From the NCBI GenBank assembly GCA_029552545.1, contig JAKPDO010000025.1, forward strand, positions 43,610 to 107,609: DNA of 64,000 nt, written 5' to 3'. Under the pieces are notes generated by a model. That model saw nothing but the letters and a program-made list of their open reading frames with translations, searched no databases and was not told where the DNA came from. Source of the DNA: Planctomycetota bacterium (lineage in GTDB: Bacteria; Planctomycetota; Phycisphaerae; Sedimentisphaerales; Anaerohalosphaeraceae). The translations under genes were made by a program, and so were the position numbers. The number at the start of each line of letters is the position of its first letter. The first letter of the stretch is position 1. Positions 1-64,000 of the stretch are shown in pieces.

Positions 1-64
1 GAAGTGTTAACGCTTGATGAAAAAGCTGTGTAGTCAGCCGTCGGGAGAAAACAAGACAAGGGAT

Positions 65-280
65 ATGGCGAAAAAAGATGCCATCAGACTGGAAGCGACG
101 GTCGTGGAAGCTCTTCCGAATGCAATGTTTCGGGTGGAGTTGCAGAACGGCCATCGCATCCTGGCCCATGTGTCCGGAAAGATGCGGATGCATTTTATCC
201 GGATACTGCCGGGGGATAAGGTACTGGTGGAAATGAGTCCTTATGATTTGACGCGAGGACGGATTATTACGAGAAGTTAA
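65..280 (+). CDS. infA: translation initiation factor IF-1
   Basis: In ORF 14..280 the first ATG (65) gives [53 protein letters not shown]..., the canonical IF-1 S1-fold sequence. It heads the rpmJ-rpsM-rpsK-rpsD-rpoA-rplQ block. Confidence 0.9.
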
Positions 281-305
281 CACCCGGTTTGACAGGGAAA
301 AATCT

Positions 306-419
306 ATGAAAGTACGAAGTTCCGTAAAACGAATTTGTGAAAACTGCAAGTTGGTCCGACGCAAAGGGGTTTTGCGAGTGATTTGCTCGAATCCCCGTCA
401 TAAGCAGCGTCAGGGCTGA
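306..419 (+). CDS. rpmJ: 50S ribosomal protein L36
   Basis: Absent from the ORF track because it is under 60 aa. ATG 306 to TGA 417-419 translates to [37 protein letters not shown], the L36 zinc-ribbon signature. Its position between infA and rpsM is the conserved one. Confidence 0.9.
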
Positions 420-450
420 TAACGAGTCTTTCTAAGCGACAGGAGTTGAT

Positions 451-834
451 ATGCCCCGTATCATAGGTGTAGATGTACCGAATAACAAGCCGGCGTGGAT
501 TGCCTTAAGCTACATCCACGGCATCGGACGCTATCTGGCCTGCAAGATTCTGGCGGAAGCCAAGATCAATCCGCAGGTGCGGGCCGGTCAATTGACGGAA
601 GATGAGGTGAGCCGAATCACCCAGATTATCGACCGGGACTATCTGGTGGAAGGGCAGCTGCGGAGAAAAGTCTCGCAGGATATCGCCCGTCTGAAGGAAA
701 TCGGCTGCTATCGGGGCATTCGTCACCGCCGCGGTCTTCCGGTTCGCGGTCAGCAGACACAAAGCAACGCCCGTACGCGGAAAGGCAAACGGAAAACCGT
801 GGCCGGCAAGAAGAGCGTCAAAGAAATGCGGTAA
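451..834 (+). CDS. rpsM: 30S ribosomal protein S13
   Basis: [27 protein letters not shown]... with a basic C-terminal tail. AGGAG lies upstream of ATG 451. Confidence 0.95.
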
Positions 835-880
835 GCGCTAAGCCGTCGCAGCGGAGACGGGATAGAGGAGTTGATTGTTT

Positions 881-1261
881 ATGGCCAAGAGCGTAAAACG
901 AAAAGTTCGGAAAAATGTGGTTCGCGGGATTGTTCATATCACGGCGACGTTTAACAACACTCTGATTACAGTGACGGATATGGACGGCGATACGATTTGC
1001 CAGGACTCCGGCGGCAGCGTGGGCTTTAAGGGCTCTCGAAAGAGTACGCCGTTTGCAGCGCAGCGTGCGGCGGAAAAGGCGGCCCGTACGGCGATGCGCA
1101 GCGGCCTGCGCGAGGTGGAAATCCGCGTGAAGGGCCCCGGGTCGGGCCGGGAATCGGCGATAGCCGCCATTCAGCAGGCCGGCCTTCGGATTGCCTCGAT
1201 TGAGGATGTGACGCCGATACCGCATAACGGATGCCGTCCGCGCAAGCGTCGGCGTGTATAA
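881..1261 (+). CDS. rpsK: 30S ribosomal protein S11
   Basis: The ORF-track start at 875 is TTG; the first ATG is at 881 ([12 protein letters not shown]..). [29 protein letters not shown] is classic S11. Confidence 0.95.
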
Positions 1262-1311
1262 CCGGGCATTGAAAAAGACTTTGAACCTTACAAAGAGGAA
1301 GTTGGCAGAAT

Positions 1312-1944
1312 ATGGCACGTTATCTTGAACCTACATGTCGGTTATGCCGGCGAGAAGGAATGAAGCTGATGCTGAAAGGCACGCGGTGCGAGACCGCCAA
1401 GTGTGCGATTGAACGGCGGGAGAAAAGCATGGCTCCCGGGATGCACGGCTGGCGGAGAGGCCGCTACAGCGATTACGGGGTTCGGCTTCGGGAAAAGCAG
1501 AAGGTGAAGCGTTATTACGGGCTGATGGAAAAGCAGTTTATGAGCATTTTCCGCGAAGCCGCCCGCCGGAAGGGCAATACGGGACGTACGCTGCTGGAGC
1601 TTCTCGAACGGCGTCTGGATAATGTGGTATTTAAATTGAATTTTGCGCCCTCCCGCAGGGCGGCCCGGCAGCTGATTGCGCATGGGCATATTTATCTGAA
1701 CGGCCGGCGCGTGGATATTCCGGACCGGCTGGTCAATATCGGCGACAAGATTACCCTGAAGAACTCGGAGCGGACCCGCAAGCTGGTGAAGGCCCAGCTG
1801 GAGGCCAATCCGAATTTTCAGGTGCAGGGCTGGCTTCAGCTGGATGCCTCCAAGCCGGCGGCCACGGTGGTGGCTCTGCCGTCCCGTGAGGATGTTCAGC
1901 TGGCGATTGAAGAACATCTGGTTGTGGAGTTCTGTTCGAAATAA
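1312..1944 (+). CDS. rpsD: 30S ribosomal protein S4
   Basis: MARYLEPTCRLCRREGMKLMLKG.RC...YGVRLREKQKVKRYYG, with an S4 RNA-binding domain at the C-terminus. Confidence 0.95.
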   Translation: MARYLEPTCRLCRREGMKLMLKGTRCETAKCAIERREKSMAPGMHGWRRGRYSDYGVRLREKQKVKRYYGLMEKQFMSIFREAARRKGNTGRTLLELLERRLDNVVFKLNFAPSRRAARQLIAHGHIYLNGRRVDIPDRLVNIGDKITLKNSERTRKLVKAQLEANPNFQVQGWLQLDASKPAATVVALPSREDVQLAIEEHLVVEFCSK

Positions 1945-2046
1945 CGACTTATTGGAAAACCGGGCGGATTCCAGAGAGTGGTTTTCTTCTCCTTTCGGCC
2001 CGAAGAAAAGCACTGAGAACATTCGCCCGCTGCTGGAGGCCTATGT

Positions 2047-3045
2047 ATGAGAATTACCTGGAGAGGTTTGGAACTGCCGACGCGTGTGCAGAAGGACACG
2101 GATGTGTCTACCGATCGATACGGCCGGTTTATTATCGAGCCGTTTGAGCGGGGGTTCGGCACAACGATTGGGAACAGTCTTCGCCGGATTCTGCTTTCTT
2201 CGCTGGAAGGCAGTGCCGTTGAATCGATTAAGATTCAGAATGTCACGCATGAATTTACGTCTATCCCGGGAGTGATGGAGGATGTGACGGATATTGTATT
2301 GAATGTAAAGCGTCTGGTCGTTCGGATGCAGGGGGACCAGCGGCGGACGATGAAAGTGCAGGCGAACCAGGCCGGTCCGGTGACGGCGGGAATGATTGAA
2401 TGCGACCCGGCGATTGAAGTCATCAACAAGGATTTGGTGCTGGCGACGCTGACGGAGAATGTGCACTTTGAGATGGAAATGGTTGTGGGCAACGGGCGCG
2501 GGTATTCACCGGCTTCCGAGCGAATCGCCGCCGTTGACCGGTCGGAGCAGGAAATCGGCCGGATTGAGGTGGATGCGATTTATTCGCCGGTTCTGCGTGT
2601 CCGTTATAAGACGGAGGATACGCGTGTCGGCCAGCGGACCAACTACGACAAACTGATTCTGGAAATCTGGACGGACGGGACCGTCACGCCGGAGATGGCT
2701 CTGGTCGAAGCGGGCAAGATTCTTCGCAAGTACATCAACCCGATTGTTCAGTACGAACAGCTGGGTAAAGAAACGGTGGAAGAGGCGGTCCAGGCCGAGC
2801 CGCAGCCGGCTAAGGCGGTCAATGAAGAACTGGCGGCCAAACTGGCGATGCCGATTGAGCAGCTGGAACTGACGGTCCGCTCGAGCAATTGTCTGGAATC
2901 GAACAATATTCAGACCGTCGGCCAGCTGGTGAAGATGACCGAGGCGGACCTGCTGAAGATTCGCAGTTTCGGGAAAACCAGTCTGCGTGAGGTCAAGCGG
3001 AAACTGGCGGAACTCGGATTGTCCCTGGGAATGACCGGGGTCTAA
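2047..3045 (+). CDS. rpoA: DNA-directed RNA polymerase subunit alpha
   Basis: YGRFIIEPFERGFGTTIGNSLRRILLSSLEG in the N-terminal domain. The C-terminal HhH domain reads LELTVRSSNCLESNNIQTVGQLV. It sits in the conserved position after rpsD. Confidence 0.95.
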   Translation: MRITWRGLELPTRVQKDTDVSTDRYGRFIIEPFERGFGTTIGNSLRRILLSSLEGSAVESIKIQNVTHEFTSIPGVMEDVTDIVLNVKRLVVRMQGDQRRTMKVQANQAGPVTAGMIECDPAIEVINKDLVLATLTENVHFEMEMVVGNGRGYSPASERIAAVDRSEQEIGRIEVDAIYSPVLRVRYKTEDTRVGQRTNYDKLILEIWTDGTVTPEMALVEAGKILRKYINPIVQYEQLGKETVEEAVQAEPQPAKAVNEELAAKLAMPIEQLELTVRSSNCLESNNIQTVGQLVKMTEADLLKIRSFGKTSLREVKRKLAELGLSLGMTGV

Positions 3046-3084
3046 AGAAAGCGGGAAACGAAGACAGAATTGAGGTGATTGAAT

Positions 3085-3522
3085 ATGCGTCATCGGATAG
3101 CAGGAAGACAATTGGGGCGAACCAGCGAACATCGACTGGCCCTGCGTCGGAATCTGGCGGCTTCGCTGTTTGAACATGAAACGATTTCGACAACGCTGGA
3201 GAAGGCCAAAGAGGTCCGCGGATTTGCCGAGAAGCTGATTACACTGGCCAAGAAGGGCAATCTCCACGCCCGTCGGCAGGCCCTTCGGCTGCTGAACGAC
3301 CGGGCGATTTACAAAGAAGAGGACGGCCGAATGGTCAAGGTCGGCACCGTAATCGGCAAGCTTTTCAGCGACATCGGTCCCCGTTTTCTGGACCGGCCGG
3401 GCGGCTATACGCGAATCATTCGCCTGCCCAAGCACCGGCTCGGCGACAACGGGCGTCTGGTTCTGCTTCAATTGGTTGAGCAGGGCAAATCGGAACCGGA
3501 AAAGACCTCCAAGAAGTCCTAA
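3085..3522 (+). CDS. rplQ: 50S ribosomal protein L17
   Basis: The ORF-track start at 3079 is TTG; ATG 3085 gives MRHRIAGRQLGRTSEHRLALRRNL, the typical L17 N-terminus. Confidence 0.95.
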   Translation: MRHRIAGRQLGRTSEHRLALRRNLAASLFEHETISTTLEKAKEVRGFAEKLITLAKKGNLHARRQALRLLNDRAIYKEEDGRMVKVGTVIGKLFSDIGPRFLDRPGGYTRIIRLPKHRLGDNGRLVLLQLVEQGKSEPEKTSKKS

Positions 3523-3535
3523 GCGGATTTTCCAA

Positions 3536-3567
3536 AGCGGACGGCGGCACTGCGTCCGCTTTTTTTG
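3536..3567 (+). terminator. rho-independent terminator after rplQ
   Basis: Hairpin AAGCGGACG..CGTCCGCTT followed by TTTTTTT, 14 nt after the rplQ stop. Confidence 0.6.
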
Positions 3568-3590
3568 TCGGTTCAGGCGGGAGGATTCAG

Positions 3591-4007
3591 ATGGACGAAT
3601 GTGTGTTTTGCCGAATAGCCGCAGGGAAGATTCCCTCTGCGAAAATATTCGAAAACGAGGAGGTTCTGGCCTTTCTGGATATTGGTCCGGTATCGGATGG
3701 GCATACACTGGTGATCCCGAAACGTCATTACAGCCGACTGGATGAATGTCCGGCCCCGACACTTTCGAGTCTGGCAGCCGCTTTGTCCTGCACGGCCGGG
3801 GCCGTCCAAAAGGCGATGAAAGCGGATGGATACAATGTGCTGTGCAACAACGGCCGAGCGGCCGGACAGATTGTCGAGCACCTGCATTTTCATATTATCC
3901 CCAGAAAGACAGGGGATGGGCTGTTTCGGAACTGGCCGTCGTATTCCTATCCGGAAGGAAAGGCCGCTCAGATAGCCGAACAAATCCGCCGGATGCTCGA
4001 AAAATAA
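3591..4007 (+). CDS. HIT-family (histidine triad) nucleotide hydrolase
   Basis: CVFCRIAAGKIPS..., GHTLVIPKRH and the histidine-triad motif HLHFHIIP. Confidence 0.85.
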   Translation: MDECVFCRIAAGKIPSAKIFENEEVLAFLDIGPVSDGHTLVIPKRHYSRLDECPAPTLSSLAAALSCTAGAVQKAMKADGYNVLCNNGRAAGQIVEHLHFHIIPRKTGDGLFRNWPSYSYPEGKAAQIAEQIRRMLEK

Positions 4008-4063
4008 ATTGGATGAGCGGTTGCACAACGCCGGAAACTGTGGTATAGGAGATAAAATTTGAT

Positions 4064-4137
<74 letters not shown>

Positions 4138-4148
4138 GTGAAGAGCAA

Positions 4149-4177
4149 AGTCGGTCCGATAAGACCGGCTTTTTTTC
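4149..4177 (+). terminator. rho-independent terminator after tRNA-fMet
   Basis: An 8-bp stem AGTCGGTC/GACCGGCT with loop CGATAA, followed by TTTTTTT. Confidence 0.55.
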
Positions 4178-4291
4178 TTTATAAGGGATGATTTTTGAAT
4201 ATCGTATTCATGAAAGGTACACGACATTTTTATTCGGGAAATTACTTTTGAACACCGTCCTTTTATTCTATAATATTCTTCCTATTAAAAG

Positions 4292-4321
4292 TTGACATTT
4301 TTGGGGTTTCTGTGTTATAAT
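4292..4321 (+). promoter_or_regulatory. sigma70-type promoter candidate for the VTC operon
   Basis: TTGACA (4292-4297), an 18-nt spacer, then TGtTATAAT (extended -10, 4313-4321). It lies in a 330-bp AT-rich gap about 150 nt upstream of ATG 4473. Confidence 0.5.
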
Positions 4322-4472
4322 TCAGTTAGAATTAAATTAAATTATTTACAAGAGGGGCGGTTCTTCTTGCATTCGATAGGCGGGGTGCGGCAGAGACTTA
4401 GAGGGATGATGACAAAATTTGTCCGAATTTGATTTATTTTGGAAAGCAAATTATTCCGGCTGATTCGAAAAG

Positions 4473-5387
4473 ATGTTCAAAGGTTTTCTGAAAAGGAGAA
4501 AAGGGAGTTCGGGGGTTGAGCCGGTCAGGAGGAACCCTGCCAAGGGCGGGCTCACAAATGATACAGCCGAACATTCTCTTCCGACGGATTCAGAAACATT
4601 TCCAGAGCATCGGGTGATTGAGGAGGGAGCACGTGAGCCGGTTTGCCGGCAAGGAACAGATTTAACCTGCTGCCGTTATGAGCTGAAGTATCGAATTTCC
4701 GAAAGTAAGGCCCAAGCTATTCGAGATTATGTTCAGCATTATTTGTCGGTGGACAAATATGCGCTGATGTATCCGGACCGACAATATCCCATTTCAAGTC
4801 TCTACCTGGATTCACCGGATTTGTGTTTGTGCCGGGAAACTCTTACCGGCAAATCCAATCGTTTCAAACTGCGAATCCGGACTTACAGTGATTTGCCGAA
4901 AAGTCCGCTGTTTTTGGAAGTAAAGCGGCGGGTGAATAAAGTGATTGTCAAGAGCCGGGCTCGCATTGAACGGTCGGAGCTTCAGGCGGCCCTGGAGGGC
5001 ACGCTGGAGCTGCACGGACGTTCGGAGAAAGACCGCCAGGCGCTGAAGCAGTTTTTGTTTTACAAGCAGGCCCTTGGGGCCCAGCCGGTTGTGCTGGTTC
5101 GATATATGCGGGAACCTTTTGAAGGAGAAGGACAAAACCGAGTTCGGGTTACGTTTGACCGGCATCTGGAATTTCGGAAGCCCTTCGGGATGGAAGTAAC
5201 TCTGAACGGACAGGGATGGCAGGCAATTCCGCTGCCGTACGTGGTTTTGGAAATCAAGTTTACGGATCATTATCCGGCATGGCTGGAGGAGATGATTCGT
5301 CTGTTTAATCTGAATCTATCGTCAATGTCCAAGTATGTTTCGTCGGTGTCTTGCGTTTCACAGGGGCTTTTGGGATATTTGGAATGA
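4473..5387 (+). CDS. VTC-domain (polyphosphate-polymerase-like, triphosphate-tunnel fold) protein
   Basis: CCRYELKYRI.., FKLRIRTY, LFLEVKRR and VVLEIKF are alternating charged beta-strands typical of the VTC/CYTH-like tunnel family. The N-terminal ~65 aa are low-complexity. Confidence 0.85.
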   Translation: MFKGFLKRRKGSSGVEPVRRNPAKGGLTNDTAEHSLPTDSETFPEHRVIEEGAREPVCRQGTDLTCCRYELKYRISESKAQAIRDYVQHYLSVDKYALMYPDRQYPISSLYLDSPDLCLCRETLTGKSNRFKLRIRTYSDLPKSPLFLEVKRRVNKVIVKSRARIERSELQAALEGTLELHGRSEKDRQALKQFLFYKQALGAQPVVLVRYMREPFEGEGQNRVRVTFDRHLEFRKPFGMEVTLNGQGWQAIPLPYVVLEIKFTDHYPAWLEEMIRLFNLNLSSMSKYVSSVSCVSQGLLGYLE

Positions 5388-6082
5388 TGGAGAATCTGAA
5401 ACATTTGCTGAATGATTACTCCTCTCCGGCGGGAATGGATGCGGCGACGGTCGTTCTGTCTCTCCTGCTGGCCTTTGTACTCGGGCAAGTCCTGGCGTGG
5501 ATTTATTCGTTTACTCATCACGGGCTGTCGTATTCCAAATCCTTTGTGCAGTCTCTGATTGTGATTACGATGGTGGTTGCTCTTGTGATGACGACCATTG
5601 CGGGCAGTTTTGTGGTGGCGGTCGGGCTGATGGGGGCGCTTTCGATTATCCGGTTTCGAAATATGATTAAGGACACGCGGGACATTGCCTTTTTGTTCTG
5701 CGCCCTTGTGGTCGGAATGGCCTGCGGGTCGGGCCGGTATGCGATTGCCGTCATCGGCACGGCGGTCCTCGGGCTGGTCCTGCTGTATCTGTACTGGGCG
5801 GATTTCGGAGCGTTTCATTCGAGCAATGCGCTGCTTCGGTTTACCTTTCACGGGGAGCTGAACGCAGACCATCCGCTTTTTAAGGTGCTTCGGCGGTTTT
5901 GCCGAACGATTGTCCTGACATCTTCTCAAAGCCGCGGGCCGGATCGTTCCCGGATGGATTATGCATATCAGATTACTTTGCGTAAAGCGTCCCTGAATCA
6001 GCAGATGCTTTCCGAACTGCGGAAGATAGAAGGAATTGAGAATCTGAGTCTGGCGATTCAGGAGCAAATCCTTGAACTCTGA
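5384..6082 (+). CDS. DUF4956-like polytopic membrane protein
   Basis: The start ATG overlaps the VTC stop (ATGA at 5384-5387). About five hydrophobic helices, the ..LSIIRFRNMIKDTRDIAFLF.. motif remembered for DUF4956, and a soluble C-terminal ~80 aa. Confidence 0.8.
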   Translation: MMENLKHLLNDYSSPAGMDAATVVLSLLLAFVLGQVLAWIYSFTHHGLSYSKSFVQSLIVITMVVALVMTTIAGSFVVAVGLMGALSIIRFRNMIKDTRDIAFLFCALVVGMACGSGRYAIAVIGTAVLGLVLLYLYWADFGAFHSSNALLRFTFHGELNADHPLFKVLRRFCRTIVLTSSQSRGPDRSRMDYAYQITLRKASLNQQMLSELRKIEGIENLSLAIQEQILEL

Positions 6083-6086
6083 CAGG

Positions 6087-7235
6087 ATGTCATTTCAGAA
6101 AAGGACGGGACGGGTCCTGACCGGTGTGCTGCCGGTTCTGGTATGGTTGGCAGCGGTGGGGGCGGTGTGTTTTCTTTTTGTTTATCGAAATTCCCGTTTT
6201 ACGACGGTTGGAATTGCCAATGCTCAGACCTGTGTTTTTACGGCTCCTGATTCCGGGTGGCTGATTTCCATGCCGGTACACTTGTATCAGCAGGTTCATC
6301 AGGGGCAGCCGCTGGCGGTTCTGCGGCTGGTTCCGCCGACGGAAATCGAGCGGGCTCGAGCCCAGGTCGAAGCGGAAAAAGCAGCGGTTTTGGCGGAGCT
6401 GGAGTATCGGAAACTCCAGGTTGAGCAAATGCTCCGTCAGCTGGCCGGCGACCAGTCTCGAGAGCAAATGGAGCAGCTGTATCGGGAGCATCAGGTAGCT
6501 CTTGACGCAGAAAAAACCCGCTTATTGATTCTTGAAATTCAATCCCGCCTTGAGCCGGCCAGGATTCAATTGAAAGACCTTGAAACAGAGAAAAAGGTTT
6601 TGGAAAACCTGCTGGCGAAAAAGGCCATTGAGCCGTATGAACTGCAGAAGGTTTCGGTTCAGGCGGAGGCCCTTGCGGCTCAGATTGCTCAGGATGAACG
6701 GCAGCTGGTTGAGGCCAGGCAGGATTTGGAGGCGATCCAAAGTCGTCTGCAGGCCTTCCGCGCTTCTTCACGGCTTTCTTCAGAACAGATGCTTTCCCTG
6801 GAACCGCTTCAGAAGGCCATTGCGCTTCAGGAAAAACGTCTGGAGGAACTTTCGGCGATTGATTTTGATGTGGTTCTGGAAGCTCCCTTTGACGGGATTG
6901 TTGCCTCTATCGGCTGTGCCGTCGGCCAGACCGTCAGCAAGGATATGCCGATTCTTACGCTGGCGGCTCCGTCCGCCGATTTTGTGACGGCCTGGGTTCC
7001 TCAGGAGCAAAGCGGTTCCGTCACGCTGCATCAGCCGGTCGAAATCATCAAGATGTCCTCTCCTCGAAAGGTGCTGCGTTCCGAAGTGGCAGAAATGGGG
7101 CCGATGGTGGAGCTGATGCCGGAGCGATTGTGGAAAAACCCGTCGGTTCCGGAATGGGGCAGGCCTGTTCGGATTCCGGTGCATCCGGAGATGCAGCTGC
7201 TTCCGAATGAACTGGTCGGGGTTCGGGGTATTTAG
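6087..7235 (+). CDS. HlyD-family periplasmic adaptor (membrane fusion protein)
   Basis: ATG lies 4 nt after the DUF4956 stop (the ORF-track start at 6072 is TTG). N-terminal TM anchor, split lipoyl-like halves (..GQPLAVL.. / ..APFDGIVASIGCAVGQTV..) flanking a ~150-aa coiled coil, then a beta-barrel tail. Confidence 0.8.
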   Translation: MSFQKRTGRVLTGVLPVLVWLAAVGAVCFLFVYRNSRFTTVGIANAQTCVFTAPDSGWLISMPVHLYQQVHQGQPLAVLRLVPPTEIERARAQVEAEKAAVLAELEYRKLQVEQMLRQLAGDQSREQMEQLYREHQVALDAEKTRLLILEIQSRLEPARIQLKDLETEKKVLENLLAKKAIEPYELQKVSVQAEALAAQIAQDERQLVEARQDLEAIQSRLQAFRASSRLSSEQMLSLEPLQKAIALQEKRLEELSAIDFDVVLEAPFDGIVASIGCAVGQTVSKDMPILTLAAPSADFVTAWVPQEQSGSVTLHQPVEIIKMSSPRKVLRSEVAEMGPMVELMPERLWKNPSVPEWGRPVRIPVHPEMQLLPNELVGVRGI

Positions 7236-7250
7236 CCGCGGTTCTTTTGA

Positions 7251-8939
7251 ATGGATAAGGGCCTCCGAAAAGAAATGAAAAAGAGTTTGTTCCAAATTTC
7301 CGGAGGTTTTCGTTTTGTTCTCCTTCTGACCGCAGGGGTTGTAGGATGCTCTCTGAACCCGGAAAAAGTCAGCCGACAGACGGATGAGAAAGTCTATTCT
7401 CTTCTGGAGAAGCGCTGGGATGAGTCTTTCGGCCGTGCGGAGGAATATCAGATTGAGCCCTTTTCGCCGCAGATGCGTCAGGAGCGTCTGAAAGTATTAG
7501 AAGGCGGTTCTGTGCTCACACTGGCTAAGGCGGCGGAACTTGCGGTGACCAATACCCACGAATATCAGCAGGCCAAAGAGCAGCTTTATCTGACGGCGCT
7601 GGATTTACGGGATGTGCAGCATCTGTATGAGTGGACGCCGTTTGCGCGGGCAACCGGGGGATATGCCAAAGAAGGAGACCGGGATGGGGAAGGAGGACGG
7701 GAGGGGGCGGGGGCTGCGGGAGAGGGGGGAATCAGCAAACTGCTGGCAAGCGGGACTGTGGTTACGTCCGGCTTATCGGTTGGGTATATGGATGTGTTGT
7801 CGGGGGATTTCCGAAGCGGTCTGCAGACAATCTTTCAGGCGGCAATTACCCAGCCGCTTCTTCGCGGGGCGGATCGGAAGGTCGTTCTGGAGGCGCTGAC
7901 GCAGGCCGAGCAGGATACGCTGTATGCTGTTCGGGACTTCAATCGTTTTCGGCAGACCTTTCTGGTTTCCATTGTAACCGAGTATTACCGGCTGCTTCTT
8001 TATCAGATTCAGATGAAAAACAGCCGGGAGCATTATCTTCGAATGCTTTCGATTTATGACAAGATGGCTCCTCTGGTTCAGGCCGGACGTCTGCCCGCCT
8101 TCGAGCTGGAGCAGGCCCGACAGGACAAAATTCGTGCCTGGGACAGCTACCTTCAGGCCAAACAGATGTATGAGACTCATAAGGACGCCCTGAAGCTGAT
8201 GCTGAATATTCCGCAGGAGACCTCTGTAGAACCGGATGAAAACGAATGGGCGGCTCTGGAGGAAGGACTGAAGGAGCCGCCTTTGACGGAGGAACAGGCG
8301 GTCGAGGCCGCACTGGATCAGCGTCTGGATTTGGCGAATGCGTATGACCGCACCCTCGATGCCCAGCGCCATGTGGAAGTAGCGGCGGATGCCCTGAAGG
8401 CGGATTTGACCCTTGTCGGTCTGTACAGCCCTGCTAATGACGGGAATCGGCGCTATGCATTCGGGGCCGATCCGGGTGATTTGCAGCGGGTTCGCGACCG
8501 CTATGAAGCCACCCTTCGGCTGGACCTGCCGCTGGATCGGGAGATGGAGAAAAATAATTACAAACGGGCCCTGATTGCCCTGGCTCAGCAGCAGAGGAAT
8601 CATCAAAAACTGACGGACCAGATTGTGCTGGAGGTGCGCAAGGCCTATCGGGATTGCCAGAAAGCCCGGGAGCGTTATCAGGTCCAGAAAGAGGCCTGGC
8701 AGCTGGCTCGGGAGCGGCTGGACAAGACCCTCGAGCTGATGCAGGTTGCCAGGGCCAAAAGCCGGGATGTGCTGGATGCTCAAAAAGATTATTATCAGGC
8801 CCGGCAGGCCTTTGCAGAGTCTGTGTTTGACTATTCGACGGCTCTATTGGAGATGTACCGAGATACGGGGATGCTTTGGGTGAAGTCGAAGGGAAGATGG
8901 GAAATTCGAACGGCATCTTCCGGCGGTGCCGAACGGTAG
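7251..8939 (+). CDS. TolC-family outer-membrane channel protein
   Basis: Two repeats of the OEP helical pattern (AELAVTNTHEYQQAKEQLYLTALDL.. and ..LDLANAYDRTLDAQRHVEVAAD..). A possible lipoprotein signal (LLLTAGVVGCS) appears if the start is ATG 7275. Contains a Gly/Glu-rich insert. Confidence 0.85.
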   Translation: MDKGLRKEMKKSLFQISGGFRFVLLLTAGVVGCSLNPEKVSRQTDEKVYSLLEKRWDESFGRAEEYQIEPFSPQMRQERLKVLEGGSVLTLAKAAELAVTNTHEYQQAKEQLYLTALDLRDVQHLYEWTPFARATGGYAKEGDRDGEGGREGAGAAGEGGISKLLASGTVVTSGLSVGYMDVLSGDFRSGLQTIFQAAITQPLLRGADRKVVLEALTQAEQDTLYAVRDFNRFRQTFLVSIVTEYYRLLLYQIQMKNSREHYLRMLSIYDKMAPLVQAGRLPAFELEQARQDKIRAWDSYLQAKQMYETHKDALKLMLNIPQETSVEPDENEWAALEEGLKEPPLTEEQAVEAALDQRLDLANAYDRTLDAQRHVEVAADALKADLTLVGLYSPANDGNRRYAFGADPGDLQRVRDRYEATLRLDLPLDREMEKNNYKRALIALAQQQRNHQKLTDQIVLEVRKAYRDCQKARERYQVQKEAWQLARERLDKTLELMQVARAKSRDVLDAQKDYYQARQAFAESVFDYSTALLEMYRDTGMLWVKSKGRWEIRTASSGGAER

Positions 8940-8968
8940 CCGGAACAGAAGGAGAGAAAGGCGGAGGC

Positions 8969-11900
8969 GTGAAAATCAAATTGTGGTGGCTGATGCTGGC
9001 GGTTTTTTCTCTGAGCCGGGCGGATACAACGTATCCAATCGGCGACCTCAATCAGGACCGCCGGGTAGACCTGGCTGACCTGGCGATTCTGGGGGAGCAT
9101 TGGCTGGAGGATGTTGGCTGTTCAGGGATTTATTGTGCAGAGATTGACAGTCTTTCCGGAGTCACGCTGTCTGATTTCTTTCTGATGGCTTCCAACTGGC
9201 TGGCGGATGAGAGTCGTCCTTTGTTGTTTATCAATGAGTTTGCGGCCTCCAATACCAGCGAAAGCGGCATAGCGGATCCTCAGGGGGAGTTTGACGACTG
9301 GATTGAGATTTATAATGCCGGTGATACAGCCGTTGATACGGCGGGGATGTATCTGACGGATGATTTAGGCAGTCCGACAGCTTGGCGGTTTCCGGAGGGC
9401 AGACCTGCAGAGACCACGATTCCGCCTCACGGTTATTTGATTGTCTGGGCGGATGGGGATGTGAAAGACACCCCCGGCCTGCACGCATCTTTCAGTCTCC
9501 GCGCGGATGGAGAGGAAATCGGGTTGTATGATGGGAACGGCCGGCGGATTGATTCGCTGTCCTTTTCCAGTCAGCAAGCCAATCATTCGTACGGCCGATG
9601 GCCTGACGGCGGGTCGGAGTGGAGATTTTTTTCTGTTCCGACCCCGGGTGCGGTGAACAACGGGGGGTATCTGGGGCTTGTGGAGGATACTCAATTCAGT
9701 CACAAGCGGGGGTTTTATGATGCCCCGTTCAGTTTAACCTTAAGCTGTGATACGCCCGGGGCGGCGATTTATTATACGACTAACGGCAGTGCTCCGATTG
9801 AGAACGAAGTTCCGACGGCGGCGGCTGTGCGGTACACAGGTCCGATTTCCATTTCCTCTACCGCCTGTATCCGTGCAGCGGCGATAAAAACCGGCTGGAA
9901 GCCGAGCAATATTGATACTCAAACCTATATTTTTGGGGCTTCCGCCGCGGTGCGTTCGATGCCGCTGATTTCCATCGTCGGGGACCCGCAAAAGTCGCTT
10001 TATGAACCGGACGGTGTGATGGCCATTGTCGGCGGTTATTATGACAGCAGCGGCGTCTGGCAGTCCAGCGGTGCCGGCAGCTACAACAATCCGCTGCAGC
10101 GTGGGCGCAATTATGAGCGTCTGGTTTCATTTGAATATATGGATTTGGAGACCGGAGCGGCCTTTCAGCAGGATTGCGGCATCCGGGTTCACGGCAGTGA
10201 TTATACGAGGCCGCGGTACACGCGCGGGGCGGATTGGGTGACGTGCTGGAATGGTTGGCCGAACTGGAACAGCAACAAGTTCAGTCTGAATCTCTGGTTT
10301 CGGGATGAATATGAAGGGGGACGTCTGGACTATCCGCTGTTTCCGTTTATTGAGGCTGATTCGTTTGAGAGCATCGTCCTGCGGGCCGGCCATAATGACG
10401 CCTGCACACCGTTTGTGAAGGATGAGTGGGCCCGACGGCTCTTCTGCCAGATGGGGCATGCCCAGGTAACCGGTATTTTTGTGAATCTGTATATCAATGG
10501 GGTTTACCGCGGCTATTACAATCCGACGGCTCGGGGGGATAAGGAGTTTTATCAGGAGTGGTATGACACGGAGGATGAGTTTGATGTGATTACGCAGGCG
10601 GGTGTGAGGGACGGAGACGATCTCGCCTGGAACGCTCTGCTCAGTTATGCCAACAGCCGCAATCTGAGCAATATGGCGGATTATGAGTATGTAGCGAGCC
10701 GGCTGGACATTCCCGCCTTCATTGACCTGCTGATTCTTCAGAATTACATCGGCAATTTTGACTGGCCCGGCAATAACTGGGATGTGCACCGGCGAAGGAC
10801 TCCGGACGGAAAATTTGCCTTCAGCATCTGGGATGCGGAAGGGCTCGCGGAGAATTGGGCTTTCGGGGATAACGGGGAAAATCTGTATAAAAATTCTTTT
10901 GAGCATTTTCCCAGCTGGACTTCTCCGACCGGCCTGAATAATCTGTCCTGGTGTCCGATTGCTCAGCTGTACCGGGCCCTGCGGAACAATCCGGAGTTTC
11001 GGCTGGCCTTTGCAGATCGTGTGCACCGTCATTTTCGCAACGGAGGAGTTCTGACTCAGGCCAATCTCCTATCGAAGTGGTGGGAGGTCTTCGGTGAGGT
11101 ATCCGCCGTGCTGCCGGAAAAAACGGCTTTCCCGGTCCGCTACGTGCCGGATGTTTTTATCCCCAGGCGTGAACCGTATGTGCTGACGTCGTTTGCGAAT
11201 AATAATCTGTTCGATACGAGTTTCGGCTATCCGATCTTCCAAATCAACGGGGTTTATCAGCACGGCGGGCATGCGGCTTCGGGTTCGATTCTGACGATAA
11301 TCCAGTCCACCCCTTCGGGCACTCTGTATTATACGATGGACGGGACAGACCCTCGCAGGCCTGCTTCCACCCAACTGGTTGCGCAGGGATTTGTCGTGTC
11401 CGACAGCGCCCCCAAGAAAGTGCTGGTACCCACAGGAGATATCGGGACGGCCTGGCGGGGCAGCAGCGAACCATTCAACGATACCGGCTGGACCGGCGGT
11501 ACGGGCGGGGTGGGATACGAACGGCAGACCGGCTATGAGAGTATGATTGGGATTGATGTCGGGGCGGCGATGTATAACAAGAATGCAACCTGTTATATCC
11601 GGATTCCGTTCACTGTGGACGGTGCTGCTCTGCCGTATTATACCACGCTGACGCTGCGCGTCCGCTATGATGATGGATTTGTCGCTTTTTTAAACGGCAC
11701 GGAAGTCAAGCGGATGAATGCTCCTGCTTCCCTGATCTGGAACTCGGCGGCCACCGCCAATCGAGAGGCGTCCTCCGCGTGGGATTCCTTTGATATTTCC
11801 GCGTATAAAAGCGTGCTGCGGGCCGGGACGAATATTCTGGCCATTCACGGCCTGAATGTAAGCACTACCAGTTCTGATTTTCTGATTTCGGCGGAATTGG

Positions 11901-13552
11901 AAGCGCCTTCCGTTTATACAACCGTTCCGGCGGGCATTTCTCCGACGGCGATTGCCTATACCGGCGGGATTCCCCTGACGGCCAGCGCTCAGGTCAAGGC
12001 GCGAATCCGGAGCAGCACAGGCCAGTGGAGTGTACTGAATGAAGCCGTTTATGCCGTCGGACCGGTAGCGGGAAATCTGCGGATTGCAGAATTGATGTAT
12101 CACCCCATTGACCCCAATGAGGAATTTATCGAACTGGTCAATATCGGTTCGGAAGCAATCAATTTGAATCTGGTTCGGTTTACAAAAGGGATTTCTTTTA
12201 CCTTCGGGTCTCAGACTCTTGCCGCCGGTGAGCGGATTGTGGTGGTCGGCAATCAGGCGGCTTTTCTCCAGCGGTATCCTTCCTTCAGCGGACGAATAGC
12301 GGGGGAATACACGGGCCGACTGGATGATGCCGGAGAAACCATCAGACTGGAAGATGCCGTAGGCACGGTTATTCAGGAGTTTTCATATAAAGACGGATGG
12401 TATCCGATTACGGACGGGGAGGGATTTTCCCTAACAGTCCGCAATCCCGCTCAGACCGATTTGGGGATGTGGAGCCGGAAAGAAGGTTGGCGTCCCAGTG
12501 CATTGGCCGGAGGTTCGCCGGGAACGGATGATTCAGGGTTGGTGCCGGACCCGGGGGCGATTGTAATCAACGAACTGCTGGCCCATTCTCACAGCGGACA
12601 GCCGGACTGGATTGAATTGTACAATACGACATCGCAGCCGATTGCCATCGGCGGGTGGTTTCTCAGCGATGCCGCCGGAGACGAGGCCAGTATTAAGAAA
12701 TATGAAATTCCGCTTGGGACTATAATTCCGGCGGGGGGATATGTTGTCTTTTATGAAGATCAGCATTTCGGGAATCCCTCTGCTCCCGGGGTTCATATTC
12801 CTTTTGCCCTGAGTGAAGGCGGAGAGACGGCCTATCTGCGGAGCGGAGTGGGCGGTGTTCCCGGCGGATACGAGGTTTCGCAGAGTTTCGGGGCTTCGAA
12901 CACGGGGATTTCTTTTGGGCGCTATGCAAAAAGTGCGATGGACGGGGGAATTGTTTTTACGGCGATGAGCAGTCCGACGCCGGGGGCCGCCAATGCGTAT
13001 CCGCTGGTCGGTCCTGTTGTGATTTCAGAGATTCAGTACCATCCGTCCGCCGCCAATACAGGCGGGGAGTATCTGGAGCTTCGCAATATCAGTTCGCAGC
13101 CGGTTGTTTTGCAGGATGAGGTCTCGACCGAAATTTCCCCCGGCAATTTCATCACTGAGTTGATTCCGTGGCGGTTTGATAAAGGAATCGATTTTGTCTT
13201 TCCGTCCGGCACGACAATTCCCGCCGGCGGAATTCTGATTGTGGCGGAAAATCCGACTGCCTTTGCGGCTTATTACGGTTCGATGCCTTCGGGGGTACAG
13301 GTTTTCGGGCCGTTTGCGAATGGAACAAAACTGGATAATGGGGGTGAGACAGTTCGTCTGGCCCGGCCGGGGGACCAGGAGTATGGGGTAGAGCGTTTCT
13401 GGATTTCTGCGGAAGAGATTTCGTATGATGATGTCTCTCCCTGGCCGACTAGTGCGGACGGCGGCGGCTATTCCCTGCACCGGATTCATCCCTCCCAGTA
13501 CGGGGATGACGTTATCAACTGGCAGGCCGGATTGCCCGCTCCCGGCAATTAA
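8969..13552 (+). CDS. giant secreted CotH-kinase-family / lamin-tail-domain (LTD) multidomain protein (1527 aa)
   Basis: A GTG start follows GGAGAGAAAGGCGGAGG and gives the signal peptide VKIKLWWLMLAVFSLSRA; ORF-track residues 1-31 overlap tolC and were rejected. Domain order: dockerin-like module, LTD (FINEF..DWIEIYN), chitobiase-C-like (AIYYTTNGSAP), CotH-like core (~9953-10975: VNLYINGVYRGYYN.., NYIGNFDWPGNNWD, FSIWDAEG), a beta-sandwich, then three more LTDs. Confidence 0.85.
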   Translation: MKIKLWWLMLAVFSLSRADTTYPIGDLNQDRRVDLADLAILGEHWLEDVGCSGIYCAEIDSLSGVTLSDFFLMASNWLADESRPLLFINEFAASNTSESGIADPQGEFDDWIEIYNAGDTAVDTAGMYLTDDLGSPTAWRFPEGRPAETTIPPHGYLIVWADGDVKDTPGLHASFSLRADGEEIGLYDGNGRRIDSLSFSSQQANHSYGRWPDGGSEWRFFSVPTPGAVNNGGYLGLVEDTQFSHKRGFYDAPFSLTLSCDTPGAAIYYTTNGSAPIENEVPTAAAVRYTGPISISSTACIRAAAIKTGWKPSNIDTQTYIFGASAAVRSMPLISIVGDPQKSLYEPDGVMAIVGGYYDSSGVWQSSGAGSYNNPLQRGRNYERLVSFEYMDLETGAAFQQDCGIRVHGSDYTRPRYTRGADWVTCWNGWPNWNSNKFSLNLWFRDEYEGGRLDYPLFPFIEADSFESIVLRAGHNDACTPFVKDEWARRLFCQMGHAQVTGIFVNLYINGVYRGYYNPTARGDKEFYQEWYDTEDEFDVITQAGVRDGDDLAWNALLSYANSRNLSNMADYEYVASRLDIPAFIDLLILQNYIGNFDWPGNNWDVHRRRTPDGKFAFSIWDAEGLAENWAFGDNGENLYKNSFEHFPSWTSPTGLNNLSWCPIAQLYRALRNNPEFRLAFADRVHRHFRNGGVLTQANLLSKWWEVFGEVSAVLPEKTAFPVRYVPDVFIPRREPYVLTSFANNNLFDTSFGYPIFQINGVYQHGGHAASGSILTIIQSTPSGTLYYTMDGTDPRRPASTQLVAQGFVVSDSAPKKVLVPTGDIGTAWRGSSEPFNDTGWTGGTGGVGYERQTGYESMIGIDVGAAMYNKNATCYIRIPFTVDGAALPYYTTLTLRVRYDDGFVAFLNGTEVKRMNAPASLIWNSAATANREASSAWDSFDISAYKSVLRAGTNILAIHGLNVSTTSSDFLISAELEAPSVYTTVPAGISPTAIAYTGGIPLTASAQVKARIRSSTGQWSVLNEAVYAVGPVAGNLRIAELMYHPIDPNEEFIELVNIGSEAINLNLVRFTKGISFTFGSQTLAAGERIVVVGNQAAFLQRYPSFSGRIAGEYTGRLDDAGETIRLEDAVGTVIQEFSYKDGWYPITDGEGFSLTVRNPAQTDLGMWSRKEGWRPSALAGGSPGTDDSGLVPDPGAIVINELLAHSHSGQPDWIELYNTTSQPIAIGGWFLSDAAGDEASIKKYEIPLGTIIPAGGYVVFYEDQHFGNPSAPGVHIPFALSEGGETAYLRSGVGGVPGGYEVSQSFGASNTGISFGRYAKSAMDGGIVFTAMSSPTPGAANAYPLVGPVVISEIQYHPSAANTGGEYLELRNISSQPVVLQDEVSTEISPGNFITELIPWRFDKGIDFVFPSGTTIPAGGILIVAENPTAFAAYYGSMPSGVQVFGPFANGTKLDNGGETVRLARPGDQEYGVERFWISAEEISYDDVSPWPTSADGGGYSLHRIHPSQYGDDVINWQAGLPAPGN
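9044..9202 (+). other. dockerin-like two-segment module with Cys-containing linker (N-terminus of protein 8969..13552)
   Basis: DLNQDRRVDLADLAILGEHWLEDVGCSGIYCAEIDSLSGVTLSDFFLMASNWL: EF-hand-like D-x-N-x-D loops plus helix-W, with CSG.YC between the halves. Confidence 0.5.
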
Positions 13553-13558
13553 GCTGCT

Positions 13559-16500
13559 TTAGAAGCCGGGAGTCGGGGCGGCAGCCGTCCAGTTTGTCGG
13601 GTCGTCGCCTGACTTTGACGAATTGGAAGGATACAATCGAGTCAAGGAGTATCCTAAGCCGTCGGCACCCGCCGGCCATGGGGTATAATCGCTGTAGGTG
13701 ACCTGATCCATCACAACCCAGGAAATTGCCGACGGATCGCCGGGAATATCGGACGCCTGCGGTTTTTCGAGGGCCAGTCGCTCGCCTCCGTTGGACAGGC
13801 TGCCGCTCCAGGGACCGAAGACATTTACGCCGGGTGTCAGGGAGCTGTTGTAATAAGCATTGAAGGCGTTCAGCCGTCCGGATTCGAGCACCGGGTCGAA
13901 GGGGACGATGACTATTTTGGCCCCCGGGGCCAGAGACAGTCCGGACGGGAAGGGAAACGAAACCGCATTGTCCAGCCGCCAATTGCCGGAGCCGTCGGGA
14001 CTGGTTAGGGAAACACTCGAGCCGGTTGGGTTGAACAGTTCAATGTATTCTTCCGCGCCGACTGCATTCAACGGATTGTACATCAGTTCAGAAATAACGA
14101 TGCCTGCCAGGGGAACAGCGTTGGATGTGCCTCGTGTGCCGGTCATTCGGAACCAGTAGGCACCCCCGTTCGGATACCGTCCCATTGAGATGCCGTTTTC
14201 CTGTCCTTTGAAGCGGATGCAGTCTACGATTCGGTCCGTGCCTGCGGTTCCCGGCAGATAGGAGAGAAAGATTGTCTCGCCCACTTTGTCGAGGCCGAAT
14301 CCGCTGGTCAGGGGATTGTGAAAACCGGAGATTTCATCAAAACTGACAAAACCGGATGCCGGAACAGTTATGGATGGAATCGCCCATTTTTTCAGGTTGG
14401 TGATGTCATCGCTCAAATACCAGTTTCCGTCCAGTGCAATGGGGGATGCAGTGGGATTGTATAATTCAATCCAGTCGTTGCTGTCATAGCCCGGATACAT
14501 CGGGTCGCTGAAATCGGTATGAGCCATAAACTCGTTTAGGACGATTGACGCGGTCGGTGTCGGGTCTGCTGCGCCGGGCGAGCCGCCGATATAAGCACTC
14601 TGACGCCAGCTGGTGCCGTAGTCGAGGATTCCGGCCTGCTGGTCTTCCATGGTCCACCAGCCGACCGGCACAAGGGAATGCCCGCCGCCGTCCGCGGCCT
14701 GGGGCCAGCCGAATCCGTCATTGTAGGTGAAGGAAACAATCATCCCATTCCAGGTATCGGAGATGTCGATGGTCTCTCCGTCATTATTCAGTTTTCCGGA
14801 ATACTGTCCGGCTATTTTTGAAGACAGGCCGGGATATCGCAGGTTGAAGGCCGTCGGATTGCGGACAATCAGAACGAAGTCGCCGGGGGCCAGGGTTGTG
14901 ACGGAAGCACCGGCAAAGGAGAAGGTGATTCCGTTGCTGATGGAAACGGTGCTTAAGTCCAGCGTTTTGCTGGTACTGGTGTTGGTCAGCTCGAGAAATT
15001 CAAACTCTTCTTTGTCGTAGCGGCCGAGGGGGTCCGGGGCCGGGTTATACATCAGTTCGCTGACGCGAAGATAATTCAGCAGGTCGGCTCCAATGGCCTC
15101 TCCGGCGGTAAATTCAATCGGTTCGGACCAGTGGCTCCAGCGACCGGTGTTGTCTTTCATCCGGCAGCGGACTCGGTAGGTGCGGCCTGTCCGGACAACC
15201 GAGCCCGGAATTTGGATGGTTCGATTGGCCGGGTCGGTGATTTCATCGCTCATCCAGGTCGGCTGGATTTCGTATTTATTTGACTCGGAAGCCAGACCAG
15301 CTTTGACCGGCTCTGTGGTTTGGGCGATGAGGGCGACATCGACGGAGAAATCACTGCTGGTTGTCGATGCCTGAAGAGCGTGAACGGCAATCACGTTGTC
15401 GCCGGTTGTCAGATAATCATAAGGTCCTGACAGGACAATCTCATCGTAGGCGTTCGCATTGTCTGCCTCGTGATTCGTTGTGCCTGTCAGACTGTTGTAG
15501 TATTTGTCCCCGGCGGTGCAGTACAGACGGGCGACTTCGACACCGTTAATCCAGATAATGCAGCCGTCATCGATACGGACGCGGAGTTTCAAAGACTGAA
15601 TTAAGTTTTTGTTGGGCACTTCAAATTTCTTGCGGAGATAGACGGTGTAATAGCTGTTTTTCATATCCGACAGGGTGGTATTAAGGTCGCTGTCTCCGTA
15701 GCCGAGAGCGGTCTGGCCGAGCAGCCATTCCTGATCATTGAAGGAAAGCTGCCTCCATTCTCCAAAAACACTGGAGGGCTCTCGAGTGCCCTTGAAGTAC
15801 CGCCACTGGCTTGCAGGGGCAACGAGGGCCAGTTCCGTTGTTGTGGGAGGCAGCGAGAAATTGAGGCGATGTTCTGCAATCCGCCACTGGATAGCTCCGA
15901 AGGTATTGCTGCCCTGCGGGTCATTGAATGCACTGGTCTGGAACCGCAGGTCGTTGACGGGATACCCGGCGGTGCCGATGTAGGAAATCGTCGGGGTATA
16001 AGGAATGGATGTGGAGTCGCCTTCGGCCCCGGCCAATGCCTCGAGGTTGGCTACCGTGCCCGGCCAGGAAGGATCGCCAAACCACGGGTCGCCTGTCCAG
16101 CTTCCGCCCTGCCAGGCGAATTTTTTCAAATCCGCCACTACATTGCTCAGCGGGCCGTCGTCCCGGGCGCCCTCTGCAAGCGGATTCAAACGCCATCGGT
16201 CACGGTCTGCCGGCACCAGTTCGGAGATATGATAGGCCAGTTCATCAATCATTCCGTTGATGATTTCCGGCTTCCAGTGCAAATCGAGGAACTCACGGAT
16301 AAAGTTGCGGTAGGCCTGTTTGATGGGGGCTTTGGCCGACTGGATGGTCATCTGGACCGGCTGCCCTTCTGTGACATAATATTGGTCAAAAATGGCCGCC
16401 GCTCCGTGGTCGATTCCCTGATTGAAGAAGGGTCCCCATGTGTCATCCACATCAAACGGCAGAATCCACAGACGGCCCCAGTACTGATTTTCCGGCTTAT

Positions 16501-19500
16501 AGTCGGGGTAGAAATACCACGCGGCGTTTTTCAGACAGTGGAAACAAGTCGGTCCGGAGAAGACATCGTAATGCCGAACGGCCTCTACGATGGTGTGGTA
16601 GCGAATCCACATGTCCGTATCGAGCCAGGCCAGGACCTGCGCAGCGGTGGCATTGGCGTTCAGGTTCCACCGGATATTTTCATAATCGGATGCATCATCC
16701 ACCGCATCGGGGCCCTGATACCGCAGCTGCCGGAGGCCTTCGTAGATCTTGTCGGACAGTTTATACAGATTTCCCTTGGGCATATCGTGGTTGTCCAAAA
16801 AGGCCCCGTCGTAATCTTCCCAGGCGAGATAGAGTCCCCAGAAGTCGCCCTCATACTGGCCGTTGAGGGTATTGGGGGCTTCGTTGGGGCCGTCGATAAC
16901 ACGGAAGTGGAACCACCAGCCCATTGGAGCCGGCACACCGACCTGATTCCAGAGCATCATATCGAGCATTTCGTTGATGGCGTATCGGCCCTGGAGGCGG
17001 TTGCCGAACATTTTGGCGGTGACCAGATGCTGCCAGCGGGCGGGGAACTTGTTTCCGTACAGGTCGCGAGCCTGGAAATAATGACCGCGGTTGAAGCGGA
17101 ATTTCATGGAGCGTTTTCCACCTTGCCCGTAGTTGTAGCGGCCGTTTCCGCCGCGCAGGCGATAGCCGATGTTGTCATAGACTTCGCCGTCATAGACGAA
17201 GGTTCCCGACCAGTTATAGACTTTGCCGGCCTCCTGATTGTTGTAGTTGGTGGTGCCCTGCTCGATTCGGTCGGCGCTGTTGTAGCCGTGGCTCTGGAAG
17301 AAGTCCTCCGCCCGTGTAATCAGATGATAGACGGGCACCGAGGTGAGAATCTCGGAGCTGTACACATAGCCCGGACCGGAGGACTGCACAGTATCTTTGC
17401 TTGCTACGTAGGGGGGCACGCCGTTGTACACAAAACAGGCGAAGTTCAGCGAGGCGTCATCGACATACGGGGTGCGAACAGAGCGGCCTGTATTGTCAGC
17501 TGCCTCGATGCGATAGCGCACGAGGGTTCTGTTGCTTTGGGCCGGCAGGACCGCGGTGTAAATCGAATCTCCGGCAACGGCATCTCCGCCGTTACCGTCA
17601 TCCCGCATCGGATAGGTCTGCCAGTTGGCGGGGTTTTCAAACGCCGGATTTTGCGGCTGAATCTGGTGCGGATTGGCCAGCAGGGAGGCAATGGGAATCG
17701 GCAGATAGGCAGGGATGTACTGTCCGGGCAGAACGATTTGGACTTTCAGATTGACGGAGGCCACGCCGTCCGGGTCAGTGATTTTGGCTGTTATGACAAT
17801 CGGTTCCGTCGATTGGGGCTGCTTGGGGGTGTGCTGAACCTGACGGATTTGCGGCGGGGCATTGTTGGTAAAGACACCGTTGATGCGGCCGGGTGTGGGG
17901 GTTCCGAATGCCTCCTCCGGGCGTGCGGCTGTCGGCAGAAAGCCGGAACTTCGCCAGCTGCCTCCTAAATCATTATCCAGATAGGGATTGAGCAGTTCCA
18001 TCGATGCTCCTTCTCCGTCAGCGGCTGTCGGCCACGGGAAGGAGGGACCGTAATTGACTTCATCGATTTTTTGCCCTAGCGGGTCCCGAAGAATAATCCG
18101 TTCTCCTTCATTGCTGAGTTTGCCCTGCCAGGGGCCGAAAGCAGAGACCCCGAATTTCTGGTTGACGGCGGCCGGATTGGCGGCGATGACGACGAAATCG
18201 CCCGGGGCAAACGGACAGGATGACGTAAAACGATATTCTACGGCATCTTCGAGGGACCAGCCGTTCAGGTCGATGGTTTGGGCGCCGGCGTTGTACAGTT
18301 CGATAAACTCCACCGGTTCCTTGTTGGAGTCCGGGTGATAATGGATTTCATTGATGACAATCAGGGGGGTTGCGGTTTCCTGCCAGCCGGCAGCCAGGGT
18401 GGAGAAATCCGCCAAGTCCACAAATCGGCTTTTATCAAAGTCAGCACAATCATATCCGCTGCAGTTTACGGACTGCATCCACTGGACAGCAAAAACAACC
18501 AGGTCGTTCAGATCGATCAGGCAGTTTCCGTCCAAATCTCCCGGCAAGCAGGCAGGAATCGAATCACTGGTTGAAAAGGACCAGAGGTCGCCTTCTACAT
18601 CCGGTCCGGAGGCGGAGTGTTCATCCACCCGCCAGAAATAATCACGTCCGGGTTCCAGGGGACCGACCCAGTAGTTTGTGTCCGGGTAATTTTCCTGCAA
18701 CACCTGCAGCGTGGAAGGAGAGGTTCCCAGCAAAATGCGATGGCCTGCGGCCTGATAACCGGCCTGCCATTGCAGGGTCACTCCGGCCGGAGAAACTCCG
18801 ATTGTGCCGGGTACAGGGCTGGGGTTATTGGCTTTTGGATTGACTGCCAGAAAACTCCACACCGGGCCGCTGAAGATGTATCCGGAGGAAGTGACCTCTT
18901 CGATGCGCCAATAATAGAGCTGGTCTCTTTCGAGAGGAGCGGAGGGGGTAAATGTCCTGTCCGTTGAAGGTTTGGTGGTCTGGTACACGCCGGCAGTAGT
19001 AGTCGTAGCGGTCAAAACAGTTCGGTAATCTGTTCCCAGATAAACACGATGATAAAGAATAGCCGGGTTGGGGTCTGCGTTCCAGGTGAGAGTCGGCAGG
19101 ATTCCGGCATTTTGTCCATTGGCCGGGCTCGGATTGGACGGGACTGAGTAAACCGTCGTCGGAGAGTTGGGTCCTGCCTGATAACTGGCCAAGACCATGG
19201 ATGCATCAAATGGAATATTGTAGATGCGGAATTCATCGACAGACCCGTTCAGAAGGGGGTCCCACGTATAGCAGGATTTTCCAATGAAGGCAAAAGCCGG
19301 ATGAACATCAGTCAGTAAATGCGTGATATTGCTTGCGGAGGCGGCCAGGTAGCCGTTTTTGTAAATTCTCATCTGACGGTTAATCCCGTCATAAACGCAG
19401 ACAATCTGTGTTTTTGTTCCTGAAGAGATCAGAGAGGAATCGACGGATTGTTCCCCGGTTGAATATCCCGGGTATCCGGTTGTTGAAATGCAAAACCGAG

Positions 19501-19858
19501 AACCGCTTCCGCCGGCGGAAGGGCTGTAAAAAAGATAATAACCGCCTTGATCGGCATATGTATCTCCAAAATCGAAAAGCCGGTTCCAGCCCGATGAGAC
19601 ATTCAGGGTAAACCAGGCCTCTATGGTAATGCTGTGGTATTTGTTGATGCCGATGACGGCGGGGGGAAGTTCGAGCCATGCATTGGAGCCGTCCAGGACA
19701 AGCGCGCCGCCGGATACGGCAGCTGTGCCTTTCAGTACACCGTGAGCAGAGCCGACCAAATCATCGGCATTAGTGTTGAAAGAATAGCGGTGAACCATTT
19801 CGGCCGGCGTGTATGCGGAAATAAGCATTCCGAGAAGACAGAAGAAAGTTCTTTTCAC
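13559..19858 (-). CDS. giant secreted LamG / CotH-kinase-family / LTD multidomain protein (2099 aa)
   Basis: GTG start 5 nt after GGAGG, with signal peptide MKRTFFCLLGMLISAYTPA. Domain order: LamG-like (~19184-19795), two Ig-like YYWR-type modules, dockerin-like module, LTD, CotH-like core (~16184-17461), a beta-sandwich, then three LTDs. It is colinear with protein 8969..13552. Confidence 0.85.
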   Translation of the reverse strand: MKRTFFCLLGMLISAYTPAEMVHRYSFNTNADDLVGSAHGVLKGTAAVSGGALVLDGSNAWLELPPAVIGINKYHSITIEAWFTLNVSSGWNRLFDFGDTYADQGGYYLFYSPSAGGSGSRFCISTTGYPGYSTGEQSVDSSLISSGTKTQIVCVYDGINRQMRIYKNGYLAASASNITHLLTDVHPAFAFIGKSCYTWDPLLNGSVDEFRIYNIPFDASMVLASYQAGPNSPTTVYSVPSNPSPANGQNAGILPTLTWNADPNPAILYHRVYLGTDYRTVLTATTTTAGVYQTTKPSTDRTFTPSAPLERDQLYYWRIEEVTSSGYIFSGPVWSFLAVNPKANNPSPVPGTIGVSPAGVTLQWQAGYQAAGHRILLGTSPSTLQVLQENYPDTNYWVGPLEPGRDYFWRVDEHSASGPDVEGDLWSFSTSDSIPACLPGDLDGNCLIDLNDLVVFAVQWMQSVNCSGYDCADFDKSRFVDLADFSTLAAGWQETATPLIVINEIHYHPDSNKEPVEFIELYNAGAQTIDLNGWSLEDAVEYRFTSSCPFAPGDFVVIAANPAAVNQKFGVSAFGPWQGKLSNEGERIILRDPLGQKIDEVNYGPSFPWPTAADGEGASMELLNPYLDNDLGGSWRSSGFLPTAARPEEAFGTPTPGRINGVFTNNAPPQIRQVQHTPKQPQSTEPIVITAKITDPDGVASVNLKVQIVLPGQYIPAYLPIPIASLLANPHQIQPQNPAFENPANWQTYPMRDDGNGGDAVAGDSIYTAVLPAQSNRTLVRYRIEAADNTGRSVRTPYVDDASLNFACFVYNGVPPYVASKDTVQSSGPGYVYSSEILTSVPVYHLITRAEDFFQSHGYNSADRIEQGTTNYNNQEAGKVYNWSGTFVYDGEVYDNIGYRLRGGNGRYNYGQGGKRSMKFRFNRGHYFQARDLYGNKFPARWQHLVTAKMFGNRLQGRYAINEMLDMMLWNQVGVPAPMGWWFHFRVIDGPNEAPNTLNGQYEGDFWGLYLAWEDYDGAFLDNHDMPKGNLYKLSDKIYEGLRQLRYQGPDAVDDASDYENIRWNLNANATAAQVLAWLDTDMWIRYHTIVEAVRHYDVFSGPTCFHCLKNAAWYFYPDYKPENQYWGRLWILPFDVDDTWGPFFNQGIDHGAAAIFDQYYVTEGQPVQMTIQSAKAPIKQAYRNFIREFLDLHWKPEIINGMIDELAYHISELVPADRDRWRLNPLAEGARDDGPLSNVVADLKKFAWQGGSWTGDPWFGDPSWPGTVANLEALAGAEGDSTSIPYTPTISYIGTAGYPVNDLRFQTSAFNDPQGSNTFGAIQWRIAEHRLNFSLPPTTTELALVAPASQWRYFKGTREPSSVFGEWRQLSFNDQEWLLGQTALGYGDSDLNTTLSDMKNSYYTVYLRKKFEVPNKNLIQSLKLRVRIDDGCIIWINGVEVARLYCTAGDKYYNSLTGTTNHEADNANAYDEIVLSGPYDYLTTGDNVIAVHALQASTTSSDFSVDVALIAQTTEPVKAGLASESNKYEIQPTWMSDEITDPANRTIQIPGSVVRTGRTYRVRCRMKDNTGRWSHWSEPIEFTAGEAIGADLLNYLRVSELMYNPAPDPLGRYDKEEFEFLELTNTSTSKTLDLSTVSISNGITFSFAGASVTTLAPGDFVLIVRNPTAFNLRYPGLSSKIAGQYSGKLNNDGETIDISDTWNGMIVSFTYNDGFGWPQAADGGGHSLVPVGWWTMEDQQAGILDYGTSWRQSAYIGGSPGAADPTPTASIVLNEFMAHTDFSDPMYPGYDSNDWIELYNPTASPIALDGNWYLSDDITNLKKWAIPSITVPASGFVSFDEISGFHNPLTSGFGLDKVGETIFLSYLPGTAGTDRIVDCIRFKGQENGISMGRYPNGGAYWFRMTGTRGTSNAVPLAGIVISELMYNPLNAVGAEEYIELFNPTGSSVSLTSPDGSGNWRLDNAVSFPFPSGLSLAPGAKIVIVPFDPVLESGRLNAFNAYYNSSLTPGVNVFGPWSGSLSNGGERLALEKPQASDIPGDPSAISWVVMDQVTYSDYTPWPAGADGLGYSLTRLYPSNSSKSGDDPTNWTAAAPTPGF
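18380..18547 (-). other. dockerin-like two-segment module with Cys-containing linker (internal, protein 13559..19858)
   Basis: LPGDLDGNCLIDLNDLVVFAVQWMQSVNCSGYDCADFDKSRFVDLADFSTLAAGWQE. Confidence 0.5.
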
Positions 19859-20098
19859 AAAACCTCCGTTTTTAAGTAATTATCCCTTTTTTTCTCAACT
19901 TATGGGGTTCATCGGAAAAACAAATGTCTCTGTTTACGATAAAATAAATCCCCATTCAGAATTGTTCTTTTTCGTCCTATAAAATTATACCTTTTTTTAA
20001 GAAGGAATGAAAGGGAAAAATCCTTCACTGGCTTTTCTGCTGTTTTTGAATACAATGGGTCTTTTTGAAAGGAAGTAAGGGTTTTTGTGAGGGAAAGG

Positions 20099-23000
20099 AT
20101 GATCATAATGTTGTTCAAGAAGGCGGCAATCAAGAGATATTTTGTTCTTTTTTTCTTTATAACGACAGGGATTCTTCAAGCGGCCCAAACATCCCTTGAT
20201 TTATCCGGAAGATGGAGGTTTGCTTTGGACCCGCAGGATGCCGGTTTGCGGGAAGAGTGGTTTCGAAAAGACCTTTCGGATGAAATTCGGCTGCCCGGTG
20301 TTCTCCAGGCCCAGGGATACGGCAGCCCTATCAGCAAGGATACGCCCTGGGTTTTGTCTTTGTATGACAAGTTTTGGTATCTGAGGCAGGACTATCAGCC
20401 CTACGCGGAAGGCGATGTGAAGGTTCCGTTTCTTTCCCAGCCGCCTCGGCATTATCTGGGAGCGGCCTGGTATCAGCGGGACATTGACATCCCAAAAAAC
20501 TGGAAGGGCCGGCGGGTCGTTCTGTTTTTGGAGCGGACACGATGGCTTTCCACAGTGTGGCTGAATGAGCGGCAGGTTGGGTCAGACAACTCCTTAGTTG
20601 CCCCCCACGTGTTTGATTTGGGGCTCTTGGAGCCCGGCCGGTATCGGCTGACCATTCGGCTGGACAATCGAATGCTGATGGATTATCGGCCGGATGCCCA
20701 CAGTGTTTCGGATTCGCTGGGCAGTACGTGGAACGGGATTGTCGGACGGATAGAACTGATGTCCACATCCCCGGTCTGGCTGGAGGATGTGCAGGTTTAT
20801 CCGAATATTCGGGACAAGACGGTCCGCGTTCAGGTGCAAATCGGGAACAGCACGGGGCAGCCGGGAAAAGGGACCCTGAAAGCCGGACAGGTTCGTGTGC
20901 CGGTTTCCTGGACGGCGGAAGGCGGAGAAGCGGAGCTGACGGTATCCTTGGGAAAGAATGCTCGGCTTTGGGATGAATTTGAGCCGGTGCTGCATCGGCT
21001 GACGGTGGAATTGAAAGGCACAGGGGCGGATGACCGCCGGGAGATTCGCATCGGGCTTCGGCAGATCAGCACAGACGGCCCCAATCTGCTGGTCAACGGA
21101 CGCAGGAGTCATTTTCGGGGGACGCATTCGGGCGGGGATTTTCCGCTAACGGGATATCCGGCGACGGATTTGGCGTACTGGCGAAATCTGTTTAAGACCT
21201 GTCGGGAGTGGGGCTTAAATCATATGCGTTTCCATTCGTTCTGTCCGCCTGAAGCGGCGTTTGAAGCGGCGGATGAGCTGGGCTTTTATCTGCAGCCGGA
21301 GGCGGGAATGTGGAATGCTATCAGTCCGGGCACGGCGATGGAGGCACGGATGTACGAGGAGACGGAGCGGATGATTCGGGCCTATGGGAATCATCCGTCG
21401 TTTGTGCTCTGTTCGCCCAGCAACGAGCCGGCCGGACGCTGGAAGGAGTCGCTGCCGAAGTGGGTGGAGTATTACCGCCAAAAAGACCCCCGCCGGCTTT
21501 ATACGACGGGCACGGGCTGGCCGCTGATTGACGACCCGGGGCCTGTCAGGGGGGCGGATTTTCTGGCGGTGCATCGGGTCGGTTTGCGGCCGGTGCGGGG
21601 CAATCGGGCCTGGTTCGGCGGGGATTATCTGGCCTCCATGCAGGGAGTGGATGTTCCGATTATCGTTCACGAACTGGGGCAGTGGTGCGCATATCCGGAC
21701 TTTGACATCATCCGGAAGTTTACGGGGTATCTGCGGCCGGGCAATTATGAGATTTTCCGAGAGTCTGCGGCGGCGGCCGGACTGCTGGCCAAAAACAAGC
21801 CGTTTGCCCTGGCCAGCGGGATGTTTCAGACGGCCTGTTATAAGGAGGAAATTGAGGCCAACCTTCGAACCCCCGGTCTGGCGGGTTTTCAGCTGCTGGA
21901 TTTGCATGACTACCTCGGGCAGGGCACGGCTCTGGTGGGGGTGCTGGATGCCTTCTGGGAGGAGAAGGGGTATGTTTCGGCACGCCGGTGGCGGCGGTTC
22001 TGCACAGCGACGGTGCCGCTGGCAGTCCTGAAAAAACGCACGTTTACCCAGGATGAGCCGTTTGAGCCGGAGATTCGAATCGCTCATTACGGGGCAAAAC
22101 CGATGGGCAAGACGGAGGTCTATTGGCGGATTGCGGACAAGAACGGACGCATCGTTCGCCAGGGCGGCTGGAGGGTTGACGCCATCGAGCTGGGCAGCGC
22201 TTTGCCGCTCGGGCGGGTCCGAACGGAGTTGGCTGATTTGCCCGCCCCGGCGATGTATCGGCTGATTGTCGGGCTGACCGGGACGCCGTTTGAGAATGAC
22301 TGGAATTTCTGGGTGTATCCGAAGGATTTGCCGGAGCCGGCCGCAGCGGATATTCTGATAACCCGTTCGGAACAGGAGGCCTTTGAACGGCTTCAGGCGG
22401 GCGGCAAAGTGCTTTGGATGCCGCACTATAACCGGCTGCGGTGGGACTGTCCCCCGATCGGCCGGCTGCCGATATTCTGGAATCGGCTGATGGGACCGAA
22501 TTGGGAGCGGTTTTTGGGGATTGTCTGTGAGCCGAGTCATCCGGCCCTGAAGCATTTCGCAACGGATTTCTATTATGACTGGCAGTGGGAGCAGGTTTTT
22601 CAGCCCGCCTGCCGGGTGCTGAATCTGGCGGATATGCCGGCGGAACTGGAGCCGATTGTTCAGGTGATCGATGACTGGCATCGGAATTATAAACTGGCGG
22701 CGATTTTTGAATGCCGGGTCGGCGAAGGGAAGCTTCTGGTTTGTGCGGCGGATTTGGAGACCAACCTTTCGGAACGTCCGGCGGCTCGGCAGCTGCGGTC
22801 TAGTCTGCTGACTTATATGAACAGCGAACGCTTTGCTCCAAAGACCGCTGTCAAGGTCGAGCAGCTGCGAGGTCTGATTTTTGACAACCAAATTATGAAA
22901 AAATTGGGCGCAAAGATTCAGACCCAGTGGGAGGATGGACGCAACGCGGCGGCCAATGCCGTCGACGGCAACCCCAATACGTACTGGTTTACAGGGCGGG

Positions 23001-23404
23001 CGAGCCGGGAAAGACGCCGTCCGTTTGAGTTGACGATTCAGTTTGAACAGCCGGTTCGGATGAAGGGGCTGGTCTGGATGAATCGGCAGGACCATCGCGG
23101 GCACGAAGGGGATGTCCGGGAATACGAAGTCTGCTTCAGCGAGGATGGGCAGGAATGGTCGGAGCCGCTGAAAGGCCGGCTGGAATCCACCTTTCATCCG
23201 CAGCAAATTGATTTCGGCGGAACGGTTTGTGCCCAAAGGATGAAGATTCGGGCCTTGTCGGGCTTCGGGGATGACCTGACGGCTTCGGCTGCCGAAATTG
23301 CCGTGATTGCCGATGAAACGCCGCCGTCCGGTCAGCCCTCCCAGACGGGAGTGTATCAAAGAGTCCGGACGGCTACGGAAGAAATGTTTGAAGGGGTTGA
23401 TTAA
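20099..23404 (+). CDS. glycoside hydrolase family 2-like enzyme with C-terminal F5/8 type C (discoidin) domain
   Basis: ATG 20099 (the ORF-track GTG is at 20087) gives a signal peptide. Sugar-binding jelly roll (LSGRWRFALDP.., AWYQRDIDIP..W.GRRVVLFLE), TIM barrel (WGLNHMRFHSFCPPE.., SPSNEP), and a C-terminal NAVDGNPNTYWFT discoidin motif. Confidence 0.75.
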   Translation: MIIMLFKKAAIKRYFVLFFFITTGILQAAQTSLDLSGRWRFALDPQDAGLREEWFRKDLSDEIRLPGVLQAQGYGSPISKDTPWVLSLYDKFWYLRQDYQPYAEGDVKVPFLSQPPRHYLGAAWYQRDIDIPKNWKGRRVVLFLERTRWLSTVWLNERQVGSDNSLVAPHVFDLGLLEPGRYRLTIRLDNRMLMDYRPDAHSVSDSLGSTWNGIVGRIELMSTSPVWLEDVQVYPNIRDKTVRVQVQIGNSTGQPGKGTLKAGQVRVPVSWTAEGGEAELTVSLGKNARLWDEFEPVLHRLTVELKGTGADDRREIRIGLRQISTDGPNLLVNGRRSHFRGTHSGGDFPLTGYPATDLAYWRNLFKTCREWGLNHMRFHSFCPPEAAFEAADELGFYLQPEAGMWNAISPGTAMEARMYEETERMIRAYGNHPSFVLCSPSNEPAGRWKESLPKWVEYYRQKDPRRLYTTGTGWPLIDDPGPVRGADFLAVHRVGLRPVRGNRAWFGGDYLASMQGVDVPIIVHELGQWCAYPDFDIIRKFTGYLRPGNYEIFRESAAAAGLLAKNKPFALASGMFQTACYKEEIEANLRTPGLAGFQLLDLHDYLGQGTALVGVLDAFWEEKGYVSARRWRRFCTATVPLAVLKKRTFTQDEPFEPEIRIAHYGAKPMGKTEVYWRIADKNGRIVRQGGWRVDAIELGSALPLGRVRTELADLPAPAMYRLIVGLTGTPFENDWNFWVYPKDLPEPAAADILITRSEQEAFERLQAGGKVLWMPHYNRLRWDCPPIGRLPIFWNRLMGPNWERFLGIVCEPSHPALKHFATDFYYDWQWEQVFQPACRVLNLADMPAELEPIVQVIDDWHRNYKLAAIFECRVGEGKLLVCAADLETNLSERPAARQLRSSLLTYMNSERFAPKTAVKVEQLRGLIFDNQIMKKLGAKIQTQWEDGRNAAANAVDGNPNTYWFTGRASRERRRPFELTIQFEQPVRMKGLVWMNRQDHRGHEGDVREYEVCFSEDGQEWSEPLKGRLESTFHPQQIDFGGTVCAQRMKIRALSGFGDDLTASAAEIAVIADETPPSGQPSQTGVYQRVRTATEEMFEGVD

Positions 23405-23418
23405 GAAAGGGAGTCTCT

Positions 23419-25377
23419 ATGAAATCGAAGTTGACTTTGTGGATGTTTGGTTGGGCTGCTTTGTGTCAGATGGGGTATGCAATGGACCGGAGCCATACGA
23501 TTCAGAGTCCGGACGGACGCGTGCACGTGGATTTTCTGCTGGAAGAGGGCAGGCCGTTTTATTCCGTTCGACTGGGGAATGAGGTTCTTCTGGAGAAATC
23601 GCCGCTGGGAATCAAGCGAAGCGATGCGGATTTTACCGGGCAGCTGACGCTGCAGCGTTTTTCCAGGACAGAAAAAGTATCAGAGAAATACACGATGCCG
23701 CACGGCAAGCAAAGCCGCATTGCCTATCGGGCCAATCGGCGGACGGCAACCCTGGCCAATCCCCAGGGACAGCTCATCCAGATCGTCTTTCAGGTCTCCA
23801 ATGACGGGCTGGCATTCCGCTATCATTTTCCGGAACCGAGCGGTCTGAAGGTTTCAGTGGAGGCCGAACAGACCGGCTTTGCCTTCCCGTCCGGAACGGT
23901 CAGCTGGCTGCATCCGATGCATGATGCCAAAACGGGCTGGGAGAAGACCCAACCGTCTTATGAGGCCCACTATGAGATTGAAAAGCCCGTCGGGCTTCCT
24001 TCGCCGTATTCGGCCGGCTGGGTGTTTCCGGCGCTGTTTCGGGTGGGGCAGTCCGGCTGGGTCTTATTGAGTGAAACGGCGGTGGATGAGAATTACTGCG
24101 GCTGCCGGCTGGCGCAGCATTCGGATGGGGGCATCTATCGGATTGCCTTCCCGCAGGCCGCCGAGCACCGGGGACCGCAGGACCCGATTGCTCCTTCAGC
24201 CGTCATTCCGTTTTCCACGCCCTGGCGGCTGGTTATCGTCGGGCGGGATTTGGGGGCTATCGTAGAGTCCACCCTCGCAACGGATGTGGCGGAGCCCTCG
24301 AAAGTGAAGGATGTTTCTTTCGTCAGGCCGGGCCGGGCGGCCTGGAGCTGGCTGCGGTATGATACAGAAGGGACGAAACTGCCGTATCTGCAGGAGTATC
24401 TGGAGATGGCCGGCAGGCTCGGCTGGGAATATATGCTGGTGGATGCCGACTGGGACCGTCTGGTCGGCTATGAGAAGATTGCCGAGCTGTCGCAGCAGGC
24501 TCGTCAAAAGGGCGTCGAATTGATTCTGTGGTACAATTCCAACGGCGAGTGGAATACGGCGCCGATGACGCCGAAAAACCGGATGCATCTGCCCCAGGTG
24601 CGGCGGGAGGAGTTTGCACGGCTTCGCCAAATGGGCATTCGGGGGATTAAGGTGGATTTCTTCGGCGGCGACAAGCAGGCCACGATGCAGCTGTATCAGG
24701 ATATTTTGCGGGATGCAGCGGAGTATCAGCTGCTGGCGAATTTCCACGGGGCGACGCTGCCGCGCGGCTGGCAACGCACCTGGCCCAATCTGGTGACGAC
24801 CGAGGCGGTGATGGGGATGGAATACTGTACCTTTGACCAGCGCAACACTGACCGGCAGGCCCAGCACAGCTGTGTTCTGCCGTTTACGCGAAATGTCGTT
24901 GCTCCGATGGACTTTACGCCGGTGGTGATGAGCCGCCGCATCCGCGGCGTGCAGCGCAGGACCACACCGGCCTTCGAGATGGCGCTGCCGGTGATTTTTG
25001 AGTCGGGGATTCAGCATTTCGGCCTGGCGCCGTTTGAGGCGGAGGCCCTGCCGGATTTCGCCCTGGAGTATTTCAAAGCCGTCCCGACCTGCTGGGACCA
25101 GACGCGGTTTGTATCCGGCTATCCGGCCAAAGAGGTTGTGCTGGCCCGGCGAAAAGGGAAACAGTGGTTTGTAGCGGGCATCAACGGCGAAACGGCGGCG
25201 AAAACTCTCACGCTGGACTTGTCCTTCCTGCCGAAGAATTTTCAGGGAGTTTTGATTACAGACAGTGCTCAGCCGGACCAGTTGGAGTCCAGGACCGTTT
25301 CGGCGGCGGATGTGCGGAAACTAACCATTTCGATGCCGCCCCAGGGTGGAGTTGTGCTGTATTCAAAACCCCGATAG
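23419..25377 (+). CDS. glycoside hydrolase family 97 (alpha-glucosidase/alpha-galactosidase type)
   Basis: SPDGRVHVDFLLEEGRPFYSVRLGNEVLLEKSPLGI N-domain, IKVDFFGGD and FHGATLPRGWQRTWPNLVTTEAV, the SusB-like GH97 pattern. It starts 14 nt after the GH2 stop. Confidence 0.9.
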   Translation: MKSKLTLWMFGWAALCQMGYAMDRSHTIQSPDGRVHVDFLLEEGRPFYSVRLGNEVLLEKSPLGIKRSDADFTGQLTLQRFSRTEKVSEKYTMPHGKQSRIAYRANRRTATLANPQGQLIQIVFQVSNDGLAFRYHFPEPSGLKVSVEAEQTGFAFPSGTVSWLHPMHDAKTGWEKTQPSYEAHYEIEKPVGLPSPYSAGWVFPALFRVGQSGWVLLSETAVDENYCGCRLAQHSDGGIYRIAFPQAAEHRGPQDPIAPSAVIPFSTPWRLVIVGRDLGAIVESTLATDVAEPSKVKDVSFVRPGRAAWSWLRYDTEGTKLPYLQEYLEMAGRLGWEYMLVDADWDRLVGYEKIAELSQQARQKGVELILWYNSNGEWNTAPMTPKNRMHLPQVRREEFARLRQMGIRGIKVDFFGGDKQATMQLYQDILRDAAEYQLLANFHGATLPRGWQRTWPNLVTTEAVMGMEYCTFDQRNTDRQAQHSCVLPFTRNVVAPMDFTPVVMSRRIRGVQRRTTPAFEMALPVIFESGIQHFGLAPFEAEALPDFALEYFKAVPTCWDQTRFVSGYPAKEVVLARRKGKQWFVAGINGETAAKTLTLDLSFLPKNFQGVLITDSAQPDQLESRTVSAADVRKLTISMPPQGGVVLYSKPR

Positions 25378-25404
25378 GGCTGGCTGCAATTCGTTTCCAA
25401 AAAG

Positions 25405-25442
25405 AAAAGGGGAGTCCGTCTGTTGACGGATTCCCCTTTTTT
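25405..25442. terminator. bidirectional intrinsic terminator between convergent GH97 and PEP-CTERM genes
   Basis: AAAAGGGGAGTCCGTC-TGTT-GACGGATTCCCCTTTT. A 12-bp GC core with one G.U pair, flanked by an A-run and a T-run, so it can work on both strands. Confidence 0.6.
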
Positions 25443-25457
25443 CTGCACGCGGGTGGG

Positions 25458-26207
25458 TTATCCGCGCCGCCGAAGTGAAATCAACCCGCCCAGGCCTACC
25501 AATGCCAGTGTCATCGGTTCCGGTACAAGAACCAGCGCCGGTGCTGTGAAGGTTGCATGTTCTTTGGAAGCGAAGCGGTCTTCACAGTTAATCGAGGAGG
25601 TGCCGCTTGAATTAATGATCACCAGGGTAACCAGTTTGTTGGTATCTGAAGCCAGGAAATTGCTGAATGCGGTTCCCAAATCGGTGGTGTTGGAACTGAA
25701 GGTGATGGGATACGTGGGGGTTCCGCCGCCTGTGCCTGGGGTATTCAAAAACCCGAGCCAGACCAGCTTGGTTTCATCAATCAGATAATACCCGGTGTCC
25801 CAGCCCTGCGACGGCTGGAGCATTCCGGGTGCATTCTGATAGCAGAGTGTGGATTCTGTCCAGTTGTCCAGCGTTTCGTCAGTCAGACCGTAGACATCCA
25901 GTCGGCGTCCGGTTGAGCTTTTGATGTAAGTGGCATCCAGCTGCAGGATGGCGCCTTCAAATGTTTCGGTTGTCATTTCGCTCAGGTCAAAGCGAAGATA
26001 CGTGCACTGGAATCGGGAACCGCCTCCGTTGTAGCGGGAGCGAAGTTCCGTCGCGGCCGCGCCGGCTGTGGAAGTAGATCTTACCTGGGTATCATTGCCG
26101 ATATACGCATCGGCTCCATTCCCGTATTCTGTGGTGATGACCAAAGCCCAAGAAGAGGGCACAAAAAACAAAAGCATTACGAGCAGATAAAAGATTTTTC
26201 TTTCCAT
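25458..26207 (-). CDS. PEP-CTERM-anchored secreted protein with DNRLRE/CBM96-like beta-sandwich module
   Basis: ATG 26207 follows GGAGG (the ORF-track TTG is at 26213). Signal peptide. The C-terminus VPEPMTLALVGLGGLISLRRRG is a PEP motif plus TM helix plus basic tail. The N-module is paralogous to 26326..28296 and 28377..30410. Confidence 0.8.
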   Translation of the reverse strand: MERKIFYLLVMLLFFVPSSWALVITTEYGNGADAYIGNDTQVRSTSTAGAAATELRSRYNGGGSRFQCTYLRFDLSEMTTETFEGAILQLDATYIKSSTGRRLDVYGLTDETLDNWTESTLCYQNAPGMLQPSQGWDTGYYLIDETKLVWLGFLNTPGTGGGTPTYPITFSSNTTDLGTAFSNFLASDTNKLVTLVIINSSGTSSINCEDRFASKEHATFTAPALVLVPEPMTLALVGLGGLISLRRRG

Positions 26208-26276
26208 AACCAACCTCCAAAAAGATTTCGTTTTTTCTTACGAACGGTTTCCTTTCACACACTCCACACACAAACC

Positions 26277-26311
26277 TTCTCAGGGCAGGTCTTTCCGGCC
26301 TGCCCTGAGAA
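26277..26311 (-). terminator. perfect 13-bp GC-rich intercistronic hairpin (attenuator or RNA-stability element)
   Basis: TTCTCAGGGCAGG-9 nt-CCTGCCCTGAGAA, 15 nt downstream of the stop at 26326 on the minus strand. Only a weak U-tract follows. Confidence 0.35.
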
Positions 26312-26325
26312 GAAACAGAATCATC

Positions 26326-28296
26326 TTACTGACAATCGGGATGGATTCCGCACTGGAGCCAGCTTTGCGCAAAGACAGCCAGGTCGGCCAAGTCCACGAT
26401 GCAGTTGCCGCTGTAGTCCAGCTGGGGACGGAACCGGCAGAAGCTGCCGGCGCCGGCGGCATACAGATCGGCAACCTGGTCAGCCGTCAGCGGATAGTTC
26501 CAAATCTGCACATCATCCATCAGACCGCTGTAGAAGGCGTCATCGGCCCAGTTGCTTTCGCCGATGTAGTTGTTGTTCCGGACGAGAATATTGGGCATCT
26601 GAGCGATGGTGCCTGTCTGAACAGGCAGGCCGTTTCGATAGAGGGTGACATTGCCTGAAGCGTCCATCACGGCTACATACATCTGCCATTCATTCAGATT
26701 TATGGCACCCGTTGCGGTTACAGCACCGGCGCTGGTGCTTCCGCGATAATGGCTGTATGTCAGGTTGGTGGTTGTTCCGTTTCGGCTCAGATAGATGTTG
26801 TCGCTGTTGGCGCCGTTGCCGAAATCGACAAATCGTGCCCATGTAGTGACGGCAGCGGGTCTGGCCCAGACGGAGATGGTGATGCCCGGCGAGAAGTCGT
26901 CAAATCCGGCAGGCAGCTGAACATGGTCATCCGTTCCGTCAAACGACAGGGCTTGACCGAAGATGCCGGCCGCAAAAGACGGCTCGCCCATGAGGGTGCC
27001 GTGCAGATTGTTGCCGGAGGAATCATTTGCATTTCCGTCAAAGGTGTAGTGAGCAATCTTCTGTTTGATGGAAACACGCACGGTGCTGCTTAGAGCCTGA
27101 CCGGGATTAGCGGCAACGCAGTAATACCAGCCGGCATTCGTTTTGGCCAGCGTGCCCAGAGAAAGCGTGTCGGAATTCGTGCCGACCACGACGTCGTCGT
27201 CCGGGGTATTGTTTGCATTGTCCTGACTCTTATACCAGGTGTAAGTCATCGGGCTACTGCTGGAAAACTCTACGGTGATAGCATCGGCTGTTTCTCCGAC
27301 AAATTTGGCCTGGTAAGACGGAGAAATGCTCACAAAAATAGGAATTGAAGTAGCGGTAAAGCTCCAGGACGGGCCGACAAACAGGTTCGGGTCGACTGGA
27401 TCTGTGTCGTAGCAATCCACACGCCAGTAATATTTTCCTTCGGGCAGCGGAATGCTGTACCCGGCAAACGAATTGATATTGACGGAGGTCACGGCCGGTG
27501 TAAAGGTCAGTTTGCTCATGAGGGCCGTGTTTGGGTCAGTTCCGAAATAGACATCGCATTTGCCGACTCCCGGCAGAAGGTTCCACTGCAGCTGGGTAAG
27601 CAGACTGCGGTTGACGAAGGCCTCATTAGCTGGTACCGGATTCACTGCTTTCCCAAGCGATGCATTGGGCATAACCAGAGTCGGATGCTGATAGGTGGTA
27701 TTTTCTTTCGTTGCTAATTCTGTTTCATCATCCCCGCCGATCAGGATAAAGGTGACCAGGCCGTTTGTATCGGACTGAAGGAACGATGCCAAAGGCAAGC
27801 TTGTCGGAGACGTTGTCAAAATCTGAGGCGCTGCCTGGTTGGAAGTCTGAAACGTACCCAGCTGGATGGTTTTTGTTGCGTCCAGAGCATACTGTCCAGG
27901 GTTGGCCGGCAGAAACCACGGTGTATTGTTAAAGGTAATCGTTGTTTCGCCCCAATTGTCCAGATTCTCGTCCGTGAGCCCGTATACAGTTACGGTTTTT
28001 CCGCCGGATTTCATATAGGTTGTCTGGAAAACCATATAGGCGCCGGACATATCTCCGGTTACCTGGCTGATGTCAAAGCGAAAGAACGTAATCTTGCAGC
28101 GGTTGTTGTTGTTGTAACGGAAACGCACTCTGTTTTCCGTCCCGAAGTTTCCATTCGGGCTTTGTGAACTGATATCGTTTGCCACATAGGTATCCGCTCC
28201 GCGGCCGAAGGCGGTTGTACGAATAACCTCTGCGCGAGCTGTCAATCCCAGCGCAGCCAACAGGATGAGTCCTCCGCACATCTTGAACATTTTCAT
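26326..28296 (-). CDS. secreted protein: DNRLRE/CBM96-like module + Ig-like modules + LamG domain + C-terminal dockerin-like Cys tag
   Basis: AGGAGG RBS and a signal peptide. N-module GRGADTYVANDIS..RCKITFFRFDISQV..VTVYGLTDENLDNWGETTITFNNTP. YYWRVD-type Ig-like module. LamG region (HYTFDGNANDSSGNNLHGTL..ALSFDG.DDHVQLP..MDDVQIWNYPL). Confidence 0.8.
   Translation of the reverse strand: MKMFKMCGGLILLAALGLTARAEVIRTTAFGRGADTYVANDISSQSPNGNFGTENRVRFRYNNNNRCKITFFRFDISQVTGDMSGAYMVFQTTYMKSGGKTVTVYGLTDENLDNWGETTITFNNTPWFLPANPGQYALDATKTIQLGTFQTSNQAAPQILTTSPTSLPLASFLQSDTNGLVTFILIGGDDETELATKENTTYQHPTLVMPNASLGKAVNPVPANEAFVNRSLLTQLQWNLLPGVGKCDVYFGTDPNTALMSKLTFTPAVTSVNINSFAGYSIPLPEGKYYWRVDCYDTDPVDPNLFVGPSWSFTATSIPIFVSISPSYQAKFVGETADAITVEFSSSSPMTYTWYKSQDNANNTPDDDVVVGTNSDTLSLGTLAKTNAGWYYCVAANPGQALSSTVRVSIKQKIAHYTFDGNANDSSGNNLHGTLMGEPSFAAGIFGQALSFDGTDDHVQLPAGFDDFSPGITISVWARPAAVTTWARFVDFGNGANSDNIYLSRNGTTTNLTYSHYRGSTSAGAVTATGAINLNEWQMYVAVMDASGNVTLYRNGLPVQTGTIAQMPNILVRNNNYIGESNWADDAFYSGLMDDVQIWNYPLTADQVADLYAAGAGSFCRFRPQLDYSGNCIVDLADLAVFAQSWLQCGIHPDCQ
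26329..26421 (-). other. C-terminal dockerin-like Cys tag
   Basis: LDYSGNCIVDLADLAVFAQSWLQCGIHPDCQ (last 31 aa). Confidence 0.5.
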
Positions 28297-28325
28297 GACT
28301 AAATCCTCCTAACAGGTGTTAATAA

Positions 28326-28353
28326 TCCGGGCGGGTCAGGCGACCCGCCCGGA
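28326..28353 (-). terminator. perfect 12-bp GC-rich intercistronic hairpin (attenuator or RNA-stability element)
   Basis: TCCGGGCGGGTC-AGGC-GACCCGCCCGGA, lying between the stop at 28377 and the next start at 28296. Confidence 0.35.
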
Positions 28354-28376
28354 GACAGTACACCATTAATTATTGA

Positions 28377-30410
28377 TTAAGGACAATCCAAACTGGTGCA
28401 GTTAAGCCACTGCGCGGCCAGCAATGCAACATCTTTCAGGTTGACGAAGCAGTCGTCATTCAAGTCAGAGAGCAGCCGCGTATACCCCGGAACCTGATGG
28501 GCTGCATCACAGGGGTTGATGCCGACATAGACGCGGACATTGTCCGAGCCGGTCAGTTCCGTGTCATTGGCTTCCAGCTGGAATTCATACCAGCCGGCAT
28601 CCGGCAGGGTGACGGTAGTCTGCAACTGGTCGGCCGGATTGATTATCACCGGCTGGGAACCGGCCGGTCCGCTGACCTGTGCCCACAGGACTGTGACTTG
28701 TCCGCTGGGAAGGCCGTCATCCGTCACGGTTCCGGACAGGGTGACAACGGCGTCGCCGTTCCCCGTCGCTCCTTCGAGCAGATAAGTCAGCTGAAGGCGA
28801 GGACGGTACGCCGGATTCGAATTCTCTTTGGTTGCAATTCCGTAACCGCGGTCATTGGAGTCTTCGCAGGCAATAATGAAGGTGACCAGCCCGCCATCCT
28901 GCACCCGACTTTGGATAAATGCTTCCAGGGCCGGACCGGTGATGGTAACCACGTCGCTGGCGATGACCTCCGAAATGCCCGGTACATTGTCATCCAGATC
29001 GGTAATCCAGCCGTTCGTGATAGCCGTAGTCATCGGAACCGCACCGTTCCACTCCTGGCCGGCGGCAACGGCGCCGTTTTCCGTCAGGGTTGCTTCACTC
29101 CAGTTCTGGGGCGTATTGCTGGGCACATTGTTGAGCCCGTGCAGAGAGAACCGTGCATTATTGATTGTATCGTTCCGGGTTCCGGCCACTTTTCGGAGGG
29201 TTAAGGTTACGTCTTTGACCGTTCCCGGACCCAGAGCGGCCAGTTCGGAAAGGTTAAATCGCAAATAGCTGGCATGATCCACACTGCCGCCTCGGACGTC
29301 CATATATTCAAGCCCGCCGTAAACGGTGGCGTCCCGAAGATAGGTGTCAGACTCTGTTGTGGTATCTACAATCGTTCGAGTCAGCCAGGCAAACTGGTCT
29401 GCACCGGCGTTGACAACCGGGGCGCTGTTGTTGGTGTTGAAGGTCCACACCTTTCCCTGAACATAGGACGGCTGACGGCTGGTGTCGTTGGTGTTGACGA
29501 CCCAGTAATAGGTTTTGTAGGGCTGCAGCTGCGGCATCGGAACAGAATTGCCGGTGACGCCGGAGGCCAGCAGCGTCAGGCCGTAGTTCGGCAGCAGGGC
29601 GTTGGGCTCTGTTTCGCCGAAGTACACATCGCAGGTGATGATTCCCTGCGGAAGGTTCGGTTCCGGATTGGTCCAGCTGAGGGTTTGATAGTCACTGATT
29701 ATTATTTTGGCATTATTGGCCGGCACAGGACTGGATGCCCGTCTGACCGCATAAGCATTTGGGAAAGTGAGCGTCGGCGGATTGAACGTGGCGTGTTCTT
29801 TGGAAGCCACCTCGACTTCATTGTCGCCGCCGATAAAAATCAGCGTGACCAAACCGTTGGTGTCTTTAGAGAGGAAGTCCTTCAAGGGCAGGGCTGTCGG
29901 ATTCGAAGAGAAGGTGATGGGATATGTGATTGGATCTGCCGGCGCAGCCGGTGTGGTTAACGTACCCAGCTGGGTCGTTGTGTTGGCGACAAACTGGTAA
30001 TTCCCAAGCGTTGTCGGCGGATTGGGGACCATGCAGGGGGCCGTGTTGTAGGTGATGGTGCTTTCGTTCCAGATATCCATCGGCCCGTCAACCAGTCCAT
30101 AGACCGTAACGGATTTCTCGCCGCCTTTTACATAGGTTGCATCAAAGGTAATAAAGGCGCCTTCGAGGTCGCCGTCAATACCGCTTAAATCGAAGCGGAT
30201 GAAACCGGTTTTGGAACGAGTATTGGCCAGCTGACGGAAGGCCCGAATCCGCTCCTCAGCCGAAAAATTTGCTGTAGGGGCTTGCTGGCTGTCGTTGGTC
30301 AGGTAGGTATCGGCTCCCTGACCAACCTCGGTCGTGACGACCACAGCTGCGCGGGCCACGAGCCCGAACATGCACAAGATAATTGCGAACCATACAATAC
30401 GTGCTTTCAT
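28377..30410 (-). CDS. secreted protein with two DNRLRE/CBM96-like modules, an Ig-like module and a C-terminal dockerin-like Cys tag
   Basis: The internal ATG 30410 gives MKARIVWFAIILCMFGLVARA; the 29 upstream ORF-track codons were rejected. Module 1 is GQGADTYLTNDSQ..FIRFDLSGI..VTVYGLVDGPMDIWNESTITYNTAP. Module 2 is SDTYLRDA..SYLRFNLSEL..WSEATLT. Confidence 0.8.
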   Translation of the reverse strand: MKARIVWFAIILCMFGLVARAAVVVTTEVGQGADTYLTNDSQQAPTANFSAEERIRAFRQLANTRSKTGFIRFDLSGIDGDLEGAFITFDATYVKGGEKSVTVYGLVDGPMDIWNESTITYNTAPCMVPNPPTTLGNYQFVANTTTQLGTLTTPAAPADPITYPITFSSNPTALPLKDFLSKDTNGLVTLIFIGGDNEVEVASKEHATFNPPTLTFPNAYAVRRASSPVPANNAKIIISDYQTLSWTNPEPNLPQGIITCDVYFGETEPNALLPNYGLTLLASGVTGNSVPMPQLQPYKTYYWVVNTNDTSRQPSYVQGKVWTFNTNNSAPVVNAGADQFAWLTRTIVDTTTESDTYLRDATVYGGLEYMDVRGGSVDHASYLRFNLSELAALGPGTVKDVTLTLRKVAGTRNDTINNARFSLHGLNNVPSNTPQNWSEATLTENGAVAAGQEWNGAVPMTTAITNGWITDLDDNVPGISEVIASDVVTITGPALEAFIQSRVQDGGLVTFIIACEDSNDRGYGIATKENSNPAYRPRLQLTYLLEGATGNGDAVVTLSGTVTDDGLPSGQVTVLWAQVSGPAGSQPVIINPADQLQTTVTLPDAGWYEFQLEANDTELTGSDNVRVYVGINPCDAAHQVPGYTRLLSDLNDDCFVNLKDVALLAAQWLNCTSLDCP
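28380..28472 (-). other. C-terminal dockerin-like Cys tag
   Basis: LSDLNDDCFVNLKDVALLAAQWLNCTSLDCP (last 31 aa). Confidence 0.5.
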
Positions 30411-30477
30411 AACCAAATCCTCCACAATAAAGTTAATAAGATGAAATTTACTTACCCATCCCTCTTTACGCTTGTAT

Positions 30478-31235
30478 TTATTCCAGTCCCTGTACAATGG
30501 TTCTCCACAATTCCGGGTCCTGCATAGGGTCAGAGCCGTACACCTGCTTGTCCAGCACCTCGGGGTTCTGACGGAATTTTACGCTGGCGTCTGAATAGAG
30601 CAGGTTGGCTCCGGCATATCCTCCCCGCCGATGAGACATCCGCTCGCGGGCCTGAAGCACATCCAGGCAGATGGAGCGGCTTGGGTGTGTCTGGGAAAGC
30701 TTCTTGGCTACGGCGGGGAATTGTTTGGTGCCGACAGTCATTTTCCTTTGGGATGACTGGGGCAGATATGAAAAGCTGATTCGGACCGAGTTGGGATTGC
30801 TCGGATTGGCATAGGCCGGGTCCACGGAAGGCCAATCCTGCGGCCCCAGATAGGCCTCGTAGCTGAAAGCGGTCCGTTTGTTGCTCGGGCAGTAGAAAAC
30901 GGCTCCATCATCGATATACCCGCGGGTCCACAGCGGAGCCAGATTGAAGGTACCGGTGATGCGGGTCTGCGGCGGCTTGGTCGGGTCCACATTGAAAATG
31001 AAGTAGGTCGCCGCACCGCCTGTTCGCGTTTCCGTGTAGTAGGCCTCCGGCAGGGAGTCGGCGTTCGCCTGCGTGTAGAGGTGAAGGACCTGACCGATGA
31101 TTTTCAGAGGTCGGCACAGGCCAGCCGTCCGGCATGCTCTTTGGCCATTTTCAGGGAAGGCATCACGATGCTCAGCAGCAGAGCGATGATGGCAATCACG
31201 ACAAGCAGTTCGATGAGTGTAAAGGCCTTTTTCAT
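30478..31235 (-). pseudogene. DUF1559 / prepilin-type N-terminal cleavage-methylation domain protein with a disrupted reading frame
   Basis: ATG 31235 encodes MKKAFTLIELLVVIAIIALLLSIVMPSLKMAKEHAGRLACADL* and stops at 31104. The rest of the protein (..CRPLKIIGQVLHLY...GANLLYSDASVKF, the DUF1559-type end) is in another frame, ORF 30478..31245. The frames meet at about 31113-31118. Confidence 0.7.
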
Positions 31236-31245
31236 AGGGATGCAT

Positions 31246-32961
31246 TTACTCCAGAATCAGTTTGGGTTGTCCGAAGATGCACCAGTCATATCCGATGGCA
31301 TTGCGGTCCAATTCAGGGTCGCGGCTGCCGCCGTCGGTGGCAATCAGAGTCAGGAAGCGGTCGGCCTCTGACAGTTCGATTTCTATATTGTCAGCCCGGC
31401 CGGCGGCCAAAGCGGCGTGATGACGGACTCGGCCGTCCACCAGGACCCAGCATTCCGCATAGCCGGCGTCCAGATGCGGGGGGGCAAAGTCCAGCAAACC
31501 CGCCTGGGCTGTGAATCGCCGAATCGGCGTTTGCAGGCGGCTTCGAACGGCATTCAGGTCAAAGGTAATGCCGCTGTTGGCGTGCATGCAAAGGAACGTT
31601 TTTTCCGGATTATTGTAATCGACCGAACCGAGCTCCAGGGATGCGGATTTTTTTTGGCTGTTTTGCAGCAGCTTCTCCGCGGGGGAATGAAGGATGTCGG
31701 CGAAGAAGTAGCCGCTGGTGACCGGGCATTCGCGGAACACATGGCCGGCGGAACTGACAATCTGAGGGCTGTTTCCATTGGGTACAAAGACGCCGTCGAT
31801 GTAGGGATTGGCGGGAACTTTGTTATAGGCATTGCCGCTGCGTCGGTCCCGCATTTCACCGGGGACATCCGCCGGGCGATTGGACGGATTGATGCCGGTT
31901 TCTTTTTGGCCGGTGCCTAATCCGGTGCCGCCGCCTACAATATCTGCCAGGTCTATCTGTTTTTCCTGACGCCAGATGAGGTTGTTCTGGGACTGGATAT
32001 CCCTGGCGAAGAACTGCTCACTGAGCCGGATGGACTGCACTTCGGTGCCGGATTCGCCGAAGCGTTTGGCCTGGCCGGCCATTACATCCAGGACTTGTTT
32101 GGTTTTGTTGCTCAGTCCGGCAATCAGAACGGTTTTGCCCTCGAAGACATGCAGTTCAATATCCCCCCGCATATCCGTATAGACCCCGAACTGAGTGCCC
32201 ATATCAATAATTTTGGATTTTTGGGTCTGCACGGCAAATCCGTTCTGTGCCTGCCGAATGTTCACAAAGACCCGTCCGTAGGTCATCGACAGCTCGTCGG
32301 AGTTAACAAAGCGGAATTCCGCAGGAGCTTCGATAACCAGATGCACACCGTTGTCGGTTTGAATCTTGATCAGTCCTTTGATCAGCTGAACCGGAGCGGC
32401 TCCGGCCGACAGACGGGTCCCTTTTTCGAGGGGTTCCCGGGACGACCAGGCGGCACCGAGGGTGTCGCTGACGGAAGCCACACCCGACTGGGGGGCTGGG
32501 AAAACCAGCGGATAAATCAGAATCATCAAAAGGGCCGCCATCGAAGCGAAGAGAGCGAACAAGGACAGTTTGGATACCTGCGGTCTGGATTTGGCGGCAA
32601 TTGCAGGACGCGGGACCTGCGGAGACGGCATCTCCACGGGCGGCAGTTCGACGGCCTCGGCTTCTTTTTCGTAATCCCCTAAAATCTGAAGGAATTCGAG
32701 CGTCAGAGGCGCACCGGAATCGTTCGGTTCTTCATCCCCGCAGGACAGCGGTGAGGCCAGGACCGGCGTATGGCGAATGGCGGCCTGCAGGTTGCACAAG
32801 TCGGTACACAAATAGACGTAGTCGATGTAAAGCTCTTGTGCCTGCGGATAATTTTTTAAAAGACTGCTTAATTCCTCGAACTCTTCCCGGGTGATGGCTT
32901 CATCCCGCAAAGCTCCGAGGAGCGTAAACAAACGATTCAGCTGGATATTGGAAAGTTCCAT
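31246..32961 (-). CDS. FecR-type anti-sigma factor with C-terminal NPCBM-like/carbohydrate-binding-like domain
   Basis: ATG 32961 (MELSNIQLNRLF..) lies 5 nt after the sigma stop. The N-terminal sigma-binding helices are followed by a TM helix (LFALFASMAALLMILIYPLVF), a FecR beta-domain (VHLVIEAPAEFRF..GRVFV..FAVQT....DMGTQFGV) and a C-terminal beta-sandwich (GITFDL....CWVLVDG...TDGG...D.DW). The last domain call is inference. Confidence 0.8.
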   Translation of the reverse strand: MELSNIQLNRLFTLLGALRDEAITREEFEELSSLLKNYPQAQELYIDYVYLCTDLCNLQAAIRHTPVLASPLSCGDEEPNDSGAPLTLEFLQILGDYEKEAEAVELPPVEMPSPQVPRPAIAAKSRPQVSKLSLFALFASMAALLMILIYPLVFPAPQSGVASVSDTLGAAWSSREPLEKGTRLSAGAAPVQLIKGLIKIQTDNGVHLVIEAPAEFRFVNSDELSMTYGRVFVNIRQAQNGFAVQTQKSKIIDMGTQFGVYTDMRGDIELHVFEGKTVLIAGLSNKTKQVLDVMAGQAKRFGESGTEVQSIRLSEQFFARDIQSQNNLIWRQEKQIDLADIVGGGTGLGTGQKETGINPSNRPADVPGEMRDRRSGNAYNKVPANPYIDGVFVPNGNSPQIVSSAGHVFRECPVTSGYFFADILHSPAEKLLQNSQKKSASLELGSVDYNNPEKTFLCMHANSGITFDLNAVRSRLQTPIRRFTAQAGLLDFAPPHLDAGYAECWVLVDGRVRHHAALAAGRADNIEIELSEADRFLTLIATDGGSRDPELDRNAIGYDWCIFGQPKLILE

Positions 32962-32966
32962 AAGGT

Positions 32967-33506
32967 TTATGAATACACCTCCCGAAGATTCCGGCGAATG
33001 CACAGCAGAAGTTTTGCGTGGATTTTGTTCAGCATTCGATAGAGCACGTGGAGCTGCTTGCCGGTCTGTTCAGCGACCCGGCGTGTCGAGCTGCCCGGCT
33101 CGTAGCGCATCTGAATCAGGGACAGCTCATAGGCCTTCAGCTGCTGAAGGCATTTTTTCAGCAGGGGAAGGCGCTCGTCCACATTGGGGTTTTGGAGATT
33201 TTTTTCGGCAAGAAGGTTGAGCATTTCTTCACTGAAATACACTTTGTCTTTTTTCTGGTTTTTGTAGTAATTCAGGATTTGGTAATGGGCGATTTTCAGG
33301 GCCCAAGCGGAGAAATTGGTGGATTTGTCAAACTGGTCAAATTTGGACCATAAAACGGCCGCTGTTTCCTGAATCACATCATCCACATCGGACCAGTTCG
33401 GCACCAGCGCCCGTACAAACCCATAAAGCCGGCGTTCATTGGCTAAATAAAGTTTGATAAAAAGCCGGTAGTCTTCGGATGTCAGATTTTTTCTTTCTTC
33501 CGACAT
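32967..33506 (-). CDS. ECF-type RNA polymerase sigma-70 family factor
   Basis: ATG 33506 (the ORF-track TTG is at 33521). Region 2 is DVDDVIQETAAVLWSKFDQF..FSAWALKIAHYQILNYY. Region 4 is the HTH STRRVAEQTGKQLHVLYRMLNKI. Confidence 0.9.
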   Translation of the reverse strand: MSEERKNLTSEDYRLFIKLYLANERRLYGFVRALVPNWSDVDDVIQETAAVLWSKFDQFDKSTNFSAWALKIAHYQILNYYKNQKKDKVYFSEEMLNLLAEKNLQNPNVDERLPLLKKCLQQLKAYELSLIQMRYEPGSSTRRVAEQTGKQLHVLYRMLNKIHAKLLLCIRRNLREVYS

Positions 33507-33815
33507 AATTTCCCTTTTCAAAAGGGCTTCTCCGTTCTTGGATATAGAAGTTTTCCGAAAAAATTAGAGGTTTTTTTGAAAATTTCCCCATTTTTTTATT
33601 TGGAAGCTTAATCTGGATATACTTTTGTATGTAGTAGGTGTTATTTTTGTGAAATTTCTTGTTTCCCTCAAAAAAATCAGTAAAAGAGATTAAATTTGTT
33701 CTATTTCCCAATAGAAGCCCATCATATGGGGTTGTGAATAGCAGTGTTATTATGTCTTATATGTCTGGATAAGATTCATTGTTGGACGGCAACGAAAGCA
33801 TTTTGTGGGGGTTTT

Positions 33816-35741
33816 ATGAGAAGAGGTCTTATTGCTGTTTTTTCATTTCTTTTCCTGCCTTTTTATTTAGCTGCGGCAACAAGGTATATGGAGAATCTTG
33901 ACAGGGGGGTCATTGCCGTCCGGTCTGGCAATTCTAACTATATCGGATGGAGATTGCTCGGAACTGACCCCGCCGATATTTCATTCAATATCTATCGGGA
34001 TTCTGTAAAAATTACTTCCACGCCGATTACCGGTTCAACCAATTATTCAGATACGGGCGGGACCCTTTCCAGCACCTATCGGATAGCCCCGGTTATTAAC
34101 GGGATTGAACGGAAGGCCACAGAACCGATCGGGGTTTGGTCTACTCCATATCTGACGGTTCCTCTTCAGGTGCCTGCCGGCGTAACGACACCGGACGGCT
34201 ATACCTGTACCTACAGTCCGAACGACTGCAGTGTCGGCGATGTAGATGGGGATGGGCAGTATGAGATTATTGTCAAGTGGGACCCGGATAATTCCAAAGA
34301 TAATTCTGTTTCAGGTTATACAGGGAATGTTTATCTGGATGCCTATAAATTAGACGGCACATTTTTGTGGCGGATTGATTTGGGAATCAATATTCGAGCC
34401 GGGGCGCATTATACCCAGTTTATGGTGTATGATTTGGACAGCGACGGACGGGCGGAGGTAGCGTGCAAGACAGCCCCTTATACCGTGGACGGACAGGGCA
34501 ATTATGTCCTGATGCCCGGGGATGTGCTGGCGGATTACCGCAACAGCAGCGGGTATATCCTTGATGGGCCGGAATATTTGACGATTTTTGACGGACTGAC
34601 GGGTGCGGCACTGGCAACGACTTATTATGTTCCGCCTCGCGGGACTGTGAGCAGCTGGGGGGATTCCTACGGCAACCGAGTGGACCGATTTCTGGCGTGT
34701 GTGGCTTATCTGGACGGCCAGCGGCCCAGTCTGGTGATGTGCCGCGGCTACTATACGCGGGCGGTGCTGGCTGCCTGGGACTGGCGGGACGGTCAGTTGA
34801 CCCAGCGGTGGGTATTTGATACAAACAACGGCTATTCCTCCTATATGGGACAGGGCAATCACAATTTGAGTGTGGCCGATGTGGACGGCGACGGCTTTGA
34901 TGAGATTGTTTACGGCTCCTGTACGATTGACCATAATGGAAAGGGGTTGTATTCAACAGGGCTCGGCCATGGGGATGCCCTGCATGTATCGGATATGGAC
35001 CCGGACCGGCCGGGGCTGGAGGTCTGGCAGTGCCATGAGTCTTCACCTTACGGGGCCACATTCCGAGATGCGGGAACGGGTGAAGTAATTTTCCGTTATA
35101 CGGCAAGCGAGGATACAGGCCGGGCCTGTGCCGGCGACATCCGGGCGGATTATCGAGGGTATGAGGTCTGGGCTTCTACCGGAGTGCCTTTGGCCACGTG
35201 TACCGGAATAAACTTGGGCAGTCACTCCAATCCTATCAACTTTATGGTCTGGTGGGATGGGGATTTATTGCGGGAATTTCTCAACAGCAACGTGATCAGC
35301 AAATATGGTGTCGGCACGCTGCTGACGGCAACCGGCTGTTCAGCCAACAACGGAACCAAATCGACTCCGTGTCTGTCGGCAGACCTTTTCGGAGACTGGC
35401 GGGAGGAGGTGATTTGGCGGACAACCGACAACAGCTCTTTGCGAATTTATACAACCACAGCCGTGACCAGTTATCGGTTCTATACGCTGATGCATGACCC
35501 CCAGTATCGGTTGGCAATTGCCTGGCAGAATGTGGCTTACAATCAGCCGCCGCATCCGGGGTTTTACCTGGGCGATGGGATGGCATCTCCGCCGTTGCCG
35601 GATATTATGTTGGCGGGTGCTGATTGGTTATACGGTGATTTTACGGAGGACGGCGTTGTGAATCTGGACGATCTGCCTTTCGTTTGCGGACATCTGGCTT
35701 CTGAACGATTGCGGTCTGACCACCGGGTTGGATTTGAATGA
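33816..35741 (+). CDS. polysaccharide lyase family 11 rhamnogalacturonan lyase (catalytic part; frame breaks near 35682)
   Basis: ATG 33816 gives the signal peptide MRRGLIAVFSFLFLPFYLAAA. MENLDRGVIAVRS..YIGWRLLGTDP resembles Bacillus YesW/YesX. Repeated Ca-binding propeller loops: DVDGDGQYEI, DLDSDGRAEV and DVDGDGFDEI. Confidence 0.85.
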   Translation: MRRGLIAVFSFLFLPFYLAAATRYMENLDRGVIAVRSGNSNYIGWRLLGTDPADISFNIYRDSVKITSTPITGSTNYSDTGGTLSSTYRIAPVINGIERKATEPIGVWSTPYLTVPLQVPAGVTTPDGYTCTYSPNDCSVGDVDGDGQYEIIVKWDPDNSKDNSVSGYTGNVYLDAYKLDGTFLWRIDLGINIRAGAHYTQFMVYDLDSDGRAEVACKTAPYTVDGQGNYVLMPGDVLADYRNSSGYILDGPEYLTIFDGLTGAALATTYYVPPRGTVSSWGDSYGNRVDRFLACVAYLDGQRPSLVMCRGYYTRAVLAAWDWRDGQLTQRWVFDTNNGYSSYMGQGNHNLSVADVDGDGFDEIVYGSCTIDHNGKGLYSTGLGHGDALHVSDMDPDRPGLEVWQCHESSPYGATFRDAGTGEVIFRYTASEDTGRACAGDIRADYRGYEVWASTGVPLATCTGINLGSHSNPINFMVWWDGDLLREFLNSNVISKYGVGTLLTATGCSANNGTKSTPCLSADLFGDWREEVIWRTTDNSSLRIYTTTAVTSYRFYTLMHDPQYRLAIAWQNVAYNQPPHPGFYLGDGMASPPLPDIMLAGADWLYGDFTEDGVVNLDDLPFVCGHLASERLRSDHRVGFE

Positions 35742-35796
35742 GGATTGCCTGATTAATTATTATGAGTTTGCCGTATTTGCCGAAAACTGGGAAGGG
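35631..35796 (+). other. dockerin-like two-segment module split by the PL11 frame break
   Basis: YGDFTEDGVVNLDDLPF (frame 0), then FADIWLLNDCGLTTGLDLNEDCLINYYEFAVFAENWEG (frame +1). Confidence 0.5.
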
Positions 35797-36513
35797 CCGG
35801 AGCGGATTCCGCCGGCGGTTCCGACGGGTCTGCTGGCCTGGGCCGGCGACGGAATGGTGACACTGGACTGGGCGGATAATACGGAGTCCGACCTGCTCGG
35901 GTACAATGTCTATCGCTCAGAGACATCCGGCAGCGGGTATATCCTGCTCAATCCGGAGCCGCTGACGGCTTCGGCATATGTGGATACGTCTGTTCAGAAT
36001 GGATTGACCTATTATTATGTAGTGACGGCTGTGGACAATCTGCTCAACGAGTCAGCATATTCGAGTGAGGTCATTGCGGCACCGGACAGCATTACCACGA
36101 TTGTGATTCAGGAAAATGAGCCGGGCTTTATCGGGGTTTTCACGGGGACGATTGACAGCAACAATGCGGGCTTTACCGGCACCGGTTTTGCCAATACAAA
36201 CAACGCCGTCGGGATGTATATTGAGTGGTCCGTGTATGCGGCCTCGGCGGGCACATACCAGCTGCAGTGGCGATATGCCAACGGCAGCACCAACAACCGG
36301 ACTGGAGCCGTAAGTGTCGGCGGAGTCACTCAGGCGACTGCCATCAGTTTTCCGAGCACCGGCGGCTGGACATCGTGGACCACGTCGGCTTTGGTTCCTG
36401 TGTCTTTGTCGGCCGGCAGCAATCGGATTCGTCTGATTGCGGAAATGTCGGAGGGGCTGGCCAATATCGACTGGATGTCGGTGACAGGGGTTTCGCCTCT
36501 GCCGGGTTCATAG
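35728..36513 (+). CDS. Fn3 + CBM35/CBM6-like carbohydrate-binding tail, probably the detached C-terminus of the PL11 lyase
   Basis: This frame is open from 35662. Fn3 region (VTLDWADNTESDLLGYNVYRSETSG..TYYYVVTAVD). CBM35-like region (IQENEPGF....NAGFTGTGFAN....IEWSVYAASAGTYQLQWRYANG...GGWTSW..). Confidence 0.7.
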   Translation: MDLNEDCLINYYEFAVFAENWEGPERIPPAVPTGLLAWAGDGMVTLDWADNTESDLLGYNVYRSETSGSGYILLNPEPLTASAYVDTSVQNGLTYYYVVTAVDNLLNESAYSSEVIAAPDSITTIVIQENEPGFIGVFTGTIDSNNAGFTGTGFANTNNAVGMYIEWSVYAASAGTYQLQWRYANGSTNNRTGAVSVGGVTQATAISFPSTGGWTSWTTSALVPVSLSAGSNRIRLIAEMSEGLANIDWMSVTGVSPLPGS

Positions 36514-36539
36514 AAAAGGTCTTTGTCAGGGAGGACACA

Positions 36540-38555
36540 ATGAAAGGGTTTGGACGGCTATGGGTTTTGGCTGTTTTGGCGGCTGTATTTTCGAACGCGC
36601 AGAGCAAGACTGAAGCCGGAGAAGAGAAGATTGCCTCCAAACCGCTGTATCGGGACCCGGTGTATGACGGGGCGGCGGACCCGGTGCTGGTCTGGCATCC
36701 GGATGAAAAGAAATGGCTGATGTTTTATACCAACCGCCGGGCCAACGCCGCCGACGCCGAAGGTGTCAGCTGGGTGCATGGAACGCCGATTGGGATTGCC
36801 GAATCCGCTGACGGCGGAGCGACCTGGACCTATCGGGGCAAAGCCAATATCAGATACAAAAAAGGAGACGATACCTACTGGGCCCCCGAGATTGTCGAGC
36901 ACGAAGGCACTTGGCATATGTATCTGACCTATGTGCCGGGGATTTTCCGCGACTGGAACCATCCGCGTCAGATTCTTCATTTGACCAGCCGAAATTTGAT
37001 TGACTGGGAGTATCAATCCACCCTTTCGCTTTCCTCCGACCGGGTGATTGATGCCTGTGTCTATCGGCTGCCCGACGGCACGTGGCGGATGTGGTACAAC
37101 AACGAGCGCGACGGCAAGTCCATTTATTATGCGGACAGCCGGGATCTGTATCAGTGGGAAGATAAGGGCAGGGTGCCCGGACAGTGGAGGGGCGAAGGGC
37201 CGAAGGTCTTCTGGTGGAGGGGATTCTACTGGATGCTGGTGGATGTCTGGGACGGGCTGGGGGTGTACCGCTCGTCCGATGCCCTGAACTGGGAGCGGCA
37301 GAAAGACAACCTGCTCCGGGAGCCGGGGACGGGGGCGGATGACCAGGTCAAAGGCGGCCATCCGGATGTGGTGGTCAGCGGCGACCGGGCGTTTGTGTTT
37401 TATTTCACGCATCCCGGCCGAAGGGGAGAGGATGCCCGAAAAGACGGTTTCGAGCAGCGGCGCAGCTCGATTCAGGTCGCTGAACTTTTTGAGAAAGACG
37501 GCTGGCTTTTCTGCGACCGAAACCGGCCGGTGAGAATCGATCTGAAAGGAACCTCCGTGGGCCGCCGGGACATGCAGGCGGTTTATGAACAGGTCAGGAC
37601 ACCGTATAAGTATGGTGTCGTAATTGAACCGCATGCGGGCAAGATGGTGGACGGCCCGACGGTCTTTCGTCATCAGGGCCGCTGGTATATGATTTATTTT
37701 CAGATGGAAGACAAACCCGCCGGCTATACCACCCATCTGGCGGTCAGCGATGATTTGGTGCACTGGAGCCCGCAGGGGGTGATTCTGCCGCACGGGCAGG
37801 AGGGCGCCTGGGACTGGGCGCAGGCCGCCGGCGGGATCGCTCTATACGATTATCGGTGGGGAGGGAACTATGGACTGCACACCCATGACGGCAAATACTG
37901 GCTGTCTTATCTGGGCGGAGAAAAGGAAGGATACGAAACGCCGCCGCTGTCCATCGGGCTGGCCTGGACGGATGACCCGACGGCGGCCAAACCTTGGCAG
38001 CGTCTGGCCGGGCCGGTTCTGCGTCCCTCGGACCCGGATGCCCGCCTTTTTGAGAGAAGGACGTTGTTTAAGAGCCATATCATTTATGACCCGCAGCAAA
38101 CGGTTGGGGCTCCGTATGTGATGTTTTACAATGCGGCCGCCCGCGAAGGCGGAGAGCGGATCGGAATGGCCGTTTCGCACGATATGGTGCAGTGGAAACG
38201 GTTCGGTCCGGGGCCGGTTGTGGAAAACCGCTCGCCTGCCGGAAAGGCCGGCATCAGCGGGGACCCGCAGATTGCCAAAATCGGTGACCTGTGGGTGATG
38301 TTTTATTTCGGGGCGTTCTGGCGGCCGGGGGCTTTTGATACCTTTGCCTGCTCGTATGATTTGGTGCACTGGACCAAATGGGACGGCCCGGATTTGATTG
38401 TCTCCTCCGAACCGTGGGACGAGACGTATGCCCACAAGCCCTGGGTTGTCTATTGGAACGGAATCGTTTATCATTTTTACTGTGCGGTCGGACAAAAGGG
38501 GAGGGCGATTGCCCTGGCGGCATCGAAAGACCTGAAAGAGACGGCGGAACCATAA
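36540..38555 (+). CDS. tandem five-bladed beta-propeller glycoside hydrolase (GH43/GH32/GH130-clan-like, two modules)
   Basis: ATG 36540 gives the signal peptide MKGFGRLWVLAVLAAVFSNAQS; the 105 upstream ORF-track codons were rejected. Module 1 has AADPVLVWHPDEKKWLMFYT, YWAPEIVEHEGTWHMYL and GEGPKVFWW. Module 2 has DGPTVFRHQGRWYMIYF.. and ..AHKPWVVYWNGIVYHFY. The exact family is not resolved by eye. Confidence 0.65.
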   Translation: MKGFGRLWVLAVLAAVFSNAQSKTEAGEEKIASKPLYRDPVYDGAADPVLVWHPDEKKWLMFYTNRRANAADAEGVSWVHGTPIGIAESADGGATWTYRGKANIRYKKGDDTYWAPEIVEHEGTWHMYLTYVPGIFRDWNHPRQILHLTSRNLIDWEYQSTLSLSSDRVIDACVYRLPDGTWRMWYNNERDGKSIYYADSRDLYQWEDKGRVPGQWRGEGPKVFWWRGFYWMLVDVWDGLGVYRSSDALNWERQKDNLLREPGTGADDQVKGGHPDVVVSGDRAFVFYFTHPGRRGEDARKDGFEQRRSSIQVAELFEKDGWLFCDRNRPVRIDLKGTSVGRRDMQAVYEQVRTPYKYGVVIEPHAGKMVDGPTVFRHQGRWYMIYFQMEDKPAGYTTHLAVSDDLVHWSPQGVILPHGQEGAWDWAQAAGGIALYDYRWGGNYGLHTHDGKYWLSYLGGEKEGYETPPLSIGLAWTDDPTAAKPWQRLAGPVLRPSDPDARLFERRTLFKSHIIYDPQQTVGAPYVMFYNAAAREGGERIGMAVSHDMVQWKRFGPGPVVENRSPAGKAGISGDPQIAKIGDLWVMFYFGAFWRPGAFDTFACSYDLVHWTKWDGPDLIVSSEPWDETYAHKPWVVYWNGIVYHFYCAVGQKGRAIALAASKDLKETAEP

Positions 38556-38591
38556 GTCGTACCGATAGAGGAATCATACAGAGGAGTTTTT

Positions 38592-39971
38592 ATGAATTCG
38601 CAAAGAATGGTTTCTTTAGTGGGGTTGCTGCTGGGAGTTTCGGCGGCGGTTGGGGCCAGGGAGTTTAACGCCTGCGAATACGGGGCGGTGCCGGACGGCA
38701 AGACGGTCAATACCAAGGCCATTCAGAAAGCGATTGACGCCTGCGCACAGGCGGGCGGCGGAACGGTGATGTTTTCGCCCGGTACCTATCTGAGCGGTTC
38801 GATTTTTCTCAAAGAGCGGGTGGATTTGCGGGTGGATGAAGGGGTCTTGATTAAGGGAGTTCAGGATGAGTCGGAGTATCCGGAAATCTATACGCGCGTG
38901 GCGGGAATTGAGACGGACTGGCCCGCGGCGCTGATTAATGCCCACAATGTGTCCAACGTGCGGATTTACGGCAAGGGGACTATCGACGGTGCCGGCTCAA
39001 TGTGGTGGGACAAATACTGGACAATGCGGCGGGAGTATGACCCCAAGGGCCTGCGCTGGGTGGTGGACTATGACTGCAAGCGGCCGCGGCTGATTCTGAT
39101 TTACAATGCGTCCAATGTGAAGCTGGAGGGCCTGACGCTTCAGGAGCCGGGCTTCTGGACGGTTCATATCTGCTACAGCACCAATGTCGTCGTGGACGGG
39201 CTGACGATTCGGGCCAACCTCGATGAGCGGGTCGGCCCCAGTTCGGACGGGATTGACATCGATTCGTCCTCCAACGTGCTGGTGCAGAACTGCGATATTG
39301 ACTGCAACGATGACAATTTCTGTCTGAAGGCCGGACGGGATGCCGACGGGTTGCGGGCAAACCGTCCGACGTACAATGTGGTGATTCGGGACTGCATCGC
39401 CCGCCGCGGACACGGGCTGATTACCTTCGGCAGCGAGACTTCCGGCGGCATTTACAATGTGGAGGCATACAACCTGAAGGCCTACGGAACCACCACCGGC
39501 ATTCGGTTCAAATCCACGCAGGGCCGAGGCGGCACGGTGCGGGATGCCTACCTGCACGATATTCAGATGCACAATGTCCGCGAGGCCGTCAAGCTGGATT
39601 ATGACTGGTATCCGGCGTACAACACAGTGCCGGAGGAGGTGCGCAAACAGCTGGAGGCGGAGGGCCGGGAGTTTCCCAAACACTGGAAGGCGCTGCTCCA
39701 GCAGGTGCCGGAGGATTTGGGGACGCCGTATATTCGGGATATTACCATTCGCAACATCAAGGCGGTGGATTCAGAGACGGCGATTTCCGTCAGCGGACGC
39801 AAAAATCAGCCGGCTGGTTTCTTTTTGCTGGAAAACATTGATATCACCTCCAAAAAGGCGGGCGTCATTAAGAATGCGGAAAACTGGGTTTTTCGGAATG
39901 TCCGGATTCAGGCGGAAGATGGTTCAAAGGTTCGGCTTGAAAACTGCAGCAATATGACGGGGCTTGAATGA
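38592..39971 (+). CDS. glycoside hydrolase family 28 (polygalacturonase/rhamnogalacturonase type)
   Basis: FNACEYGAVPDGKTVNTKAIQKAIDAC..GGGTV, SSDGIDIDSS, NCDIDCNDDNFCLKAG, GHGLITFGSE and IRFKS. Together these are the GH28 parallel beta-helix motifs. Confidence 0.9.
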   Translation: MNSQRMVSLVGLLLGVSAAVGAREFNACEYGAVPDGKTVNTKAIQKAIDACAQAGGGTVMFSPGTYLSGSIFLKERVDLRVDEGVLIKGVQDESEYPEIYTRVAGIETDWPAALINAHNVSNVRIYGKGTIDGAGSMWWDKYWTMRREYDPKGLRWVVDYDCKRPRLILIYNASNVKLEGLTLQEPGFWTVHICYSTNVVVDGLTIRANLDERVGPSSDGIDIDSSSNVLVQNCDIDCNDDNFCLKAGRDADGLRANRPTYNVVIRDCIARRGHGLITFGSETSGGIYNVEAYNLKAYGTTTGIRFKSTQGRGGTVRDAYLHDIQMHNVREAVKLDYDWYPAYNTVPEEVRKQLEAEGREFPKHWKALLQQVPEDLGTPYIRDITIRNIKAVDSETAISVSGRKNQPAGFFLLENIDITSKKAGVIKNAENWVFRNVRIQAEDGSKVRLENCSNMTGLE

Positions 39972-41542
39972 AAACAACAGCAGGTTTTTGCAGGATGGTA
40001 TTCAAAACAACGGTTCTCCTTTGGATTGTTTCCTTTCTTTCAACTCCGGCACTTGCCCTTCAGGTTGGCGGCATTTTCGGCGATTCGATGGTGCTTCAGC
40101 AGGGCCGGCCGATTCCAGTCTGGGGGAAGGCATCTGCAGGGGAGGAAATCACCGTCCGGCTGGCGGAGCAGAAAAAAAGCGTGCTGGCGGATGCGTCGGG
40201 TCGCTGGCGGATTATGCTGGAGCCGATGCTGGCCGGCGGGCCGTATGAATTGGCGGTTTCCGGCAAGACCGAGCAGCGGCTTTTTGAGGATGTGTGGGTC
40301 GGCGAGGTGTGGCTTTGCTCGGGCCAGTCGAATATGGATATGACGGTCGCTCGGGGGGACCGGACCTGGTGCGGCGTGCTCGACGAGGAGGCGGAGGTGG
40401 CGGCGGCAAACTGGCCGGGCATTCGGGTCTTTGATGTGCCGTTTCGAACGGGCGATGAACCTGCAGAGGATGTCGAGGGCCAGTGGGAGGTCTGTTCTCC
40501 TGCAACGGTTGGACGTTTTTCGGCGGCGGCATACTTTTTTGCCCGCGAGATTCACAAAAAATTGAATGTACCGGTTGGGTTGATTACAACGGCTTACGGG
40601 GGCAGCACCGCCGAGGCCTGGGTAAGCCGAAAGGCCCTCGAGGCCGAAACAGACCTGCACTTTCTGCTGGAGGAGTACGCCCGAAGATGTCAGGAGTTTG
40701 ACAGCGGGGCGTCTCAAAAAAAGTATGAGGCGGATTTGGCCGCCTGGAAAGAGGTCTCCGCCAAGGCCGAAGCCGCCGGACAAAAACCCCCGCGAAAACC
40801 CGCCGCTCCGAAAAATCCGCATCTGGATCAGCACAGCCCCTGCGTGCTGTATAACGCAATGGTTTCCCCGCTGATTCCCTATGCCATTCGCGGGGCCTTG
40901 TGGTATCAGGGGGAGTCCAATATCCCGACGGCGGCGGTGTATGACCGGATTATGGAAACACTCATCCGGGACTGGAGAAGCCGCTGGGGACAGGGGGATT
41001 TTCCGTTTGTGTATGTGCAGCTGGCCGGCTACGGCAAGCCGCCGGCGGAGCCCTGCCGGGGCGGTGGGACAACGCGGGTACGGGAAGCCCAGGCGAAAAA
41101 TCGCAATCTCCCCAATGTTGCGATGGTTACGGCGGTCGATATCGGGGAGTCGGACAATATTCATCCCAAGAATAAACAGGAAGTCGGCAGGCGTTTGGCC
41201 CTGGCGGCCCGCGCGCTGGCCTATGGGGAAAAGATTGAATACTCCGGCCCCGTCTTTGAAAGTATGGTGGTGGAGGACAGCTGCATTTGTCTGTCTTTTT
41301 CGCATCTCGGAGGCGGGTTGGTCTTGAAAGAAGGCAGCCCGAGCGGCTTTGCGATTGCAGGTCCCGACCGAAAATTTCACTGGGCCGACGCCCGGATTGA
41401 GGGCGATACAGTGGTGGTCTGCTCACCGCAGGTCCAGGAACCGCTGGCGGTCCGTTATGCGTGGGATGATTTTCCTTTTGTGAGCTTGTATAACGCGGAA
41501 GGATTGCCCGCCGTGCCATTTCGCACGGATTCTTTTGAATAA
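39968..41542 (+). CDS. sialate O-acetylesterase-like (SASA family) carbohydrate esterase
   Basis: ATGA overlap with the GH28 stop. GDSMVLQQGRPIPVWGKA, WLCSGQSNM and ALWYQGESN. Confidence 0.85.
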   Translation: MKTTAGFCRMVFKTTVLLWIVSFLSTPALALQVGGIFGDSMVLQQGRPIPVWGKASAGEEITVRLAEQKKSVLADASGRWRIMLEPMLAGGPYELAVSGKTEQRLFEDVWVGEVWLCSGQSNMDMTVARGDRTWCGVLDEEAEVAAANWPGIRVFDVPFRTGDEPAEDVEGQWEVCSPATVGRFSAAAYFFAREIHKKLNVPVGLITTAYGGSTAEAWVSRKALEAETDLHFLLEEYARRCQEFDSGASQKKYEADLAAWKEVSAKAEAAGQKPPRKPAAPKNPHLDQHSPCVLYNAMVSPLIPYAIRGALWYQGESNIPTAAVYDRIMETLIRDWRSRWGQGDFPFVYVQLAGYGKPPAEPCRGGGTTRVREAQAKNRNLPNVAMVTAVDIGESDNIHPKNKQEVGRRLALAARALAYGEKIEYSGPVFESMVVEDSCICLSFSHLGGGLVLKEGSPSGFAIAGPDRKFHWADARIEGDTVVVCSPQVQEPLAVRYAWDDFPFVSLYNAEGLPAVPFRTDSFE

Positions 41543-41557
41543 GCATAGGAGCAAGAA

Positions 41558-44500
41558 ATGAATCGATGGGTCAGACTGGCTCGGCAGGCGGCCGGGCTGC
41601 TGGTTGCACTCGGATTGTCCGGATGGGTTTTGGCGGCACAAACGCAGGTTGGCTGGCCGACACCAACGGCGGAGAACAAGCCGTGGACGCGGTGGTGGTG
41701 GATGGGCAGTGCGGTCAACGAAGCCGATTTGTCGTTTTTGCTGGAAGAGTACAGCCGGGCGGGCATCGGAGGGGTCGAAATCTGTCCGATTTACGGCGTC
41801 AAGGGATATGAGGAGCGGTTTATTGATTTTCTTTCGCCGAAATGGATGAAGATGCTGGCCCACACGACGGCGGAGGCGCAGCGGCTGGGAATGGGGGTGG
41901 ATTTGACCACAGGGACCGGCTGGCCGTTCGGCGGGCCGCATATTCCGGATGAGCTGGCCTCGATGAAGGTGATTTGCGAGCGGTATTCGGTTTCCGGCGG
42001 GCAGGTCTTTGAGGCGTCGGTTCCGAAAAATTCGAGGGCTTATCTGATGGCCCTGATTGCTGTTGCGGCGGATGGGCACCGGATGGATTTGACGGCAAAG
42101 GTCAAAGACGGCAAAGTCCGCTGGGAGGTACCGCAGGGCAGCTGGAGAATTTATGAATTGTCGGGCCGGCGTCCGGTGCAGAAGGTTAAGCGCGCCGCTC
42201 CGGGTAGTGCCGGGAATGTCGTGGACCCGTTTTCGGTGTCGGCTCTTGAAAAGTATCTGGCGGCTTTTGACAAGGCCTTTGCGGGGTACAGCGGACGGAT
42301 GCCGCGGGCCCATTTCCACGATTCGTTTGAGTACTTTGAGGCGGACTGGACGGCGGAGTTCTTCCGGGAGTTTCAGAAGCGGCGGGGCTATGACCTCCGG
42401 GACTATGTTGAGTGTTTGTTTGGGGAGGATTCATCCGACACAGCCGCCCGCGTCAAGTGCGACTACCGCCGGACGCTTTCCGAGCTGCATATTGCGTATA
42501 TCGAGTGCTGGACGCAGTGGTGTCATCGATACAAGGGGCTCTCCCGCAATCAGGCCCACGGGGCGCCGGCTAATCTGATTGATTTGTATGCCGCGGCGGA
42601 TATTCCGGAAACCGAAATCTTCCGTTCCGTGGACAGCCGGCAGATTCCGATGATGAAGATGGCCTCTTCAGCGGCTCATCTGAAAGGGCAGCCTATCACC
42701 TCCGCCGAGTCTTTCACCTGGCTTAAAGAACATTTTCAGGCCTCGCTGGCGGATGCCAAAGCGGCGGCGGATTTCCTGTTTTTAGCCGGCGTCAATCATA
42801 TTTTCTTTCACGGGATTCCGTATTCGCCGCAGGACGCTCCATGGCCCGGCTGGCAGTTTTATGCGTCAGTCAATTTCGGGCCCGGCGGCGGGCTGTGGCA
42901 GGACCTGCCGGCATTTACGGATTATCTGACCCGCTGTCAATCCATTCTTCAGGCGGGCCGGCCGGACAATGAGATTCTGCTGTACTGGCCGGTCTATGAT
43001 TTGTGGCAGGATTCAAAGGGCTTCTATCAGGCCTTTCGCATCCACAATCAGGACCAGTGGTTTTATGACAGTTCTTTTTATAAGACAGCGATGGACCTGT
43101 GGAGCCGGGGATATGGATATGATGCCGTTTCCGACAGGTTTCTCCAAAAAGGCACCGTTCGGGATGGAAAAATTGTTCTCGGAGGCAATTCTTATTCGGT
43201 GGTTTTGATTCCGGCCTGCCGCCTGATGCCGACAGAGACGCTGGAGACGCTGCTGAAGCTGGCCGACAGGGGGGCCGTGATTTTGTTCGATTCGGGCCTT
43301 CCTACCGATGTTCCCGGACTGAAGGATTGGCAAAAGAGACGGGAAAAGCTGAACAACACGCTGCATTCTCTTGCTTTCCGGCAGGAGACAGCCGGCTCAT
43401 TCCGTTCTTGTGTGCGCAAGAAAGGAAAGATTTTGGTCGGGAACATCGAGCCGATGCTTCAGGCCGTCGGGATTTGCCGGGAGGCGTGTACGGATACGGG
43501 CATCCAGGTCGTTCGCAGGAGTCATCCGGAGGGGTACTATTACTTTCTGGCCAATCAGAGCCAAAAGCCGCTGGAGCGGTGGATACCGCTGGGCAGGCCG
43601 GCCCGTTCCGCCGTTTTGATGGACCCGCTTCGTTCGGAGCGGGTGGGGCTGGCGGCTGTTCGCAGCGAAGGCGGACAAACGCAGGTGTACATCCAGATGA
43701 CAGCAGGACAATCGCTGATTTTGAAAACATTCTCCAAAGAGTTGCCGAAGGCGTCGGCGTGGACGTATCTGCGTCCGGGTCCGGCTTCGATTTCTTTAGA
43801 AGGGCGATGGATGGTTGAGTTTATCCAGGGCGGCCCTTCTCTGCCGAAACCGCGTCAGATTGAGCGGCTGGATTCCTGGACTCGATGGGGGGATGAGGAG
43901 ACCGAGTGTTTTGCCGGGACGGCTCGTTATACACTTGAGTTTGAGAAGCCCGGCGGCACCGCCGAGGATTGGATTCTCGATTTGGGAACGGTTTGCGAGA
44001 GTGCACGGGTGCGGCTGAACGGCAAAGAAGTTGGGGTTTTCTGGACACCGCCATATGCCTGTCGAGTCGGCGGACTGCTGCGCGACGGCCTCAATAAACT
44101 GGAGATTGATGTGACAAACCTGGCGGCCAACCGCATTCGAGATTTGGACCGTCGGCAGGTTCGCTGGAAATATTTCTACGATATTAATGTGGTGAATATC
44201 GACTATAAGCCGTTCAATGCCGCGGAATGGCCGCTTCGGGATTCAGGTCTGTTGGGGCCGGTGCGGCTGATTCCGGCAAAGATTTTGAATCCGTTTGCTG
44301 AACCGAACCGAAAAGAGGACAAACCGACTCTTTTTATCATTGGCGATTCCACGGTGAAGAACAACACCCCCGGTCTGCAGGGCTGGGGAGACCCGATAGC
44401 AGAGTTTTTTGATTTGTCGAAAATGTCTGTCCAAAATCGGGCTATCGGCGGGCGAAGCAGCCGCACCTTTTTAACGGAAGGGCGATGGCAAAGGGTGCTG

Positions 44501-45013
44501 GAGGAGATGAAGGAGGGCGATTTTCTTCTGATTCAGTTTGGGCATAACGACAGCGGGCCGCTGGCGACCAGCAGGGCTCGGGCTTCTCTGAAGGGAATCG
44601 GCGACGAGACGGAAGAAGTGACATTAGAGGCGACGGGGCAGAAAGAGGTCGTTCATACCTATGGGTGGTATTTGCGAAAATACATTCGCGAAGCGAAAGA
44701 AAAGGGGGTTCAGCCGATTCTTTTATCGCCGGTTCCTCGCAACATCTGGAAAGACGGCAAGTTAACAAGAGCCGGTTCGGATTATGCGGCGTGGGCGGCA
44801 CAGGTTGCGCAGGCCGAGGGGGTTCCTTTCATCAATTTAAATGAGTCGATTGCCCGTGTTTATGAACAGCAGGGACAGGAGAAGGTCTCCCAGGAATACT
44901 TTTTGGAGGACCACACTCATACGACACCGGCGGGTGCCCGTTTGAATGCCCTTATGGTGGTAGAAGGAATCCGAAAAATAGAAGACTGCCAACTTCGGCA
45001 TTATTTGAAATAA
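41558..45013 (+). CDS. GH106-like alpha-L-rhamnosidase fused to a CE12/SGNH rhamnogalacturonan acetylesterase domain
   Basis: The N-terminus KPWTRWWWMGSAVNEADLSFLLEEYSRAGIGGVEICPIY plus a galactose-binding-like domain follows the GH106 pattern as I remember it. The C-terminal ~240 aa carry SGNH blocks: FIIGDSTV, GGRSSRTF, FGHND and DHTHTT. Confidence 0.75.
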   Translation: MNRWVRLARQAAGLLVALGLSGWVLAAQTQVGWPTPTAENKPWTRWWWMGSAVNEADLSFLLEEYSRAGIGGVEICPIYGVKGYEERFIDFLSPKWMKMLAHTTAEAQRLGMGVDLTTGTGWPFGGPHIPDELASMKVICERYSVSGGQVFEASVPKNSRAYLMALIAVAADGHRMDLTAKVKDGKVRWEVPQGSWRIYELSGRRPVQKVKRAAPGSAGNVVDPFSVSALEKYLAAFDKAFAGYSGRMPRAHFHDSFEYFEADWTAEFFREFQKRRGYDLRDYVECLFGEDSSDTAARVKCDYRRTLSELHIAYIECWTQWCHRYKGLSRNQAHGAPANLIDLYAAADIPETEIFRSVDSRQIPMMKMASSAAHLKGQPITSAESFTWLKEHFQASLADAKAAADFLFLAGVNHIFFHGIPYSPQDAPWPGWQFYASVNFGPGGGLWQDLPAFTDYLTRCQSILQAGRPDNEILLYWPVYDLWQDSKGFYQAFRIHNQDQWFYDSSFYKTAMDLWSRGYGYDAVSDRFLQKGTVRDGKIVLGGNSYSVVLIPACRLMPTETLETLLKLADRGAVILFDSGLPTDVPGLKDWQKRREKLNNTLHSLAFRQETAGSFRSCVRKKGKILVGNIEPMLQAVGICREACTDTGIQVVRRSHPEGYYYFLANQSQKPLERWIPLGRPARSAVLMDPLRSERVGLAAVRSEGGQTQVYIQMTAGQSLILKTFSKELPKASAWTYLRPGPASISLEGRWMVEFIQGGPSLPKPRQIERLDSWTRWGDEETECFAGTARYTLEFEKPGGTAEDWILDLGTVCESARVRLNGKEVGVFWTPPYACRVGGLLRDGLNKLEIDVTNLAANRIRDLDRRQVRWKYFYDINVVNIDYKPFNAAEWPLRDSGLLGPVRLIPAKILNPFAEPNRKEDKPTLFIIGDSTVKNNTPGLQGWGDPIAEFFDLSKMSVQNRAIGGRSSRTFLTEGRWQRVLEEMKEGDFLLIQFGHNDSGPLATSRARASLKGIGDETEEVTLEATGQKEVVHTYGWYLRKYIREAKEKGVQPILLSPVPRNIWKDGKLTRAGSDYAAWAAQVAQAEGVPFINLNESIARVYEQQGQEKVSQEYFLEDHTHTTPAGARLNALMVVEGIRKIEDCQLRHYLK

Positions 45014-45079
45014 ATATATAACAAGATAGAATATATCCTTATATTATCATTTCTCTTTTTTAAGAAATACAAACACTTC

Positions 45080-45107
45080 TTGACTTTCGACTGAAGCGTT
45101 CTATAAT
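45080..45107 (+). promoter_or_regulatory. sigma70-type promoter candidate upstream of the nusA leader
   Basis: TTGACT (45080-45085), a 16-nt spacer, then TATAAT (45102-45107). Confidence 0.45.
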
Positions 45108-45375
45108 TCGTATTAACCGACGCTGGATTTATAGGCGGAAAGGGTGAGTTATGATTCTTAGAGGAAATATAAGTCGTGCGGTTGCATGGCGTTACATCCT
45201 GTATTGTGCAGCGGTGCAGGGTGCACGGACGGCTTGTTGCTATAGAAAATGATTCTTCAGGGAACCTGCAGAAACGGCGGCGATTCCGGAGAACCGAAGT
45301 TATGGCCGACTAAACGGACAATTTTTTCGGCCCGCCTTTGTGAATCCGGTTAGAAAGGGCCGACGGTTTGCAGGA

Positions 45376-45415
45376 AAAAGTGGTAACCTGAAGGTTTCCA
45401 CTTTTTTGTTTTTAT
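45376..45415 (+). terminator. intrinsic terminator/attenuator immediately upstream of nusA
   Basis: AAAAGTGGTAACC-TGAA-GGTTTCCACTTTT (one mismatch) followed by TTGTTTTT. It ends about 20 nt before the nusA ATG. Confidence 0.55.
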
Positions 45416-45436
45416 TGGATTAAGGATGCGGATTTT

Positions 45437-46666
45437 ATGAATCAGGATGTATTACGAATCGTTGAGAACATTTCGCGGGACAAGAACATTGACAAGGAAT
45501 CCGTTTTTCAGGACCTTGAAGCCGCGATGGTTTCGGCAGCGCGCAAGCACTTCGGGGCTCCGCCGGAAAGTGATATTACCGTCCATATCGACCGCAAAAC
45601 GGGAGATATTTCCGCCTTTAAGGATGGCAGTCCGATTGATATCCAAAGATTAGGGCGGATTTCGGCGCAGACAGCCCGCCAGGTGATGATTCAGAAACTC
45701 CGCGCGGATGAACGGGAGAGCATTTACGCGGAGTATGTTCAGCGGAAAGGTGAGATTGTCAACGGGACTGTAGCACGTTTTGAAGGCGGGGTGCTGGTTG
45801 TGAACCTAAGTCCTCGTGTAGAGGCGATTTTGCCAAAATCCGAGCAAATCAGCGGGGAAACGCATCACCCCGGAGAGCGGATTCGTGCGATGATTCTCGA
45901 TGTGCGTGATGTATCCAGTCAGGTGAAAATTATTCTTTCCCGAACCCATCCGGATTTTATCCGCCGTCTCTTTGAATTGGAGGTACCGGAGGTGAGCGAA
46001 GGGATTATTGAGATAAAAGCCCTGGCCCGGGAGGCGGGCTATCGGACCAAGATTGCCGTGGATTCCACGGATGACAAAGTGGACCCGGTAGGGGCTTGTG
46101 TTGGGGTTCGGGGAAGCCGAATCAAAAATATTGTCGACGAGCTTGGTGGAGAAAAGATTGACATCGTGCCCTGGAGCGATTCTTCTCAGGTTTTCATTGC
46201 CAATGCACTTCGTCCGGCTAAGGTGAGTGAAATCGCCATCTGTTTTGAACTGGGGCGAGCTACGGTTGTTGTGCCCGAAGACCAATTAAGTTTGGCAATC
46301 GGCAAGCACGGTCAGAATGTGCGTTTGGCGGCTCGTCTGACCAGTTGGGATATTGATATTTTAACGCCTCCGGAGTATAACCGAGAGGTGGAGCGGCTTT
46401 CGGCCTGCATCGGCCAAGTTGAGGGGGTAGATGATTCTTTTGTCGATAAGCTGCTGGCTCTGGGAATTATTTCCGTTTTGGATCTTGAAGAGGTAGGGGT
46501 GGAGCCGCTGGTAGAGGAGCTGAAGATTTCGAACGAGTTGGCACTTCGGATTATTAAAGCCGCGGAAGCAGCCGCCAAAGAAATGGCGGCAGAAGAAAAA
46601 ATGACCCAGGCCGAGGGCTTGCTGATGCAGGAAAAGGCACGCAGCGAAAGAAAACGAAAGAGTTAG
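45437..46666 (+). CDS. nusA: transcription termination/antitermination factor NusA
   Basis: N-terminal domain, S1 domain (GEIVNGTVARFEGGVLVVNL) and KH1/KH2 (DPVGACVGVRGSRIKNIVDELGGEKIDIV; AIGKHGQNVRLAARLTSWDIDI). Confidence 0.95.
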   Translation: MNQDVLRIVENISRDKNIDKESVFQDLEAAMVSAARKHFGAPPESDITVHIDRKTGDISAFKDGSPIDIQRLGRISAQTARQVMIQKLRADERESIYAEYVQRKGEIVNGTVARFEGGVLVVNLSPRVEAILPKSEQISGETHHPGERIRAMILDVRDVSSQVKIILSRTHPDFIRRLFELEVPEVSEGIIEIKALAREAGYRTKIAVDSTDDKVDPVGACVGVRGSRIKNIVDELGGEKIDIVPWSDSSQVFIANALRPAKVSEIAICFELGRATVVVPEDQLSLAIGKHGQNVRLAARLTSWDIDILTPPEYNREVERLSACIGQVEGVDDSFVDKLLALGIISVLDLEEVGVEPLVEELKISNELALRIIKAAEAAAKEMAAEEKMTQAEGLLMQEKARSERKRKS

Positions 46667-46728
46667 AAGCGTACACGTCTTCGGAAGGTGTAAACAGACT
46701 TCCGTGAGGTTGTACAGGAGAACCCAAA

Positions 46729-49416
46729 TTGGCAAAGGCGGTAACAAAAGTTTATCTTCTGGCGAAAGAGTTAGGGGTTAAGAGCCAGGCCATTGTGGCC
46801 AAATGCCAGGCCGAAGGGCTGGACATCAAAACGCATATGTCCCCTTTGACGGCCGGTCAGGTAGCGACCATCCGGGAGTGGTTCAGCGAAGGAGAACACA
46901 CGACGTCTGTGGAGACCGCCGCACGGGTTGATTTGGAAAAGGTGCGGGTGCCCCGTCGAAAAAAGGTTACCGCTCCGCCGGAAGAAGTCGCGGCTGCTCC
47001 GGCTGCGCCTGCAGAGACTTCTGAATCTGTTCAAGCGGCAGAAGCACCGGCGGAAACGAAAGAAATGCCGGAAACGGAAACGGTCCCTGTGTCAGAGACA
47101 GCGGTTCCAGAACAGGCGGCTCCTGTCGTTCCTGCAACGGCGGCTTCGGCAGAGCCGACAGTTATTGCGGAGCCCCCTGCGCCGCAAGTTCAGGAGACAC
47201 CGATGGCTGCTCCGCCGCCTCCGCCCCCGCCTCCGGAGCCGATTCTGCCGGCCGGTCCGAAACTGGAGAAACCCACGCCTGCTCAGCTAACCGGACCGAC
47301 GGTGATCCGGGTTGAAAAACCGGAAGTTGATTCGCGCCGGTTCGGCGGAAAGCGGCCGCGTCCGCCGATGAAGGGGCCGGAGAAGCCCGTTCAGCCGCTG
47401 ATTCCTGTGGTGGAAGACGACGCGGATACAACCGCCAAAAAGCCCAAAGACAAAACCCACGGGCGCCGAAAGCATCATGGGGAGGATGAGGAGGAACGGC
47501 TGCTGAAAGGCACGCCGAAACGGATCCGGGAGCGGGATTTGGAGGAGCGGCGGGCTCGACTGGCGGCTGCGGAAGGGGAATGGGTTCGGAACCGTCCGCC
47601 TCGCCGGATTGAAACCAAATCCAAGACCGAGGAAGCGGCTCCGCCGGTAGAGCGGCCCGCTAAGGCCGTTGTGACCGAACCGATTCTGGTGAAAGACCTT
47701 TCCGCTGCTCTGGGTGTAAAGACCAGCGATATTATCGCCAAGCTTCTGGCGGAAGGAGTTATTGCGACGGCCAACCAGGCAATCTCTGTCGATACGGCCG
47801 AGCTGATTGCGATGGAGTTCGGGACAGAACTGGTTGTGGAACGCAAGCGCACGGTTCTGGAGCAGATTGAAAAGGAATTTGAACAGCGTCCGAGACTTCA
47901 TTTGCAGAAGCGTCCGCCGATTGTCACGATGCTCGGACATGTGGACCACGGCAAGACCAGTTTGCTGGACCGGATTCGCAAGACGTCTGTGGCGGCCGGA
48001 GAAGCCGGCGGGATTACGCAGCACATCGGCGCTTATCAGGTGGAAATCAACGGCAAGCGCATCACGTTTTTGGATACGCCGGGTCATGAAGCGTTTACTT
48101 CGATGCGGGCACGCGGAGCGCAGATGACCGACATTGTCGTTCTGGTTGTGGCGGCGGATGACGGGGTGATGCCGCAGACAGTAGAGGCGATTCATCACGC
48201 CAAGGCCGCTGGTGTTGAAATTCTGGTGGCGCTGAACAAAATCGACCTGCCGGGGATTGATTTGCACCGCATCTATGGGCAGCTGGCGGAGCATGAGCTG
48301 ACGCCTGCCGAATGGGGCGGGAATACAGAGATTGTCAAAACCAGTGCCGTAACCGGACAGGGTATCGAGGATTTGATTGAACATCTGGATTATATTGCGG
48401 AGCTGAAGAACTATCAGGCCGACCCGACCTTGCCGGCGACAGGGTGGGTTGTGGAGGCCAAGATGGCTCCCAGCCGCGGTGCAGTGGCCACGCTTCTGAT
48501 CAAAGAAGGCGAACTGAAAAAGGGAGACATTGTGCTGGCGGGTGGGGCCTACGGGCGGGTCCGTACCATTACCGACAGTTGGGGGCATGCCGTTAAAAAA
48601 GCCACCCCTTCTATGCCGGTGGAGATTACCGGGCTCGACGGAGTTCCGCAGGCGGGAGATAAGTTCTATTGTCTGTCCGACATCAACCGGGCTCAGGAGG
48701 CGGCGGAGGAAATCCGGATGCTCAGCCGGGAGGAATCGCTGGCTCGGCGTTCTCAGGTGACGCTGGACAACTTGTTCAAGCATATTGAAGCCGGCAAAAT
48801 CAAAGAGCTGAATCTGATTGTTCGGGCCGATGTGCAGGGCTCCGTCGATGTGCTGGTCCGTTATTTGACGGAATTGAGCACCCCGGAGGTGAAAGTCAAG
48901 GTCATTCACGCCGGCGTCGGGGGCATTACGGAAGGGGATGTGGTGCTCGCCCAGGCCTCGGATGCCATCATCATCGGTTTTAATGTTGTTCCGGAAGACC
49001 GGGTCCGGCAGATGGCGGAAGCGGCTCGTGTGGATATTCGGCTGTACAATGTGATTTACCGCATTACCGAGGACTTGAAAGCGGCGATGAAAGGGCTTCT
49101 GGAGCCGGTGGAGCAGGAAAAGACGCTGGGCCGGCTGGTTGTCCGCAATACCTTCAAGATTTCCGGAGTGGGAACGGTGGCCGGATGCTTTGTCGAGAAC
49201 GGCGTGGTCACCAAAAATGCCAAGCTGCGTCTGATTCGCAACAACATTGTTGTCAAGGACAATTGTGCCATCGAATCGCTGCGGCATTTCAAAGACGATG
49301 TGCGGGAGGTCAAGGCCGGTCTGGAGTGCGGTATTAAGATTGCCGGTTTCGACGACGTCAAAACCGGCGATGTGCTGGAGGCCTATGAGATTGTACAGGT
49401 TGCCCGCGATTTGTAA
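46729..49416 (+). CDS. infB: translation initiation factor IF-2
   Basis: TTG start 7 nt after AGGAGA. IF2-N domain, a Pro/Glu/Ala-rich linker, then the GTPase ([21 protein letters not shown]) and the C-terminal beta-barrels. Confidence 0.95.
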
Positions 49417-49461
49417 GCAGGACGAGCGGATTTTGTTGGGAAAGACAGGTTGGAAACGTTC

Positions 49462-49878
49462 ATGGCAAGCCGCAGACTGGAACGAATAGCCGGGGTGATT
49501 CGTGAATCGGTGAGCTCCACGATTCTGACACGTCTAAGTGATCCTCGCATTCAGGGATTGGTGACTGTAACGGAAGTGGAGGTGACAGCCGACCTGCGTC
49601 AGGCCACCGTTTATCTGAGTGTCAGCGGAGTGGATGAAGCGGCCCAGGAACTGACGATAAAAGCCATCCGGCATGCGGCCGGAGTTTTTCAGGCCGCGCT
49701 GGGGCGGGTGCTGGTCTGCCGATATGTGCCCCATCTTCGTTTTGAGATGGATCGAAAGTTTCATACGACCCTGGAGACGCTGCGGCTGATAGAGGAAATC
49801 CGCCGCCAGTGGGATGAAAAGGACGAGGAGAGGCAGAACCCAGAAGAAAATGGGCCGCAAGAGGAGCCCCGGCTATGA
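49462..49878 (+). CDS. rbfA: ribosome-binding factor A
   Basis: ATG 49462 (the ORF-track TTG is at 49450): MASRRLERIAGVIRESVSSTILTRLSDPRIQGLVTVTEVEVTADLRQATVYLSV. Confidence 0.9.
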   Translation: MASRRLERIAGVIRESVSSTILTRLSDPRIQGLVTVTEVEVTADLRQATVYLSVSGVDEAAQELTIKAIRHAAGVFQAALGRVLVCRYVPHLRFEMDRKFHTTLETLRLIEEIRRQWDEKDEERQNPEENGPQEEPRL

Positions 49879-50573
49879 AAAACAGCAAAGAATACGGTGC
49901 CAAGCTGAAAAAAGTCTTTCAGAGCTGGAAACGTCAGGGATCTGATTGTGAACCTGTGACGTATGAAGACCCGATTGAGGCCCTTGTTGTGGGGCTGATC
50001 AGCGAAATGTATCCGGAGGCGGAAGCCAAAAAGATTTACAAACGCATTCAGAGCCACTTTGTGGACCTGAATGACTTGCGGGTGGCCCGCAGCGAGGAGA
50101 TTCTTGAGGTCATGGGCGATCACAGTCCGCAGGCGCAGACCGCTGCGCAGACCCTCACGCGGATGCTGAATCAGATTTGCGACCGTTATGATGCGCTGAG
50201 TCTGATTTCTCTTCGCAATCTCGGCAAACGGCAGGGACGCAAGGCCGTGGAAGACATTGAAGGCGTCACCCGTTTTGCGGCGGACTACTGCTTTTTAACG
50301 GCACTGGGAGGCCACGCGATTCCTCTTACGGGGAAGATGAAAGAGTATCTGATTCGGGAAGAGATGATTCATCCGGAGGCCACCGAAGAGGAGATTCACG
50401 GATTTCTGGAACGTCAGATTGCCGCAGCGGACGGCTGGCTGTTTTATTCCCTTCTGCGGGCGGCGGCGGAGGGAACTCTGTCGTCGGCTGAGAAAGGCCG
50501 TTCTGCGGATTCGGATGCAAAGAACAAGAAAAAACCAAAACAGAGCAAACGGAAAGATTCAGCGAAAAAATGA
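49875..50573 (+). CDS. hypothetical protein, weakly endonuclease III / HhH-GPD-like, with a Lys-rich tail
   Basis: ATGA overlaps at both ends (49875-49878 with rbfA, 50570-50573 with hisG). The helical pattern ..LGKRQGRKAVEDIEGVTRFAADYCFL.. resembles a helix-hairpin-helix. The family assignment is tentative. Confidence 0.6.
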   Translation: MKNSKEYGAKLKKVFQSWKRQGSDCEPVTYEDPIEALVVGLISEMYPEAEAKKIYKRIQSHFVDLNDLRVARSEEILEVMGDHSPQAQTAAQTLTRMLNQICDRYDALSLISLRNLGKRQGRKAVEDIEGVTRFAADYCFLTALGGHAIPLTGKMKEYLIREEMIHPEATEEEIHGFLERQIAAADGWLFYSLLRAAAEGTLSSAEKGRSADSDAKNKKKPKQSKRKDSAKK

Positions 50574-51496
50574 GTGCACGACAGTCAGAGCAAATGAAAA
50601 ATCCATCAAAAGAGAACCAGCCGTCCCAGCCCGTTCTGAAGCTGGGAATTCCCAAGGGCAGTCTGCAGAATGCCACGATTGATCTGTTTGCGAAGGCGGG
50701 GTTTTCCATAACGGGAGCGGATCGAAGTTATTTTCCGCAGATTGATGACCCTCAGATTCAGCCGATTCTGCTGCGGGCTCAGGAAATGAGCCGTTATGTG
50801 GAGGCCGGGGTTTTGGATGCGGGCTTTACCGGCTATGACTGGATTATGGAAAACAATTCTAAAGTCCACGAGGTCTGTCAGCTTGAATACAGCAAGGCGA
50901 CCTCTGCACCGGCCCGCTGGGTTCTGGCCGTTCCAAATGAATCGAAAGTCCAGAAACCCGAAGACCTTGAAGGGGGCATTATTGCAACGGAACTGGTCGG
51001 TGTCACGCAGCGGTATTTCCGCCGTAAAAAAATTCGGGTGAAGGTGGAGTTCAGCTGGGGAGCGACGGAAGTCAAGGCCCGGCTGGTCAACGGCATTGTA
51101 GAACTGACGGAAACGGGCTCTTCCCTGCGGGCCAACAACCTCCGCATTGTGGATACTGTTCTGGTCTCTACGACCCGTTTTATCGCCAATCGGCAGGCGT
51201 GGAAGGATTCGTTCAAGAGGCAGAAAATTGAGAATCTGGCCATTCTCCTGAATGCGGCCATCAATGCAAAAACTCTTGTCGGGATGAAGATGAATGTCGC
51301 CAAAAAGGATTTGCCGGCTATTCTGCAGATTCTTCCGGCGGAAAAGAGCCCGACGGTTTCCCCGCTGGCGGATTCCGACTATGCGGCTGTGGAAATTGTG
51401 GTGGAGGAAAAAGTTGAACGTGAGCTGATTCCACGGCTGAAATATGCGGGCGCTTCCGGGATCATCACTTATTCTCTCAATAAAGTGATTCATTAA
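50570..51496 (+). CDS. hisG: ATP phosphoribosyltransferase (long form with C-terminal regulatory domain)
   Basis: LKLGIPKGSLQNATIDLFAKAGF.., ..GIVELTETGSSLRANNL.. and a HisG_C-like tail. Confidence 0.85.
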   Translation: MSARQSEQMKNPSKENQPSQPVLKLGIPKGSLQNATIDLFAKAGFSITGADRSYFPQIDDPQIQPILLRAQEMSRYVEAGVLDAGFTGYDWIMENNSKVHEVCQLEYSKATSAPARWVLAVPNESKVQKPEDLEGGIIATELVGVTQRYFRRKKIRVKVEFSWGATEVKARLVNGIVELTETGSSLRANNLRIVDTVLVSTTRFIANRQAWKDSFKRQKIENLAILLNAAINAKTLVGMKMNVAKKDLPAILQILPAEKSPTVSPLADSDYAAVEIVVEEKVERELIPRLKYAGASGIITYSLNKVIH

Positions 51497-51537
51497 TCAG
51501 CAAAAATAAAGGAACCATTCAAAGCGGGAAGACGGAT

Positions 51538-52290
51538 ATGGCAGGACATTCACACTGGGCAGGCATCAAGCATAAGAAGGCGGCCAATGACGCCAAACGC
51601 GGCAAACTCTGGAGCAAAATCGCCCGAATGATTATTGTGGCGGCCAAGAACGGCGGGGGCGACCCGGAGGCCAATCTGCCTCTTCGATACGCCATCGATA
51701 AAGCCAAAGCGGCCAATATGCCGAAAGATACGATTGAAAAGGCCATCAAAAAGGGCACGGGTGAGCTGGGCGGAGTGCATTACGAAGAAGTGCTGTATGA
51801 GGGCTATGCACCCGGCGGGGTGGCGGTGATGATTGAGGGACTGACAGACAACCGCAATCGGACGGCTCCTGAAATCAAGAAAATATTCGAAAGGCGGGGC
51901 GGTTCGCTGGGGGCCAGCGGCTGTGTAAGCTGGATGTTCTCGAAAAAAGGGTTAATTACCGTCGATACTTCCGCTATCGGAGAAGATGAACTTCTGGAAC
52001 TGGCCTTGTCAGCGGGGGCGGAGGATTTGCAGAACACCGGACGATTGTATGAAATCACCTGCCCGCCGGCTGCTTTTGAGTCTTTGAAGAAGGCTCTTCA
52101 GACGCGGAATATCCCGCTGTCTTCTGCAGAAATTGCTATGGTGCCCCAAACCCATGTGCAGGTGACGGATGAGGAGACAGCCCGAAAAATCCTCGGCCTG
52201 ATGGAGGATATTGAAGACCACGATGATGTGCAGAATGTCTATGCCAATTTTGACATTCCGGACAGCATCCTGGCTCGGATTGAATCATAG
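51538..52290 (+). CDS. yebC: YebC/PmpR-family DNA-binding transcriptional regulator
   Basis: MAGHSHWAGIKHKKAANDAKRGKLWSK...YEGYAPGGVAV. Confidence 0.9.
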   Translation: MAGHSHWAGIKHKKAANDAKRGKLWSKIARMIIVAAKNGGGDPEANLPLRYAIDKAKAANMPKDTIEKAIKKGTGELGGVHYEEVLYEGYAPGGVAVMIEGLTDNRNRTAPEIKKIFERRGGSLGASGCVSWMFSKKGLITVDTSAIGEDELLELALSAGAEDLQNTGRLYEITCPPAAFESLKKALQTRNIPLSSAEIAMVPQTHVQVTDEETARKILGLMEDIEDHDDVQNVYANFDIPDSILARIES

Positions 52291-52301
52291 AGCTGAATGA
52301 T

Positions 52302-54617
52302 TTACGGGGAGGGCGGCTGAGTTTCCGGTGCGGGACGGTTTTCTGTTTTTGATTGAACAAATGCTTTTGCATAGTGATATCGGCTTTCCCCCAGCCGGCT
52401 GAATACCGGATAATCCGGATACATTTCCTGAAACTGTTTCCGGTAGTCCTCTTCAATTTTTACCGCCAGAGCGTACCAGCCGACGGCCTCTTCCGCCTGT
52501 CCATTTTGTTCGGAGAGCATTCCAAGTTTGTAGGCCAAACGGTCGCACCCGGGAAAATGCTCCCAGGCCTGCAGGGTCCAGTGATAACTTTTTTGACGGA
52601 ATTGTTTTTGAAGGTCTTCCGACTTTTCGGATTCGGCACGCAGAATAAACAAGTCTCCTATCGCCTCCATCAGACGGTAGTCGTGCGGATTGCGGGGGAG
52701 GGCACGGAGAAAAGCCCTTTCGGCTTTTTCGAGAAACATTTGCCTGTCGATAATTCTGGTTTCCGCCTGCTGGAGAAGGATTTGCCCCTGATACCATGCG
52801 GGCTGTGGAGAAAGCGGGTCTTTTTCCTCGGCCTTCTGCAGCAGATGGATGCTTTCAGAGGGATTTCGAAAAGCTTCTTGGATGAGTAAGCCCGCCCGGA
52901 AAGGAAGGAGCATCCCCCAATAGAACGAAACGGCAAAAGCGCCGGACAGAAGGGTGAGAACAGTCCATCGCCGAAGGGGATTCTTGAAAGGAAATGGACG
53001 GGAAGGGACTGTAAAAGCCCAGACGGCGGCCAAACAGAGCATCAAAGCGGTCAAAACGGCCGTTTCGAAAACAGCGAAATCAATTAAATTGTGAATGAGA
53101 ACGGACAAGATGCCCCATCCGAGTGCGGGCAGAAGGGCCCGTCGCAGGAGCAGCTGATCGGTCGGTACGCGTCCGGCCAGAATCAAAAGTCCGAAAGTCA
53201 GAAGCATGACCCCGGCCGGAGCCAGATAAAACACCAGATAATAGGCCCCGCGAATGAACGGGTCTGTTTCCGCATCGGTTTGTTCGGCGACCCAGGGCCG
53301 TACTATCAGAAGCATCACGGCGGAAAAGGCCAGAAGAAAGAGCCCTGTAGGCAGAGAAGGCCCCTTTGTTGTCTGGGGTTCGCAAGAAGGACGGTCCGAC
53401 CGGAGGGTTGTCCACAGCGGCAGGAGCAGGACGGCTGTAAAAATCAGGGCTGCCGGAATGCCGTATTGAGCGGCCAGCGACAGAAAGAAATTATGCGGGT
53501 CACGGATGAGTTCAGGAGCTGCCGGGATTTTATACAGCGGATACCAGATTGTGAAGTTGCCGCCGCCGACCCCTCGCAGCGGATGTTCCGCAATCATCTG
53601 AAGGGTGCTGACCCAGTACTGCCAGCGGACCAGCATGGCATTGGGACCCGGCAGTCGGCCGTGCCGGATTCCATATAGAATGGCTGAAAGAACGGCTGCG
53701 GCTGCACAAAACAGTCCGACGACAACCAGTTTTTTTCGATGAGGCCAAATCCGCTTGCCCTGCCAAACACAGAGAATCCAGCCGAAAAGGCAGATGAGAC
53801 CTGCTGTGATTGCTCCTCGGCTTCTGCATAGGAACAGACCGTAGGCAAGAAGGAGGATGACCGGCAGGTAGAGAAGAATCTGAACGAGTCGTCCCTGAGA
53901 AGGGGGCTGGTCCCATGCATACGTCAGGAGCCCCAGACCGCCGAATATGCACAGCAGCAGAAAAGAACCGGTTGAATTGCTTGTGGTCAGAAACCCCCGG
54001 ACATCTTTGGAACGGAGCCGATGTTCAAACTGCCATTGTTTGAGAGTACCCGGCTCGATTCCCAGTTCCTCCAAAACCTTCTGCGGATTTTGCTCATAAT
54101 TGCGCAGGACGGCTTCGTTGTCGGTCATGGCCTGTTCCCGACACTGATAAACGGCAGCGATTCCGAGAGCGGTCAAGACCCACAGGAAAAGGAGAATGCG
54201 GTCGGTTTTTCGGAATAATTCGGAGGCCGTCGGAAGAATCAGCAGCGGTGCGGCCAACGTTGTCAGTTCCGTCAATGCATCGCGTTTGTTCGAAGCGGCG
54301 AAAACGGAAAACAGCCCCAGCAGAATGAAAAGTGTTGCTCCGAATGTAAGCAGGCCGCTGATTTGGCGGTCGGGAGGACGGAGGAGCTGAGCGGCCTGAT
54401 GCACGAAAAAGACGAGGAGCAGAAGGAACGAAATCAGCAGACTGTTTACCGGCCCGGGGAGCAGAAGCGAAGGGGTAACGGGAGCGGAATAATACGTCAC
54501 TTCGATAAAAACGGAACGAAGAACCAATACTCCCAAAATCAGAATCAGAGCCGTATTTTCTCCTAAAGTCGAAAAAATCGAAGATTTCACTTTTGCAGAA
54601 AGAGACGCTTTCTTCAT
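52302..54617 (-). CDS. O-antigen ligase (Wzy_C) family polytopic membrane protein with C-terminal TPR repeats
   Basis: The internal ATG 54617 (MKKASLSAKV..) overlaps the upstream stop (ATGA at 54614-54617); the 49 upstream ORF-track codons were rejected. It has at least 10 TM helices, a periplasmic loop (HPLRGVGGGNF) and TPR-like helices at the end. Confidence 0.75.
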   Translation of the reverse strand: MKKASLSAKVKSSIFSTLGENTALILILGVLVLRSVFIEVTYYSAPVTPSLLLPGPVNSLLISFLLLLVFFVHQAAQLLRPPDRQISGLLTFGATLFILLGLFSVFAASNKRDALTELTTLAAPLLILPTASELFRKTDRILLFLWVLTALGIAAVYQCREQAMTDNEAVLRNYEQNPQKVLEELGIEPGTLKQWQFEHRLRSKDVRGFLTTSNSTGSFLLLCIFGGLGLLTYAWDQPPSQGRLVQILLYLPVILLLAYGLFLCRSRGAITAGLICLFGWILCVWQGKRIWPHRKKLVVVGLFCAAAAVLSAILYGIRHGRLPGPNAMLVRWQYWVSTLQMIAEHPLRGVGGGNFTIWYPLYKIPAAPELIRDPHNFFLSLAAQYGIPAALIFTAVLLLPLWTTLRSDRPSCEPQTTKGPSLPTGLFLLAFSAVMLLIVRPWVAEQTDAETDPFIRGAYYLVFYLAPAGVMLLTFGLLILAGRVPTDQLLLRRALLPALGWGILSVLIHNLIDFAVFETAVLTALMLCLAAVWAFTVPSRPFPFKNPLRRWTVLTLLSGAFAVSFYWGMLLPFRAGLLIQEAFRNPSESIHLLQKAEEKDPLSPQPAWYQGQILLQQAETRIIDRQMFLEKAERAFLRALPRNPHDYRLMEAIGDLFILRAESEKSEDLQKQFRQKSYHWTLQAWEHFPGCDRLAYKLGMLSEQNGQAEEAVGWYALAVKIEEDYRKQFQEMYPDYPVFSRLGESRYHYAKAFVQSKTENRPAPETQPPSP

Positions 54618-55729
54618 TTTCTTTCTCTGAAGGAATTCGCGTTCATCTGTCCGCTGCTTTCGAGAACAGCAATGACTCCGAGCACCATCAGGGTCTGAAG
54701 AAAAATCAAAACAGCTCCTATCCAGTCTGTTTTCTGCAGGACAACGGCTCCGGCGGATGTGCACAGGGTTGCCAGATAAAGCGTCAAAGCCACCTGTCTG
54801 TCGGACAGTCCCCGCCGGCGGAGCCGATGAGAAAAATGCTGTGTATCCCCTATCAGAGGGCTTTTGCCCTGACGGAGGCGGAGAAAAACGACACTGGCAA
54901 AATCATACAAAGGGACAGCCATAACAACCAGCGGCATAAAAACGGCGCTGAGGGACAATTCGAGGGCCGGATTATAATAGGTTGTTCGTAAAGTGAGAAC
55001 GGCTACGAAAAAGCCGATAACCAGCGAACCGGCATCTCCCATAAAGATTGTTGCGGGAGGGAAGTTGAAGACCAGGAATCCGAGCAGACTTCCCAACAGG
55101 AGAACGGCCAATCCTCCGATAAAGACCTGCCCGCTTCGGACGGCCGCAGTCAGCAGAACGGCTGCTGTAATAGCTGCGATACCCGCGGAAACGCCGTCCA
55201 TATTATCCAGAAAGTTGAAGGCATTAATCAAAATGACCATCCACAGTACAGACAGAACAATCGTAATCAGTCGATTTTGGATGAAGAATTCCAGGCGTAT
55301 ATCCGCCAGGGTTGCGGCCGCGGCGGAAACAAGGATTTGCACCGTAAGCTTCGAAAGAGGTCCAAGCCGTTTTTTGTCATCCCACAGCCCCATAATATGC
55401 AAAATAAGCGCACATGCGAGAACGAGCAGCAAATCAACACGTTTGGTCCTGAATCCCTCTATATAAGGAACAAGGGAAGGGAACGACCTGCTGATTTGGG
55501 AAGAGCCGAACTGGATGAATAGGAGAGCGGCCGAGAGCAGGAGCAGCAGAGTGCCGAAAATGGCAATTCCGCCCCCCAAGGCAACGACAGACTGATGATA
55601 GCGGTCTGCCTGCGGGTATGCCGCAAAGCCGATGCGGATTGCCAGCCGCCGGACTACGGCTGTAAGGCCCGCGGACAGACCGAAAGCAAGAATACCTAAA
55701 AGTATTCCAAAAAGCAGAAACAAACTCAT
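54614..55729 (-). CDS. MraY/WecA-family polyprenyl-phosphate N-acetylhexosamine-1-phosphate transferase (glycosyltransferase family 4)
   Basis: Polytopic membrane protein with LWDDKKRLGP, NAFNFLDNMDG and FMGDAGS motifs. Confidence 0.85.
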   Translation of the reverse strand: MSLFLLFGILLGILAFGLSAGLTAVVRRLAIRIGFAAYPQADRYHQSVVALGGGIAIFGTLLLLLSAALLFIQFGSSQISRSFPSLVPYIEGFRTKRVDLLLVLACALILHIMGLWDDKKRLGPLSKLTVQILVSAAAATLADIRLEFFIQNRLITIVLSVLWMVILINAFNFLDNMDGVSAGIAAITAAVLLTAAVRSGQVFIGGLAVLLLGSLLGFLVFNFPPATIFMGDAGSLVIGFFVAVLTLRTTYYNPALELSLSAVFMPLVVMAVPLYDFASVVFLRLRQGKSPLIGDTQHFSHRLRRRGLSDRQVALTLYLATLCTSAGAVVLQKTDWIGAVLIFLQTLMVLGVIAVLESSGQMNANSFRERK

Positions 55730-55873
55730 GGTTCTTGTTCCTTCGCTGTTAAGCCGATAAGATACTTCAAAAAAAGGTTTTCTGTAAGAAAAAATTGTTT
55801 CTTAATTGGGTGTATTTTGGGGTTCTTTTTGTTGGGGTAAAATAGAGCCGTTTTTGTTGAGAAAGGGAGAAAA

Positions 55874-56386
55874 ATGGACGTGATGAAGGCGATTGAAAAT
55901 CGTTATTCCTGCAGGGCTTATCTTTCAAAACCGGTTGAAAAGGAGAAACTGATGCGGATTTTGGAGGCAGCACGGCTGGCTCCGTCCGCCCGCAATCTTC
56001 AGGATTGGCGTTTTGTCGTTGTTACAGAGGAGCAGAAGCGTAGAGAGTTGGCCCAGGCGGCCTATAATCAGGCCTTTGTGGCCCAGGCACCGGTCGTGAT
56101 AGCGGCCTGCTCCATCAGTTCCTATATGATGCGGTGCGGCCAGCCCATTGCACCGATTGATGTCTCTATCGCCCTGGAGCATATAGCACTGGAAGCGGTC
56201 GAATTGGGTCTGGCAACGTGTTGGATTGGTTCATTTCTGCCGCACGAGGTGCGCAGAATTTTGCAAATCCCTACGGATGCTGTACTTGTGGAATTGATGA
56301 CGCTCGGATATCCGGCGGATGAGTGGAAAAGCCCCCAACGGCTTTCGCTGGAGAAAATTGTCTGTTTTGAAAAGTGGGGTTTTTAG
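55874..56386 (+). CDS. nitroreductase-family protein
   Basis: AIENRYSCRAYLSKPVEKEKLMRILEAARLAPSARNLQDWRFVVV. Confidence 0.85.
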   Translation: MDVMKAIENRYSCRAYLSKPVEKEKLMRILEAARLAPSARNLQDWRFVVVTEEQKRRELAQAAYNQAFVAQAPVVIAACSISSYMMRCGQPIAPIDVSIALEHIALEAVELGLATCWIGSFLPHEVRRILQIPTDAVLVELMTLGYPADEWKSPQRLSLEKIVCFEKWGF

Positions 56387-56552
56387 GCATCTCGTTCTAT
56401 TCGGGCCTTTAGTTTTTCTGAAAAGAAATATTTTTTGGGCGTACTATTAGAAATAATTATAGTGTTATGCAAAACTTAAAAAATTCGAAAGGAGATGCCT
56501 CCGTAGCAAGACCAATTTCTGGGGAGATGACAATGAACCGTCCACGCATCTG

Positions 56553-56783
56553 ATGCTGTTTACACCGATGCCGATTGTGATGATGGAGCCGGCCGCCGGC
56601 AGTTATGTTTTTCAGATTTTGAACTTTGCGGATGAACCGCTGATTACGTATTTGCGGCTGCAGCCGACGTGGGTGGATGCCACGCAGCCGACGATTGTTG
56701 TTTCGGGTTTTAGGTTTGAAAGCGGCCTGGGATTCTCAGCCGTTTTTCCACAAATGGTGAATTGGAGGGGAAAAAGCATTTGA
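56553..56783 (+). CDS. hypothetical 76-aa protein (weak call)
   Basis: Just an ORF with no recognisable family and no clear RBS. Confidence 0.25.
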   Translation: MLFTPMPIVMMEPAAGSYVFQILNFADEPLITYLRLQPTWVDATQPTIVVSGFRFESGLGFSAVFPQMVNWRGKSI

Positions 56784-56825
56784 TTTTAAGAATCGCTCTG
56801 GTATAGTGTTAGCAAAGTCGGCAGA

Positions 56826-56896
56826 GGGGCTGTCGTATAATGGGAGTACACCGCGGTCGCATCGCGGGGATGCGGGTTCGATTCCCGCCAGCTCCA
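56826..56896 (+). tRNA. tRNA-Ala (anticodon CGC)
   Basis: Hand-folded cloverleaf. Acceptor GGGGCTG/CAGCTCC with a G3.U70 pair, anticodon loop GTCGCAT, T-arm GCGGG-TTCGATT-CCCGC and discriminator A. The D-arm is short, and no CCA is encoded. Confidence 0.75.
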
Positions 56897-56922
56897 ATCA
56901 CAAGGAAAGGGGAATGGTTTTT

Positions 56923-57348
56923 CTAATCCTTTGATAGGGTCTCGTCAGCAGCTTGTTTCCTATCGGCTTTAGCCGCCAAAGCATCCACGATTTCTTTTTG
57001 ATCCAGCGGGAGAAGCCCTAAGTTCGGCAGTACCACCGAAATTCTTTGTTTGGTTTGAAATGTTGCAGACGGGTTGTTCAGAACGGTCAGCAGCACATCC
57101 TTTATCTGTTTGCTGGTTCCTTTTCGAATCGCGAGCAGATTCACAAGGTATTCCAATTCTTTTTCCGTAAGGTCTTTGCGGTAAGCCAGATTGCGAAGGG
57201 CCTGATTGCGGGTTGGGGCGTCGTTAATCTGGGCGGCCGCGTAAATGGCCGGGATATAAGATCCGGGGGGCTGCGGAACCCGCGCAGCCTGATAATTTGA
57301 ACACCCGCAAATCTCTATCAGCAGCACAAGGAGCAATCTTTTTTTCAT
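56923..57348 (-). CDS. hypothetical lipoprotein (141 aa)
   Basis: Only the last 141 codons of ORF 56923..58713 are used. MKKRLLLVLLIEICGCS is a lipobox signal peptide. The rest of that ORF is the antisense shadow of 57508..58698. Confidence 0.6.
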   Translation of the reverse strand: MKKRLLLVLLIEICGCSNYQAARVPQPPGSYIPAIYAAAQINDAPTRNQALRNLAYRKDLTEKELEYLVNLLAIRKGTSKQIKDVLLTVLNNPSATFQTKQRISVVLPNLGLLPLDQKEIVDALAAKADRKQAADETLSKD

Positions 57349-57507
57349 ATAATCCTCCCTGATTTCAAACAAACCGGTTTGGTTATAGGATAAGTTTAAG
57401 GAAGAAAAGTTCAATGGGAAAAAACTGGCTTTTTCGTTATATGGCGTTATATTTTCGAAAAGACAAAAGCAGAGAAATGGAATCAGGATTACTTTGAAGA
57501 GGTTTTT

Positions 57508-58698
57508 ATGGCGAAGGTGTTGATTATCGGTGCCGGCGGAGTAGGGAACGTCGTCGTAAAAAAATGTGCCCAGGTGCCGCAGGTTTTCAGCGAAATCGTT
57601 CTGGCCAGCCGCACCAAAGCCAAATGCGATAAGATTGCTTCGGAAATCAGCCGTCCGATTGTCACCGAGCAGGTAGATGCGGATGACGCCAAACAGGTGT
57701 CCTCGCTGATTCAAAAGCATCAGCCGAAGCTGGTGATTAACGTAGCGCTGCCGTATCAGGATTTGCCGATTATGGAGGCGTGTCTGGCGACGCGGACCCA
57801 TTATTTGGATACGGCCAACTATGAGCCGAAGGACGAGGCGAAGTTCGAGTACAAATGGCAGTGGGCCTACCATGACCGGTATGCACGGGCGGGCATTATG
57901 GCCCTGCTGGGAAGCGGCTTCGACCCGGGCGTGACGAATGTCTTCTGCGCCTATGCCCAGAAGCATTTCTATGATGAGATTCACTATGTGGATATTGTGG
58001 ACTGCAATGCGGGCGAGCATGGACATCCGTTCGCAACCAATTTCAATCCGGAGATTAATATTCGCGAGATTACCCAGAAGGGCAAATACTGGGAGAACGG
58101 CCGATGGGTTGAGATTGAGCCGATGAGCGTCCGCAAGGATATCGACTATCCGGAGGTTGGGCCGCGGGCATCGTATCTGCTCTACCACGAGGAGCTGGAG
58201 TCGCTGGTCAAGCATATTCGCGGGCTCAAGCGGATTCGATTCTGGATGACCTTCGGCGAGCAGTATTTGACGCATCTGCGGGTGCTGCAGAATGTCGGAA
58301 TGACTCGGATCGACCCGGTGGAGTATGAGGGGCACAAGATTATTCCGCTGCAGTTTCTGAAGGCCGTTTTGCCGGACCCGGGCTCGCTGGGCGTTACATA
58401 CAAGGGCAAGACGTGCATCGGGTGCATCTTCGACGGGGTTAAAGACGGCCGGCGGCGTCAGATGATGATTTACAATGTGTGTGACCACGCGGAATGCTAC
58501 CGCGAAGTCGGCGCGCAGGCGGTGTCCTACACAACCGGTGTGCCCGCTATGATTGGAGCCAAGATGATGCTCGAGGGCAAGTGGAAGGGAGCGGGGGTCT
58601 TTAATATGGAGCAGTTTGACCCCGACCCGTTTATGGAGGATTTGAACCGCTACGGCCTGCCGTGGAAGGTGCTGGACGGCAAGACGCTGGAATGCTGA
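57508..58698 (+). CDS. carboxynorspermidine/carboxyspermidine dehydrogenase (saccharopine dehydrogenase family)
   Basis: MAKVLIIGAGGVGNVVVKKCAQ.. Rossmann start, ..IVLASRTKAKCD.., and about 396 aa in length, which is typical for this enzyme. Confidence 0.8.
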   Translation: MAKVLIIGAGGVGNVVVKKCAQVPQVFSEIVLASRTKAKCDKIASEISRPIVTEQVDADDAKQVSSLIQKHQPKLVINVALPYQDLPIMEACLATRTHYLDTANYEPKDEAKFEYKWQWAYHDRYARAGIMALLGSGFDPGVTNVFCAYAQKHFYDEIHYVDIVDCNAGEHGHPFATNFNPEINIREITQKGKYWENGRWVEIEPMSVRKDIDYPEVGPRASYLLYHEELESLVKHIRGLKRIRFWMTFGEQYLTHLRVLQNVGMTRIDPVEYEGHKIIPLQFLKAVLPDPGSLGVTYKGKTCIGCIFDGVKDGRRRQMMIYNVCDHAECYREVGAQAVSYTTGVPAMIGAKMMLEGKWKGAGVFNMEQFDPDPFMEDLNRYGLPWKVLDGKTLEC

Positions 58699-58798
58699 AA
58701 AAAAAGAAGGCAAAGCAGATTGATATTATCCGGTTCTTGGTTTGCGGTCTATCTTTTCGGTTCAGAGGGGCGGTTTGTTAGCCGATAATACCTAAGGA

Positions 58799-59161
58799 GT
58801 GTATCCGGCCGAATCAGCCGGCTTTCGAATTCAAAAGGAAGGAAAAGGGTTGGAAAAGGAATCGGAAAAACTTCAGTCGATTCAGTCGCAGATTGACGAG
58901 CTGAACAATCTGCTTTCTGAGGTGATTGAACCGGTACCGCCGCCGTCGCCGCGGCTGGAACGGCTGGGGATATTGCTGCTGAAGCTGCAGGACGGTGTGT
59001 TGGAGGACCGTTTTGTGCGCCGGCTGGAAAAATGGCTGAAGGCCGACCCGGAGGCGATGGACTATTATCTAGACTTTATGATGCTTGCGGCCCTGCTTCG
59101 ACTGCATTTTCATCCGGAGGGCCTGCCCAGTCCGGCCGCCGCAGCCGCAAAACCTTCCTGA
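58799..59161 (+). CDS. orphan anti-sigma-factor N-terminal-like fragment (no TM or sensor domain)
   Basis: LERLGILLLKLQDGVLEDRFVRRLEKWLKADPEAMDYYLDFMMLAALLRL parallels the N-terminus of the FecR protein at 31246..32961 (LFTLLGALRDEAITREEFEELSSLLKNYPQAQELYIDYVYLCTDL). The start codon is uncertain (GTG). Confidence 0.4.
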   Translation: MYPAESAGFRIQKEGKGLEKESEKLQSIQSQIDELNNLLSEVIEPVPPPSPRLERLGILLLKLQDGVLEDRFVRRLEKWLKADPEAMDYYLDFMMLAALLRLHFHPEGLPSPAAAAAKPS

Positions 59162-59464
59162 ATACATACCCTATATCATCAAACCATTTGTTGACACTCT
59201 TTGTTGGCACTCTGCCCGGTGGTGAAGAAAAGTTTAAATTTTTGGTTTTTTCTTGACGGATTCGGACGGGGGCGGGGTAATTATAATCGCAAACTTCGAG
59301 AGTACGCACCAAAGCGGTCGGTCGTAAACAATTAGGCAGGAGAAAATCAGGGCCAGGGCAGACGGATAAGGAGTCCTTATATTGGAAGAATTCCCTTTTC
59401 TTGCACCCACGGGGACGGAGTCTATCCTGAAAAGGGAGGTTTTGCGGAAATCCGGCGGAAAATA

Positions 59465-60286
59465 ATGTCCGGTTCAGTTTTTGCACAACAGGCGAGCGGA
59501 GTTGGATTGTGCAAAGTTATGCAGATGCTCCGTACGGGTCGAGGGGGTTCAGATTGCCGATTTTCAATTTTCAATTTTCGATTGGGCCGGCGGTGGGACA
59601 GTACAGCACAGCTGTATTATTCCCGGATGCGTGATTATTCGCCGCAGCTGGGCCGTTTTCTCCAGCCCGACCCGGCGGGGTACATCGATAGGATGAATCT
59701 GTATGCCTATGTAGGCAACAACCCGCTTAATTGGCTCGACCCATGGGGGCTTTTGCAGACAGAAAAGTATATGAGCCGTCGGGATAAAGCGGTTAGGACG
59801 GCAGCAAGGGTTGTTAATGCGATGATACCTCCCGAGAAATACACCACAGGAATCCAGAATATTTGTCGGGGAGTCTCGTACCTAACCAGTGGAGCCGCGG
59901 CTGTTATAGGTTCAGGAGGGACTGTTATTCCACTCATTGGCGCTTCGGCGGTGTCCGGAGGTATAATATCTGTTGGAGCAGGCAGTGCCCAGGTTATCAT
60001 TGCTGGTGTCAATCCTGCCAAACTCAGCGCTGCGAATCGTATTCCTGCGTCTTATGCTGAAGCAGTAGGTCTTGCTGTAGGAAGAATAGCAGGCACCCCA
60101 GACGCCGGACAAAAAATCGGGACAATCGTCAATTCTGCAGTGGGAATGGGGCAAGCAGTTTATGGGCTTAGCCAAGCCCAAACGGGACTCGAAATAGTGG
60201 AGGGTTCAATCTCGGCGGTATCCGCACTGCAGTCTGCAGGAGAAGCAGTTGCCGACATCGCAGAAACAAAAAACAGCAGCCGCTGA
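59465..60286 (+). CDS. orphan Rhs-family core-end + C-terminal toxin domain (glycine-zipper rich)
   Basis: FRLGRRWDSTAQLYYSRMRDYSPQLGRFLQPDPAGYIDRMNLYAYVGNNPLNWLDPWGL is the conserved end of the Rhs/YD shell. It is followed by a 180-aa variable CT rich in G-x-x-x-G/A runs (GAAAVIGSGGTVIPLIGASAVSGGIISVGAGSAQVIIAG). No YD-repeat shell lies upstream. Confidence 0.75.
   Translation: MSGSVFAQQASGVGLCKVMQMLRTGRGGSDCRFSIFNFRLGRRWDSTAQLYYSRMRDYSPQLGRFLQPDPAGYIDRMNLYAYVGNNPLNWLDPWGLLQTEKYMSRRDKAVRTAARVVNAMIPPEKYTTGIQNICRGVSYLTSGAAAVIGSGGTVIPLIGASAVSGGIISVGAGSAQVIIAGVNPAKLSAANRIPASYAEAVGLAVGRIAGTPDAGQKIGTIVNSAVGMGQAVYGLSQAQTGLEIVEGSISAVSALQSAGEAVADIAETKNSSR
59660..59749 (+). repeat. Rhs core-end repeat, copy 1
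   Basis: A 90-nt segment about 91% identical by eye (about 8 mismatches) to 61183..61272. It encodes LQPDPAGYIDRMNLYAYVGNNPLNWLDPWG. Confidence 0.8.
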
Positions 60287-60303
60287 ACTCTGAGGAAAAG
60301 GGG

Positions 60304-60522
60304 ATGTTCAGTTTTTGGCGGTTGTTGGCAAAACCGAAAAACGGAGATGTAAAAATGGTTATCGATCTTGATTCTGTGCTTATGGTGAACAATGCATTTA
60401 TGTTCGTTCTTGGTTTGACGGCATTCGTATATGGGTTGTTTGTGAAAAATAGAGTTGCGATTGTCGTCGGTCTTGTGCTTTTTTTGGGAAATCTTATCCT
60501 GTTCATTCAGGATTTATGGTGA
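60304..60522 (+). CDS. small two-TM membrane protein, candidate immunity protein
   Basis: Starts 17 nt after the toxin stop, with RBS AGGAAAAGGGG. Sequence ..NNAFMFVLGLTAFVYGLFV..VAIVVGLVLFLGNLILFI. Confidence 0.5.
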   Translation: MFSFWRLLAKPKNGDVKMVIDLDSVLMVNNAFMFVLGLTAFVYGLFVKNRVAIVVGLVLFLGNLILFIQDLW

Positions 60523-60566
60523 ATCAGAATTCTTCTTCGGGATCGTTTTAGGGAAACTGCCGTAAA

Positions 60567-60740
60567 ATGAGCAACACAGAGAAGAAGCCCCGTCCGATGT
60601 GGTTGAAGGTGTGGATTTATGTTTCGCCTCTTTTGGGATTTATTGGTTATTTGATTATAGCAAGGGCATTTTTTCAGGAATTGGATTGGAAAACGAGATT
60701 CATTATTGGTCTTTGTCCGACCCTGCTCGGCTATGCGTAA
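60567..60740 (+). CDS. small membrane protein (57 aa), not in ORF track
   Basis: ATG 60567 to TAA 60738-60740: MSNTEKKPRPMWLKVWIYVSPLLGFIGYLIIARAFFQELDWKTRFIIGLCPTLLGYA. This is preferred over the overlapping GTG ORF 60599..60781. Confidence 0.35.
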   Translation: MSNTEKKPRPMWLKVWIYVSPLLGFIGYLIIARAFFQELDWKTRFIIGLCPTLLGYA

Positions 60741-60784
60741 TTGTTTTTGGGGGTAGTTTTTCCGCCTCGAAGGGATGTTGATTC

Positions 60785-61173
60785 ATGAAAGCAAATCGCC
60801 GGCATTTGTATTTCTTTGAGATTCTTATTTGTTTTCTTAGTTCTGTGTTGGGCGGGATTTTACTCAGCAGCCTTTCGTGGTATTTGTTGGGGCTGGGGGA
60901 CCGTTCGGATGTTTTATTGGGGCTGATTTTGGGGATGCCGCTGGGGGGCTGGTAGGGCTGCTTTTTTCAAAGAAGATTCTGAAAATATCTTTTTCCATCT
61001 GGGGCCTAATCGTTGGGCTGCTGGCTGCGATGGCAGAGGTTGTTCTGTGTCTCTTTTTGACGGATTTGTTCGGCAATCTTATGCTGTTGACTATTCCAGG
61101 TATCATTGCAATATCTTTTGTGGGAATTACCCGCATGATGAGTCCAAAACAAAGAACAGAAGCGACGAAGTAA
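60785..61173 (+). CDS. small Gly/Leu-rich membrane protein, possibly one gene split at a G6 run
   Basis: ATG 60785 (RBS AAGGGA) reads MKANRRHLYFFEILICFLSS... and stops at 60955. ORF 60877..61173 continues in the +2 frame. One extra G in the run at 60943-60948 would fuse them. Confidence 0.3.
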
Positions 61174-61182
61174 TACGAAACT

Positions 61183-61272
61183 CTCCAGCCCGATCCAGCG
61201 GGGTACATCGATGGGATGAACCTGTATGCCTATGTCAGCAACAACCCGCTCAATTGGCTCGACCCATGGGGG
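61183..61272 (+). repeat. Rhs core-end repeat, copy 2 (start-less remnant)
   Basis: Encodes LQPDPAGYIDGMNLYAYVSNNPLNWLDPWG with no upstream start codon; the frame opens right after the TAA at 61171-61173. Only 12 codons follow before TGA 61306-61308, and they overlap the 3' end of dedA. Confidence 0.8.
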
Positions 61273-61291
61273 TATGAAAACCTTCGGCGGT

Positions 61292-61900
61292 TCAGCGGAA
61301 GAGTTTGAGGGCGGCAAAGCCGCCGGCCAGCAGGATGATAAAGGCCAAAGACAGCCAGTTGAAATATTTTTCAATGAAGGGACGGATGGCCTGACCTTTC
61401 CAGCCGAACAGCCCGGCAATCAGGAAAAAACGGGCTGAACGGCTTATCAGTGAGGCAATCACAAACCCCGCAAAATTGATTTGCGCAATCCCGGCCGTAA
61501 TCGTGCACACCTTATAGGGCAGCGGGGTAAATCCGCAGGTAAAGACAATCCAGAAATCATACCGGTCATACCATCTCTGAAACGCGGCAAAGTTGGCTTC
61601 CGTAAATCCCAGCGGGGCCAAATGCGTCATCACCCAGCCGCCGATGCTCGACCAGAGAAACATCCCGATGGCGTAGCCGAGAATGCCGCCGAGGACGGAG
61701 GCGATGGAGCAGGACAGGGCGAATCGAAACCATTTGCGGGGGGCTCCGAGGGTCAGCGGGGCCAAAAGTACATCCGGCGGGATGGGAAAGAAGCTGGATT
61801 CGGCAAAACTGAGCAGGAAGAGTGCTTTTTCGCCATGCGGAGTCTCGGCAAAGTGAATCACCCAGTTATAGAGCCGGCGGTGCCAGTGCCACCATGGCAA
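61292..61900 (-). CDS. DedA/YqaA-family (SNARE-associated) membrane protein
   Basis: ..RRLYNWVIHFAETPHGEKALFLLSFAESSFFPIPPDVLLAPL.. The family N-terminus has no in-frame ATG, so TTG 61900 is proposed as the start. The remaining ~250 ORF-track codons are antisense to ispE and were rejected. Confidence 0.75.
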   Translation of the reverse strand: MPWWHWHRRLYNWVIHFAETPHGEKALFLLSFAESSFFPIPPDVLLAPLTLGAPRKWFRFALSCSIASVLGGILGYAIGMFLWSSIGGWVMTHLAPLGFTEANFAAFQRWYDRYDFWIVFTCGFTPLPYKVCTITAGIAQINFAGFVIASLISRSARFFLIAGLFGWKGQAIRPFIEKYFNWLSLAFIILLAGGFAALKLFR

Positions 61901-62014
61901 TGACGGCGGATTTGCGGATGCAGATTGTGTTTGTTCCAAAGCCGGCTCCTGCAGAACTCTTTTCTTTTTGCGGGGATAATATATACTGCTTCCGGAAAAG
62001 TCAAGGAGAACACG

Positions 62015-62929
62015 ATGAATGCAGCGGCGGAGCAGTACAGTCAGTTCGAGCAAAAAGAAAAGGGACTTCTGGTGCGGGCACCGGCGAAAATCAATTTGTC
62101 GCTGCTGGTGGCGGGCCGGCGTGCGGACGGTTATCACGAGCTGGAAACGGTGATGGCCAAGATTGACTGGATGGATGAACTGCTGCTGGAACCGTCTTGC
62201 GGCGATGGGCTTGAACTGATTTGCCGGGGGCCTTACGCGGTGCCGGAAGGGCCTGACAATCTGGTCTGGAAGGCCTGGCAGCAGGTTTGCGGCCATATCG
62301 GAAGGCCGCTGCCCGTGCGGATTACACTTTGCAAGAATATCCCGGCGGGTACCGGACTGGGAAGCGGCAGCAGTGATGCGGCGGCGGCTTTGCTGGGACT
62401 GAACCGTTTTTTTCAGCTGAATCTGCCGGAAGGGGCAATTTTCGATATGTCGTGTCGTCTTGGGAGTGATGTGGCGTTTTTCCTTGATGGGCCGGTTGCT
62501 TTCTGCACCGGAAGGGGCGAAAAAATCAAAAAAATCCCTGATTTTCCGGATTTCAGGGCTCTTTTGATTGTTCCAAACGTAAGTGTCTCTACGAAAATGG
62601 TTTATGAAAATTATATCCATGACCCCGAACGTTTTGAGACTTTGCGGGAACAAATAAATGATTCACTTTCAAAAAAGAGTATTGATTCTCTGGCTAAAAT
62701 ATGCGCAAATATGCTTCAGACAAGCTGTTTCCATTTGCACAGGGAGCTGGCGGACCTGAAGGGCGAGGTTGAGCGGCTCTGTGCACGAAAGGTCTGTTTG
62801 AGCGGAAGCGGTTCGGCAATGTTTATGCTCTTTGAAAAAGACTGCGACGCCAAAATCCAAACCTGCCGGCAACTTCTTGACAGGAATCTCGGCATTCTTT
62901 GCCGGATTGTCAACAACAATAGATGGTAA
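62015..62929 (+). CDS. ispE: 4-(cytidine 5'-diphospho)-2-C-methyl-D-erythritol kinase
   Basis: ATG 62015 follows AAGGAGA. APAKINLSLLVAGRRADGYHELETVM and the GHMP motif IPAGTGLGSGSSDAAAAL. Confidence 0.9.
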   Translation: MNAAAEQYSQFEQKEKGLLVRAPAKINLSLLVAGRRADGYHELETVMAKIDWMDELLLEPSCGDGLELICRGPYAVPEGPDNLVWKAWQQVCGHIGRPLPVRITLCKNIPAGTGLGSGSSDAAAALLGLNRFFQLNLPEGAIFDMSCRLGSDVAFFLDGPVAFCTGRGEKIKKIPDFPDFRALLIVPNVSVSTKMVYENYIHDPERFETLREQINDSLSKKSIDSLAKICANMLQTSCFHLHRELADLKGEVERLCARKVCLSGSGSAMFMLFEKDCDAKIQTCRQLLDRNLGILCRIVNNNRW

Positions 62930-62949
62930 TTTGTTCGTGAGGCACCCTT

Positions 62950-63372
62950 ATGGAAATCAGCGAAGTCAGAGTCAAACTTGTGGCCAATCAGGATGATCGG
63001 CTGAAGGCGTTCTGCTCGATGACGCTCGATAATGAGTTCGTCGTGCGGGACATCAAGATTATTGAAGGAGCGGGGGGGCTTTTTGTGGCGATGCCGTCCC
63101 GGAAGATGTCCGATCACTGCGGCAAATGCGGCGGCAAAAACAGCTTAAAGGCCAAGTTCTGCAGCAATTGCGGAGCGAAACTGCAGGACAATCGGGTCAA
63201 ACAGGACCAGCAGGGGCGGATGAAGCTTCATGCGGATATTGCTCACCCCATTAATGCGGCCTGCCGGAAAAAAATTCAGGATGCCATCTTGGCGGCCTAT
63301 CATCAGGAGGTCGAAAAATCCAAACAGCCGGGATACCAGCCGGTGGATTTGGATACGCCTGAGCCGGATTAA
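62950..63372 (+). CDS. spoVG: SpoVG-family protein with an inserted CxxC-x10-CxxC zinc-ribbon
   Basis: [11 protein letters not shown]...[35 protein letters not shown] ... [22 protein letters not shown] is the SpoVG core. An insert of about 38 aa (63109-63228) carries C57/C60/C71/C74. Confidence 0.9.
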
Positions 63373-63468
63373 GCATTCGGCTGTAAAAAAGGGCGGGTTT
63401 TGAAAAAAAAGAAAAACTGCGGCGGACAGAGGTTCGTCTGCACATAGCCGTTGCTTACAGCCAAGCGG

Positions 63469-63807
63469 CTACTCTTCGATAATTAATTCTTCAAGAATGC
63501 GGTCTAAGGCCGCATCCAGCCGACGTTCCATATCCGGGCTGTTTTCTGCGATTTCCCTTCGGGCACGGAGTACTTTTTCCTGGCGAACTTCCGGCAGGGA
63601 GGCAATCAATTGCAGAAGCCGTCCAATGGGGTTGGCCTGGAGATGTTCCAGTAGAGGCTCCTGCAACAGGTCATCGAGGTCGAGGTTCACCCATTCTTGC
63701 CCGGAGGTCTCGTTCATTTCCGGTACGCGTCGGCTGTTTGAACTTTGCTGATGCATTTTCTTTTGCATTTTTACGACCTGACAGGGTTTGGAATCGTTCT
63801 CCGACAT
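63469..63807 (-). CDS. flgM: anti-sigma-28 factor FlgM-like protein
   Basis: About 112 aa with a disordered N-terminal half. The C-terminus VRQEKVLRARREIAENSPDMERRLDAALDRILEELI matches the FlgM helix pattern. Confidence 0.55.
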   Translation of the reverse strand: MSENDSKPCQVVKMQKKMHQQSSNSRRVPEMNETSGQEWVNLDLDDLLQEPLLEHLQANPIGRLLQLIASLPEVRQEKVLRARREIAENSPDMERRLDAALDRILEELIIEE

Positions 63808-64000
63808 TCCTTATCGGACCTGAAGATTCCCGGCTTTTCGGAGCCGTTTTTCGGGTCCCTCAAATCCTTTTTTGAGGAGGTTTTCTTCTGATTTCCAGAA
63901 GACCACAATATATTGTATGTCTGGTTGCTGCGTCGGGTTGTTTTTTCTCGCTGACTATGCTGTTATCGGCGTCATAAGGTTTGAATCTTTAAAAAAAGGA

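What the first reader, a model, noticed from the sequence alone, without database searches (positions are those of the whole stretch)
4292..13552. VTC / DUF4956 / HlyD / TolC operon with no canonical inner-membrane pump, running into giant CotH proteins: a candidate trans-envelope polyphosphate (polyanion) synthesis and export machine
Seen in the sequence: five co-directional genes are packed as one unit behind an AT-rich gap that carries a near-consensus promoter (TTGACA-18-TGnTATAAT).
- A VTC-domain protein (4473-5387) with ELK, LEVKRR and LEIKF strands.
- A DUF4956-like membrane protein with about five helices. Its ATG overlaps the VTC stop (ATGA at 5384-5387).
- An HlyD-type adaptor starting 4 nt later.
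- A TolC-type duct 15 nt after that.
- A 1527-aa secreted CotH/LTD protein 29 nt later.
No ABC, RND or MFS gene occurs anywhere in the unit.

Established knowledge: the VTC domain is the catalytic polyphosphate polymerase of eukaryotic Vtc4, where synthesis is coupled to threading the chain through a membrane channel. HlyD/TolC pairs need an inner-membrane partner. CotH is an atypical protein-kinase fold.

Inference: VTC plus DUF4956 is that inner-membrane partner. It would be a split bacterial analogue of the VTC complex, docked to a tripartite duct so that polyphosphate or another polyanion is made and extruded across both membranes. The adjacent CotH giants would be extracellular users, for example of a phosphodonor, a scaffold or a cation-binding matrix.

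From memory, VTC/DUF4956/CotH neighbourhoods recur in annotated genomes without an assigned function. The HlyD/TolC pair would then be the diderm adaptation. I cannot confirm novelty without a search.
Basis: partly seen in the sequence, partly recalled or inferred. Interest (0 to 1): 0.85.

Follow-up and report, generated by a model that had tools for sequence, protein, structure and literature searches.

The report
Candidate polyphosphate-making, envelope-spanning export machine
A tightly packed, widely conserved gene set in a planctomycete joins a polyphosphate-polymerase-like enzyme and a small membrane protein to the periplasmic adaptor and outer-membrane duct of an efflux pump that has no ordinary pump; it probably makes a phosphate polymer and pushes it out of the cell, which has not been described or tested.

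Summary
A perfect sigma-70 promoter precedes five co-directional genes: VTC, DUF4956, a HlyD/EmrA-like adaptor (MFP), a TolC-like lipoprotein and a 1527-aa secreted CotH/LTD protein. A second CotH giant lies convergent to them. No ABC, RND or MFS gene occurs in the 64-kb window.

The unit is not a chance adjacency.
- All 77 related loci with enough sequence after DUF4956 show VTC-DUF4956-MFP in the same order.
- Of 72 loci with room after the MFP, 62 continue with the TolC-like gene, 8 carry an orphan secretin instead, and 2 have neither.
- The MFP hairpin segment length tracks which outer-membrane gene follows.
- Five of eight more distant contexts keep VTC-DUF4956-MFP. Four monoderm loci have only VTC-DUF4956.
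- The nearest non-cassette MFP sits beside an ordinary ABC pump.

The VTC protein models as a Vtc4-like tunnel, and the basic residues that could be aligned are invariant. DUF4956 is MgtC-like (5 TM helices plus an ACT domain) and is not homologous to the eukaryotic VTC membrane part.

Best reading (about 0.5): polymerase-driven synthesis and export of polyphosphate. The main rival is that DUF4956 moves another substrate, because one locus lacks VTC. CotH linkage is facultative. I found no literature on this arrangement.

The parts
4147..4172 (+). Intrinsic-terminator-like hairpin after tRNA-Met (4063-4138). It marks the upstream boundary of the unit.
   Evidence: 10-pair stem followed by a T run; tRNA-Met found.
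4292..4321 (+). Sigma-70-type promoter: TTGACA, 18 nt, TGtTATAAT (extended -10).
   Evidence: It is the only 12/12 match in 3900-20200. Both hexamers are conserved in L001, L002 and L005.
4322..4472 (+). 5' leader of about 150 nt with conserved blocks (GAGGGGCGGTT ... GTCCGAAT). Its function is unknown.
   Evidence: The blocks are conserved in 4 related genomes, and a possible long-range helix has no informative covariation. No Rfam family matches.
4473..5387 (+). VTC-domain protein (304 aa): a cytoplasmic triphosphate-tunnel enzyme of the Vtc4 polyphosphate-polymerase type. The first 65 residues are predicted disordered and vary among homologues.
   Evidence: PF09359, E 3.5e-44. AF2 model with core pLDDT about 90. 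Foldseek best hits are Vtc4 structures 3g3r/3g3q, E 8e-13, TM 0.62-0.66. Invariant basic and acidic tunnel residues. No TM segment.
5384..6082 (+). DUF4956 protein (232 aa): MgtC-like inner-membrane protein with 5 TM helices and a cytoplasmic ACT-like domain. Proposed inner-membrane conduit or dock.
   Evidence: PF16316, E 3e-14, with weak MgtC matches. AF2 helices at 20-45, 50-71, 76-91, 98-115 and 119-138, plus a beta-alpha-beta-beta-alpha-beta domain. Foldseek ACT-domain hits. Invariant loop RFRNxxKDTRD. Its start overlaps the VTC stop (ATGA).
6087..7235 (+). Membrane-anchored periplasmic adaptor (MFP, 382 aa) of a family dedicated to this cassette. Its closest solved relative is EmrA.
   Evidence: HlyD_3 and HlyD_D23; TIGR00998 EmrA is the best NCBIfam match. 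Profile versus PDB: EmrA 4tko, E 2e-14. N-terminal TM segment at 14-32. It follows DUF4956 in 77/77 loci.
7251..8939 (+). TolC-family outer-membrane factor (562 aa), a lipoprotein with lipobox VVGC.
   Evidence: OEP x2, E 9e-24; TIGR01844, E 4e-15. Signal and lipobox sequence. It follows the MFP in 62/72 loci and is replaced by a secretin in 8.
8969..13552 (+). Secreted 1527-aa CotH-kinase / LTD x4 / CHB_HEX_C_1 / Fn3_assoc protein with a dockerin-like N-terminal repeat. A facultative partner of the cassette.
   Evidence: Pfam. Sec signal peptide MKIKLWWLMLAVFSLSRA. It starts 29 nt after the OMP stop, with no terminator-like site between them.
13559..19858 (-). Second secreted giant (2099 aa): Laminin_G_3 / LTD x4 / CotH / Ig. 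It is convergent, and its stop codon lies 6 nt from that of the first giant.
   Evidence: Pfam. Signal peptide. Orthologue in the same place in L001-L005.

Best explanation
The four genes VTC, DUF4956, MFP and the outer-membrane channel encode one envelope-spanning apparatus.

Proposed mechanism:
- The soluble VTC enzyme sits on the cytoplasmic face of an oligomer of DUF4956. The likely contact surfaces are the invariant basic loop RFRNxxKDTRD and the ACT domain.
- VTC transfers the gamma-phosphate of ATP onto a growing polyphosphate chain, as yeast Vtc4 does.
- The chain is fed through DUF4956 and then through a hexamer-type EmrA-like adaptor into a TolC-like duct. In some relatives the duct is a secretin.
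- Polymerisation itself is the motor, so no ABC, RND or MFS pump is needed.
- Outside the cell, the polyanion is bound or used by secreted LTD/CotH proteins where these are present.

What is shown: the family assignments, the fold, the conserved tunnel residues, the obligatory co-linearity, the absence of a pump, and the swap of outer-membrane channel.

What is inferred: physical docking, polyphosphate as the product, the direction of transport, and any role for CotH.
For: Families and fold:
- Pfam and NCBIfam assignments.
- The VTC model's best structural matches are Vtc4 polymerase structures, E 8e-13. The next class, CYTH proteins, scores E 1e-7.
- The profile alignment puts the invariant KLRIR, LE(V/I)KRR, RYMR and RVRVTFD motifs on Vtc4 HRLRWY, VERK, FYNR and ARVRISLD.

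Synteny:
- 77/77 related loci have VTC-DUF4956-MFP. Median gaps between maximal ORFs are -8 and 7 nt.
- The flanking genes differ from locus to locus: ribosomal cluster, leuS, hyd genes, glycoside hydrolases.
- Only 2 ABC-like ORFs occur in 85 loci, both about 10 kb away, and no large membrane protein recurs.

Outer-membrane component:
- After the MFP comes a TolC-like gene in 62 loci, an orphan secretin in 8 and neither in 2. The two channel types are mutually exclusive.
- A segment of the MFP hairpin is exactly 32 aa in all 66 TolC-linked MFPs and 34-37 aa in the 11 others.
- Those 11 are not one clade in NJ trees.

Wider sample:
- Distant contexts L089, L090, L094, L096 and L097 keep VTC-DUF4956-MFP.
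- L093 has MFP-DUF4956-OEP.
- L091, the closest non-cassette MFP, lies in an OEP-MFP-ABC-ABC2 operon.
- Monoderm loci have only VTC-DUF4956.

MFP type: the closest solved relative is EmrA, whose partner, from established knowledge, has no periplasmic domain. DUF4956 likewise has none.
Against: - No bacterial VTC-domain protein has been shown to make polyphosphate in any paper I could find.
- Most TTM enzymes are hydrolases or cyclases (established knowledge).
- DUF4956 shows no structural similarity to the Vtc1/3/4 membrane channel. Its relative MgtC is known as a regulator, not a channel (PMC12345266 and my own knowledge).
- L093 has MFP-DUF4956-TolC with no VTC within 8 kb.
- L092 (an Ignavibacteriaceae MAG, a lineage I take to be diderm) has VTC-DUF4956 without an MFP, and so does L095, whose envelope type is unknown.
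- The Vtc4 K200, E426 and S457/K458 equivalents (K72, E260, S286/K287) rest on motif resemblance and on the coverage of the Pfam match. Sub-profile searches did not align them.
- The DUF4956 model is only moderate (pLDDT 70), and no multimer prediction could be run.
Confidence: 0.5

Rival explanations
1. DUF4956 is itself the transporter, MgtC-like and perhaps ion-coupled, for a substrate other than polyphosphate such as a cation, a metal-phosphate complex or a small molecule. It uses the MFP and the outer-membrane duct like any tripartite pump. The VTC protein would be an accessory: a triphosphate or polyphosphate hydrolase that energises or gates the transporter, or a maker of cytoplasmic polyphosphate that regulates it.
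For: - L093 has MFP-like, DUF4956 and OEP genes with no VTC nearby.
- DUF4956 gives weak MgtC/SapB/YhiD matches and carries an ACT domain typical of ligand-regulated proteins.
- Most TTM enzymes are hydrolases (established knowledge).
Against: - VTC is adjacent to DUF4956, with overlapping or near-overlapping reading frames, in 85/85 Planctomycete-type loci and in 4/4 monoderm loci.
- The VTC family is structurally closest to the polymerase Vtc4, not to the hydrolase TTMs.
- No TTM-powered transporter is known.
- MgtC has no demonstrated transport activity (my own knowledge).
Confidence: 0.22
2. The MFP and TolC-like genes serve the secretion or surface anchoring of the giant CotH/LTD proteins, as a type-I-like protein export route. 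VTC/DUF4956 would supply energy or a modification.
For: - In the window the first CotH gene follows the duct gene by 29 nt with no terminator between them.
- CotH giants are adjacent in 27/85 loci and in L090.
Against: - Both giants carry N-terminal Sec signal peptides, unlike type I substrates.
- There is no ABC exporter.
- About two thirds of the loci have the cassette with no CotH within 6-10 kb.
- Monoderm loci keep VTC-DUF4956 with CotH although they have no outer membrane to cross.
Confidence: 0.05
3. The MFP/TolC pair works with a conventional pump encoded elsewhere in the genome, and its position next to VTC/DUF4956 has no functional meaning.
For: TolC-type ducts and some adaptors are shared between pumps in model bacteria (established knowledge). 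Whole genomes could not be searched here.
Against: - Co-linearity holds in 77/77 loci, with MFP identity falling to 29-43% and the flanking genes changing.
- The same trio recurs at DUF4956 identity of about 33-40%.
- In known systems the adaptor gene sits beside its inner-membrane partner, as in L091.
Confidence: 0.03

Closest known systems
Eukaryotic VTC complex (Vtc4/Vtc3/Vtc1; PDB 3G3Q, 7YTJ, 8I6V)
   Same: The catalytic domain belongs to the same Pfam family and has the same tunnel fold with conserved basic residues. The proposed logic is also the same: a cytoplasmic polymerase coupled to a membrane conduit, so that synthesis drives translocation away from the cytosol.
   Different: - The bacterial enzyme has no SPX domain and no covalently attached 3-TM domain.
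- The membrane partner is a separate MgtC-like protein with 5 TM helices plus an ACT domain, with no detectable similarity to the Vtc1-type channel.
- The system continues across a periplasm and an outer membrane.
- Activity is untested.
Tripartite efflux and type I secretion systems (EmrAB-TolC, MacAB-TolC, HlyBD-TolC)
   Same: A membrane-anchored adaptor with lipoyl, beta-barrel and alpha-hairpin parts, closest to EmrA, followed by a TolC-family lipoprotein. The adaptor gene is glued to its presumed inner-membrane partner.
   Different: - The inner-membrane component is not ABC, RND or MFS.
- The adaptor family has its own C-terminal signature (W..NP..P.WG.PV.I), and Pfam often fails to detect it.
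- In 8 relatives the duct is a secretin, a pairing not known for adaptors.
CotH / VTC ('polyphosphate polymerase') / DUF4956 accessory cassette next to Gram-positive pel operons, and in C. perfringens NELoc-2
   Same: The same VTC-DUF4956 pair, often with a secreted CotH (bioRxiv 10.1101/768473; PMC12345266; PMC2879425; my loci L085-L088). Function is unknown there too. Deleting the DUF4956 and CotH genes altered Pel levels and aggregation in S. intermedius (PMC12345266).
   Different: The monoderm versions have no adaptor and no outer-membrane channel. They are often flanked by an OmpR-type two-component system. The published discussion assumed the polyphosphate stays in the cytoplasm.
Synthase-dependent exopolymer secretion (for example alginate Alg8-Alg44-AlgK-AlgE) - from my own knowledge
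   Same: Concept: a processive inner-membrane polymerase pushes its product through a periplasm-spanning scaffold and an outer-membrane pore without a separate transporter. Alg44 has an adaptor-like periplasmic domain.
   Different: There the polymerase is a glycosyltransferase, not a TTM enzyme. There is no c-di-GMP receptor here, no TPR scaffold, and a different pore type. There is no homology beyond the adaptor-like fold.
MgtC/SapB/YhiD family
   Same: Architecture of 5 TM helices plus a C-terminal ACT-like domain, with weak profile matches. JGI names the homologues 'YhiD'.
   Different: Scores are below the family cut-offs (MgtC 23.6 against 31.4 bits). DUF4956 is a separate Pfam family. 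MgtC is known as a regulator of the F1Fo ATPase and PhoR, not as part of a tripartite system.

Membership tests
VTC / Vtc4-type polyphosphate polymerase (TTM superfamily) | Match to PF09359 above the gathering score over the whole domain | tested here: met
   151.5 bits against a cut-off of 23; residues 68-294 cover profile positions 2-233 of 235.
VTC / Vtc4-type polyphosphate polymerase (TTM superfamily) | Closed beta-tunnel fold most similar to Vtc4 | tested here: met
   AF2 core pLDDT about 90. The top 13 Foldseek hits are all Vtc4/2/3 structures, E 8e-13 to 4e-9, TM up to 0.66. CYTH proteins follow at E 1e-7.
VTC / Vtc4-type polyphosphate polymerase (TTM superfamily) | Tunnel residues needed for catalysis in Vtc4: K200, R264, R266, K281, Y359, R361, R373, E426, S457, K458 (numbering from my memory of Hothorn et al. 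2009) | tested here: inconclusive
   The central residues align and are invariant: R134/R136, K151, Y211/R213 and R223/R225. K72 (YELKY), E260 (LEIKF) and S286/K287 (MSKY) are invariant and resemble the Vtc4 motifs, but the sub-profile searches did not return Vtc4.
VTC / Vtc4-type polyphosphate polymerase (TTM superfamily) | SPX domain and C-terminal 3-TM channel domain on the same polypeptide (eukaryotic VTC subunits) | tested here: not met
   The only Pfam hit is the VTC domain, and no hydrophobic segment was found.
VTC / Vtc4-type polyphosphate polymerase (TTM superfamily) | ATP-dependent polyphosphate synthesis | not testable with these tools
   This needs an enzyme assay.
Tripartite efflux / type I secretion system | Periplasmic adaptor (MFP) with lipoyl, beta-barrel and alpha-hairpin parts | tested here: met
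   HlyD_3 (50 bits) and HlyD_D23 (38.6 bits) are above their cut-offs. The profile hits EmrA, MexJ, MacA and LipC. TM anchor at 14-32.
Tripartite efflux / type I secretion system | TolC-family outer-membrane factor with two OEP repeats | tested here: met
   OEP 84.7 bits with 2 stretches. TIGR01844 scores E 4e-15 but is below its cut-off. phmmer finds no PDB hit, so the protein is divergent.
Tripartite efflux / type I secretion system | Adjacent inner-membrane transporter of the ABC, RND or MFS class | tested here: not met
   None in the window and none recurring in 85 loci.
MgtC/SapB family (for the DUF4956 protein) | Score above the family cut-off | tested here: not met
   PF02308 scores 23.6 bits against a cut-off of 31.4. 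NF007431 scores 39 bits against 214.
MgtC/SapB family (for the DUF4956 protein) | Five TM helices followed by a cytoplasmic ACT-like domain | tested here: met
   AF2 model. Foldseek ACT-domain hits at E 3e-4.
DUF4956 (PF16316) | Score above the gathering threshold | tested here: met
   53.4 bits against 30.6.
CotH kinase family (for the two giants) | PF08757 match above the cut-off | tested here: met
   59.3 and 44.3 bits against a cut-off of 23.8.
CotH kinase family (for the two giants) | Intact catalytic and metal-binding residues | tested here: inconclusive
   The G-x-N ... (W/F)-D motif region aligns with the E. faecalis and Nonomuraea CotH homologues. No solved CotH structure could be aligned.
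Synthase-dependent exopolysaccharide secretion | Processive membrane glycosyltransferase, TPR scaffold and beta-barrel porin | tested here: not met
   None of these domains occurs in the unit. The resemblance is in concept only.

The most novel reading that the evidence does not exclude
This is a new class of trans-envelope machine: a dedicated polyphosphate secretion system. A VTC-type polymerase is the motor, an MgtC-like protein is the inner-membrane pore, and a private adaptor family couples either to a TolC-like duct or to a secretin. The exported polyphosphate would serve outside the cell, for example as an ATP-independent phosphoryl donor for secreted CotH kinases or as a matrix bound by LTD domains. 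This would assign a function at once to bacterial VTC, DUF4956 and the non-spore CotH proteins.
Probability: 0.2. Interest if true: 0.95.

Novelty: new variant of a known kind. Interest (0 to 1): 0.8.

Why it matters
If the reading is right, it identifies three things at once:
- the first bacterial use of the eukaryote-type (VTC) polyphosphate polymerase;
- a function for DUF4956, a family of more than 5,000 clusters at 50% identity;
- a fourth kind of inner-membrane engine for adaptor/TolC systems, one that polymerises its own cargo.

It would also explain how bacteria could place polyphosphate outside the cell. It gives a concrete hypothesis for the puzzling CotH/VTC/DUF4956 cassettes of streptococci, clostridia and bifidobacteria that affect biofilm matrix (PMC12345266). 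The adaptor-secretin pairing seen in some relatives would be new for secretion-system biology. All of this can be tested with a four-gene expression construct.

Tried and rejected
- **Apparent VTC-DUF4956 fusion.** The 495-aa fusion gene called in L089 looked like Rosetta-stone evidence. The conserved ...S(M/I)(S/P)KYV... motif continues in another frame. It is therefore a frameshift in the assembly, and I rejected it.
- **Terminal catalytic motifs.** Sub-profile searches meant to align the N- and C-terminal motifs to Vtc4 returned nothing useful.
- **PDB searches by phmmer.** The VTC protein gave only marginal Vtc2/Vtc4 hits, DUF4956 gave nothing meaningful, and the CotH domain and the TolC-like protein gave nothing.
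- **Plasmid collection.** It gave only four monoderm hits, all unannotated. They were useful as a monoderm sample but gave no diderm comparison.
- **CotH kinase-only profile.** It undercounted CotH (20 loci). Clustering plus Pfam gave 27 loci.
- **Defence systems.** PADLOC found no match.
- **Leader RNA.** Rfam found no riboswitch, and the alignment fold had no informative covariation.
- **MFP homologue search.** The word-index search scored only 41 proteins, so I reached distant adaptors through DUF4956 representatives instead.
- **Bacteroides lead.** BT3498-99 (DUF4956 + DUF2490, PMC10434189) could not be followed because no sequence was available.

Full report
**1. What is in the window**

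The window comes from a planctomycete of the Phycisphaerae. Near-identical homologues carry the name Anaerohalosphaeraceae.

The ribosomal/rpoA cluster ends upstream of the unit (rpsD 1312-1944, rpoA 2047-3045). It is followed by tRNA-Met (4063-4138) and a strong terminator hairpin (4147-4172). Then comes an AT-rich spacer with a perfect TTGACA-18-TATAAT promoter carrying a TG extension (4292-4321). This is the only 12/12 match in 16 kb. Its hexamers are conserved in three related genomes.

- VTC, 4473-5387.
- DUF4956, 5384-6082, with an ATGA overlap onto the VTC stop.
- A HlyD/EmrA-like adaptor (MFP), 6087-7235, after a 4-nt gap.
- A TolC-family lipoprotein, 7251-8939, after a 15-nt gap.
- A 1527-aa CotH/LTD protein, 8969-13552, after a 29-nt gap.

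A second giant of 2099 aa (CotH/LTD/Laminin_G) lies convergent at 13559-19858. Both giants have Sec signal peptides. The adaptor has one N-terminal TM helix, the duct has a lipobox, and VTC has no hydrophobic segment. No ABC, RND or MFS domain occurs in any sizeable ORF of the whole 64 kb.

**2. The individual proteins**

*VTC.* It scores 151 bits on PF09359. An AlphaFold model built from 16 homologues has a confident core, with pLDDT about 90 over residues 68-290. Its 13 best matches among solved structures are all yeast Vtc4/Vtc2/Vtc3 tunnel domains (E 8e-13, TM up to 0.66), ahead of CYTH-type enzymes at E 1e-7.

A profile of the homologues aligns four motifs onto Vtc4: KLRIR, LE(V/I)KRR, RYMR and RVRVTFD fall on HRLRWY, VERK, FYNR and ARVRISLD. 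From my memory of Hothorn et al. 2009, these Vtc4 motifs carry R264/R266, K281, Y359/R361 and R373. All are invariant in the bacterial set.

The first-strand YELKY and the C-terminal LEIKF and MSKY motifs are also invariant. They look like Vtc4 TTKYW (K200), LEVK (E426) and FSKF (S457/K458), but I could not obtain a tool alignment for them. The protein has no SPX domain and no TM domain.

*DUF4956.* It models with moderate confidence (pLDDT 70) as five TM helices plus a C-terminal ACT-like domain. That is the MgtC architecture, and there are weak MgtC/SapB profile hits below the family cut-offs. It shows no similarity to the eukaryotic VTC membrane channel. It is more conserved than VTC: 56-100% identity among the top 120 homologues. 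Its cytoplasmic loop RFRNxxKDTRD is invariant.

*Adaptor (MFP).* The closest solved relative is EmrA (E 2e-14), followed by MexJ, MacA and LipC. The family has its own conserved C-terminal signature.

**3. Is the arrangement more than adjacency?**

I fetched 84 related loci. They are Planctomycetota-type MAGs plus one labelled Aegiribacteria. I classified their ORFs with iterated profiles.

- Every one of the 77 loci with at least 1.2 kb after DUF4956 has the adaptor next.
- Median gaps between maximal ORFs are -8 nt (VTC to DUF4956), 7 nt (DUF4956 to MFP) and 18 nt (MFP to OMP).
- Adaptor identity falls to 29-43% across the set.
- The flanking genes change completely: ribosomal cluster, leuS, hydrogenase maturation genes, glycoside hydrolases, squalene-hopene-cyclase-like genes.
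- Only two ABC-like ORFs occur in 85 loci, both about 10 kb away, and no large membrane protein recurs.
- The closest adaptor outside the cassette (L091) sits in a textbook OEP-MFP-ABC-ABC2 operon.

The gene next to this adaptor family is therefore always VTC/DUF4956, in the place where a pump would normally be.

**4. An unexpected result: the outer-membrane gene can be swapped**

Of 72 loci with room after the adaptor, 62 have the TolC-like gene, 8 have a secretin (Secretin, Secretin_N and usually STN; E about 1e-40), and 2 have neither.

Details of the secretin loci:
- In four of them the secretin is on the same strand directly after the adaptor. In the other four it is convergent.
- The secretins are orphans, with no type II or type IV pilus genes beside them.
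- Secretins occur next to the cassette only where the TolC-like gene is absent. The single other secretin in the data set lies 7 kb away and is more divergent.

A segment of the adaptor's alpha-hairpin is exactly 32 residues in all 66 TolC-linked adaptors. It is 34-37 residues in the 8 secretin-linked ones, in the 2 'neither' loci and in one locus cut by a contig end. In neighbour-joining trees these 11 fall into 6 (VTC), 6 (DUF4956) and 3 (MFP) separate groups. These trees have no support values, so the number of independent switches is uncertain.

Two non-homologous outer-membrane channels in the same slot, with a matching change in the adaptor hairpin, argue that the adaptor really couples the inner-membrane pair to an outer-membrane exit.

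**5. Wider distribution**

DUF4956 is a large family: 5,661 clusters at 50% identity with E <= 1e-3. I sampled eight distant contexts.

- L089, L090, L094, L096 and L097 have VTC-DUF4956-MFP with no adjacent outer-membrane gene. Their adaptors are shorter (338-402 aa), and Pfam misses most of them, but they are clear members of the cassette family (profile E 2e-39 to 5e-62).
- L093 has MFP-like, DUF4956 and OEP genes, with no VTC within 8 kb.
- L092 (Ignavibacteriaceae) has VTC-DUF4956 followed by a phytase-like propeller and no adaptor.
- L095 has CotH-VTC-DUF4956 followed by a CDP-alcohol phosphatidyltransferase and sugar-nucleotide genes.

Four monoderm loci (Paenibacillus, Acetoanaerobium, Nonomuraea, Enterococcus faecalis) have the overlapping VTC-DUF4956 pair, with no adaptor, duct or secretin. 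CotH is adjacent in two of them and an OmpR-type two-component system in three.

The samples are small, and the Ignavibacteriaceae locus L092 (a lineage I take to be diderm) lacks an adaptor.

**6. CotH**

Giant CotH/LTD proteins lie within the fetched flanks in 27 of 85 loci, upstream or downstream and on either strand. A small secreted LTD-like protein with a dockerin-like tail follows the duct in 11 further loci. CotH is thus a frequent but facultative neighbour, not part of the invariant core. I could not verify its catalytic residues against a solved structure.

**7. Mechanism**

The best-supported model is a polymerase-driven export apparatus:
- VTC, in the cytoplasm where ATP is available, docks on DUF4956.
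- The product passes through DUF4956.
- The EmrA-like adaptor bridges the periplasm to a TolC-like or secretin channel.
- No separate pump is needed, because chain growth supplies the push. This is how the eukaryotic VTC complex works, and in concept how synthase-dependent exopolysaccharide systems work (established knowledge).

I put about 0.8 on the four proteins forming one trans-envelope unit. I put about 0.5 on polyphosphate being the exported product, and about 0.2-0.3 on CotH or LTD proteins being its extracellular users.

The main rival (about 0.2) is that DUF4956 carries some other substrate and that VTC regulates or energises it. The VTC-less L093 locus and the MgtC/ACT resemblance speak for this rival. 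The universal VTC-DUF4956 coupling elsewhere, and the polymerase-like fold, speak against it. Protein secretion of the CotH giants and mere coincidence of adjacency are both unlikely (see the rivals section).

**8. Comparison with what is known, and novelty**

The CotH/VTC/DUF4956 triad has been noticed as an uncharacterised accessory cassette:
- next to Gram-positive pel operons (bioRxiv 10.1101/768473; mBio 2025, PMC12345266, where the authors suppose the polyphosphate stays cytoplasmic);
- in C. perfringens NELoc-2 (PMC2879425).

I found no paper that links VTC or DUF4956 to an adaptor, TolC or a secretin, and none that shows activity for a bacterial VTC protein. The library lacks many subscription papers, so this absence is not proof.

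The system shares parts with tripartite pumps and with the VTC complex, but it fails a defining feature of each. It has no ABC, RND or MFS transporter, and it has no VTC-type membrane domain. I rate it a new variant of known kinds, with a real chance of being a new class.

**9. Dead ends**

- An apparent VTC-DUF4956 fusion in L089 proved to be a frameshift artefact.
- PADLOC and Rfam found nothing.
- Several PDB sequence searches were empty.
- The Bacteroides BT3498-99 lead (DUF4956 + DUF2490, PMC10434189) could not be followed.

Noticed in passing
L021:3182-4846, L025:2743-4656, L028:7397-9541, L040:13232-15079 (+ strand); L046:3805-5844, L052:8370-10028, L080:12805-14544, L082:4635-6530 (- strand): In eight related loci an orphan secretin (Secretin, Secretin_N and usually STN) takes the place of the TolC-like gene directly after the adaptor. 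The adaptor hairpin segment is 2-4 residues longer in exactly these loci. An adaptor-secretin pairing is not known to me.
   Followed up: partly
L093:6847-10098: A distant locus has an MFP-like gene, DUF4956 and a TolC-family gene in a row, with no VTC gene within 8 kb. DUF4956 may therefore work with an adaptor and duct without the polymerase.
   Followed up: partly
L036:7952-9067 (representative; also L023, L029, L037, L047, L050, L058, L064, L076): A secreted protein of about 370 aa with no Pfam hit follows the TolC-like gene in 11 loci. It has an LTD-like N-terminal part and a dockerin-like C-terminal repeat shared with the CotH giants.
   Followed up: partly
L035:9517-10074 (representative, 8 loci): A second triphosphate-tunnel protein (CYTH domain, 185 aa) recurs a few kb downstream of the cassette, after leuS. 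This may be coincidence or a polyphosphate or triphosphate hydrolase partner.
   Followed up: no
window 4322-4472: The leader of about 150 nt between the promoter and the VTC start has blocks conserved in four genomes (GAGGGGCGGTT, GTCCGAAT) that could pair. No Rfam family matches and there is no informative covariation.
   Followed up: partly
L089:3716-5203: The gene call shows a 495-aa VTC-DUF4956 fusion. The conserved C-terminal VTC motif continues in another frame, so this is a frameshift in a long-read assembly, not a real fusion.
   Followed up: yes
L085, L086, L088 (monoderm loci): The VTC-DUF4956 pair is flanked by an OmpR-type response regulator and a histidine kinase in three of four monoderm loci. 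A Cthe_2159-family secreted protein (L085) or a PLD/cardiolipin-synthase-like protein (L086) follows.
   Followed up: no
L095:3579-14696: In a marine contig, CotH-VTC-DUF4956 is followed by a CDP-alcohol phosphatidyltransferase, a HAD hydrolase, a nucleotidyltransferase, epimerases and a GT2 glycosyltransferase. This suggests a link to a phosphate-containing glycopolymer.
   Followed up: no
window 1-64000: GC skew is positive in every 2-kb bin of the window (0.06-0.20), whatever the gene strand. Long antisense ORFs without any family hit lie inside real genes (for example 15869-17968 + inside the CotH giant and 2506-3762 - across rpoA; 21215-23359 - and 47287-49287 - were not scanned). They are probably a composition artefact.
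   Followed up: no
window 13552-13559: The two giant CotH genes are convergent, with their stop codons only 6 nt apart. That leaves no room for terminators between two transcripts of 4.6 and 6.3 kb.
   Followed up: no
window 25458-45013: The rest of the window holds an ECF sigma factor and a FecR-like anti-sigma pair (32967-33521, 31246-33003) next to CBM96/Laminin_G surface proteins. It also holds a rhamnogalacturonan-degradation cluster: RGL11 lyase, GH43, GH28, SASA esterase and GH106 rhamnosidase.
   Followed up: no

What the first reader, a model, noticed from the sequence alone, without database searches (positions are those of the whole stretch)
59465..60740. Orphan Rhs C-terminal toxin cassette: a core-end motif fused to a glycine-zipper-rich CT, followed by small membrane proteins that could confer immunity
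Seen: ORF 59465-60286 contains the hallmark end of the Rhs shell (..WDSTAQLYYSRMRDYSPQLGRFLQPDPAGYIDRMNLYAYVGNNPLNWLDPWGL). No YD-repeat body lies upstream; the in-frame stop is at 59333. Homology begins right after a 3x ATTTTCA microsatellite at 59560-59580.

The 180-aa CT is dominated by G-x-x-x-G/A/S runs (GAAAVIGSGGTVIPLIGASAVSGGIISVGAGSAQVIIAG ... AVGMGQAVYGLSQAQTG).

It is followed at 17 nt by a 72-aa two-TM protein and then by further tiny TM proteins. The region is visibly more AT-rich than its surroundings.

Established knowledge: Rhs toxins carry polymorphic CT domains after the DPxGL motif, with the immunity gene immediately downstream. Orphan CT/immunity modules are kept as recombination substrates. 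At least one Rhs CT (Pseudomonas Tse5, from memory) is a glycine-zipper pore former.

Inference: this is a membrane-depolarising CT of unassigned family, with a membrane-embedded immunity protein.
Basis: partly seen in the sequence, partly recalled or inferred. Interest (0 to 1): 0.6.

Follow-up and report, generated by a model that had tools for sequence, protein, structure and literature searches.

The report
Headless Rhs toxin-tip and immunity cassette
This is the leftover tail of an Rhs bacterial-warfare toxin gene carrying a rare glycine-rich toxin tip, probably membrane-attacking, and small membrane "antidote" genes, in a genome with no complete Rhs gene to fire it: an ordinary kind of element with a new, uncharacterised tip.

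Summary
The sequence facts hold. ORF 59465-60286 carries the last 56 residues of the Rhs core (TIGR03696, E 2e-19), including an intact DPxGx-(18)-DPxGL motif, then a 177-aa C-terminal tip (CT). Small two-TM ORFs follow.

- **No delivery machinery:** no YD-repeat shell exists in this 99.97%-complete genome, and no T6SS sheath or PAAR gene.
- **Locus history:** two sister genomes have the same site with only a fossil Rhs tail. A third has a different CT plus a different membrane protein there. Here the cassette lies between two copies of a 91-nt core-end repeat, so cassettes were exchanged by recombination at a headless fossil.
- **Leader:** a genus-specific promoter-like leader lies directly upstream.
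- **CT family:** four known members, all fused to Rhs cores. There is no Pfam, PDB or PHROG match, and the only invariant residues are nine Gly, one Glu and one Tyr.
- **Glycine zipper:** not supported. GxxxG-type spacing is at chance level and absent from the hydrophobic core. Gly recurs every 7-8 residues instead.
- **Toxin mode:** membrane action is plausible but inferred.
- **Immunity:** the downstream ORFs are conserved only in position and topology.

This scan has reported headless Rhs arrays before on other DNA. Verdict: a new member of a known kind, of modest interest.

The parts
59236..59430 (+). Promoter-like leader: T-rich tract, TTGACG (59253-59258), 17 nt, GGTAAT (59276-59281), then a conserved GGA-rich core (about 59329-59427).
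   Evidence: Homologous copies exist in G000 (C7, C10, C16) and in G003, G004 and G005, at 2-4 per genome. It was not found in 37 other genomes of the family. Copies lie 5' of Rhs tails, of TPR genes and of an RCC1 gene. There is no Rfam match. RNAalifold gives -8.9 kcal/mol and one covarying pair. GGA occurs 7 times against 3.0 +/- 1.4 in shuffles. The consensus promoter scan did not flag it.
59465..60286 (+). 273-aa ORF: about 40 residues of non-Rhs or fossil sequence, the end of the Rhs core, and the CT.
   Evidence: Different gene callers placed its start at four different codons (273, 259, 255 and 219 aa).
59543..59547 (+). G5 run with one G more than in G003, G004 and G005. It takes the core out of the ancestral frame (GTG 59509, ..QSYAD.PY..) and puts it in frame with ATG 59465.
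   Evidence: DNA alignment of the locus in four genomes and ORF tables.
59552..59584 (+). 7-nt periodic tract (GATTGCC GATTTTC AATTTTC AATTTTC GATTG) inside the fossil Rhs tail. It has the same length in the sister genomes.
59585..59752 (+). End of the Rhs-associated core (aa 41-96) with DPAGY-(18)-DPWGL.
   Evidence: TIGR03696, E 1.9e-19. It also matches the core ends of solved Rhs/Tc structures.
59659..59749 (+). Direct repeat, copy 1 (core-end coding sequence).
   Evidence: 91 nt, 92% identical to 61182-61272.
59753..60283 (+). CT-A, a 177-aa variable toxin tip of an unassigned four-member family.
   Evidence: Only P0079, P0081 and P0003 are related, and all are fused to Rhs cores. There is no Pfam, NCBIfam, PHROG, PDB or plasmid match. 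It was not found in 400 genomes of the class.
59849..60007 (+). Gly/Ala/Ser-rich, moderately hydrophobic segment (aa 129-181) that holds eight of the nine invariant glycines, spaced 7-8 residues apart.
   Evidence: Alignment A1, hydropathy and periodicity test.
60304..60522 (+). s1, a 72-aa two-TM ORF and the candidate cognate immunity protein.
   Evidence: A 62-72-aa two-TM ORF lies 17-38 nt after the CT in all four loci of the family. GC is 0.384. Sequence homology between the loci is not demonstrable.
60567..60740 (+). s2, a 57-aa hydrophobic ORF and a second small membrane protein of the cassette.
   Evidence: A second small TM ORF (57-87 aa) follows s1 in all four loci. In L012 the next Rhs fragment starts right after it, which bounds the cassette.
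60785..61173 (+). s3/s4, two overlapping hydrophobic frames (56 aa and 98 aa) that would form one multi-TM protein of about 129 aa but for a frame break at the G6 run 60943-60948.
Evidence: There is no counterpart in the other three loci.
61174..61308 (+). Second core-end remnant with no start codon (LQPDPAGYIDGMNLYAYVSNNPLNWLDPWG + YENLRRFSGRV*). Repeat copy 2 is 61182-61272. Its tail overlaps the 3' end of the convergent dedA.
   Evidence: The same ..RRFSGRV* / ..GFSGRV* tail ends the fossil in G003 and G005.
61292..61939 (-). dedA-type (VTT domain) gene, the conserved right flank of the locus. It is not part of the cassette.
   Evidence: PF09335 on the orthologue in L009. Synteny dedA-ispE-spoVG holds in G003, G004 and G005.

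Best explanation
This is a headless ("orphan") Rhs toxin-tip/immunity cassette lodged in a fossil Rhs tail.

**Shown**
- The locus between the carboxynorspermidine-synthase-like gene and dedA holds, throughout the genus, a degenerate remnant of the last ~70 codons of an Rhs gene, behind a genus-specific promoter-like leader.
- In this genome a ~1.4-kb block lies between two copies of the core-end sequence. The block holds CT-A, s1, s2 and s3/s4.
- A sister genome has an unrelated CT and a 308-aa membrane protein in the same place. Two other sister genomes have the bare fossil.

**Inferred**
- The block entered by homologous recombination within the conserved core-end coding sequence, taken from a donor array of the type [core end-CT-immunity-next core end]. 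This is the way orphan arrays grow.
- CT-A is a non-enzymatic, membrane-active toxin. A short amphipathic N-helix and a conserved ..PEKY.. motif precede a ~50-residue Gly/Ala/Ser-rich hydrophobic segment that would insert and oligomerise in the target's cytoplasmic membrane and dissipate its potential.
- s1, perhaps with s2, is the membrane-embedded immunity protein that blocks CT-A within the bilayer.
- With no shell, export signal or T6SS, the toxin cannot be delivered from this genome. The module's present value to the cell is most likely protection against neighbours that fire the same tip, with the small ORFs transcribed from the retained leader.
For: **Identity**
- TIGR03696 match and intact DPxGx-(18)-DPxGL motif.

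**Headless state**
- No PF05593 or PF25023 match in a genome that is 99.97% complete.
- Only five core-end fragments in the genome, all in open frames of 316 aa or less.
- No VipB/TssC and no PAAR.

**Cassette exchange**
- 91-nt direct repeat at 92% identity flanking the block.
- G004 and G005 carry a single fossil with no CT. G003/L009 carries the fossil, CT-B, a 308-aa TM protein and a second fossil. All four share the flanks and the ..FSGRV* tail.
- The block has GC 0.462, the 3rd percentile of genome windows.
- Neither the CT nor s1 was found in sister or class genomes.
- L012 shows the donor-type array: Rhs fragment+CT1, immunity, Rhs fragment+this CT family, s1, s2, next Rhs fragment.
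- In the CDI systems of Poole et al. 2011 (PMC3150448, Fig. S4 legend), homology between orphan modules runs from one delimiting motif (VENN) to the next. This is the analogue of the core-end-to-core-end block here.

**Toxin mode**
- All four family members are fused to Rhs cores.
- The only invariant residues are nine Gly, one Glu and one Tyr, so no catalytic-type polar residue is conserved.
- The hydrophobic segment peaks at KD19 of 1.80 here and 2.08 in L012.
- Predicted helices are amphipathic (muH about 0.4).
- Small two-TM ORFs follow the CT in four of four loci.
- This parallels Tse5-CT/Tsi5, where Tsi5 has two predicted TM regions (PMC9637101), and the CDI ionophore toxins with their specific CdiI immunity proteins (PMC11630599).

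**Expression**
- The conserved leader has an invariant TTGAC and lies directly 5'.
- In the TPR copies of the same leader, a GGAG-ATG start ends the element. The TPR gene behind it in G005 is the orthologue (57% identity, E 3e-135) of the TPR gene that precedes a full-length 1566-aa Rhs in G001.
Against:
- The window's copy of the leader has a weaker -10 and was not flagged by the consensus scan.
- The SD-like AAGGGAGG lies 24 nt upstream of ATG 59465, too far for standard initiation.
- Membrane activity is inferred from composition only.
  - L011 and L010 peak at KD19 of 1.27 and 1.42, below 1.6.
  - The two AlphaFold2 models have pLDDT of 47 and disagree on the Gly-rich segment: strands in one, a helical hairpin in the other.
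- A profile built from the s1 (or s2) of the other three loci does not recover the window's s1 or s2 among 42,074 genome ORFs. The immunity assignment therefore rests on position, size and topology.
- The direction of the event is not resolved. G004 and G005 could have lost a cassette by recombination between the repeats.
- The genome is in 58 contigs, and some of them end at these repeats (C16 start, C10 end). A full-length rhs gene missed by assembly or binning cannot be excluded.
Confidence: 0.6

Rival explanations
1. The locus is a dead relic. The whole block is a decaying by-product of past recombination. Neither the CT ORF nor the small ORFs are expressed or useful, and it persists only because it arrived recently.
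For: - The second fossil has no start codon, and s3/s4 is frame-broken.
- The fossil tail is visibly eroding in G004 (DPWG degraded to DLQG) and in G005 (internal deletion).
- The SD for ATG 59465 is misplaced.
- No delivery machinery exists.
- All sampled copies of the ORF are identical, so selection cannot be measured.
Against: - CT-A (177 codons), s1 and s2 are all intact.
- A conserved promoter-like leader lies directly upstream.
- In characterised orphan CDI modules the immunity gene is expressed and functional (PMC3150448).
Confidence: 0.2
2. The module expresses itself as an addiction-like pair. The extra G at 59543-59547 fuses ATG 59465 to the core and CT, so the leader drives a cytoplasmic, unshielded toxin. 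The co-transcribed membrane proteins must neutralise it, which stabilises the cassette like a toxin-antitoxin pair.
For: - The ORF is open from an ATG that is present only in the two genomes that hold cassettes, G000 and G003.
- The leader lies directly upstream.
- Tse5-CT and EsxX are toxic from the cytoplasm (PMC9637101, PMC12744356).
- s1 starts 17 nt after the CT stop.
Against: - In G003 the ATG frame stops after 76 codons and is not the CT frame, so the ATG is not tied to CT translation.
- There is no SD at a working distance.
- Orphan CTs generally lack initiation signals (PMC3150448, PMC3967940).
- There are no expression data.
Confidence: 0.12
3. The CT is a toxin but not a pore former. 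It acts on an envelope or periplasmic target, for example by binding a lipid-linked precursor or a membrane protein. Alternatively the Gly-rich segment is an entry/translocation module. The small TM proteins are then simply membrane-anchored immunity factors.
For: - Hydrophobicity is sub-threshold in two of the four members.
- No true glycine zipper is present.
- CDI toxins combine an entry domain with a toxin domain (PMC11630599).
- The C-terminal ~90 residues are absent from P0003, which suggests a modular build.
Against: - No conserved catalytic-type residue exists.
- No similarity to any enzymatic family was found.
- The only part shared by all four members is the Gly-rich hydrophobic segment itself.
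Confidence: 0.2
4. This rival concerns only the direction of the event. The two-fossil arrangement with a cassette is ancestral. G004 and G005 lost their cassette by recombination between the core-end repeats, and G000 and G003 merely swapped contents.
For: - Direct repeats of 91 nt at 92% identity are deletion-prone.
- G005's single fossil has a deletion resembling that of G003's second copy.
- G000 and G003 are each other's closest relatives at the flanks: 88-94% identity against 85%.
Against: - The cassettes of G000 and G003 are unrelated, and their second fossil copies start at different points (LQPDP.. against ARKYIYGPG..). This needs at least one independent insertion anyway.
Confidence: 0.35

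Closest known systems
Orphan rhs-CT/rhsI and cdiA-CT/cdiI modules of Enterobacteria (Poole et al. 2011, PMC3150448; Koskiniemi et al. 2014, PMC3967940)
   Same: - A 5'-truncated fragment keeps only the conserved motif-coding end and is followed by a variable CT and a small downstream gene.
- The homology block runs from one delimiting motif to the next.
- Content varies between related strains.
- No export signal is present.
   Different: - The fossil sits behind its own conserved promoter-like leader.
- An in-frame ATG precedes the fragment.
Pseudomonas aeruginosa Tse5 (RhsP1) CT and Tsi5 (PMC9637101)
   Same: - The CT follows DPxGL-(18)-DPxGL.
- The size is similar: 149 aa against 177 aa.
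- Neither has a predicted enzymatic function.
- The immunity candidate has two predicted TM segments.
   Different: - No sequence similarity was detected. A profile of the family against all PDB chain sequences gave nothing at E of 10 or below. The Tse5 chain that matched (8cp6_B) ends at the core, so the CT may not be represented.
- Tse5 has a PAAR-like N-terminus, a full shell and a T6SS. None of these is present here.
CDI ionophore toxins and their polymorphic CdiI proteins (PMC11630599)
   Same: - They are non-enzymatic membrane-depolarising polymorphic toxin tips.
- Their immunity proteins share only about 30% identity within a group, which matches the 20-26% identity among the s1 proteins.
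   Different: - The delivery scaffold differs (CdiA/two-partner secretion).
- No sequence relation was found.
- Those toxins carry a putative glycine zipper in one helix, which this CT lacks.
Glycine-zipper LXG toxins TelE, EsxX and TspA of Gram-positive T7SS (PMC12744356)
   Same: - They are Gly-rich, membrane-depolarising C-terminal toxin domains.
- They have membrane-bound immunity proteins.
   Different: - The defining extended GxxxG zipper is absent from the hydrophobic core here.
- The scaffold and the phylum differ.
Headless Rhs cassette arrays reported earlier by this scan in other genomes (notes e1-3233989, e1-4150734 and others; AI notes, unchecked)
   Same: - They are shell-less Rhs tails with immunity genes.
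- One planctomycete case is said to carry a conserved promoter-and-start cassette.
   Different: - They are in other genomes with other CT families, and I did not verify them.
- Here the sister-genome comparison also shows the empty site and an alternative cassette at the same locus.

Membership tests
Rhs / YD-repeat polymorphic toxin (complete gene) | YD-repeat shell (PF05593 RHS_repeat / PF25023 YD-shell) | tested here: not met
   There is no hit in the ORF and none in the whole genome at E of 0.01 or below. Controls rang in the expected genomes.
Rhs / YD-repeat polymorphic toxin (complete gene) | Rhs-associated core domain ending in DPxGx-(18)-DPxGL | tested here: met
   TIGR03696 positions 21-76 of 76, E 1.9e-19. 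DPAGY-(18)-DPWGL was read directly from the sequence. Only the last three quarters of the 76-position model are present.
Rhs / YD-repeat polymorphic toxin (complete gene) | N-terminal delivery or export domain (PAAR, signal peptide, etc.) | tested here: not met
   The N-terminal 40 residues have no hydrophobic stretch. There is no PAAR or TssC in the genome. The full-length Rhs of sister genome G001 starts with a signal-peptide-like sequence, which is absent here.
Orphan rhs-CT/immunity module | 5'-truncated fragment keeping core-end homology, then a CT unrelated to that of relatives at the same site | tested here: met
   P0002 is 90% identical over the first 25% of the ORF (fossil leader and core end), and its CT is different.
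Orphan rhs-CT/immunity module | Located downstream of a main, full-length rhs gene | tested here: not met
   Upstream lie a 120-aa ORF and a carboxynorspermidine-synthase-like gene. There is no full-length rhs gene in the genome.
Orphan rhs-CT/immunity module | Lacks translation initiation signals | tested here: inconclusive
   In-frame ATG 59465, TTG 59507 and ATG 59519 exist, and gene callers used them. The only strong SD-like motif is 24 nt upstream of ATG 59465.
Orphan rhs-CT/immunity module | Cognate immunity gene immediately downstream that neutralises the CT | not testable with these tools
   Position, size and two-TM topology are conserved in four of four loci. Sequence homology is not demonstrable. 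Neutralisation needs an experiment.
Glycine-zipper membrane toxins | Extended (G/A/S)xxxGxxxG or GxxxGxxx(G/S/T) motif in the membrane segment (definition from PMC12744356) | tested here: not met
   There are 0 strict motifs and 0 GxxxG in aa 127-184. The whole CT has 2 against 1.5 expected (P=0.45). Homologues have 0, 1 and 3. Gly recurs at i+7/i+8 instead (P=0.011 and 0.036).
Glycine-zipper membrane toxins | Depolarises the target membrane | not testable with these tools
   This needs a dye or bilayer assay.
Tse5-CT family | Sequence or structural similarity to Tse5-CT | tested here: inconclusive
   The profile gave no PDB sequence match. The matching Tse5 chain stops at the core. AF2 models were too poor for a fold search.

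The most novel reading that the evidence does not exclude
In this genus, Rhs operons are repeatedly "decapitated". The TPR gene and the shell are deleted, while the operon's own GGA-rich promoter-leader is kept and fused to the last codons of the core. These expressed stumps then act as landing pads that capture foreign toxin-tip/immunity cassettes by recombination at the core end. Here a one-base insertion has also put an ATG in frame, so an unshielded membrane toxin and its membrane antidotes would be made together. That would be a self-stabilising, delivery-independent module, not a silent spare part.
Probability: 0.15. Interest if true: 0.55.

Novelty: new member of a known kind. Interest (0 to 1): 0.3.

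Why it matters
The finding adds an uncharacterised, very rare Rhs toxin-tip family. It has four members among billions of predicted proteins, and none is seen on an intact, full-length Rhs. Its conserved feature is a ladder of glycines every 7-8 residues and not a GxxxG zipper. If it forms pores, it would broaden the sequence rules used to recognise membrane-active polymorphic toxins.

The four-genome comparison gives a clean natural example of cassette gain or exchange at an Rhs stump with no functional rhs gene present: an empty fossil, cassette A and cassette B at one site. This bears on the open question of why bacteria keep orphan toxin fragments and not only the immunity genes. The repeated leader is a candidate regulatory element for secreted-protein genes in an uncultured planctomycete-like genus.

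Tried and rejected
1. **Heptamer copy number as a frame switch.** I first thought a third ATTTTCA unit shifted the frame relative to the relative L009. The alignment shows that the tract has the same length in all genomes. The frame difference is one extra G at 59543-59547.
2. **Structure route.** Two AlphaFold2 runs, on the window CT and on the L012 homologue with the four-sequence alignment, gave pLDDT of 46.9 and 47.4 and contradictory secondary structure. I ran no fold search, because matches to such models are meaningless.
3. **Enlarging the CT family.** All of these added nothing:
   - the profile search of 5.8 billion proteins;
   - pattern scans of genome and metagenome contigs;
   - the six-frame profile search of 400 class genomes;
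   - tblastn on plasmids.
   Two representative-library hits, P0078 and P0080, are repeat proteins matched by many short stretches. I rejected them as spurious.
4. **Sequence homology of the small ORFs.** Leave-one-out HMMs failed. s1 has no relative in 40 related genomes.
5. **Leader as a known or structured RNA.** Rfam gave no match at E of 1 or below on seven copies. RNAalifold gave a weak fold with one compensatory pair.
6. **TPR remnant in G003:C16.** The ORF between the leader and the Rhs tail there is not detectably TPR-derived (E 1.7). The collapsed TPR-Rhs operon idea therefore rests only on the shared leader and the G001 operon.
Full report
**1. What is in the sequence**

ORF 59465-60286 (273 aa) is real. 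Residues 41-96 match the Rhs-associated core model TIGR03696 over positions 21-76 of 76 (E 1.9e-19). They also match the core ends of solved Rhs and Tc-toxin C proteins. The motif reads DPAGY-(18 residues)-DPWGL, the spacing given for the Rhs aspartyl-protease site in PMC9637101.

The upstream in-frame stop is at 59333-59335, and the three 7-nt units lie at 59560-59580. A 72-aa two-TM ORF starts 17 nt after the stop. More small hydrophobic ORFs follow at 60567-60740 and at 60785-61173, the latter in two overlapping frames.

The feature does not end at 60740. A second core-end fragment with no start codon lies at 61174-61308. Its 91-nt repeat (61182-61272) is 92% identical to 59659-59749. Its tail overlaps the convergent dedA gene.

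**2. The genome has no Rhs shell**

PF05593 and PF25023 find nothing in the 3.09-Mb assembly, which is 99.97% complete and in 58 contigs. My own scan for long YD-rich frames found none that is an Rhs.

TIGR03696 finds five core ends, all in short open frames:
- the two in this window;
- one at the very start of contig C16;
- two in a second headless array on C7, at about 374.9-378.3 kb.

There is no T6SS sheath gene (VipB/TssC) and no PAAR. Sister genomes of the genus do have full-length genes. G001 has a 1566-aa Rhs with a signal-peptide-like N-terminus, directly downstream of a 646-aa TPR protein.

Caveat: several contigs end at these repeated elements, so a full-length gene lost in assembly or binning cannot be excluded.

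**3. The same locus in sister genomes**

The flanks are conserved in G003, G004 and G005. On the left are a carboxynorspermidine-synthase-like gene and a ~100-145-aa ORF. On the right are dedA, ispE and spoVG.

| Genome | Content between the flanks |
|---|---|
| G004, G005 | Leader plus one degenerate Rhs tail (..GP[GR]ASDCQLPIFNF[RQ]LCRR[WR]D..YYSRMRDYSPQLGRFLQPDP..). No CT and no small ORFs. The tail is eroding: DPWG has become DLQG in G004, and G005 has an internal deletion |
| G003 (same as metagenome contig L009) | The tail fused to an unrelated CT (P0002), a 308-aa multi-TM protein, then a second copy of the tail |
| G000 (this window) | The tail fused to CT-A, then s1, s2, s3/s4, then a partial second copy starting at LQPDP |

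The tail ends ..RRFSGRV* in G000 and G003 and ..GFSGRV* in G005. In G004 the same bases are read in another frame.

The heptamer tract is part of this fossil and has the same length everywhere. The window differs by one extra G at 59543-59547. This takes the core out of the ancestral frame (GTG 59509) and puts it in frame with ATG 59465.

The simplest reading is insertion of a donor block [core end-CT-immunity genes-next core end] by two crossovers within the core-end sequence. Metagenome contig L012 shows exactly such a donor-type array for this CT family. In CDI systems, Poole et al. described orphan homology blocks that run from one delimiting motif (VENN) to the next, which is the analogue (PMC3150448). 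Loss from G004 and G005 by recombination between the repeats is the alternative direction, and I could not exclude it.

The block has GC 0.462 (3rd percentile), and the small-ORF part has 0.426 (1.4th percentile), against 0.544 for the genome.

**4. The leader**

Window 59236-59430 belongs to a repeated element. In order, it has:
- a T-rich tract;
- an invariant TTGAC;
- a -10-like hexamer 16-17 nt later;
- about 170 nt of conserved, GGA-rich sequence (7 GGA against 3.0 +/- 1.4 in shuffles);
- in the best-preserved copies, GGAG followed by the ATG of the downstream gene.

It occurs 2-4 times per genome in G000, G003, G004 and G005. It was not found in 37 other genomes of the family. Copies lie 5' of:
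- TPR genes (G004:C45, G005:C45, G003:C1);
- an RCC1-repeat gene (G000:C7);
- Rhs tails (G000:C16, G003:C16, G004:C47, and this locus in all four genomes).

The TPR gene behind the leader in G005 is the orthologue (57% identity, E 3e-135) of the TPR gene that precedes the full-length Rhs in G001. The fossil may therefore be a collapsed leader-TPR-Rhs operon. That is a hypothesis only: a presumed TPR remnant in G003:C16 did not hold up.

The element matches no Rfam family and shows almost no covariation. csrA is present in the genome, so a CsrA-type leader is a speculation worth testing. In the window's copy the -10 is weaker, the consensus scan did not flag it, and the SD-like AAGGGAGG lies 24 nt from ATG 59465.

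**5. The toxin tip**

A full HMMER pass over 1.84 billion representative proteins found only two credible relatives, P0079 and P0081. The word-indexed searches added P0003. All three are fused to Rhs core ends, in short or 5'-truncated contexts.

Nothing matched in Pfam, NCBIfam, PHROGs, PDB sequences, plasmids, 400 genomes of the class, or pattern scans of the genome and metagenome collections.

The four sequences share 25-27% identity. The invariant residues are E, Y and nine glycines. Eight of the glycines lie in a ~50-residue Gly/Ala/Ser/Val/Ile segment (aa 129-181) at spacings of 7, 7, 8, 8, 6-7 and 7-8. No His, Asp, Cys, Lys or Ser is conserved, which argues against an enzyme.

The glycine-zipper reading fails a direct test:
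- small-xxx-small and strict zipper counts equal the shuffled expectation;
- the core has no GxxxG at all;
- Gx6G is enriched.

Hydrophobicity is borderline. The peak 19-residue Kyte-Doolittle mean is 1.80 here and 2.08 in L012, but 1.27 in L011 and 1.42 in L010. The flanking predicted helices are moderately amphipathic. Both AlphaFold2 models are unusable.

**6. The small ORFs**

In all four loci the CT is followed within 17-38 nt by a 62-72-aa ORF with two hydrophobic segments and a basic loop. A second small TM ORF (57-87 aa) then follows. In L012 the next Rhs fragment begins right after it, so CT+s1+s2 is the unit.

Pairwise identity is 20-26% for s1. A leave-one-out profile does not pick the window's s1 or s2 out of 42,074 genome ORFs. 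The conservation is therefore positional and topological only. This is compatible with fast-diverging immunity proteins (about 30% identity within CdiI groups; PMC11630599) but does not prove it.

s3/s4 has no counterpart elsewhere and is frame-broken at a G6 run.

**7. How it most likely works**

Shown:
- it is an Rhs core-end stump with a foreign CT and small membrane ORFs;
- cassette content differs between sister genomes at one site;
- no shell or delivery system is detectable.

Inferred:
- the CT is a non-enzymatic, membrane-inserting toxin whose glycine ladder allows tight packing or oligomerisation;
- s1, with or without s2, blocks it in the bilayer, as Tsi5 does for Tse5;
- in this genome the useful product is immunity, transcribed from the retained leader.

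Rivals: a dead relic; a self-expressed toxin-antidote (addiction-like) pair, made possible by the in-frame ATG; a toxin that is not a pore former. I rate the identity of the element at about 0.9, exchange by recombination at about 0.75, membrane action at about 0.5-0.6, and retained immunity function at about 0.5.

**8. Comparison and novelty**

The closest known things are the orphan rhs-CT/rhsI modules of Enterobacteria (PMC3150448, PMC3967940). This differs in having no main gene and in having its own leader.

In mode it most resembles Tse5-CT/Tsi5 and the CDI ionophores, without detectable homology. It does not meet the motif definition of the glycine-zipper toxins.

Earlier notes of this scan report headless Rhs arrays in several other phyla, including a planctomycete with a conserved promoter-and-start cassette, so the architecture is not new to the scan. 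I file it as a new member of a known kind, with an unassigned toxin-tip family, and rate interest at 0.3.

**9. Limits**

HHpred, AFDB fold search and multimer modelling were not available. All copies of the ORF in the protein collection are identical, so selection could not be measured.

Noticed in passing
window 59236-59430; also G000:C7:217666-218006(-), C10:92577-92858(+), C16:351-535(-); loci L023-L035: A genus-restricted repeated leader: T-rich tract, TTGAC, -10-like hexamer, and about 170 nt of conserved GGA-rich sequence. The best-preserved copies end in GGAG and an ATG. It lies upstream of TPR, RCC1 and Rhs-tail genes. It has no Rfam match and little covariation. csrA is present in the genome, so it may be a CsrA-type regulatory leader.
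   Followed up: partly
L037 (G001:C24:1500-9304), ORFs 690-2630 and 2682-7382: An intact two-gene unit in a sister genome: a 646-aa TPR protein directly followed by a 1566-aa Rhs with a signal-peptide-like N-terminus. This suggests Sec-dependent, T6SS-independent Rhs export with a TPR partner in this genus.
   Followed up: partly
window 60785-61173 (G6 run at 60943-60948): Two overlapping hydrophobic frames (56 and 98 aa) would make one multi-TM protein of about 129 aa if the G run were one base different. This could be a pseudogene, slippage or an assembly error. It has no counterpart in the other loci of the CT family.
   Followed up: partly
G000:C7:374385-378284 (- strand): A second headless array in the same genome. 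It has a 309-aa Rhs tail+CT, a 344-aa signal-peptide protein, a 271-aa fragment with a degenerate core end plus a Cys-rich CT, and a 192-aa TM protein. No shell gene is adjacent.
   Followed up: partly
G000:C16:1-535 (- strand): A copy of the leader directly 5' of a 141-aa Rhs tail whose CT runs off the contig end. This shows that the assembly breaks at these repeats.
   Followed up: no
L010:1-768 and 752-2194: In the metagenome contig that carries the CT homologue P0003, cadherin/Ig-like repeats in one frame run straight into the last ~360 residues of an Rhs shell in another frame. This is either a frameshifted larger surface protein or another truncated fusion.
   Followed up: no
window 58799-59161: A 120-aa ORF resembling the N-terminal helices of an anti-sigma factor. 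It is conserved at the same place in G004 (103 aa) and G005 (145 aa), so it is a stable neighbour of the fossil and not debris of the cassette.
   Followed up: no
window 59552-59584 and the equivalent in G003 (both copies), G004, G005: A 7-nt periodic tract, (G/A)ATT(G/T)(C/T)C repeated four times, is embedded in the coding remnant and conserved in length across genomes and across both fossil copies of G003. Only the unit sequence varies.
   Followed up: yes
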